Virus record (IMG/VR): IMGVR_UViG_3300042276_000826
Direction: 5' to 3' (one strand)
DNA length: 30,985 nucleotides
Source: an uncultured virus (IMG/VR IMGVR_UViG_3300042276_000826)
Taxonomy: Duplodnaviria; Heunggongvirae; Uroviricota; Caudoviricetes
Both the position numbers and the translations under genes were made by a program. The notes under the pieces are model-generated. The model did no database searches. It saw only the letters and a program-made list of their open reading frames with translations, and was not told the origin of the DNA. This document shows positions 1 through 30,985 of the stretch, in pieces. Positions within the stretch are counted from its first letter, which is position 1. Each line of letters starts with the position of its first letter.

Positions 1-2
1 AT

Positions 3-62
3 CATATTCAACTTTTAGTATTTGAAGGTGTTGAGTATGCAACGTCAATAGAATTGAACTAA
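3..62 (+). CDS. 3' end of a gene truncated by the window start
   Basis: Open frame HIQLLVFEGVEYATSIELN* ending at 62, just upstream of the first structured leader repeat. Confidence 0.45.
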   Translation, partial: HIQLLVFEGVEYATSIELN

Positions 63-84
63 CATTTAATTCTATTTCAAAAAC

Positions 85-182
85 AGTTGCTCATTTGAGC
101 CAACCCAATAGGGGGTACAATTAGTCACTGCCCTATGGGTAGGTGTATGCTCTTTTTTTTACATATCAAAGGAAATATTATG
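85..182 (+). repeat. Structured intergenic leader, copy 1
   Basis: AGTTGCTCA..GAGCCAA-stem-AGTCAC-stem-AGGTGT..T-run..ATATCAAAGGA.ATATTATG, shared with 707-800. Confidence 0.8.
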
Positions 183-632
183 TTTATAGAGCTAAGAAAA
201 AAAAACGAGATTGAAAAAAAAGAAGAGGAGATTTTAAGAAAACAAAAGGAAAAAAGCGACTACGATTCGTTCATAGCCGCAATCCCTAAGAATTTTGTGA
301 TGCATCTAATGCATCCAATGCACATAGGCGAGGAGTGTACACCTCCAAACCTAAAAAAAGCCCTTATTAATGAGGGGGAAGTAAGTATCAAGAAGATGGT
401 GTTTTACTTCAAAGGTGAGCATCCTGAGATGCTTAATGGAAGCATATCCACCAGCTATGATGCATTGGGGTCTCTTCCTGTGTATGAAAAATACGCCAAA
501 GTTGTTCTCAATTCGGAGAACAAAGAGATCATTGAAAAAACAGTAGCATTAATCCATGAAAGTAATATTGGATTAAGTGCAGTTTATGATGAGTTGACAA
601 CACTGACAATTAAAGTGAAGTCAACCCACTAG
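180..632 (+). CDS. Hypothetical protein (150 aa), possibly truncated by a premature TAG (frame stays open to TAA 705-707)
   Basis: AAAGGA RBS before ATG at 180; no recognisable domain. Confidence 0.75.
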   Translation: MFIELRKKNEIEKKEEEILRKQKEKSDYDSFIAAIPKNFVMHLMHPMHIGEECTPPNLKKALINEGEVSIKKMVFYFKGEHPEMLNGSISTSYDALGSLPVYEKYAKVVLNSENKEIIEKTVALIHESNIGLSAVYDELTTLTIKVKSTH

Positions 633-706
633 GGCATATATGTTGAGTATGGATATACCGTACAAGGCATCATTGTTCTAATGCAAGAATATTTCGACAA
701 AAAATA

Positions 707-800
707 AGTTGCTCATAAAGAGCCAATCCACAAGGATACACAAAAGTCACTGTCCTTGCGGATAGGTGTGTCCTTTTTATATATCAAAGGAGATATTATG
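707..800 (+). repeat. Structured intergenic leader, copy 2
   Basis: Same conserved blocks as 85-182, with compensatory changes in the long stem. Confidence 0.8.
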
Positions 801-1709
801 ACAATTCAAGAAACAAAAGTAGAGTATATCACCAACTCAAGAACAATCCACGAGATCAACAATTCAATTGCCTACTATAACTATGAAGGTAATCATTTTA
901 GAGTATTTGAATCATTTGAAGATGCAAAAGCGTTTACAAATGGAGAAGATGTCTATATAAAAGAGGATTTTGACTCAGAAGAAGATTTAGACGTATTTTT
1001 AGAAAATACGGATATTTGTTCAGTATGTGGAGAAATTTGTGGGCCAGATGATGAGTGCTATTACGATGAAGAAACGAGTGATGCTTGTTGCACTATATGT
1101 TGTTTCTACGATGAACGAGACAATGTTTACCGAAAAGGTAATGAATTAGAGTTTAGGCTTAAAGAATTTGCTGAAGGTAGTGAATGTTGTCCTCATTGTG
1201 GGGGTGATTATAAACAAGTTGAAAACGATGAAGATTTTGATTGTATAATTGAAAATTATCAATGCAATGAGTGTAATAAACGATGGTTTAAGCGATACTC
1301 TTTTGACAAGGTTGGAGCAGGTGATTCAATGCATATAATTACATCAGAGGATGAAGAGATGCTTGCATCTGAAAACAAAGCAATGGGTGATTTTCTTGAA
1401 AACCAAATTGGTTTTTCACAAGAAGATGTGTCAACTATTGCTAATGATAGCAAGCAATTGTATTGCGTACATGTGACATGCAACAATTCATTGCAGCACT
1501 ACTCTATGTATGTAACGGAAGACAAAGCAAAAGAGAAATATTTAGAGCTTTGTAAGAAGTGGTATGCCGAAAATGGTGTAGAAAATCTTAGAGAAGTCGT
1601 AGAAGACTTAAAACTTAATGATATTCAATTCTATGATGGATATTATGGTTCAGAAGAATACTACGATGCTTGTGATGGTGCACATGTTGCGTGGGAGAAG
1701 TTATCGTGA
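798..1709 (+). CDS. Acidic, Cys-rich hypothetical protein with several CxxC motifs (303 aa)
   Basis: AAAGGAG RBS before ATG at 798; CSVC, CTIC, CPHC, CNEC motifs; very D/E rich. Confidence 0.8.
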   Translation: MTIQETKVEYITNSRTIHEINNSIAYYNYEGNHFRVFESFEDAKAFTNGEDVYIKEDFDSEEDLDVFLENTDICSVCGEICGPDDECYYDEETSDACCTICCFYDERDNVYRKGNELEFRLKEFAEGSECCPHCGGDYKQVENDEDFDCIIENYQCNECNKRWFKRYSFDKVGAGDSMHIITSEDEEMLASENKAMGDFLENQIGFSQEDVSTIANDSKQLYCVHVTCNNSLQHYSMYVTEDKAKEKYLELCKKWYAENGVENLREVVEDLKLNDIQFYDGYYGSEEYYDACDGAHVAWEKLS

Positions 1710-1918
1710 GAAAACATCTATCTATTTTAAAAGAAGAAGAGGAAGTGGTTATTGAAAAAAATCAACTCATTTATCAAATCTTTCTAAGATGCGATGGAGA
1801 TTATGAGTACAACGTTTTTGATTTAACCGATTTTATTCCAGGGGATGTTTTGAATGTTCACGATGGTGGAACTATTGACACAATAGAAGACGTGGCTGAG
1901 TTCTTAAAAACACTTTAA
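1706..1918 (+). CDS. Small acidic hypothetical protein
   Basis: GTGA start/stop overlap with the upstream gene, GGAG RBS. Confidence 0.7.
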   Translation: MRKHLSILKEEEEVVIEKNQLIYQIFLRCDGDYEYNVFDLTDFIPGDVLNVHDGGTIDTIEDVAEFLKTL

Positions 1919-1941
1919 TTATTAAAACAAGGAGATCAACA

Positions 1942-2169
1942 ATGAAAATTAATAATTATACAACGAAAAAAATTGGATATGCGGGGTTGCTTAAATTAAG
2001 CAGCGTTTCGGAAAACTTTGATTGGCAAGGTTTAGAAACAGATGGATATGCTGTCCATGAAATCAACGATGACAACTTAAAGCTTTTAAAAGAATCAAAT
2101 TTGTTATCACAAGATGAGGTATCAATGATGATTGAGAATGATGTAGATTTAATTGTCTTTACCTCATAA
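1942..2169 (+). CDS. Small acidic hypothetical protein
   Basis: AAGGAG RBS, operon-like spacing. Confidence 0.75.
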   Translation: MKINNYTTKKIGYAGLLKLSSVSENFDWQGLETDGYAVHEINDDNLKLLKESNLLSQDEVSMMIENDVDLIVFTS

Positions 2170-2179
2170 GGAGTTGGTT

Positions 2180-2431
2180 ATGACAAAAATAAGCTCAATT
2201 AAGCAGCTAAAAGAGCTGTGCTTAGAAGAGAATGGACCAATTGATTGCTTTATACAATTAGGTGCATTAAGAAGCTCTAAGAGCATCTGTTTCGATGATG
2301 AAGATGGCAAATTTTCAATCATTAATGAAATTGATGATAGCGAGGACATTTTAAGTCCTAGCGAGTTGTTAGATAAAAGTCTAACCAATATTGGTGAAGC
2401 AATCCAAAAGGGTTGTTTCTATATGTATTGA
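2180..2431 (+). CDS. Small acidic hypothetical protein
   Basis: AAGGAG RBS overlapping the upstream stop, ATG at 2180. Confidence 0.75.
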   Translation: MTKISSIKQLKELCLEENGPIDCFIQLGALRSSKSICFDDEDGKFSIINEIDDSEDILSPSELLDKSLTNIGEAIQKGCFYMY

Positions 2432-2450
2432 TTTTTTCAATACATAAATC

Positions 2451-2528
2451 AATACTAAGTATCTTAGTATTAATTAGCCCTATTCTTAGGGCTTTTTAAA
2501 GTTTTTACCGTGAAGATTTTAAAAAGCT
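2451..2528 (+). terminator. Tandem hairpins including a probable intrinsic terminator
   Basis: AATACTAAG-TAT-CTTAGTATT, then AGCCCTA-TTCT-TAGGGCT followed by a T-run, then a third imperfect stem. Confidence 0.6.
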
Positions 2529-2629
2529 CAACCTTTAGAAAATATAATTTTAAGAAATCTTTAATATTTTATTAAGCTTTATTCTATTATTATTTGGATA
2601 AAGTTTAATAAATAATGGAGATCAACACC

Positions 2630-3019
2630 ATGCGACAAATTAAAAACTATTTAACTGGACAAAGAGTAAGAATCTTATCAAAAGAAGTTTTACTTCAAAT
2701 AGGATATGAGGATAATGACGATAAAAATGACTTTCTCAATCTTTTAGCAGGCAAAGAAGTTACCATTCAAGACTCTTATGAAAATGGGCAAATTTATACT
2801 TGCAAAGAGTACCCAGATATTGCTATTTATAAAGTCTTTATTGCATCTTTGGTTATTGAAGATACTTTAGCCTTTAAAAGTATTGGAAAAATGATTGGAC
2901 TGACAACTGAGCCTACAAGACGTACATTCAATATTGCTGTAAATAAAATAAGAAACCTCGTAGGCAACAATGAAGATGAAAAATATGATTTAGAAGGATT
3001 ATGGAGTGAGCAAAAATAG
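2630..3019 (+). CDS. Hypothetical protein
   Basis: GGAG RBS before ATG at 2630; 129 codons open. Confidence 0.7.
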   Translation: MRQIKNYLTGQRVRILSKEVLLQIGYEDNDDKNDFLNLLAGKEVTIQDSYENGQIYTCKEYPDIAIYKVFIASLVIEDTLAFKSIGKMIGLTTEPTRRTFNIAVNKIRNLVGNNEDEKYDLEGLWSEQK

Positions 3020-3224
3020 TCTTAGATTTATTAAAAAAAGCTGTCCAAATTATTTAGGTCGCTTCACTTTGTTTGAAAAGAGGCTCATATTGGAATATAT
3101 TAACGCCCTATTCCCAACTTGTAACAAAAACCAACTCAACATAAAAAAAGAAGATAATAGCCTTATTATTGTTCTTCATTACACAAGAGAATTAACAAAT
3201 TTTTATGTAAGTGAGATTAAATAA
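3006..3224 (+). CDS. Hypothetical protein
   Basis: GTG start overlapping the upstream gene; converges on parB. Confidence 0.55.
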   Translation: MSKNSLRFIKKSCPNYLGRFTLFEKRLILEYINALFPTCNKNQLNIKKEDNSLIIVLHYTRELTNFYVSEIK

Positions 3225-3226
3225 TC

Positions 3227-4237
3227 TCACTTTTTGTTTAGAATCTCATTTATTTTTTCCAAATAAACTTCAAGTTCTTTTTTGTCGTTTTCACTAATAT
3301 TTTTGAAATTTTTCTTAGGAATTTTTGATAAAGCTTTTATATTATCATGCAGTCTGGTGAGATTGTTTGAGTCCTTATTTGTATCTCCTACATTAACATA
3401 GAGTTCTAAAAAATATTTTCTAAGCTCTTCAACTGTCATACGCTTATTTCTTAAAAGATTAAGTATTTTAGAAATATCATTTTCTGTTTTCGCTTTTGAT
3501 TTAATCACCATTGCTTGTGTATAACTAACATAGCCATCCACAATCCCCTCTTTAATCAATGGGTGTATTTCAAGGATATTCATTTTGTCTGCAAACGATA
3601 AAGCTTCATATCGCCCTATTCTGTTAAACACGCCCTCCACTTCATCAAGTAAATTCAATTCTTCAACCGAAAGTTTTTGAATCTTTCCAGTTTTGAAGTT
3701 CTTAACCTTGTTTAAAAAGCTTTTTATCTCACCGATACTGTTGAAGTCACAAACAATAAGTAAATGCTCCATAATTGAATATGTTTCATCATAAGGGTTT
3801 AAATCCTCACGGTTTAAATTTTCGCTTGAACGAATAAAACGTGCAAGTTCATCGCTCATGTTTTCTACAATAATTGCAGGCACTTCCTTTTGTCGATTAT
3901 ATTCTAAGGCTGAAATACGACTAAAACCAAATACTCTTTCATATATGCCATTAACTTTACGCACCAAAATTGGTGCTAAGATGCCTGTTCCAAATAAGCC
4001 TGCACCCTCTTTGTGTAGCTTATTGATGTTTTCTGCTAAATCATTTAATTTCTCTTTACTGCAAGATAAACGATTGTGCATCACCGTTCCATCTTTCAAT
4101 GTTAGCTCTTTTATCTTCTCAATTTTCAATAAAAAAATATTGTCTTTAGCATTCTCTAAAATTGCTTCTTTTTTTTCTGCCATTTCAATAATAGCACTTT
4201 GGACCGCTCCTGTTCTTTGCGGTTTTACTTTTGCCAT
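3227..4237 (-). CDS. parB: ParB/RepB/Spo0J-family partition protein
   Basis: GILAPILVR..YERVFGFSRI and SENLNREDLNPYDE ParB N-terminal motifs; directly downstream of parA. Confidence 0.9.
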   Translation of the reverse strand: MAKVKPQRTGAVQSAIIEMAEKKEAILENAKDNIFLLKIEKIKELTLKDGTVMHNRLSCSKEKLNDLAENINKLHKEGAGLFGTGILAPILVRKVNGIYERVFGFSRISALEYNRQKEVPAIIVENMSDELARFIRSSENLNREDLNPYDETYSIMEHLLIVCDFNSIGEIKSFLNKVKNFKTGKIQKLSVEELNLLDEVEGVFNRIGRYEALSFADKMNILEIHPLIKEGIVDGYVSYTQAMVIKSKAKTENDISKILNLLRNKRMTVEELRKYFLELYVNVGDTNKDSNNLTRLHDNIKALSKIPKKNFKNISENDKKELEVYLEKINEILNKK

Positions 4238-4252
4238 CTTTATTTCCTCCTT

Positions 4253-5143
4253 TTACTTTTCAATCTCATTGGTAAGTCTGTCAATTTTAAGAATTATGTC
4301 TTTATTGTTCTTTGCAAAACTCATAATATAAGGTTCTAAAAACAGTTTAAACGCAGGTGCATCCTGAACCAAACTCTTTGTTGGAAATTTATCTCCAATT
4401 ACACACTCTAAATCTCTTAGGTTTTTTGTCTCTTGAAATAAATTTGGTACTCTTTTAATGTCGGCAAGTGCTGCTTTACAATCATTAACTCGTCCATCAT
4501 ACATATTAGGAAATATGATAATTTTTTTAATATTCATATTTTTATAGCTGCCAACAATAGTGTCTAAACGTCTAATAAAACCAACCATCCCTGATATGTC
4601 AACATTCTTTGTTGCAATAGGCGTAACGACAAAATCACTGGCTCTTAATAAAGCAGTAGTAATAATTCCAAAAGAGGGTGGGCCATCAACTACGATTTTA
4701 TCATAATCTTTTTTCTGTTTAATTAGAAATTCACAAATTAAATCAATCTTTTCTGATTTTTTCATCTCATCTGATTCAATAGCATCCAATAATTCATAGT
4801 TGCATGGTATAAAATCAATTTCAATATCCTCCTCTAAAAAATGAGGTTGAAGCATTTTCCCCTTATTGGGGTTATCCACAAATTTTGTTGTCTTGATTTT
4901 AATAGGCTGCACATCTTTTTTAGAAAAAAGTCGTGTAATGTTGCTAATATCATCTTTTGTAAAACTCTCATATCCATAGCCAAAAAACGCACTCGTTAGA
5001 GTTGATTGTGGGTCTATATCAATGAGTAAAGTCTTATACCCTCTTTTTGCAAAATTGTATGCAACCATTTGTGCTGTAGTGCTTTTTCCGACACCTCCCT
5101 TTTGCACACTCAGTGCAACTAAATCACCATGATTTTTGTTCAT
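4253..5143 (-). CDS. parA: ParA-family partition ATPase
   Basis: Deviant Walker A QKGGVGKST, LLIDIDPQ, VVDGPPS. Confidence 0.95.
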   Translation of the reverse strand: MNKNHGDLVALSVQKGGVGKSTTAQMVAYNFAKRGYKTLLIDIDPQSTLTSAFFGYGYESFTKDDISNITRLFSKKDVQPIKIKTTKFVDNPNKGKMLQPHFLEEDIEIDFIPCNYELLDAIESDEMKKSEKIDLICEFLIKQKKDYDKIVVDGPPSFGIITTALLRASDFVVTPIATKNVDISGMVGFIRRLDTIVGSYKNMNIKKIIIFPNMYDGRVNDCKAALADIKRVPNLFQETKNLRDLECVIGDKFPTKSLVQDAPAFKLFLEPYIMSFAKNNKDIILKIDRLTNEIEK

Positions 5144-5157
5144 ATTGACTCCTTTTA

Positions 5158-5344
5158 AAATTTACACTTTCAAAACGGGTAACTCTAACCCCCATGAAAT
5201 CGAACTTTTGAATATTAGCAAATTTTAATTAAAAATGTCAAGTAATTACTTGATATATTTTATTTATTAGGCTATAATTTTATTAAAGTTTATTTTATTA
5301 ATAAAAATAAGCACTTATTAAATTTACACTTTCAAAACGGGTAA
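5158..5344. repeat. Two identical 25-bp imperfect palindromes (5158-5182, 5320-5344); candidate parS/operator sites
   Basis: AAATTTACACTTTCAAAACGGGTAA twice, flanking the parA/recD2 divergent intergenic region. Confidence 0.7.
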
Positions 5345-5365
5345 TTTTTTTAACGGAGATAAAAA

Positions 5366-5432
5366 ATGGAAAAAGAGGCAATTTTTGAAAAGATAATTTT
5401 TGAAAACGGTGAGGGTTTTATAATTGCCCTTG
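5366..5432 (+). pseudogene. recD2: N-terminal fragment of a RecD2-like helicase, cut by the IS605 right end
   Basis: GGAG RBS + MEKEAIFEKIIFENGEGFIIAL, resembling the RecD2 N-terminus; the RecD C-terminal motifs lie on the other side of the IS. Confidence 0.55.
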
Positions 5433-5600
5433 GTGAACTACTCGTAGATAAATCTACGAGCTTCCTCGTTCAACGGATATAATCTTACACTTAAAGCATC
5501 AACATTACGAAGATTTTTAAGAGCAGAGGATTTGTCCTCCAGAGGCATTGTTTTTCTGTGTTCCACAGAAAATTTTGATAATTTAATCATGTTGAATGTA
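5413..5600 (-). ncRNA. Predicted TnpB omegaRNA/reRNA overlapping the tnpB 3' end; guide starts at 5432 (5' boundary approximate)
   Basis: Inferred from known TnpB biology; the RE hairpin lies inside the last tnpB codons. Confidence 0.5.
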
Positions 5601-6772
5601 GAATTTAAATCTCTTGGGATTTTAATATTGCATTCAGGACAAATATAAACTCTATCATTTAGAGTCATATTTTTAATTGAGCCACAATTACTACAACCTT
5701 TTGTAGTTGGAAGAGATTTTGATAATATGTTAATTCGATGGCTCTCTAAGTTTTTTATCTTAGACTTTATTGCCCCTAATCCTGAATATTGAATCTTTTT
5801 TCCAAATATCTTGTGTTGATGCCATGATTTAATCATCTCATCTTGCATAGATATAAACTTGTAGCTTTCAATTAAACCAAATATATGATTGTTTATATTT
5901 GTTCTTTTATTGGATACTTTTTTGTACTCCTTTTTTAATTTTGATAGTGTTTTATAAAAGTTGTTTGATTTTTTATCACTCTTTTTTGAACCTTTCTTTT
6001 TAGATAATCTTCTTTGAAGTTTTTTAAGTTGTTTTGATTCTTTGATATTATATGAGAAACCAACACCATTGCTTAAAGTAATTTGTTCTTTAATTCCCAT
6101 ATCAATACCAATAGTTTCATTTTTCTTTTCAATATCAGTATGATAGATAGTTAAATTTAAATAGTAATCATCATTAATTTTTAATAGTTTTGCATTTGCT
6201 ATTTCTAAATCAGGAAATTTTGAAGCAAACTCTTTAATTTGATTTAATCCATTTACTTTAATATTTTTTTTAATTCCCTGAATAGATATTTTATTTGATT
6301 TAAAGTCTATTCTGTGAGTTATCTTATATTGTTTTAGATTTATTGAATTTACAAATGATTTAAATTTTAATTTACCAACCTTGTGACCTTTTTTCTTTAG
6401 TTCACTAAGCCCTGATAAATTAGATTTAACCTGTGTAGCAACTGCTTGTTTCATTTGAGAAGAGATAAACTTTAAAGGTTTTATTTCTACTTTGTCTTGA
6501 TAAGGAACTTCTATTTGTTTTAAAGATTTAACATAAGTATCATTAGCCCTATTTTTAATATCATTTAAAATGTGGTTATATATCCATTTAGCTTCAATAA
6601 ATAGCATGAATAGATGTTCTAACTGCTGTTTATTTAATTTATTCTTTTGAATTTTTAAATTAATAGTTCTGCATCTTTTTAAAGCTCTTCTTTGTTTTGT
6701 AGCTTTTAAAGTAGCTTTAATTTGAGTATTTTTAGATAATTCGTTGTTGTTTACAATTGGATTAATACTCAA
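5438..6772 (-). CDS. tnpB: RNA-guided endonuclease TnpB
   Basis: RuvC-I GIDMG, RuvC-II region MQDE, zinc finger CSNC..CPEC, RuvC-III RDLNS; AAGGAG RBS before TTG. Confidence 0.93.
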   Translation of the reverse strand: MSINPIVNNNELSKNTQIKATLKATKQRRALKRCRTINLKIQKNKLNKQQLEHLFMLFIEAKWIYNHILNDIKNRANDTYVKSLKQIEVPYQDKVEIKPLKFISSQMKQAVATQVKSNLSGLSELKKKGHKVGKLKFKSFVNSINLKQYKITHRIDFKSNKISIQGIKKNIKVNGLNQIKEFASKFPDLEIANAKLLKINDDYYLNLTIYHTDIEKKNETIGIDMGIKEQITLSNGVGFSYNIKESKQLKKLQRRLSKKKGSKKSDKKSNNFYKTLSKLKKEYKKVSNKRTNINNHIFGLIESYKFISMQDEMIKSWHQHKIFGKKIQYSGLGAIKSKIKNLESHRINILSKSLPTTKGCSNCGSIKNMTLNDRVYICPECNIKIPRDLNSTFNMIKLSKFSVEHRKTMPLEDKSSALKNLRNVDALSVRLYPLNEEARRFIYE

Positions 6773-6812
6773 ATTTTGCTCCTTTATTTTTTATTACTAT
6801 ATGTATTTAATT

Positions 6813-6856
6813 ATTATACTAAATTTATTGACTTAATGCAAGTATTTTAATATACT
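6813..6856. promoter_or_regulatory. Overlapping divergent sigma70 promoters for tnpA and tnpB
   Basis: + strand TTGACT(6828)-17-TATACT(6851), with ATG 7 nt later (probably leaderless tnpA); - strand TTGCAT-17-TATAAT (6841 to 6813). Confidence 0.6.
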
Positions 6857-6862
6857 ATATGT

Positions 6863-7146
6863 ATGAAATATACAAAAGAAATTACAGTTTATAGAACTTG
6901 TGTTTGCAATATAAATTATCATATTGTTTTTTCAACAAAATATAGAAGAAAAGCTCTAAATCAAGAAGTTGAAATTTCATTAAAAGAGATAATATATCAA
7001 ATAGCAAAAGATAAAGATTTTCAAATAATAGAGATAGAAGTTGGTGAATTAGACCATATTCATATTTTTATAAAAGCTCATCCTAAATATGCAATAGGAC
7101 AAATAGTTAAATACATTAAAGGAATATCAGGAAGATTGCTTTTTAT
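6863..7146 (+). pseudogene. tnpA: IS200/IS605 Y1 transposase TnpA, 5' part (interrupted)
   Basis: YHIVFSTKYRR, HUH motif DHIHI, KGISGR; continues at 13561. Confidence 0.92.
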
Positions 7147-7191
7147 CGCCCTTATGTAGGTGTGTAACCTTTTAGGTAAAAATAAAAAACT

Positions 7192-7455
7192 TTACTCCTT
7201 TTTCTCTTTTTTACCAACAAGTTCAGCTAGAATCTGATTAACACCATTTCTTTTATCGTTCACCCTCTCAAGTTGTATCACTCCACCATTAGGTGGACAG
7301 TCCATATCATCAAAAAGCTTTTCCACCGCTATTTGCATCACTTGCTCCGTAACATCATTTTCCCAACTAAAAAAGCCTTCATAGTAGGCCTCAAGCTTTA
7401 TTCGTCCTGTTTGGTGGTCATAGACTAGCTCTAATTGAGATGGTTCTTTGTTCAA
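7192..7455 (-). CDS. Conserved small terminal passenger protein (homologue of 30752-30985)
   Basis: Overlaps the res stop; Y.xQTGxIxL..DVTEQV..aveKLfDd shared with the last ORF in the window. Confidence 0.8.
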   Translation of the reverse strand: MNKEPSQLELVYDHQTGRIKLEAYYEGFFSWENDVTEQVMQIAVEKLFDDMDCPPNGGVIQLERVNDKRNGVNQILAELVGKKEKKE

Positions 7456-9743
7456 ATCAAAGCCTTTTGAGTGTCAAAGCTATCACTAAAATCTTCCCAT
7501 TGAACATTATTTGGATCATAATTAGTGTACTCTTCCCTTTGATTAATTACAAATCTTCCTAGCCCTGTTGGAAGCTTTTTAAGCTTTATCAATCCACCTT
7601 GCAATTTATGTTTTTTCCTGTAAGCATAAAGATATTCGGCTTTCTCTTTTGCTTCTCCATCTGATGCGGTCATTTCTGATTTTGTATCATAAAGTCCAAT
7701 TGAACCATCTGTATATTTAACAATAAAATCTGGATAGAAGTCTTTAATGATGTTATCTTTTTTATATGGGATACTAAAAAATATTTCACCTTTTGAGCCA
7801 TTTTTGTACCAACATTGTACTTTTTCATTTTTTTCCAATATGTATGCAAATTGCTGTTCTGTTGTATTATAATCAACGGTGCAAATGCCACTATAGATAT
7901 TTTTAGTGTAAAGATCATCTTTGATATCTTTTCTACACTCAAAGTATAGTGGTGCTGTCCACATTGAATAGTCATTTGTATCTTCGAATATGGTTCCGCT
8001 CTCAACTTTTCTAAATCTTTTTTTATGAGAATACGAAATGATTCTTTCAAGTAATTCAGAAAAATATATAAAATTCTCTTCTTGTAAAATCATACTGTAT
8101 AAATCAAGATAAGTTTCTATTTTCCCTTTTGAAGTATCTTTTAGACACTTTAGAAGTTTATCGGTTTCATAAGGTGTTATTTCAATATTTATATCAAATA
8201 AGCTCCCTTGAACAAATCCACTATCTGAAACTTTAAAACCTGCTGATTTTAACTTCTTTGAAAAGATATCTTGTATCTCTTTATTGGATAATACATAATC
8301 CATATCTTGCGAATTGATTATCTCAATGGCAGGGTCTTTAACATGAAGATCATAAATGATTTTTGAGGTAACTTTATTTGAAGTTGCCTTTGCTTTGCTC
8401 CAAAACTCAATACAGGAATCTTTAACAAATTCATCAAGATCATATTCAGTATCATAAAAATTGTCTATAATGTTTTGTTTTGAGTATTTATGCAAATTAA
8501 TAGCATCTTTGAACTCATCTTTGATGTATATTTTGTTTAAACTTTTGTTTTTATTGGTTTTGATATTAAACTCTTTAAGTGCTAGTTGATCTGGCACATA
8601 TTTTTCCATATTAGCGTACACATAAGCAGTATCAAGAAGTTCAACTCCATAGTGTTTAAGTTCTGGCATTCTGTTGATTCTTCCCAATACTTGAATTTTA
8701 AAATCATCGCTGTTGCTTTTTCTAAATGTTAAAAGAACAGATGCTCTAGGGCAATCCCATCCAGTAGCAATCGCAGTTTTTGTAAAAACTATCTCTACAG
8801 GTGAATTTAACTTTGTTAGATTTTCAGAGTTCTCTTTACTCTCACTCATATAATCCGCAATAATATCACTTGATATGCCCATCTTTTCAAGATAACTATT
8901 TATTTCATGTTGTGTTTTTCTTAAATCGTCTTGATTGTCATTTTCTATTTGAATGATCATTAAAGGATTGATATAATCGATACCTAATGCTAAAAACTGT
9001 TGCTTTATATCTTGCAGTCTTTTATAGGCGATTTTGGTTAAAATTTCCTTATTTACCGCATCTGATTCATTTTCAAAGTCATTAAATATAAACTCTTTTT
9101 TTATAACTCCAGATTCAATAACATCTTCTCTTGATACTTCCACTACTTCATCACCATGAGTGATATTTTTTGGCGTTGCGGTTATCTCAACCCTAATACT
9201 AGGACTAATAGATTCAATAAAAGCATTTGCTTTGCTAGAATCATTTGAAGATGCGATATGCGATTCATCAATAAATACAATGATATTTATACCATTCTCT
9301 TTGGTTTTAGCAATAATATTTTCCATATACTTGCCATTTTCATTCTCTTTAATTAAAGTGTTGCTATTTTTATCAATAGAAGCCCAATTTAAACATAATA
9401 TTTCATTAGGATTAAGAACATTATCGCTATCAAGATTGTCACTATCAATTGGTTTTAAATTTGAATAAAGTGCATCCGCATAGTGTTCAAATTTTTCTAG
9501 GGTTTGTTCGTGAAGTTTGTTTGGAGCTAACCATATAAAAGCTAGATTATCAAATTCTTTTGACAATTCATCCATTAAAGCAAAACTCATTATGGTTTTA
9601 CCACTTCCTGTTGGTGATACAAAGTGTACGGTTGCAGTTGATTCTCTGTTTCTTTTTTTAGCAACTTCATATTGGTCTATTAAAAAACCAATAGAATCAT
9701 TAAGTTGTTTTATTGCATTTAATTGATACTCAAATAGGTTCAT
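7452..9743 (-). CDS. res: Type III restriction endonuclease subunit Res
   Basis: PTGSGKT, DESH, TATP, GWDCPRA, QVLGRINR helicase motifs; C-terminal YPDFIV..DTKS nuclease motif. Confidence 0.92.
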   Translation of the reverse strand: MNLFEYQLNAIKQLNDSIGFLIDQYEVAKKRNRESTATVHFVSPTGSGKTIMSFALMDELSKEFDNLAFIWLAPNKLHEQTLEKFEHYADALYSNLKPIDSDNLDSDNVLNPNEILCLNWASIDKNSNTLIKENENGKYMENIIAKTKENGINIIVFIDESHIASSNDSSKANAFIESISPSIRVEITATPKNITHGDEVVEVSREDVIESGVIKKEFIFNDFENESDAVNKEILTKIAYKRLQDIKQQFLALGIDYINPLMIIQIENDNQDDLRKTQHEINSYLEKMGISSDIIADYMSESKENSENLTKLNSPVEIVFTKTAIATGWDCPRASVLLTFRKSNSDDFKIQVLGRINRMPELKHYGVELLDTAYVYANMEKYVPDQLALKEFNIKTNKNKSLNKIYIKDEFKDAINLHKYSKQNIIDNFYDTEYDLDEFVKDSCIEFWSKAKATSNKVTSKIIYDLHVKDPAIEIINSQDMDYVLSNKEIQDIFSKKLKSAGFKVSDSGFVQGSLFDINIEITPYETDKLLKCLKDTSKGKIETYLDLYSMILQEENFIYFSELLERIISYSHKKRFRKVESGTIFEDTNDYSMWTAPLYFECRKDIKDDLYTKNIYSGICTVDYNTTEQQFAYILEKNEKVQCWYKNGSKGEIFFSIPYKKDNIIKDFYPDFIVKYTDGSIGLYDTKSEMTASDGEAKEKAEYLYAYRKKHKLQGGLIKLKKLPTGLGRFVINQREEYTNYDPNNVQWEDFSDSFDTQKALI

Positions 9744-11563
9744 TTTTGTTTCCTTTCAAGTTTTCTAAGCATTTTTAAGAAGTTTTCTGGCAATGGTTCA
9801 AAAGTGATGTTTTTATTGGCTTTTGAGATTTTATTCATATAATGACAATGATTTGAGATTGATAAAATATAGATGTTTATATTATCGTAATTATCATTAT
9901 TTAAGGTATTAATAGCTTCCTCATAATCACTCTTTTTCATATTGTAGATATTGTGAAGTATATATACTGATTTGTCTTTATGGGCAAATTTTGATAAAAA
10001 TGGAGTGATTGGATTTAATGCAAAGCAAGACTCTCTTACTTTGATAATTTCTGTTAATTTATCAACCATAAACTCTTTAATATCTAGGTCACTATGTTTA
10101 TTTGAATCATATTTTAAGAGTTCTGTTTTTAGATATTCAAGGTTCGATTCATAATTGTATTTTTCGTTAGCTTTTAAAATTCTTTGGTAGGTTATATCTT
10201 CTGCTATATTGTTTTCATTATTGGTAACTATTATGTACCTATCAAGTCTCTTGTCCTCATAATTTTTATCTATTACTGCATGAGCAAGCGTTCCAGAGCC
10301 TGCAAAAAAATCAAGAAAAATAGTTTCTTTATTTGAATTTCTTGAAAGATGAACAAAATCTTTAATCAACTCAATGGGTTTAGGATTATCAAAATCATTA
10401 TCTCCTACAAGTTTCGCTAATAAATTAGTTCCGTTCCCACTACTGTAAGAAGCTTTATAAAGGGTGCTTTTTGGTTTTTTAGTTGGCATGTCACCTAATT
10501 CTGGTCTTTGTTTTTTATAAAGATTAATATTTCCTTTTTTGCTTCTTACAATCATGATTTCATTTATATCGGTTTTGAATTTTCCATCGAATCCCCACTC
10601 CCAGCGGAGATATTTTTTTGTTTTAGTGTCTCTTGGTAAAATAACTTCGTATCCAAGTGTTACATATTTTTCAACCAACTTATCAACAAAATCATCATTA
10701 AATACTTTTTTTTGCTTATCGTAGATTTTGGCATACTCATCATCTGAAATTAACTCAATCCTCTCATTTTTTATCAATACTGGGAAAAATGAAAGTCCCC
10801 TATCTTCTCTAAATTTTTCTGCTCCCGAAGCTACAATAGTTCTACCTTTTTTGTACCACCCGTTTGCATCAACATTCCACTCTTTTTCAACTTCTTCTTC
10901 ATTAACTTCAAAATCATTTATTGTACATTCTTGAACATTGTTAGTATAGACCAAAGTATATTCATGTGTTCCAGAGAACCCAAATTGATCATTGTTGCCT
11001 TTTAAATTCATAATTGTAGGAAGGCATCCAATAAAATTACTCTTTCCATTAATCTTAGTAGTCGCATTAAATATCTCATCACATAGTATTTTTAAATAAG
11101 CAACCTCATTGTCATCAATACTTATAAAGACTAGCCCACCTTTTTTTAAAAGTGTTTTTGCTAGTCTTAATCTTTTATTCATAAATGACAGCCAATAGCT
11201 ATGTCTAAAACCATCTTTTTCATCTATCCACTTGTCATTATATTTAAAATCTTTTTTCCCTGTATTGTACGGAGGATCAATATAAATCACATCAATCTTT
11301 GCTTTATGGGTATATTGAAGTATCTCCAATGCATGATAATTGTCACCCTCAATTAAAATATTTTTATTTGAATACTCATTGTCAAACCCATACCCTTCAC
11401 CTTTTTGAACTAAATAGGGATAATATTCACCGTCATCGATATTGATTTCTCGTTCTCTATCTTCCCAAACAAGCCCAAACTTCTTTTTCTTTTTGAGGTC
11501 TGCATTCTCTTTTTTGAGTTTTTCTATTTCTTTTTGTAGTTTTAATATCTCTTGTTCCGTCAT
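9740..11563 (-). CDS. mod: Type III RM DNA methyltransferase Mod (beta class, probably m6A)
   Basis: KFGLVWE, IEGDN, IYIDPPYNTG, PKP..LI, LDFFAGSGT; ATGA overlap with res. Confidence 0.93.
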   Translation of the reverse strand: MTEQEILKLQKEIEKLKKENADLKKKKKFGLVWEDREREINIDDGEYYPYLVQKGEGYGFDNEYSNKNILIEGDNYHALEILQYTHKAKIDVIYIDPPYNTGKKDFKYNDKWIDEKDGFRHSYWLSFMNKRLRLAKTLLKKGGLVFISIDDNEVAYLKILCDEIFNATTKINGKSNFIGCLPTIMNLKGNNDQFGFSGTHEYTLVYTNNVQECTINDFEVNEEEVEKEWNVDANGWYKKGRTIVASGAEKFREDRGLSFFPVLIKNERIELISDDEYAKIYDKQKKVFNDDFVDKLVEKYVTLGYEVILPRDTKTKKYLRWEWGFDGKFKTDINEIMIVRSKKGNINLYKKQRPELGDMPTKKPKSTLYKASYSSGNGTNLLAKLVGDNDFDNPKPIELIKDFVHLSRNSNKETIFLDFFAGSGTLAHAVIDKNYEDKRLDRYIIVTNNENNIAEDITYQRILKANEKYNYESNLEYLKTELLKYDSNKHSDLDIKEFMVDKLTEIIKVRESCFALNPITPFLSKFAHKDKSVYILHNIYNMKKSDYEEAINTLNNDNYDNINIYILSISNHCHYMNKISKANKNITFEPLPENFLKMLRKLERKQK

Positions 11564-11575
11564 AAGGATAATCCT

Positions 11576-11794
11576 CTATTTTAATTCAATTTTCTTGTTA
11601 ATTGCTTCCATACATTGCATAAAAAATACAAAGGTAAAGCTGCCTCTATTAATCTTGTTTGCAATGCCTTTATAATTCTCTTCAACACCAAGCTTTTTAA
11701 GTCTTAATATCAATTCATCATACTTGATATTTTGTCTAACAAGTTCAGCTTTTAGGATGCTAGTAGCTTCTTGATTCCAATTTTTCTCTTCCAT
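11576..11794 (-). CDS. Small HTH protein (DUF6471-like), possible controller of the RM operon
   Basis: ILKAEL..Y.EL..L...GV.E....IANKINRGSF...FF.QC..AI pattern. Confidence 0.8.
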   Translation of the reverse strand: MEEKNWNQEATSILKAELVRQNIKYDELILRLKKLGVEENYKGIANKINRGSFTFVFFMQCMEAINKKIELK

Positions 11795-11882
11795 AAAATA
11801 CCTTTTGTATTTTTAATATGTAGAATATTATCATAATTATATTGAAAAATCAAGTATTTTATAGAATATATTAATATTTTTA

Positions 11883-11911
11883 TTGACATAAGTCTATGTT
11901 TATGGTATAAT
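11883..11911 (+). promoter_or_regulatory. Consensus sigma70 promoter of the IS1595 transposase
   Basis: TTGACA-17-TATAAT with TGn extended -10. Confidence 0.75.
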
Positions 11912-11942
11912 TTCTACATATATAGGGAACAAAGGACAAATC

Positions 11943-12971
11943 ATGGCACAACATTTCTTATTATCATCAAAAGCAAAAACTATCTCTTCTTACGACATCG
12001 CAGAGATGTCAAATGATGAAGCTACAAAAATCTTTGAGGAGCTAAGATGGGCTGATACAGACGGTAAGCCTGTTTGTCCTACTTGTGGTTGCACTCACAA
12101 CTACATAATAAACACAACTAGCCATAGAGGGAAACCTATAAAAAGATATAAATGTTCTGCGTGTAAAAAACAATATACGGTAACAACGGGAACTATCTTT
12201 GCTGATCATAAGCTACCATTGAAGAAATACTTGTATGCACTTGTGACTTATATAGATGCGGTAAAAGGTATTAGTGCTTTACAACTAAGTAGAAACTGTA
12301 GAATCCAATACAAAACAGCGTAGGTTTTACATAAGTTTAGAGCTATTATAAAAGAGCACACGCAGAGTGAAAAGTTAGAGGGTAGAGTTGAAATGGACGG
12401 CTGTTATATTGGCAAAACGAAACCTAAAAACAAAAAAGAGGATAGATTAGATTTAAGACTGGCTCAAAATGCAAACCCAAATAAAAGATGTGTTATGGTT
12501 GCAAGGGAAGTATCAAGTGATGGAAGTGGAGCAGTAGCTACAAGAGTTGGTATCACTAAAGGGGAATATAGTAATGTTATTTCAAAGTTTGCTCTTGATA
12601 ATGTAGAGAAAAATTCAACTATCCATAGCGATGGTGCTCCTGCGTATGAAAATCTAATGGCATATTATGAGTTAATTCAAGGAGATCATAGTAAAGCGTA
12701 TGTGGGAGAGAATGGCGAATCATCAAATCAAGCGGAATCTTTCTTTTCAAGATTTAGACGGTTACAATATGGTCAATGTCACAAGATAACCATTAAATAT
12801 TTAGAAAATTATGCTCTTGAAATTGCATACAGAGAAGATAATAGAAGAAGATCAAACGGTTTAATTATGAGTGATTTGGTATCTAAAGCTATGAATACAT
12901 CAAATTATAACCCTTGGGTGGGTTACTGGCAAGGGAATAGACCTGCTTGTGAGCAACTGCTTACTGCTTAA
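11943..12971 (+). pseudogene. IS1595-family DDE transposase (ISNha5-like) with an in-frame TAG at 12321-12323
   Basis: MAQHFLLS, zinc ribbon CPTC..CSAC, SALQLSR..YKTA*VLHK, VEMDG, HSDG, NQAESFFSRFRR; both parts are in the same frame. Confidence 0.9.
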
Positions 12972-13458
12972 TCTTCCATAAAAAGTTAAGCCCCTCTTTG
13001 CTTTCAACCTCAATAAGGTATTCTTTTTCCAAAACCCTTGTTTGGTGGGATACCGCCTTTTGAACACGGGTAATAATATCATCGGTTAGTTCAAGCCCTT
13101 TAGATTCAATAACTTCAAGGGCTATATCATCTGTTTTTAGTGGTTTATTGGAAGTTCTAAGGGTTTTTAATACCAATTGTTTGAGTTCTCCATGGCTAAA
13201 AAGACTTTTAGACTTAGTCCTTACTCTTTTACTTTCATTATGTGTATTGATCTTTTCAATGGTTTTATCACAATCTCCATCGAATAGACATATTACTTGC
13301 TCCATAGCAGATATATCTGATTTGATTTTTGATATCTTAAGCTCATACTCCTCTTCTAATTGTCTTAACTCCATCTGTTTATTAGCTAGAGCATATAGCA
13401 CATGAGATTTATTATTCTTTTGAAGTCCTGTTGAGTTGTAAAGTGGATGTGTTCCCAT
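12961..13458 (-). CDS. IS1595-associated coiled-coil + winged-HTH-like accessory protein (homologue of 25132-25596)
   Basis: HPLYN.TGL.KNNK.HVLYALANKQMEL and LF..GEL shared with the second element. Confidence 0.85.
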   Translation of the reverse strand: MGTHPLYNSTGLQKNNKSHVLYALANKQMELRQLEEEYELKISKIKSDISAMEQVICLFDGDCDKTIEKINTHNESKRVRTKSKSLFSHGELKQLVLKTLRTSNKPLKTDDIALEVIESKGLELTDDIITRVQKAVSHQTRVLEKEYLIEVESKEGLNFLWKIKQ

Positions 13459-13560
13459 TATTGCCCCTTAGAGTAGAAAGTTATAATGGTATTATATCGA
13501 AAAGTGCCTATTTATGGGAGTTTTGAGAGGGTTACACAGCTACATAAGTGCGCTTTTTAT

Positions 13561-13711
13561 AAAACATCCTGAAATTCGCAAAAAACTTTGGAAAGGACAT
13601 TTATGGACTAATTCATATTATGTAGAAACAATAGGTTCTACTTCGGAAGAAAATATAAGAAAGTATATTCAAAGGCAAGATAAAGAGCCAAAGAGCAATT
13701 CATCCCACTAA
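13561..13711 (+). pseudogene. tnpA: TnpA 3' part
   Basis: KHPEIRKKLWKGHLWTNSYYVETIG...IRKYIQRQ (catalytic Tyr); removing the insertion and one TSD restores a 144-aa frame. Confidence 0.92.
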
Positions 13712-13741
13712 TAAATTAGTGGGCATTCTTGCCGAAGAGTA

Positions 13742-13989
13742 GTAAAATTGATTTGGCCTATGCAATCACAATTCATAAATCACAAGGCATGGAATATAAT
13801 ACAATCGTTTTGCCTATGACAAATAGCCATTATGTAATGTTGAATAACAATCTGCTTTATACAGCAATTACAAGAGCCAAAGAAAATTTACATATTGTTG
13901 GCGAAACATTCGCTTTTGAGCATGCTTGTAAAAATAAAGATTTGATAAAACGCAATTCGGTTCTTCAAACTTTAAAGCAAAAAAAGTAA
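13742..13989 (+). pseudogene. recD2: C-terminal fragment of a RecD2-like SF1B helicase
   Basis: LAYAITIHKSQGMEY and LLYTAITRAK motifs. Confidence 0.88.
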
Positions 13990-14044
13990 AAAAGTTTTTC
14001 CGATTTTTTTTTGGTAAACTTTTAAAAAAGAAAAAAGGTGGCAA

Positions 14045-14386
14045 ATGAATTCAATAAAAATCTCTTTCAAAGAAAATATCAAAAAACATAACAAATTTCC
14101 TCAAAGCAGTTATAAATACTGTGTTACTTTGATTAACAATAATAGAGTAGGGGTTGTTGTTGATAAAGATGAAGATGGCTTTATGTCTGTAACAAATAAC
14201 ATTGAAAATATCGCAAATGAGTTGAAAGTAAATAAAATAATATATAAAAACAGCGATGGAACTTTTGACTATTGGGAGTTAAATTTGGGGTATCGTGCTT
14301 TAGTAAAAAAAGGTGAATTTACCAAAAACTTAAGAGATGCGATTATGTGTGCAAAGAACTCTTATTTACGAAAGGATATGAAATAA
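14045..14386 (+). CDS. Hypothetical protein
   Basis: AAGGTG RBS; 113 aa; MSVTNNIENI motif. Confidence 0.75.
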   Translation: MNSIKISFKENIKKHNKFPQSSYKYCVTLINNNRVGVVVDKDEDGFMSVTNNIENIANELKVNKIIYKNSDGTFDYWELNLGYRALVKKGEFTKNLRDAIMCAKNSYLRKDMK

Positions 14387-14790
14387 TGATTACCCAATTC
14401 TTTATTGTATTGTTTGGTGTTTTTGTGATACTGCAATCATTGCGTTTCAATCATAGAATTATAGAACAAATTGAAAAAGATTTTAAAAACTTTAAACGTG
14501 TCTGCACATTGGAAAAATCATCAATGCTTAAGAACACTCTTTTGCTTGCAAAGCACAATGAGTATGAATTAAAAATTGAAAAAGAGTCTGGAATTATTAC
14601 AATTATAACTGTCTTGTCAATAATAGGTGAAGTGATTTGTTATTTTTATTTAAACATAGGGTACTTTTTATTAATGACATTTTTTATTCTTCTTAATTTA
14701 ATTTCTCATATATCATTAAGAGCGAATTTGATTAGATCAAAACAAGGGGTTGAAAGTGAAATTAGAAAACACAACAAAAATATATCTTAA
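14386..14790 (+). CDS. Hypothetical membrane protein (about 3 TM segments)
   Basis: TAATG coupling to the upstream gene; hydrophobic stretches. Confidence 0.7.
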   Translation: MITQFFIVLFGVFVILQSLRFNHRIIEQIEKDFKNFKRVCTLEKSSMLKNTLLLAKHNEYELKIEKESGIITIITVLSIIGEVICYFYLNIGYFLLMTFFILLNLISHISLRANLIRSKQGVESEIRKHNKNIS

Positions 14791-14956
14791 AGAGCTTATT
14801 GTTGAAACCATTGAAAATATTGAATTGTCTTTGGCTCAAAGTGGCATTAATGAGGATAATATTGATACGATAATAGAGCAGGGGAATTATGAGCTTGATG
14901 AGGTTAAATGCAAGCTAAAAGCATTCAAGCTTAAATTGTTTAGGTGCGGCAATTAA
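14750..14956 (+). CDS. Small hypothetical protein
   Basis: AAGGGG RBS near TTG/GTG start; overlaps the upstream gene. Confidence 0.55.
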   Translation: MKVKLENTTKIYLKELIVETIENIELSLAQSGINEDNIDTIIEQGNYELDEVKCKLKAFKLKLFRCGN

Positions 14957-15029
14957 AACAACAGCGATAGATGCAAGAAATAATAAAGCCAAAATTTTAA
15001 ATGTTTTGTCTTTTGTGAAAACTGCCATC

Positions 15030-15413
15030 TTAAGACACCATTTTTCTATTTTTCTCTTCAATTTCACTTTCTAAAGCATCTGCTTTAGTTTTATGATAGT
15101 AGTAATTTAATTTGATTGGGTCTAGTTTGTATAAGTTTTCAAGAATTTTATACTCTATAGAAGTGCTGCAAGTAGGAATATTGCTTTTTGGGTTTTTAGT
15201 ATGATTGGTTTTATTGTATAAGATATAATCCAAAGAGATTTCATGTTTTATGAGAATAGGTATGATTTTAGAAATAGGAATACTTTTTCTATGTACCCAA
15301 CTTTCTATTGTTTTTTGCTTAGTGTTGAGTTTAATTGCTAATTCTTTACTTGTGTTTGCATTTAATACTTTTTTTAAGCGTTCAATTATTTCAATTGCAT
15401 CCAACATAACCAC
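15030..15413 (-). CDS. CI-repressor-like HTH regulator
   Basis: IIERLK......ELA..L....TIESW..R.SIP....ISLDYIL; AAGGA RBS; divergent from rep. Confidence 0.8.
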   Translation of the reverse strand: MVMLDAIEIIERLKKVLNANTSKELAIKLNTKQKTIESWVHRKSIPISKIIPILIKHEISLDYILYNKTNHTKNPKSNIPTCSTSIEYKILENLYKLDPIKLNYYYHKTKADALESEIEEKNRKMVS

Positions 15414-15575
15414 TCCTTTTAATTATTAAATAGTATTATTTTATTAATTAAAGTCTCATTAATAGAATTTTATTGTTGTTTTTTGTAATAAGCAATATAT
15501 CCTTATATCAATTTATAACTATATATCAATATAGGACACCTCTTGAAGCACCATAAAATAGAGCGTGGTTTAATT

Positions 15576-15769
15576 TAAATCTGACAAGTGTCGCACTAAA
15601 TCTGACAAGTGTCGCACTAAATCTGACAAGGACAACAAACTAATCTGACAAGTGTCGCACTAAATCTGACAAGTGTCGCACTGTTTTATAGATTTGTTTA
15701 ATTTAAATCTGACAAGTGTCGCACTAAAAATCAAAAAGTATTTAAATCTGACAAGTGTCGCACTAAATC
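15576..15769 (+). repeat. Iteron array of the plasmid origin: six full and one partial 21-bp repeat
   Basis: TAAATCTGACAAGTGTCGCAC at 15576, 15597, 15618 (partial), ~15641 (one difference), 15661, 15704, 15743. Confidence 0.9.
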
Positions 15770-15861
15770 CTCTTTTAATTAGAAAAAAATTAAGATTGGC
15801 ATAAGTTTTAAAACAAAAAAATGAGCTTTGGTATGCAAATTCACATCAAAAAAGCTAATTT

Positions 15862-16070
15862 ACTGCAAAAGTTAGTAAGAGTTAATCAAAACACTGCAAA
15901 AGTTAGTAAGAGATAAGAGTCTAATTTACAAAAAACGGTCATTTTTACTGCAACTTAACAAAAATTAGTCATAAAAAAAGGATGTGTTTCAAAACTTACT
16001 CATTTCAAGACTTTTATTTACAAGTAATAGTATGTTTATTCAAGTTCATTACAAAAGTTAGTCAGAGTTA
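15862..16070 (+). repeat. Second repeat family upstream of rep
   Basis: ACTGCAAAAGTTAGTAAGAG at 15862 and 15893; variants near 15958 and 16051. Confidence 0.7.
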
Positions 16071-16163
16071 AGAAGCAATTAAAGAATTTTTAGCAAAAAT
16101 TAACACTACGAAATTAAGTCATATTAAAAAATAGCTATGTACTGCACAAAAAAAAGGATTAGC

Positions 16164-17909
16164 ATGAACAACAGCAAGCTGCTTATAATAAATAATCATC
16201 ATAGTCCAGACGGTGAAATACGATACCCAAGACAACAGGCTCAAGCCAATTTAACGATTAAGAAAAGAATTATTAAAGACAAAAATGGACGTGAAGTCCA
16301 AAGAAGAGTAACAACACCCAATGATGAAAAAATTGCTGATACTTGTACTCAAATTTTCCAAGAGTCCAATTTAGCCAAAGAGTTTGACTATACAGCGTTA
16401 AGAGAAATGGCCCTAACACAATTAGAGGAACGTTTCAATAAATACAACATGATAATCAGTGCAGCAACCAATGACGCTGAACGCTTAGATATTGAAAAAA
16501 GACGTGAAATTGCCATTGCTCAACATATACGCAACCATATTGAAAATAACATTAATCTGAAATTTGAATTTGACTATGACTCTTTTATTGAAATGACGGG
16601 TATAAAATCCGCAAAAAGAGTAGGGGAAGCACTTAGGATATTGTACGAAGCTCAAGGAAAAGCAAGCTATGAATACAAGTTGCCCGAAATCAGTGAAGAT
16701 TTTAAGGAAATTTCTTATGAGCTTGCAAAGGTCTCAACTGTTCCTAAAATTGGATTGGTTTTAGATGAAGAGATGGGGGCAAAATATGAAAACATCATGG
16801 ATTATGCTCAAAGCAATGTTTCAAATAAAAAGAAGCACATAAACGGCATACGTTTTGAATTAAGCAAGGCATATTTAACATCGGTTTTAGGATTAGGTAG
16901 AGATTTTACAGAACTTACACGAAAAGACAGAAATGCGTTTAAATCCTCGTACTCTTTTAGACTTGACACACTTGTTCGCTCAATTGAAAAAGTGCAGCAT
17001 ATAAAAAAGTTCAACTACTACACCATTGATGATATACAAAAAAAGTTTGGAACAAATTTTAAAGAGTATGCAGATTTTAAAGCAAGGGTGCTTAACCCTG
17101 CAATTAAAGACTTAAATGAGTTTACCGATTTAATAGTAGAACTCGTAGAGATAAAAAGTTCAAGGCAAGTGGTGGCCGTAAGTTTTAAAATCGCACGAAA
17201 ATTTAGTATTGATGGGCAAACAAAATTTGGCGTTAATAAAACAGCTTACTATATTGCCTCACGCCTATACTACTTCTCTAACCAAAAAATCAACAATTTA
17301 ATTGGCTTTGCACGTCACATTGAAAAAGAGCTAAAAATACCCTCACTTATACCCATGTATGCAGATAAAGAGGTACAAGAGTGGGAAGATGAAGCAGATT
17401 TGGCGGTTAAAACTGAATTAGAAGTAATTAAAATCATTGATGCAAATATCTCATTTTTTAAAAATAGGGGTCTTTATTATGATGAAAAAAGAATGTGTCT
17501 GATTGAAAAGGTTATGCAAAGCGATGAAAGTTCAGAGTCAAAAGAACCCAAAGAGGTTATTAAAATCATCAAAAAAGCCGATTATAAAATCACTGACCCA
17601 ATGACATCATTAAGATACATAAGAGAACTGATTGAAAACGAAGAGATTACCGAATTTTCAATCATTGATTTTATTCCATTTAAAGTGGCATGTTTAGAAA
17701 AAGGGTGGCTAAATATTGATACCATACATGAGTACCTGGTGAACAAACAAACCATTATCAAAGCCGTATTAAATAAAAACAGCGACTATTTCAGATTTGA
17801 TAATCCCATTATCAAAGAGTCCTTTGTCAACCACATGGCAAGAGAAACATTTAAAGAGCTGCACGATGAGTACCGACAAAGCATTGTCAATCTCACAAAG
17901 AACTCTTAG
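16164..17909 (+). CDS. rep: Plasmid replication initiator, Rep_3/RepB family, with long extensions (581 aa)
   Basis: SSYSFRL..YTIDDIQ..YADFKARVLNPAIKDLNEFTDL..RQVVAVSFKI; AAGGA RBS before ATG 16164; adjacent iterons. Confidence 0.88.
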   Translation: MNNSKLLIINNHHSPDGEIRYPRQQAQANLTIKKRIIKDKNGREVQRRVTTPNDEKIADTCTQIFQESNLAKEFDYTALREMALTQLEERFNKYNMIISAATNDAERLDIEKRREIAIAQHIRNHIENNINLKFEFDYDSFIEMTGIKSAKRVGEALRILYEAQGKASYEYKLPEISEDFKEISYELAKVSTVPKIGLVLDEEMGAKYENIMDYAQSNVSNKKKHINGIRFELSKAYLTSVLGLGRDFTELTRKDRNAFKSSYSFRLDTLVRSIEKVQHIKKFNYYTIDDIQKKFGTNFKEYADFKARVLNPAIKDLNEFTDLIVELVEIKSSRQVVAVSFKIARKFSIDGQTKFGVNKTAYYIASRLYYFSNQKINNLIGFARHIEKELKIPSLIPMYADKEVQEWEDEADLAVKTELEVIKIIDANISFFKNRGLYYDEKRMCLIEKVMQSDESSESKEPKEVIKIIKKADYKITDPMTSLRYIRELIENEEITEFSIIDFIPFKVACLEKGWLNIDTIHEYLVNKQTIIKAVLNKNSDYFRFDNPIIKESFVNHMARETFKELHDEYRQSIVNLTKNS

Positions 17910-17916
17910 TTTATGT

Positions 17917-18281
17917 TACCATATTTTACTTTTATAATATGACACTATTTAAAACATCACCACCTCATCAACCTCCAATTCAAGGGGCATCTTCTCCTCT
18001 TGTTTTGAGTTTCACTTCTCAATCAAAATTTTCAAAATTTGCAATCTCAACCCCTTTGCTCAAAACAGTTTTGCGGTGGTCTCCAAAGGGGGAACGTGCC
18101 CAAAACGACTCTTTTGTTGTAACAGCTTTTCCTTTGCCAATTTTGGGAGTTTTGGGAATTTTTCAAATTTTGTTTCGTGGGTGTGCGGTGGAATTTTTGG
18201 GAATTTGCAAATTGGGAAAAAGGGGGAGTTTGTAGTAAAAGGGTGGGTAAGAGTGTCATATTATAAATAAATAATATGGTA
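17917..18281. repeat. 30-bp inverted repeats (17917-17946, 18252-18281; 26/30) flanking a strand-skewed non-coding segment
   Basis: TACCATATTTTACTTTTATAATATGACACT versus reverse complement TACCATATTATTTATTTATAATATGACACT. Confidence 0.75.
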
Positions 18282-18308
18282 GTTTTAATACACGGGGGTT
18301 TTAATTTA

Positions 18309-18334
18309 AAAGCCCACCAACCAAAGTGGGCTTT
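18309..18334. terminator. Probable bidirectional intrinsic terminator at the dinG stop
   Basis: AAAGCCCAC-CAACCAAA-GTGGGCTTT. Confidence 0.7.
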
Positions 18335-20789
18335 ATTTTAGTGAAGCAAAAATATCCTGGGCGGTTTGTGTTAAATCTTCTGGGTTGAAATATTGGTTGC
18401 TTGTAATTTGTTGCTCAATATTTATGCCTTTTTGTTTCATCCCCTCACTGTAAATTTTAAGCAACAATATCCAGATATTTTTAAAACGTTTGCTTTTAAG
18501 AAGCTCATTAAAATACTCTTGTGTCATAATGCTCTCGATGTTGATATTTTCATTAAGAATTATATTGGCTGCATCTGTAAGGGCTTGATACTCTTTTGTA
18601 TTGTCAATTTCAAACAGTTCTTTAATCTCACGGTCACTTTTATCAATTAAATAGCTAAAAAACAGCGTGTACAGTGCCGTATGGAATTTAAAACCACTCT
18701 TGCCTAATAATCCTTTTTTATATTTACTGTTAAGCAGTGCATAATCGACTTGTGTCGCTTTTTTGTCTAAGATTTTTTGGAATATTAGGTTTTTAGGTTT
18801 TTTAATTCGCCCATCAAGGATATATAATACAGCTTTATCGTTATAGTCTCGTATGGGTCGCCCAATGCCTTGAGTAAACTTAACAATCACTTCATTAAGA
18901 TAGCTTTCGCTTTTTGTGATCCCTATTCCTTTAACAATATCTTTTCCAATTCGTCCTTTGGGGGGCAAGAATGGGATTTTAGCTAAGAACATCTCATGCA
19001 GATATTTCCCTGCTAAATCTAATCCTGTGTAATACTGTTCTGTTCCAACAATGCAGCAAAGCTCTCCTTTGTCAACACTTTTTTTATAAACATCAATAAG
19101 CCGTGCCATTGATACCCCTTCTGTTGCAATAAAGACTCGCATATCCTCTCTTAAAGCTTGTAGTTTTTTCCCTATTGCTTGTGCATCCTCATAGCTTGTA
19201 CTTAAAACCAAAGCGTTGTATTGAATAGTGTTGGCAACAAATACAGCAATATTGGCTCTCCATTGTTTCATTTTTGCCTCATACTCCTTATCTCCCAATA
19301 AAGGTACAGTTAGTGCACTGTTATTGACAATGGTGTATAAAAAGTTCTCTTTTTCAAATAAAGAGTGGAACGTCTTAAACTGCATGTTTTCAATTCGACT
19401 GTTTAATAATCTATTTTTTGCAATCAAGGCCTCTTTTGCATCTTCGCTTAACTCTTTATTGTTTGCAATGAACTCATTAAAAGCCTCTTGTTCTGACGAA
19501 AACAGTCCGTTTCTACGAACACACCAATTAAAAGCCTCTTTGGTTGTTGAATTGCTTGTTCTTAGCGTTCCACTTAGGCAAAGTATCTTTGAGGTATTTC
19601 TTGCCCATAATGTTTTTTTAATCTCATACGTAGGGTAGCTGTTGGTTAATTCAATTCGGGGATAACCTTTGGGCGAAAAGCTTACCCTTATAAAACGTGC
19701 GTGTCTAAAACTAATAAGATTAAGTTCATTGAGTTCATTTTTTGTAAAACGGATATACTTCTCAAGCTCGCTGTCTTTTGTGATGTTTTCTATTTTAGTT
19801 AACTTTTCAGAGGTTTTAGAAAGATTTGTCATGTGTTGTAGTTCAATTTTAAAACTGCTTAATGCACTCAAAGCTCTCTCTTTATCATTTTCACCCAACA
19901 ACTGCTTTTGATACTTTAGAACAAGGTTTAATATGTTTTTGAGCCGTTTAATGTGTGTAAGGTTGTTATCTTCTTCAATGTGCTTTAAAATTCCTTCAAT
20001 AGAGTATTTGAGTCGAAACAAAGAAAAGCTTTTGGTTAAAACTGTTTTTGCAGCATCAAACAGCGTGTGAAACTCGTCAAAAATAATAGGGGTGTTAAAC
20101 AGCAGCTCTTTGTTTGTTATGTTGAGGTTCTTCATATTGCCCAATAATCTATAAATGATAAATAAATAGGCGTGGTTCATTACAATTATTTTATTATCTT
20201 GAAGTGCCTCAAAGATTGTGTCAAGCTGTTTTGGATTGATACTTGAGTCAATATCTTGTGCAAAAGAGGCATATTTTTTTAAATCTTCTTCTGGAATGCT
20301 CATGTCTTTAATAAAATCATCCAATAAAACATTATTTCTTAAAAGCTCTTTGTCCTTGTCCTTGTCCTTGTCAATCCCATTTTTACTTAAGACTCCATAC
20401 TTATCTAAGATAATCTCTTTATTGATGTTGGTCTCTTCAAATAAAGAGGGGGTTTTTTCAATGGTTTCAACAAGTAAATCTAAATCAATATAGTTGCTTT
20501 TACCTATTTCAACAACCAAACTCTCTTTTGTAATATCCTCAAATTTATCAAGATTCTCAATAAATTTGCTTTTAATTTCAAGGGCGTTTTTATTGGTATT
20601 GGTGGTAATAATCACGCTACGCCCATATTTATTACGATGTTCAAGTGCAGCTTTTAAAGCAATGTGTGTTTTACCGCTGCCTGTAGGTGATTCAATAACG
20701 GTAATTTGTTCATCGTTTGATTTTAAGAAAATATTGACAGCTTCTTGCTGATTTTTTTCTCTTGACTGTTTAAACTTTTCATAGCTCAT
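18333..20789 (-). CDS. dinG: CRISPR type IV-associated DinG helicase (CasDinG/Csf4)
   Basis: SPTGSGKT, MNHAYL, DEFH, LSGT, LSTSY, TGLDL, KIPF, QGIGRPIR..ILDGR; no Fe-S Cys cluster; adjacent to csf genes. Confidence 0.9.
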   Translation of the reverse strand: MSYEKFKQSREKNQQEAVNIFLKSNDEQITVIESPTGSGKTHIALKAALEHRNKYGRSVIITTNTNKNALEIKSKFIENLDKFEDITKESLVVEIGKSNYIDLDLLVETIEKTPSLFEETNINKEIILDKYGVLSKNGIDKDKDKDKELLRNNVLLDDFIKDMSIPEEDLKKYASFAQDIDSSINPKQLDTIFEALQDNKIIVMNHAYLFIIYRLLGNMKNLNITNKELLFNTPIIFDEFHTLFDAAKTVLTKSFSLFRLKYSIEGILKHIEEDNNLTHIKRLKNILNLVLKYQKQLLGENDKERALSALSSFKIELQHMTNLSKTSEKLTKIENITKDSELEKYIRFTKNELNELNLISFRHARFIRVSFSPKGYPRIELTNSYPTYEIKKTLWARNTSKILCLSGTLRTSNSTTKEAFNWCVRRNGLFSSEQEAFNEFIANNKELSEDAKEALIAKNRLLNSRIENMQFKTFHSLFEKENFLYTIVNNSALTVPLLGDKEYEAKMKQWRANIAVFVANTIQYNALVLSTSYEDAQAIGKKLQALREDMRVFIATEGVSMARLIDVYKKSVDKGELCCIVGTEQYYTGLDLAGKYLHEMFLAKIPFLPPKGRIGKDIVKGIGITKSESYLNEVIVKFTQGIGRPIRDYNDKAVLYILDGRIKKPKNLIFQKILDKKATQVDYALLNSKYKKGLLGKSGFKFHTALYTLFFSYLIDKSDREIKELFEIDNTKEYQALTDAANIILNENINIESIMTQEYFNELLKSKRFKNIWILLLKIYSEGMKQKGINIEQQITSNQYFNPEDLTQTAQDIFASLK

Positions 20790-20816
20790 TAACTACTCCT
20801 TATATATATAGGGCAA

Positions 20817-20909
20817 ATTATACAATATTTTGTTTTTTTTGTCAATTATATATTTTCTTATAAATATTAATAAAAAAATATTGACATTAATTTTTATTTA
20901 TGTTAATAT
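20817..20909. promoter_or_regulatory. Divergent sigma70 promoters for dinG and the cas6-csf operon
   Basis: - strand TTGACA-17-TATAAT (20845 to 20817); + strand TTGACA(20881)-17-TAATAT(20904) with TGn. Confidence 0.7.
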
Positions 20910-20940
20910 TTCGTCATAAAACAAAAAAAAAGGGGTCAAA

Positions 20941-21735
20941 ATGATAAGTTGCCTAGTCATTCAATTAGACAAAATGCTGCCCATAAACAATTCAGATATT
21001 GACAAAATTGTGTTAGTAGAAGATGTAAGGGATAATATTATTAAAATGTGCGACAATGAAAGCGATGAGCTTTACAGTCTCATTAACAATCAACACCACT
21101 CTTTACCGCATGTAGTTTATGCAAAGCCTTATGAGGACACCATTAAAATTTATGGTTTGGGAGATAAAGGGCTAAATGCTATCAATGCTATTTTTAAAAA
21201 TGTTGTAATGAAGCGGACGTTTAAAATCAAAAATGAGATATACACCATAAAAGGTATTCCAACGGTTGAAGGCGATATTGATTTCTTGCCATATAATAAT
21301 GGAAGAGAAAACACTTACACAACCATTACTCCTATTAATGTGTTTAATAAATTCAACCATAAGGTGTTTAAGGCGATTTTATACAAACACTTTAAAGATG
21401 GAAATTTTAATCTTGAGCAAAAAGAGCAAGTAAAAACATTTAACGAAGAGATTGGAACGTATGCAAGTGAGCAAATTAAAGATTATATTGCCTACTTACT
21501 TTCAAAAGTTCTCAAAAAAGACAAAGCCTATTTTGAATTTGTCTCTAAAATCGAAATTAAGTGGGAAGACATTAGGCTCATTCATGGAAAGTATCACAGT
21601 GAGGAAAAAAGAATGCCTATGATTATTGGAAAGTTTAGAACCAATTTTGTGTTGCCAAAATTTGTGGGATATAAAATAGGAAAAGGCTTTGGTGAACTTT
21701 CTTTAAAAACAAACAGTGTTCTTAGAAGGGGTTAA
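20941..21735 (+). CDS. cas6: Cas6-family crRNA endonuclease (Csf5/Cas6b-like)
   Basis: C-terminal FRTNFVLPKFVGYKIGKGFGEL G-rich loop; YTTITP; position in the locus. Confidence 0.82.
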   Translation: MISCLVIQLDKMLPINNSDIDKIVLVEDVRDNIIKMCDNESDELYSLINNQHHSLPHVVYAKPYEDTIKIYGLGDKGLNAINAIFKNVVMKRTFKIKNEIYTIKGIPTVEGDIDFLPYNNGRENTYTTITPINVFNKFNHKVFKAILYKHFKDGNFNLEQKEQVKTFNEEIGTYASEQIKDYIAYLLSKVLKKDKAYFEFVSKIEIKWEDIRLIHGKYHSEEKRMPMIIGKFRTNFVLPKFVGYKIGKGFGELSLKTNSVLRRG

Positions 21736-21736
21736 G

Positions 21737-22390
21737 ATGGAATTTACAAACTTAAAAATTGAAATATTCTTAGAAAACAGTGTTGCGATGCAAAAAAACA
21801 AAGCAGCGTTTGACTCAATTTTGGCAATGCTTTATTTCAATGATCAAAAAAACAAGGGCACATTTAATGGTGACTATGAACAACATTTAGATTTCCTAGA
21901 CATGACAGATGGGGTATATCATACATCATATCCTATTTTTAATGGTGTAAAATATTATGACAAAGAGAAGTTGATTAAAAAATTCGACCATGAGATGTAT
22001 GCAAAATATGGAGAAATCACTTCTAAAAATGGAAAAGCAAGAGGTGTTGTAGATACAACTACAGCCAAGTATAAAAATGAGTTTTACAGCATCGAGAGAA
22101 TTGGTGTTACGTGCATTACTTACTATGTAAGAGGCAATCAAGAAGTAATTGAAAGATTACTAAAGAAGTTGCAATTTATTGGCAAGAAATCATCATTGGG
22201 CTGGGGAAAAGTAAAATATATCACAATAGAAGAGATAAAAACAGACTGTTCAATCTTCAAAGATAATAAGCTTATGAGAAATATTCGCCTTAACAATGCT
22301 TTTGGTTATAAAGCCGATAAGGTTAAGTTGTCAAGATTGACTCATCCATATTGGAGTAAAACTGATTTAGTGGAATGTTTAGTTCCATGA
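21737..22390 (+). CDS. csf3: Type IV Cas5-group subunit Csf3
   Basis: FDSILA, YVRGN..IERLL..L.FIGKKSSLGWGKV, MRNI, HPYW. Confidence 0.88.
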   Translation: MEFTNLKIEIFLENSVAMQKNKAAFDSILAMLYFNDQKNKGTFNGDYEQHLDFLDMTDGVYHTSYPIFNGVKYYDKEKLIKKFDHEMYAKYGEITSKNGKARGVVDTTTAKYKNEFYSIERIGVTCITYYVRGNQEVIERLLKKLQFIGKKSSLGWGKVKYITIEEIKTDCSIFKDNKLMRNIRLNNAFGYKADKVKLSRLTHPYWSKTDLVECLVP

Positions 22391-22585
22391 GACTTGTTTT
22401 TAAATATTGTGCGTATATTCCTTATGAGAATAGTTCATAAGCACCTCTATTAAGCTTCTTGTAAGCAAGAAGATTATTGATATTTTGAGCTTTCCGATGA
22501 AAGCGTGTTCTTTTAAAAGCTATTGTTAAGTTTATTAAAAAATAAAAATTTTCTTCAAAATGCCTTTTTGTGGTGTTTTTGAAGA
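22391..22585 (+). promoter_or_regulatory. CRISPR leader (AT-rich, with several hairpins)
   Basis: Non-coding, lies at the intact-repeat end of the array. Confidence 0.65.
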
Positions 22586-22870
22586 GTATTAAACCTTATT
22601 GTAGAGATTGGAATGGAATCAAGACCTTGCTCGTGAGCAGTTGGTAGAAGTATTAAACCTTATTGTAGAGATTGGAATTTTGTATTATTGCCTATTGTCG
22701 CAATTTTAAATCTGTATTAAACCTTATTATAGAGATTGGAATATAAAATCGTGTTTCGTATATCTTCATTTTCAATTGTATTAAACCTTATTATAGAGAT
22801 TGGAATCTGAATGTACCGAGCAATTTTACGAAAACTAAAGTGTATTAAACCTTACTATAGAGATTGAAAA
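22586..22870 (+). CRISPR. CRISPR array: five 29-bp repeats, four 35-bp spacers, plus a degenerate sixth repeat at 22893-22921
   Basis: GTATTAAACCTTATT(G/A)TAGAGATTGGAAT at 22586, 22650, 22714, 22778, 22842 (degenerate); 64-bp period. Confidence 0.96.
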
Positions 22871-22935
22871 TTAATGTTTATGCAAACATATTATATTAAA
22901 CCTCATTAAAGAGCTATCAAAAAGAAAGGAAAAAC

Positions 22936-23826
22936 ATGAGCATAAATACACAAAAAATGATTTGTGAAGCCTTTGAGTACCAAAAACCCTTTGCGGTTGA
23001 TGTATTGGTTTCAAGCGTAAAAGATGCAAAAGTCATTGAGTTGGTTGACAACAACACTGAAACGTGTGCCATGTGTGGACAAGTGCATCCAGTTGGCTAT
23101 AGGTCAAAAAACGGTGCTGCAAGTTTGCTTAAGGCAATGATTTCAGATACTTACAATGAATGCTACTCTTTGAGTATAAGCAACTTTATTTGTGAGTATT
23201 GTGGCTACAGCTTCAAAGCATACGGAAGCCCTAGTAAAATGAAGGGGTATGGAAAAAAGATGATAAATGTTCTTATCCATGAGGGGAAAGCTATAGAGAA
23301 AAACTTTAACTCTAATGATAAGAATGAATTGTATCAAATTCTTCTTGCCCCTCCAAAGCCCCCGTTTGTAGTTTTGATTAACTCAAGGGGAACGGTTTTG
23401 GAAAATTTGGTTTTTACTGCCAAAGCTACCATTTCAAAAGAGTTAATTGTTGTTAATTATGGATTAAATAACTTAGAAGTTAATCCAAAAGAGGTTTTTG
23501 CTGCGATTGAAGATGCGAAAATTATCGCCAATGAGTATGGCATTGAGGTAGGTTCTGACACAATTTGGAATAGAGCCGATAATGTATCTATCAAGGTCAA
23601 GCGAAAAACAAAAAAAGGCATGATTGATTTGAATGCTTTTTATGATGATATGGGGTTGTTTATCGAAAAATACAATAGAGATTGCAGGCTAGTTGGGAAA
23701 ATGGTTTTAGCAGCATACCTCAAAGACAATCCTATGTCTAAAACAAAAACAAGTGCAAAAGGTGACACCTTGATAAAAGAGGTTTCTAACAATACTACAA
23801 GCCAAACAAGCTTGTTTGATTTTTAA
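22936..23826 (+). CDS. csf1: Type IV large subunit Csf1 (Cas8-like)
   Basis: Zinc finger CAMCG..ICEYCG; LLAPPKPPFVVL..ENLVFTAKATIS. Confidence 0.88.
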   Translation: MSINTQKMICEAFEYQKPFAVDVLVSSVKDAKVIELVDNNTETCAMCGQVHPVGYRSKNGAASLLKAMISDTYNECYSLSISNFICEYCGYSFKAYGSPSKMKGYGKKMINVLIHEGKAIEKNFNSNDKNELYQILLAPPKPPFVVLINSRGTVLENLVFTAKATISKELIVVNYGLNNLEVNPKEVFAAIEDAKIIANEYGIEVGSDTIWNRADNVSIKVKRKTKKGMIDLNAFYDDMGLFIEKYNRDCRLVGKMVLAAYLKDNPMSKTKTSAKGDTLIKEVSNNTTSQTSLFDF

Positions 23827-23846
23827 ATTTAAAAAAAGGATATAAA

Positions 23847-24926
23847 ATGTCAAGAATTATTAATACAACAGGTGCGGATTTCTTAATTGATGTAACCACA
23901 GTTACTCCTATGTTGCAAATTGAGCCAACAGACAGTAAAAACAAAGACACATTAACAAAAGCCTCTAAGGTCATAACAAAGAAAAGAAAATATGTGACTG
24001 AAAATGGTAATGTTGTTGACGTACCTTTCTTTAGTGCCAACGGCTATAGAGGGATTTTAAGACGAAATCTAGCAAGTGCAATATTTGGTGAAATTGAGAA
24101 AAAAGATGGGGGGAAATTTGGGTTAAACTCTATTCATTTATATGCAAGTGGTGGCGGAACTTCTAATGATGGTATTAAAGGGCTTAACTATGTTGATAAA
24201 ATTAATCTAAGAGAAGATAATCCATTTATCTCTTGTTTTGGTGCAGGCTTGAGTGATATTGACGGAAAACTATCTGTTTCTGATATTACCCCTTTAAACA
24301 AAGATGCAAGACATATTGGACACCAATTTGCTGTAAGATTTGATGAGTCATTAAGAAGCTCTGTATTATCTCCTTTGCTTGATGCTGAAAGTGTAGAAAA
24401 ACATGCAGAAGAGATGTTAAAATTAAAAGCTGCTACAAAATCATTGCAAAAGCTTGAAGAAAAGCTATCAAAGCTTAAAAAAGAGCTAAGTGAAAATCCA
24501 GATGATGCTGATTTAATTGAGGAAATCAATCAGTTGGAAATTGATATTGTAGCTGAAAAAGAAGCAAAAAATATGTCTTATCAACAAACTTACAAAGCGG
24601 AGTATATTTTACCAAACACAAAAATGAGTTCAAGCATTGGCACAAGAGCGGGTTACGAATTAACCGAACTTGAAAGAGCTATGATGTTGTTTGGATTAAT
24701 TCAAACATCTCAACAATCAATTGGTTCATACAGTCGAATTGGTTGGGGTACAAATAAATGGGAAGTTAAAAACAGCGAGGGTGAAACATTGTTTAGAACT
24801 GTTCCTAATGGAAAATATGTACTGCAAAAAGAGACTGAAATTACTGAACTTGGGAAAGCGATGTTGAAGCCTTTTGAAGAGTGGTTGGAAAATGTTACAA
24901 GAGAATCAATCTTTTTAATGGATTAA
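23847..24926 (+). CDS. csf2: Type IV backbone subunit Csf2 (Cas7)
   Basis: VPFFSANGYRGILRR, SGG, NPFISCFG, GKLSVSD, IGSYSRIGWG. Confidence 0.92.
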   Translation: MSRIINTTGADFLIDVTTVTPMLQIEPTDSKNKDTLTKASKVITKKRKYVTENGNVVDVPFFSANGYRGILRRNLASAIFGEIEKKDGGKFGLNSIHLYASGGGTSNDGIKGLNYVDKINLREDNPFISCFGAGLSDIDGKLSVSDITPLNKDARHIGHQFAVRFDESLRSSVLSPLLDAESVEKHAEEMLKLKAATKSLQKLEEKLSKLKKELSENPDDADLIEEINQLEIDIVAEKEAKNMSYQQTYKAEYILPNTKMSSSIGTRAGYELTELERAMMLFGLIQTSQQSIGSYSRIGWGTNKWEVKNSEGETLFRTVPNGKYVLQKETEITELGKAMLKPFEEWLENVTRESIFLMD

Positions 24927-24955
24927 TTTTGTTTACTGTTGGTGATTTAAACGGA

Positions 24956-24991
24956 TTGATACTCCACCCCATAAATGAGGTGGAGTATCAA
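24956..24991. other. Strong stem-loop downstream of csf2
   Basis: TTGATACTCCACC-N10-GGTGGAGTATCAA (13-bp perfect stem); no T-tract on the + strand. Confidence 0.7.
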
Positions 24992-25131
24992 CAAAAACAA
25001 AAGATATAAACGGTATGCAGTTAAATTTAAGATATATCATTTTAAAAGAGATCGATATTATGTAGCAAAGGCACAAGACTAAAAAATCCCTTTTTGATAC
25101 AATAATCTCATATTAATCTAAAAGGTTACTT

Positions 25132-25596
25132 ATGAGCAAACACCCTTTATACAACGAAACAGGATTGTTAAAAAACAACAAACCTCATGTTCTTTATGCC
25201 TTAGCCAATAAACAAATGGAGCTAAAGGAGCTTCAAAGAGAGTATGAGGCTAGAATTGCCCAAATTAAACTTGATTTAACTGCTGTTGAAATAACCATTT
25301 GTCTCTTTGATGAAAATGGCAGAGATACCATTAACCGACTCAATGGGGTTAAAAAAAGAGCTTCCAGTCCACGTCTCTTTAAGAACGGTGAATTAACTGC
25401 GTTGGTGATAAAGTGTATTAAAGAGAGCGATACACCCATTACTAATAAAGAGATTGCGTTAAAAATAAGAACGATTAAAGGCATTGAGACAGATATTTGG
25501 GTTAAAGTCAAAGATTGCACAAAGAATTTATCAAACAGAGGAATTATAGTCAATACCGATAAGTATGCAAGAGAGTGTGTTTATGCGATTGCATAG
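25132..25596 (+). CDS. IS1595-associated coiled-coil + winged-HTH-like accessory protein
   Basis: Clear homologue of 12961-13458. Confidence 0.85.
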   Translation: MSKHPLYNETGLLKNNKPHVLYALANKQMELKELQREYEARIAQIKLDLTAVEITICLFDENGRDTINRLNGVKKRASSPRLFKNGELTALVIKCIKESDTPITNKEIALKIRTIKGIETDIWVKVKDCTKNLSNRGIIVNTDKYARECVYAIA

Positions 25597-25649
25597 GGTA
25601 AAGTGCCTATACGTTTCGTTATAGGCTTTTGTTTGCAGTCAACAAGTGG

Positions 25650-26668
25650 TTATGCACCTAATCGTTCTGTTAACCTCTTGTTGCCTTGCCAATACCCACA
25701 AAACTCATTACTCACCAATGAGTTTAAACACTTTGTTAAAATATCATCAAAGATTTCTTTATTGGATAGTCTTCTTGTATCTTCTCTGTATGCAATCTCA
25801 TTGGCATAGTTTGATAAATATAAATTCCCAATCTTATGACATTGCCCGTATTGCATTCTTCTAAATCGTGCATTATAAGATTCACTTTGATTGTTGTTTT
25901 CACCATATACCCCACTGTACTCTACTTGATGATTCACTCTGTTCATATTGTAGTGTGCGGTTAAATCATCATAGGCATTTGATTCATCGGCATGGATTGA
26001 TGAACCCACTTTGATATGGTTATAGGCAATCTCTCTTACCTCTTGTGAGTTTTCAGATTTTAACACAAAGGTTTTAGTTTTAACTGCTCCCACACACTTA
26101 CTTGACTCTTCTGCTCTTTGTCTTAAAGAGATAATGACTCTTTTATTGGGTTTATGTACTTTTCTTCTGTCCACTCTTTTTTCAATTTGATTTTTAGGTC
26201 TTACATAACCATTAACATATACCCCGTCCATTTCACACGTTCCCTCAAACTTTTCATCACTGTTATAATCCATAAGTGATTCTCTGATTTTATGAGATAA
26301 AAAACCCATGCGGTTTTATATTGCACATCCAAATCTCTTGATAACTGCAAAGCTGAAATGGATTTAACGGCATTGGTAAATAGGGCAATGGCTAAAAGGT
26401 AAATTTGTAACGGTTTTTTATGCGAAGCAAAAAGAGTGCCACTTGTAACACTAAAAGTATGAAAGCACTCTTTGCATCGGTATTGAAATCGTGTTTTTAA
26501 AAAGTAGTGCTTTTTAACTGAACCACAACAAGGACAAACAGGCTCCCCGTTGGTTTGATTCCAACGAATTGTTTTAAACATTTCAAAGGCTTCTTTATCG
26601 CTCATGGTGGCGATTTTTAAAATTGATAGGTTTCTTGCTTTTGATGATAAAAGATAGTGTTGAGACAT
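25650..26668 (-). pseudogene. IS1595-family transposase, frameshifted at a GGGTTTTTTA run (~26298-26307)
   Basis: MSQHYLLS, CPCC..CKEC, SALQLSR..YKTAWV / LSHKIRE, CEMDG, HADE, NQSESYNARFRR. Confidence 0.9.
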
Positions 26669-26824
26669 TTGAAATCCTTTTGATTAAACTATGTAGTAAT
26701 TATACATAAATATGTATTAAATAGAACTTAGCATAATACATTAATATATCAATAGTTGATATATAATTATCTATAAGAAACATATTTAAGCTTCGTAAAA
26801 GTCTTTATTGGCTAGACTTATCAA

Positions 26825-27070
26825 ATGAAATTAAACGACTTAATAAACAAAATTCATAAAACCATTGAAGCCAAAGAGATAGCAAATGTTACTCAGCCTG
26901 ATATGGCAAAAAGAATTGGGGTAAGCCCTAGAACATATACAGAGTACAGCAGAGGTGTCAATCAACCATTAGCTATGAAAGCATTATTAAATATGCTTAA
27001 TGAGTTGGAAGATGAAGATATTATAAAGATTGTAAGGCTCTGGAAAAATAAAGATGAAAAAGGTTTATAA
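26825..27070 (+). CDS. XRE-family HTH regulator, controller-like
   Basis: TQPDMAKRIGVSPRTYTEYSRG; TAATG-coupled to the RM gene. Confidence 0.85.
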   Translation: MKLNDLINKIHKTIEAKEIANVTQPDMAKRIGVSPRTYTEYSRGVNQPLAMKALLNMLNELEDEDIIKIVRLWKNKDEKGL

Positions 27071-30000
27071 TGGGAAATGCTGATTATTTTTATAAAATTG
27101 ATAATTCAAAAACAGCTATTATTGTTGAAGCTAAACAAGAACTTGACAAAAAACATATAAAAAATTTAGATAATGGTGGCGATGAGGCACTTTTATTTAA
27201 TAGTGAAGATTTATCAACAGATATTTCTAAAACACAAGCATATAAAATCCCCAAAAGAAAGATTAAAAGCTACTTGCATAAAAAAGTGGTTGATTATGAT
27301 AAATATTCTGACTATACTAAAAAAATAATTTCAATTTTAAACCAATTTATAACCGATTTAAAAGACAAAAAACTTAATTCAAAAGAAGAAAATGTTAAAA
27401 AGTATATTATTGAGCCAATACTTGATTTAGCTGAATATAATCGTGGTTCTATGGAGCATGGGATTGATAATGAAAAGTACAAGTCACCCGAAGAACAAAT
27501 TAAATCATATCTTATGGCAAAAGAGTTTATAGAATATAAAGTTTATGGGATTTTAACAAATGGGTTGGTTTGGAAATTATTTTATAAAGACAAAGATGGC
27601 TTTCTTTCAAACGAGTCTATTGCAATATTTGACTTAACACTTTTATTGGATGATTCAATTTTAGATAGTGAAAAAAATAAATTATGTGCATATTTTATAG
27701 AAATATTCAAATTTAACAATTTATTGGCAAGTGAAAAAAATTTTAAATGTTCTTTAATGGATAATTTATTGGAGATTGATGATTGTATTTATGCTGAAAG
27801 TTTAGACTTAAGTGAAAGATTATTTAAAAATATAGTTGATAAAGGGTATATTGAACTTGCAAGTGGTATCGCTTCTGCGTCTAAAAAAAATAAAATAAAC
27901 CTTTCTTCTGAGCAATTAGAACAGTATTCTATGAAAATATTATTTAGATTAATATTTATTCTCTATGCGGAAGCAAGAGGGTTTTTGCCATTAAATCAAA
28001 CCACCTACTATAATAGATATTCTTTGGAATCTATTGCAATACAACTTGGCAAGAATAAAGAAAAAGACACTCCGATTGAAGATGACCTTTGGGCGAGAGT
28101 AAATGACCTATTTAGAACTATTGATAATGGAAAAATGGGGGGAAACATTAAAGTTCCTGTTTATAATGGTGGGTTATTTAGAGAGTATAAAGACGATTTA
28201 TTAAATAAAATTTATATTGAAAATAAATATTTAATCGAAGTTCTTTTTTCCCTTATTTACCACGAAAAAAAAGTTACATACGATAGAATAGATTATAACT
28301 TATTAGATGTAAAATATATTGGAACTATTTATGAAAAACTATTGGATTATAAAATTGTTGAGTTTGATGGAAAATATAGCTTAAAAGCAAAAGGTGAAAA
28401 TAATAAAAGAAAAGGACTTGGTGCATATTATACTCCTGATAATGTAACAGCATATATGATAAAAGAGAGTTGCGACAAGAAAATTAACTTATTTAAAGAT
28501 GAGTTTAAAAATGCCTATAATACTGTCACTTTAGCAAATATAGATACTTTACAAGATTTTTGCGTAATCAAGAGGCTTTTTGATTTAAGAATAATAGATA
28601 TTTCATGTGGAAGTGGGCATTTTTTAATTGACACAATAGAATACTTGTCTAATGCTTGTTTAGAACTTAAAGATTTTTACGAAGATTATAAAGATTTTAA
28701 AAGTGAAACGATTGCACTTATTAAACAAAAACAAGAAAGTATAAATAGCCATGATGAATTTATTACAAGCTCTTTAGATAAAGCCACTTTTAGAGATGTA
28801 TGTAAAAGATTTATACTAAAAAAGTGCATTTATGGAATTGACATAAACCCTTTAGCAACAGACATTACAAAGTTTGCCATTTGGCTAGAAACTTTTATTG
28901 TTGGAATACCATTGTCTTTTATGGACAATCATATAAGATGTGGGAATTCTGTTTTAGGTTTTATTGATAATATTTATTATGATATTGATTTATCAAAATT
29001 ATCATCTGCAAAAGGTAATCTTTTTTTAGACGACCTAGTTCAAACTTTTGATAAAAAGAAAAAAGAAATTCTTGGGTTGATAAATGATATTAGTATTTTA
29101 TCTAACTCAATAAATACCAATACAGATATAACAACAAAAGAGATTGAAAACAATTATGCAGATTATTCTAAAATTGACAGCAAAGTTCAGTATATAAAAT
29201 TTAATCTTATACCTTTGACTATATTTTATTATATGCTAAAAGATGACTCAATTTTAAAAACATTGAATACAAAAGCAAATATACATATTTTAAATAAAAT
29301 TCTTGAAATTTTTAATGATGCTATAAATTACACTGATATTGTTGAATTTACTCAAACATATTATATTTATAGTAAAAAACCCGAAGTCTTATATGATGAG
29401 ATTAAAAAGCATCAAATCAACAAGGATTTTTTTAATGAAATGCTTGTTTTTATTAAAGAAAAAAGAGAGCAATTATCAAACAAAATATCAAGCATTATAG
29501 ATACGGTTTATAATCACAATTTCAATAACTGGTTCATAGAGTTCCCAAATATCAAATTCGATATAGTAATAGGAAATCCACCGTATGTAAGGGCTGATAC
29601 TGATGGAGATTTTGCACAGCAAAGAGAGGTTATATTAAACTCATTTGACTATGAAACACTCTATGAGAAATGGGATTTAATGATGGCTTTTATAGAAAGA
29701 GGATTTAAACTATTAAAAGATGATGGAATTTTATCTTTGATTATAAAAGATGATTATTTAAAAGCCAAATATGCCTCAAAATCAAGAGATTATTTTATTG
29801 AAAATGCAAAAATAAATAGGATAGATTTTTTGAGTGATATTCAGGTGTTTAGTGGTGTTGGGGTTAAAAATATCATTTTAGAATATCAAAAATCTTCTAA
29901 TGACACTAATATTCCATTAAGATTAAAGCACAATGGTTCATTTGGAAGTTGTCAAGAATTAGATACTGATTTGCAAAGTGTTTTAAATGAGAATATATTT

Positions 30001-30759
30001 AATGAAATTGCAATTACCTCACAGAATACACAATATGATAATTGTGTTGAATGGGGGGGGATTTTCTATCTCAGCGTAGGAATGGTTCTTCAATCAGATG
30101 AAAAAAGAGCAAAAGGCTTATTTGTAAAAGATGATTTGATAAGTAGTTTTGAAGACAATACACATACTAAGCCATATATTGAGGGTAAAGATATTGAAAC
30201 TTATAAAATAGAGAGAATACGATATTTAGAGTGGGGAACAAGTAGAAGCCCAGCCTTACTAAGAAGACCAACATTTTCCGAACTATATATCTATCCTAAA
30301 ATTATGATGGGAAGCATGACATCAGGTATTTACGATGATACTGGACTTGTTTCAAATCATAGTGTATTGATTTCCACAAAGTGGGATAATTTGGCTTTAG
30401 TGGATAATAAAAGCATCAATATGTCAATAGGAAAATATTATAGTGTAAAAGGGGATGAAATACAGTCAATAAAAGATGATTTAATATTAAATTCAAAAGA
30501 TTTTAACATTAAATATTGTTTATCAATTTTAAATTCTTCTTTCGCAAAAAGATTCTTTGAAACAATAGGAAGAAGTAGTGTTGGGCTTTACCCCGATGAT
30601 GTTAAAAAACTACCCATAAAAAAAATACCGCTACATGAGCAAGAAGTTTTTGCACAAAAAGTAGATGGAATAATTAAGCTTAAAAAAGATTTACTCAATC
30701 AAGATACTGCTATACTTGAAAAAGAACTTGATGATATGGTGAGCAAACTATATGAATAA
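27070..30759 (+). CDS. Type IIG (Eco57I-like) fused restriction-modification enzyme
   Basis: D..EAK, Q..SY, GILTNG..W; YNGGLF, GAYYTP, DISCGSGHFL, GIDINP, VIGNPPY; TaqI-C-like tail SILNS..LPI. Confidence 0.9.
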   Translation: MGNADYFYKIDNSKTAIIVEAKQELDKKHIKNLDNGGDEALLFNSEDLSTDISKTQAYKIPKRKIKSYLHKKVVDYDKYSDYTKKIISILNQFITDLKDKKLNSKEENVKKYIIEPILDLAEYNRGSMEHGIDNEKYKSPEEQIKSYLMAKEFIEYKVYGILTNGLVWKLFYKDKDGFLSNESIAIFDLTLLLDDSILDSEKNKLCAYFIEIFKFNNLLASEKNFKCSLMDNLLEIDDCIYAESLDLSERLFKNIVDKGYIELASGIASASKKNKINLSSEQLEQYSMKILFRLIFILYAEARGFLPLNQTTYYNRYSLESIAIQLGKNKEKDTPIEDDLWARVNDLFRTIDNGKMGGNIKVPVYNGGLFREYKDDLLNKIYIENKYLIEVLFSLIYHEKKVTYDRIDYNLLDVKYIGTIYEKLLDYKIVEFDGKYSLKAKGENNKRKGLGAYYTPDNVTAYMIKESCDKKINLFKDEFKNAYNTVTLANIDTLQDFCVIKRLFDLRIIDISCGSGHFLIDTIEYLSNACLELKDFYEDYKDFKSETIALIKQKQESINSHDEFITSSLDKATFRDVCKRFILKKCIYGIDINPLATDITKFAIWLETFIVGIPLSFMDNHIRCGNSVLGFIDNIYYDIDLSKLSSAKGNLFLDDLVQTFDKKKKEILGLINDISILSNSINTNTDITTKEIENNYADYSKIDSKVQYIKFNLIPLTIFYYMLKDDSILKTLNTKANIHILNKILEIFNDAINYTDIVEFTQTYYIYSKKPEVLYDEIKKHQINKDFFNEMLVFIKEKREQLSNKISSIIDTVYNHNFNNWFIEFPNIKFDIVIGNPPYVRADTDGDFAQQREVILNSFDYETLYEKWDLMMAFIERGFKLLKDDGILSLIIKDDYLKAKYASKSRDYFIENAKINRIDFLSDIQVFSGVGVKNIILEYQKSSNDTNIPLRLKHNGSFGSCQELDTDLQSVLNENIFNEIAITSQNTQYDNCVEWGGIFYLSVGMVLQSDEKRAKGLFVKDDLISSFEDNTHTKPYIEGKDIETYKIERIRYLEWGTSRSPALLRRPTFSELYIYPKIMMGSMTSGIYDDTGLVSNHSVLISTKWDNLALVDNKSINMSIGKYYSVKGDEIQSIKDDLILNSKDFNIKYCLSILNSSFAKRFFETIGRSSVGLYPDDVKKLPIKKIPLHEQEVFAQKVDGIIKLKKDLLNQDTAILEKELDDMVSKLYE

Positions 30760-30985
30760 AACTCAAACCCTAGAATACAATAAACAAACGGGCAAAATAA
30801 CCCTCAATACCTACACAGATGATGAGTTCCTTGAAAGAGAACTCGACATTACAGAACAAGTTACTGCTTTGGTGTTGGATAAGCTTTATGATGAGTATGG
30901 CTTAGATGAGGGGGATGAGTTGTTGATTACTAAAAAGAAATCTTTAAAAGAGCATACTAAAATTAAACTAGAGTCTAAGAGATGA
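30752..30985 (+). CDS. Conserved small terminal passenger protein (homologue of 7192-7455)
   Basis: YNKQTGKITL..DITEQV..LDKLYDE; overlaps the RM gene stop. Confidence 0.8.
   Translation: MNKTQTLEYNKQTGKITLNTYTDDEFLERELDITEQVTALVLDKLYDEYGLDEGDELLITKKKSLKEHTKIKLESKR

Follow-up and report, generated by a model that had tools for sequence, protein, structure and literature searches.

In the 30,985-nucleotide stretch of DNA analysed here (the window), a type IV CRISPR-Cas locus carries its CRISPR array between csf3 and csf1, which raises the question whether this layout defines a subtype or was acquired secondarily.

Gene content and affiliation of the locus

The gene order reported in the earlier note, with dinG divergent and cas6, csf3, leader, array, csf1, and csf2 co-oriented, was confirmed, and the reading frames were found at the coordinates given. 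The genes and flanking elements are:

15568-15769, no strand assigned: 21-bp iterons of the replicon (Tandem Repeats Finder)
16137-17909, plus strand: Rep3-family replication initiator (Pfam Rep3_C, 1.2e-12; NCBIfam RepM, 1.4e-14)
18333-20789, minus strand: CasDinG/Csf4 helicase, 818 amino acids (NCBIfam, 4.3e-34; PADLOC DinG, 1.1e-40)
20941-21735, plus strand: Cas6, Cas6b-like (PADLOC Cas6_1_IVE, 5.7e-6; AlphaFold2 model)
21716-22390, plus strand: Csf3 (Cas5) (NCBIfam, 6.9e-13; PADLOC, 1.2e-34)
22936-23826, plus strand: Csf1 (Cas8-like) (NCBIfam, 2.3e-12; PADLOC, 3.2e-17)
23847-24926, plus strand: Csf2 (Cas7) (NCBIfam, 2.2e-19; PADLOC, 3.8e-36)
25650-26668, minus strand: IS1595-family element, bounding the truncated locus

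The NCBIfam and PADLOC profiles and the Rep3 replicon, whose initiator and iterons lie directly upstream of the locus, support the assignment to type IV, as a plasmid-type system associated with DinG; the proximity of locus and replicon had been described before. The Rep3 plasmid stems from wastewater communities; the nearest named relative of the interference module comes from an Arcobacteraceae MAG. The NCBIfam scores of DinG, Csf3, Csf1, and Csf2 are far below the curated cut-offs, which indicates that these proteins are divergent, and the C-terminal extension of CasDinG (~150 amino acids) had no match to any family. The best Foldseek match of the AlphaFold2 model of Cas6 (pLDDT 83.6) was a Cas6b (4z7k_A, E = 1.6e-9), in agreement with the Cas6b-like nuclease proposed before. 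All five cas reading frames have their full length, with sizes close to those in the relatives, and the interference module (DinG, Cas6b-like Cas6, Csf3, Csf1, and Csf2) appears intact.

Profile scores, phmmer searches, and Csf2 phylogeny bear out the postulated divergence from the IV-A1 and IV-E references. In the Csf2 tree, which had been suggested as a check, the family formed its own clade (support 99) apart from the IV-E reference clade (100). Judged by sequence comparison, the family is nearest to IV-E in Csf2, Csf3, and Cas6, yet forms a separate clade with unfused csf3 and csf1; its Csf2 profile scored 128 bits against the IV-E representative, whereas no solved Csf2 of type IV exceeded 51 bits. 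IV-E is a rare putative subtype (Pinilla-Redondo et al., 2020) found, for example, on the Campylobacter concisus plasmid pICON (CP021643). As in the window, its dinG and effector genes are divergently oriented and csf3 directly precedes csf1, unlike in the IV-A order; its repeats are similar (~29-30 nt, GTTTTA...GTTTAGAA), and it is also plasmid-borne and probably shares the host phylum, the Campylobacterota. In phmmer searches Csf2 and Csf3 of the window scored 68.9 and 47 bits against IV-E versus 19.4 and 15 bits against IV-A1, and Cas6 matched only the IV-E reading frame. However, Csf3 and Csf1 of IV-E form one fused protein followed by cas6 (PMC7038947), whereas here cas6 comes first and csf3 and csf1 are separate genes, a mini-array or array lying in between. 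Moreover, the IV-E Csf2 is only ~25% identical to that of the window, and 'Adaptation_near' entries exist for none of six IV-E loci (Data_2 sheet of Pinilla-Redondo et al., 2020), whereas the relatives of the window carry cas4-cas2-cas1.

IV-A1 systems, such as those of Geoalkalibacter subterraneus pGSUB1 and Pseudomonas oleovorans, resemble the window in being plasmid-borne, in their DinG helicase, Cas6, Csf1-3, and associated array, and in lacking a nuclease; in pGSUB1 the array also lies within the gene block (csf3-CRISPR-csf4). They differ in gene order (csf5-csf1-csf2-csf3), 37-nt repeats, a Csf5-type Cas6, and far lower sequence similarity. By analogy with IV-A1, as characterized in PMC11519345, crRNA-guided transcriptional silencing with DinG would be expected for the window.

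Relocation of the array and loss of the adaptation genes

Three metagenomic relatives (L003, L004, and L005; Csf2 53-63% identical) keep the order dinG(-)/cas6/csf3/csf1/csf2. In all three relatives with enough flanking sequence, csf2 is followed by Cas4, Cas2, and Cas1 (Pfam E values 1e-20 to 1e-70) and then by the main array of 17-29 repeats. The clade resembles the type I-B module (Cas6b, Cas4-Cas2-Cas1, unstructured repeats of ~29-30 nt) in that the relatives' Cas1, Cas2, and Cas4 match I-B-type profiles best, Cas6 has a fold closest to Cas6b, and the repeats are unstructured; it differs in that a type IV effector and DinG replace Cas8b/Cas7/Cas5/Cas3 and in that the adaptation genes are gone from the window. 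The following features of the window bear on their loss:

22396-22440, plus strand: cas1 3'-end remnant B, ...VFKYCAYIPYENSS-stop, matching the final ~15 codons of cas1 in the relatives
22441-22585, plus strand: CRISPR leader, a homologue of the leaders adjacent to cas1 in L005 and L004
22586-22870, plus strand: CRISPR array, five repeats and four spacers
22615-22649, 22679-22713, 22743-22777, and 22807-22841: the four 35-nt spacers
24991-25056, plus strand: cas1 3'-end remnant A, ...DINGMQLNLRYIILKEI, equivalent to residues ~295-316 of the relatives' Cas1

The earlier statement that cas1 and cas2 are absent holds insofar as the window contains no intact cas1, cas2, or cas4, but two 3' remnants of cas1 are present, and these identify the absence as a deletion. 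Remnant B starts directly past the csf3 stop codon and is fused to the leader, which is similar to those of L005 (65% over 178 nt, E = 1e-16) and L004 (63% over 189 nt, E = 1e-7). Remnant A, located 3' of csf2, has an amino acid identity of 77-82% and a nucleotide identity of 92% to L005 (10754-10814). Together the two pieces lack only ~4-6 intervening codons, and no repeat remains downstream of remnant A. Since the leader carries the last cas1 codons, the embedded array was moved secondarily, and the layout of the relatives together with the remnants identifies it as a lineage-specific rearrangement plus deletion, so that its proposed role as a defining trait is not upheld.

The 29-nt repeats start at 22586, 22650, 22714, 22778, and 22842 (64-nt period); R1 equals R2, R3 equals R4, and the last repeat has three mismatches. 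None of 100 shuffled sequences gave any match. The repeat and spacer lengths agree with those given earlier, and the repeats are unstructured (MFE 0 to -0.4 kcal/mol). Targets were found in reference collections for none of the four spacers; a sequence resembling spacer 2 (33-34 of 35 nt) occurred outside a CRISPR context in two of four runs compared, and the sole protospacer-like contig found for it had the 5' flank CTG, not TTA. A sequence scan detected no terminator-like site between the array and csf1, which makes a single array-csf1-csf2 transcript plausible, and co-transcription is considered likely.

The ancestral layout of the clade would have been dinG <-> cas6-csf3-[mini-array]-csf1-csf2-cas4-cas2-cas1-leader-array. 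In the lineage of the window, cas4, cas2, and most of cas1 were deleted, a block consisting of the cas1 tail, leader, and array was relocated to just past csf3, and all sequence beyond remnant A was replaced. The 3' signature TTGAAA is common to the last repeat and the repeat that opens the L004 mini-array, and the position of the right-hand junction in the first mini-array repeat points to repeat-to-repeat recombination.

The mini-array and its match to the dinG/cas6 gap

A mini-array between the array and csf1 had been overlooked in the earlier note. Just 5' of csf1, three of the four loci (window, L003, and L004) carry at the same position a repeat, a 21-23-nt pseudo-spacer, and a degenerate repeat, whereas L005 lacks this element and has a 47-nt csf3-csf1 gap without any repeat. 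In the window, R5 (22842-22870) is at the same time the first mini-array repeat; in L003, one canonical repeat-spacer unit also lies in the csf3-csf1 gap. The 5' part of the degenerate repeat follows each locus's own repeat sequence; its 3' part (AAGAGCTA), which borders directly on the ribosome-binding site of csf1, shows conservation between the loci. The pseudo-spacers of the window and L004 have a lone seed difference at position 6 and diverged 3' halves. The relevant features are:

20817-20845, minus strand: predicted dinG promoter, TTGACA-17-TATAAT (12 of 12 consensus positions, consensus scan only)
20849-20875, minus strand: predicted pseudo-spacer target (protospacer 20870 down to 20849; 5' flank TTTTA, 20875-20871)
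20881-20909, plus strand: predicted cas6-operon promoter, TTGACA-17-TG-TAATAT (10 of 12, consensus scan)
22871-22892, plus strand: 22-nt pseudo-spacer
22893-22921, plus strand: degenerate second repeat of the mini-array, 5' two-thirds repeat-like

In each of these three loci the pseudo-spacer matches the locus's own gap between the divergent dinG and cas6 promoters, starting at position 1, with mismatches limited to positions 6 and 12 (exactly these two in L003) and with TTA as 5' flank of the matched site. When match length was counted contiguously from position 1, ignoring every sixth base, the own-gap match was 12 nt in the window, 12 nt in L004, and 16 nt in L003, values that were reached by 106, 176, and 3 of 20000 shuffled pseudo-spacers, respectively. 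Pairings of divergent loci (L003 with the window or L004; any pseudo-spacer with the L005 gap) gave at most 10, and none of 74 real spacers exceeded 10. The window and L004, with their near-identical seeds, match each other's gaps at 12; as they share seed and site, only two instances are evolutionarily independent. The predicted target in the window sits between both divergent -35 boxes, with the region's two top-scoring promoter matches on either side, and a second seed match (20887-20897) falls inside the predicted cas6-operon promoter. Two of the four non-self seed sites of the window, and the only one of L004, lie within the 151-nt gap; pseudo-spacers and gaps are very AT-rich, and seed-only shuffles match the gap in 0.8-6% of trials.

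CreA/CreR mini-CRISPRs lie between cas genes and act, via partial matches, as repressors of cas promoters (10.1101/2023.03.10.532045). The examples compared (type I-B Haloarcula hispanica, I-E Salmonella enterica, and V-A) share with the mini-array a repeat-like/spacer-like/repeat-like unit between genes of the cas operon, a first repeat keeping part of the 5' handle and a second keeping part of the 3' handle, and a partial PAM-proximal match to the own promoter region; in H. hispanica the CreR target lies between divergent promoters, as in the window. They differ in that the effector of the window has no nuclease and in that the putative regulator shares its first repeat with the working array. 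A survey table (PMC10120712) lists a mini-array fraction of 0.00 for CAS-IV-A (166 loci), and no report of a CreR-type autorepressor in type IV was found in the searchable literature.

Proposed working and rival explanations

With moderate confidence, the whole is best explained by a rearranged type IV clade near IV-E with a CreR-type mini-array autorepressor; through the mini-array, the system can probably shut down its own promoters. We infer that the cas6 promoter, possibly also a leader promoter, would transcribe cas6-csf3-leader-array-csf1-csf2 as a single unit, in which Cas6 would cleave the repeats to yield four canonical crRNAs, by which the Csf complex and DinG would be directed at other mobile elements. 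Cleavage by Cas6, if it extends to the degenerate repeat, would also free a fifth, crRNA-like RNA (R5 5' handle, 22-nt pseudo-spacer, degenerate-repeat 3' handle), whose first 12 nt would pair with the TTA-flanked target that separates the divergent promoters of dinG and cas6. According to PMC11519345, type IV-A interference is lost with PAM-distal mismatches, and recruitment of DinG requires prior formation of the R-loop. A match this short would not allow a full R-loop or the loading of DinG; the complex is therefore proposed to stay in place and repress its own genes, and repression would be relieved once canonical crRNAs or inhibitors titrate the complex.

It is rather unlikely that pseudo-spacer and degenerate repeat are instead a decayed array end or a passive csf1 5' UTR without RNA-guided regulation, the similarity to the gap stemming from AT-richness or a common promoter architecture (an internal csf1 promoter). 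A weak promoter-like TTGAAA-17-CATATT (9/12) does overlap R5 and the pseudo-spacer, and the R5 end plus pseudo-spacer resembles the cas6 promoter on the same strand (TTGAAAA-TTAATGTTTAT versus TTGACA-TTAATTTTTAT), a likeness that could reflect promoter paralogy instead of guide and target. The success of seed-only shuffles in up to 6% of trials, the missing mini-array of L005, and the number of promoter-like sites in the region (25 versus 21.7 +/- 4.9 in shuffles, no excess) also fit a passive origin. However, the element is placed identically at loci as divergent as stated above for Csf2, including two without an array there, the 5' part of its degenerate repeat tracks each locus's repeat, and conservation of the TTGAAA-17-CATATT pattern does not extend to L003. 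The L003 pseudo-spacer differs from the others, yet has the 16-nt own-gap match, and as this match is on the opposite strand it is not explained by promoter paralogy.

A decaying, non-functional remnant would be consistent with the deleted cas4-cas2-cas1 and lost downstream array, the short array, the flanking IS elements with an IS1595 copy 0.7 kb downstream, and the spacers without targets in reference collections. This is improbable given the full-length cas reading frames, the strong divergent promoters predicted by the consensus scan, the occurrence of the identical locus in runs from many studies, and the non-CRISPR match of spacer 2; in addition, most described type IV systems are active without adaptation genes, according to PMC7038947 and PMC11656645. 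Very unlikely is an ancestral csf3-array-csf1 layout defining a new subtype of type IV in which adaptation genes were never present, which would agree with the gene order of the window and the canonical unit of L003 in the same gap but conflicts with the main array following cas4-cas2-cas1 in the relatives, the leader opening with the cas1 end and stop codon, the second cas1 piece past csf2, and the repeat-free gap of L005. Hardly credible, finally, is a mis-join at CRISPR repeats: the window derives from a metagenome assembly with identical repeats, and none of the contigs compared spans the whole array, but the unusual junctions fall outside the identical repeats. The csf3 stop codon, cas1 tail, leader, and R1-S1-R2-S2 lie on one contig from another run (22113-22766, 0 differences, run X10), R5, pseudo-spacer, and csf1 on a separate independent contig (22847-23116), and csf2 and cas1 remnant A are covered by contigs up to 25200.

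Gene content and surroundings of the locus

The CRISPR-Cas locus is located in an AT-rich window (approximately 30% G + C) of plasmid-like content, which also encodes ParA/ParB and two restriction-modification systems. The earlier note had described a divergent dinG and co-oriented cas6, csf3, array, csf1, and csf2, and this layout was confirmed in every particular:

15568–15769: 21-bp iterons preceding the Rep3 initiator
16137–17909: Rep3-family initiator
18333–20789, minus strand: dinG/csf4, directly after the replicon
18333–18780, minus strand: C-terminal extension of DinG (residues ~670–818), matching no family
20790–20940: 151-nt gap between minus-strand dinG and plus-strand cas6
20941–21735, plus strand: cas6
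21716–22390, plus strand: csf3, followed by a 195-nt non-coding stretch before the array
22586–22870, plus strand: CRISPR array
22936–23826, plus strand: csf1, 3' of the array
23847–24926, plus strand: csf2

The type IV effector proteins Csf2 (Cas7), Csf3 (Cas5), and Csf1 (small Cas8-like) were all identified by both NCBIfam (TIGR03115, E = 2e-19; TIGR03116, E = 7e-13; and TIGR03114, E = 2e-12, respectively) and the PADLOC type IV profiles (E = 4e-36, 1e-34, and 3e-17). None of the three reached the curated NCBIfam cut-offs, and since all scores were far below these thresholds the Cas proteins are regarded as divergent. The helicase was recognized by the DinG/Csf4 profiles of PADLOC (E = 1e-40), and searches of all five Cas proteins against Pfam and NCBIfam revealed no HD or HNH family; as is typical of type IV, the window has DinG in place of an effector nuclease. 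DinG proteins of this clade are ~810–818 aa long and extend ~150 aa past the helicase C-domain. The extension was considered as a nuclease candidate and rejected, as it had no family hit and no Cys/His motif discernible by eye. The AlphaFold2 model of Cas6 (pLDDT 83.6) was most similar in Foldseek to the Cas6b structure 4z7k_A (E = 1.6e-9, TM 0.58/0.68), followed by type IV-A1 Cas6, and Pfam Cas6b_C matched below its gathering score (E = 1.6e-4). Predicted fold and C-terminal motif thus agree with the Cas6b-like nuclease proposed in the earlier note. The identity calls of the cas genes, like the rearrangement of the locus described below, are regarded as highly probable.

The array comprises five 29-nt repeats (R1–R5) with a 64-nt period and four 35-nt spacers, the last repeat carrying three mismatches; repeat and spacer lengths are as noted earlier, and the repeats, described there as weakly structured, do not fold. 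A repeat-like 29-mer with nine mismatches to the repeat lies inside dinG (19906–19934, minus strand).

The surroundings contain several mobile and defense elements. An IS200/IS605 pair at 5438–7159 consists of a minus-strand ORF of 444 aa resembling TnpB and a plus-strand Y1 TnpA of 98 aa, and two IS1595-family copies (11943–12971 and 25650–26668), each made up of a zinc-ribbon ORF and a DDE ORF, are only ~73% alike at the DNA level; the second copy bounds the truncated CRISPR locus. The replicon and CRISPR region is flanked on one side by Res and Mod of a minus-strand type III restriction-modification pair (7452–11563) and on the other by a 1229-aa type IIG (Eco57I/MmeI-like) enzyme (27070–30759). 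On either side of the CRISPR locus are a 154-aa ORF (25132–25596) and a 98-aa ORF (17939–18235), both with zero hits in Pfam, NCBIfam, and PADLOC. An Rfam scan of 20700–25200 yielded solely a chance snoRNA hit (E = 0.25). Among plasmids, the whole locus had no match at the DNA level; at the protein level Csf2 matched only Campylobacter concisus plasmid pICON, and DinG matched seven records, mostly within the helicase C-domain.

Phylogenetic affiliation and the adaptation module of related loci

Comparison by phmmer with two reference systems, C. concisus pICON (assigned to IV-E by the supplement of PMC7038947) and the IV-A1 plasmid pGSUB1 of Geoalkalibacter, consistently favored the former for Csf2 (68.9 vs. 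19.4 bits), Csf3 (47 vs. 15 bits), and Cas6 (a hit vs. none), while DinG was equidistant from both. A Csf2 family profile likewise scored 128 bits on the IV-E representative, and no solved type IV Csf2 exceeded 51 bits with it. For phylogenetic analysis, a FastTree of 84 rows was calculated from 12 family members, representatives of at least 300 aa ranked to P0135, three representatives closest to IV-A1, and the two references; shorter and lower-ranked representatives and the IV-A2, IV-A3, IV-B, and IV-D references were left out. The window family grouped in a clade of 29 rows (support 99) and the IV-E reference in its own clade of three rows (support 100), both within a larger group of 65 rows (support 96), and the IV-A1 reference with its three nearest representatives was set apart as outgroup from every other row by a branch with support 99. 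The Csf2 phylogeny suggested in the earlier note thus places the window outside the IV-E clade and outside the IV-A1 outgroup, IV-E and IV-A1 being the two subtypes represented by references in the tree. IV-E is the nearest described subtype, yet the window family forms a separate clade.

Gene organization also separates this clade from both references. Its order cas6-csf3-csf1-csf2 differs from the csf5-csf1-csf2-csf3 order of IV-A1 in pGSUB1. A Csf3-Csf1 fusion is named as the defining IV-E feature in the available text of PMC7038947; csf3 and csf1 are separate ORFs 47–545 nt apart in all four loci compared (the window and three relatives), and the PADLOC profile of the IV-E fusion matches the Csf3 and Csf1 halves separately. 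The 2025 classification retains only IV-A, IV-B, and IV-C, and its available text does not mention such a variant (PMC12669027).

Relatives of Csf2 formed 38 clusters in a collection of 5.8 billion proteins, nearly all of them metagenomic, and none were detected in two scans of genome contigs and one of viral contigs; the nearest Cas6 carrying a name belongs to an Arcobacteraceae MAG (74% identity). Five metagenome loci were obtained, of which three (L003, L004, and L005; Csf2 53–63% identical) include 8 kb on each side, the other two (L002 and L006) being too short to reach the csf3-csf1 gap. The order dinG (minus strand), cas6, csf3, csf1, csf2 is kept in all three long loci, and in each it is followed by Cas4, Cas2, and Cas1 (Pfam; best profiles of I-B type), a leader of ~150 nt, and an array of 17–29 repeats of the same 29-nt class. 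Because all three relatives agree, the normal layout of the clade is taken to be an effector operon with an adaptation module of its own and an array behind it. L004 has a second full array beyond dinG (1626–2474, minus strand), with a leader 95% identical to the main one and three internally duplicated spacers. In L003, a second mini-array lies directly past the dinG stop (2786–2884, minus strand); it consists of a repeat (one mismatch), a 41-nt spacer, and a repeat (six mismatches), and no self-target was found for it.

In the usual description, type IV systems have no adaptation genes and borrow the Cas1-Cas2 of type I systems in the host. Adaptation genes were found near none of the six IV-E loci tabulated in PMC7038947, and rare cases of Cas1/Cas2 beside other type IV loci are listed there (Data_5). 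The window is best described as a reduced and rearranged member of a type IV clade that is related to IV-E and has an I-B-type adaptation module of its own. Regarding the divergent subtype proposed in the earlier note, the system is indeed divergent and lies outside the IV-E reference clade, but the gene order with an embedded array is not ancestral, as all three relatives differ. Since the clade has its own cas4-cas2-cas1 and one member has visibly just lost them, the natural states before and after the loss can be compared to learn how type IV systems are reduced to a minimum.

Rearrangement of the locus in the window

Searches by tblastn with the Cas1 proteins of the relatives revealed a cas1 remnant (piece A; 24991–25056) 65 nt past csf2, reading ...DINGMQLNLRYIILKEI, which is 77–82% identical to Cas1 residues 295–316 and at the DNA level 92% identical to L005. 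A second remnant (piece B) directly follows the csf3 stop in another frame and reads ...VFKYCAYIPYENSS-stop, comparable to the Cas1 ends of L005 (...CIIEYSEYTSYENSS-stop) and L004 (...EYCEYEPY...). This cas1 tail runs straight into the leader of the window array, for which the leaders next to cas1 in two relatives gave alignments at 65% over 178 nt (L005; E = 1e-16) and at 63% over 189 nt (L004; E = 1e-7). The gap between the two pieces amounts to only ~4–6 codons, as would fit if cas1 had been broken once, within its 3' end. Very probably, the block from the pseudo-spacer through csf1-csf2 to piece A and the block made up of piece B, the leader, and the array have exchanged places, the pseudo-spacer being the short unit that follows the last repeat, R5 (22842–22870). 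The right-hand junction of the moved block falls in R5, whose 3' signature TTGAAA is that of the first mini-array repeat of L004, whereas the window's own repeats carry TTGGAA; this points to recombination from repeat to repeat.

In addition, the window has lost cas4, cas2, and the greater part of cas1 by deletion, and the sequence past piece A, with the 154-aa ORF and then the IS1595 element, is unrelated to that of the relatives. Excision of a circle and its re-insertion, or a duplication followed by deletions, could have led to this layout. Misassembly is unlikely, since independent contigs from other sequencing runs reproduce the critical junctions with zero differences. The observation in the earlier note stands and so does the divergent type IV clade, while its interpretation as a variant with an embedded array is only partly supported: the cas1 pieces and the homology to the relatives' leaders indicate that the embedded layout is derived. 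Arrays within the gene block are already known, as in the csf3-CRISPR-csf4 arrangement of pGSUB1. The rearrangement would show that an entire array can land by recombination on a regulatory mini-array. At the deletion junction, between the csf2 stop and piece A, lies an inverted repeat (24953–24989; 11-bp stem, GATACTCCACC...GGTGGAGTATC).

The mini-array upstream of csf1 and possible targets of the array

R5 doubles as the first repeat of a mini-array; a mini-array is also found upstream of csf1 in two of the relatives:

22842–22921, window: R5, a 22-nt pseudo-spacer (22871–22892), and a degenerate repeat (22893–22921)
7012–7090, L003: repeat, 23 nt, and truncated repeat, with an extra canonical repeat-spacer unit in front
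6671–6745, L004: two degenerate repeats with 21 nt between them

The degenerate repeat of the window has eight mismatches to the repeat and abuts the csf1 ribosome-binding site. No leader was found at the L003 mini-array, and L005 has merely the 47-nt csf3-csf1 gap at this place. The 5' part of the second mini-array repeat follows each locus's own repeat, and the 3' part of this second repeat (AAGAGCTA) has been conserved between loci. The first 11 nt of the repeat-like 29-mer inside dinG equal those of the degenerate repeat, which may be due to chance. The IV-E reference plasmid has a lone degenerate repeat (seven mismatches; 8070–8099 of locus L001) between csf2 and the array.

Of all sigma-70-like matches in the region, the two best lie in the dinG-cas6 gap of the window, a predicted dinG promoter (TTGACA-17-TATAAT, 12/12) and a predicted cas6 promoter (TTGACA-17-TG-TAATAT, 10/12). 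As the overall number of such sites equals the shuffle expectation, both are to be taken as consensus matches only, and for the same reason the scan was uninformative either way about a promoter in the leader or in front of csf1. Between the two -35 boxes lies the site TTTTA|TTAATATTTAT... (20870–20849, minus strand), which the window pseudo-spacer (TTAATGTTTATG...) matches at positions 1–5 and 7–11. L004 has the same gap site, matched by its pseudo-spacer at positions 1–11. The pseudo-spacer of L003 (ATATTCTTTTTTTATT...) differs, and so does the site that it matches in the L003 gap; this match spans positions 1–16, is interrupted precisely at positions 6 and 12, and has the flank ATTTA. The matched site is preceded by TTA in all three loci. 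In Cascade-type complexes every sixth base is flipped out and unpaired. Matches were scored as the contiguous run from position 1, ignoring every sixth base, which gave cognate scores of 12 (window), 12 (L004), and 16 (L003). Non-cognate pairings (L003 vs. window or L004, and any pseudo-spacer vs. the L005 gap) reached at most 10, as did all 74 genuine spacers of the four loci against all gaps; with their nearly identical seeds, the pseudo-spacers of the window and L004 each matched the other's gap at 12. Of the four non-self seed sites in the window (31 kb), two fall in the 151-nt gap, and the sole non-self seed site of L004 (17 kb) falls in its promoter gap. The window and L004 pseudo-spacers have one seed difference, at position 6, and diverged 3' halves. 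The search for self-targets was negative for the four canonical window spacers, with a best extended seed of at most 10, and for the two additional mini-array spacers of L003, which lacked any site of 9 or more.

Chance similarity and a promoter function of the element have to be weighed against these matches. In 20,000 shuffles of each pseudo-spacer, the cognate score was reached 106 times for the window, 176 times for L004, and 3 times for L003, and in such AT-rich sequences seed-only shuffles succeed in 0.8–6% of trials; as the window and L004 cannot be counted separately, the number of independent cases is effectively two. Furthermore, the end of R5 and the pseudo-spacer of the window resemble the cas6 promoter on the same strand, so that the element could be a paralogous promoter. 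On the other side stands the likeness to CreA/CreR, which the available text of 10.1101/2023.03.10.532045 describes as degenerate mini-CRISPRs in cas intergenic gaps, whose RNA loads into the effector and represses the promoter of the CRISPR-Cas system itself via a partial PAM-proximal match, with a target located between divergent promoters in Haloarcula. The mini-arrays of the window clade share the intergenic position and the degeneracy, their partial matches to the own promoter gap may be the counterpart of the CreR-type match, and a degenerate mini-CRISPR inside the cas locus is present in the window, L003, and L004. On this sequence evidence, we lean slightly toward the reading that the window carries a conserved crRNA-like autorepressor.

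According to the available text of PMC11519345, type IV-A silences by binding, recruitment of DinG requires an extended R-loop, and PAM-distal mismatches abolish interference. Because of this requirement, a 12–16-nt match would let the Csf complex sit on the dinG-cas6 promoter gap without DinG action, and the resulting autorepression would be relieved by competition from canonical crRNAs. The first repeat of the putative regulator is the last repeat of the array in the window, and one precursor there would give rise to the regulator, all four guides, and the csf1-csf2 message; no terminator-like site was found between array and csf1, and the leader contains two weak hairpins. We tentatively propose, at slightly lower confidence than for the autorepressor itself, an undescribed type IV clade that is sister to IV-E in the broader Csf2 group, has its own I-B-type adaptation module, and would possess the first CreR-type autorepressor in type IV, inside the cas mRNA; in the window, the array would have been captured onto the regulator by repeat-to-repeat recombination, with guides, regulator, and csf1-csf2 message cut from one transcript and competing for one complex. 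A survey of mini-arrays gives a fraction of 0.00 for 166 CAS-IV-A loci (PMC10120712), and in a literature search neither this clade nor any CreR-like element of a type IV system turned up. Should the mini-array prove to be a CreR-like autorepressor, RNA-guided self-regulation would reach the one class 1 type that normally acts by transcriptional silencing already, and the clade would offer a compact, self-limiting CRISPRi module.

The spacers of the window array had no significant matches among plasmids and phages (best E = 3e-2 and 1e-1), and spacers 1 and 2 had zero exact hits in viral contigs. No target was found among plasmids for the L003 array, and none of 74 spacers matched any of the collected loci. 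The spacer 2 sequence (window 22679–22711) occurs outside a CRISPR context in X10 and X14, two of the four metagenome runs compared, with 33–34 of 35 nt identical; this copy sits just upstream of a ribosome-binding site and ATG, has the 5' flank CTG rather than TTA, and likely represents a natural target within the same communities. Fourteen runs, drawn from 14 studies and all carrying the label wastewater metagenome, contained half or more of the sampled words of the 4.5-kb stretch; six of them may be its source. Since in three of the four runs compared a related leader (19 differences over 22423–22614) precedes another first spacer of 36 nt, sister arrays with other spacers circulate in the same communities. 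Part of the promoter gap (20865–20899, 35 nt) recurs, with one difference and a 3-nt deletion, between unrelated flanks in a 32-kb contig of higher depth in the runs X7 and X12.
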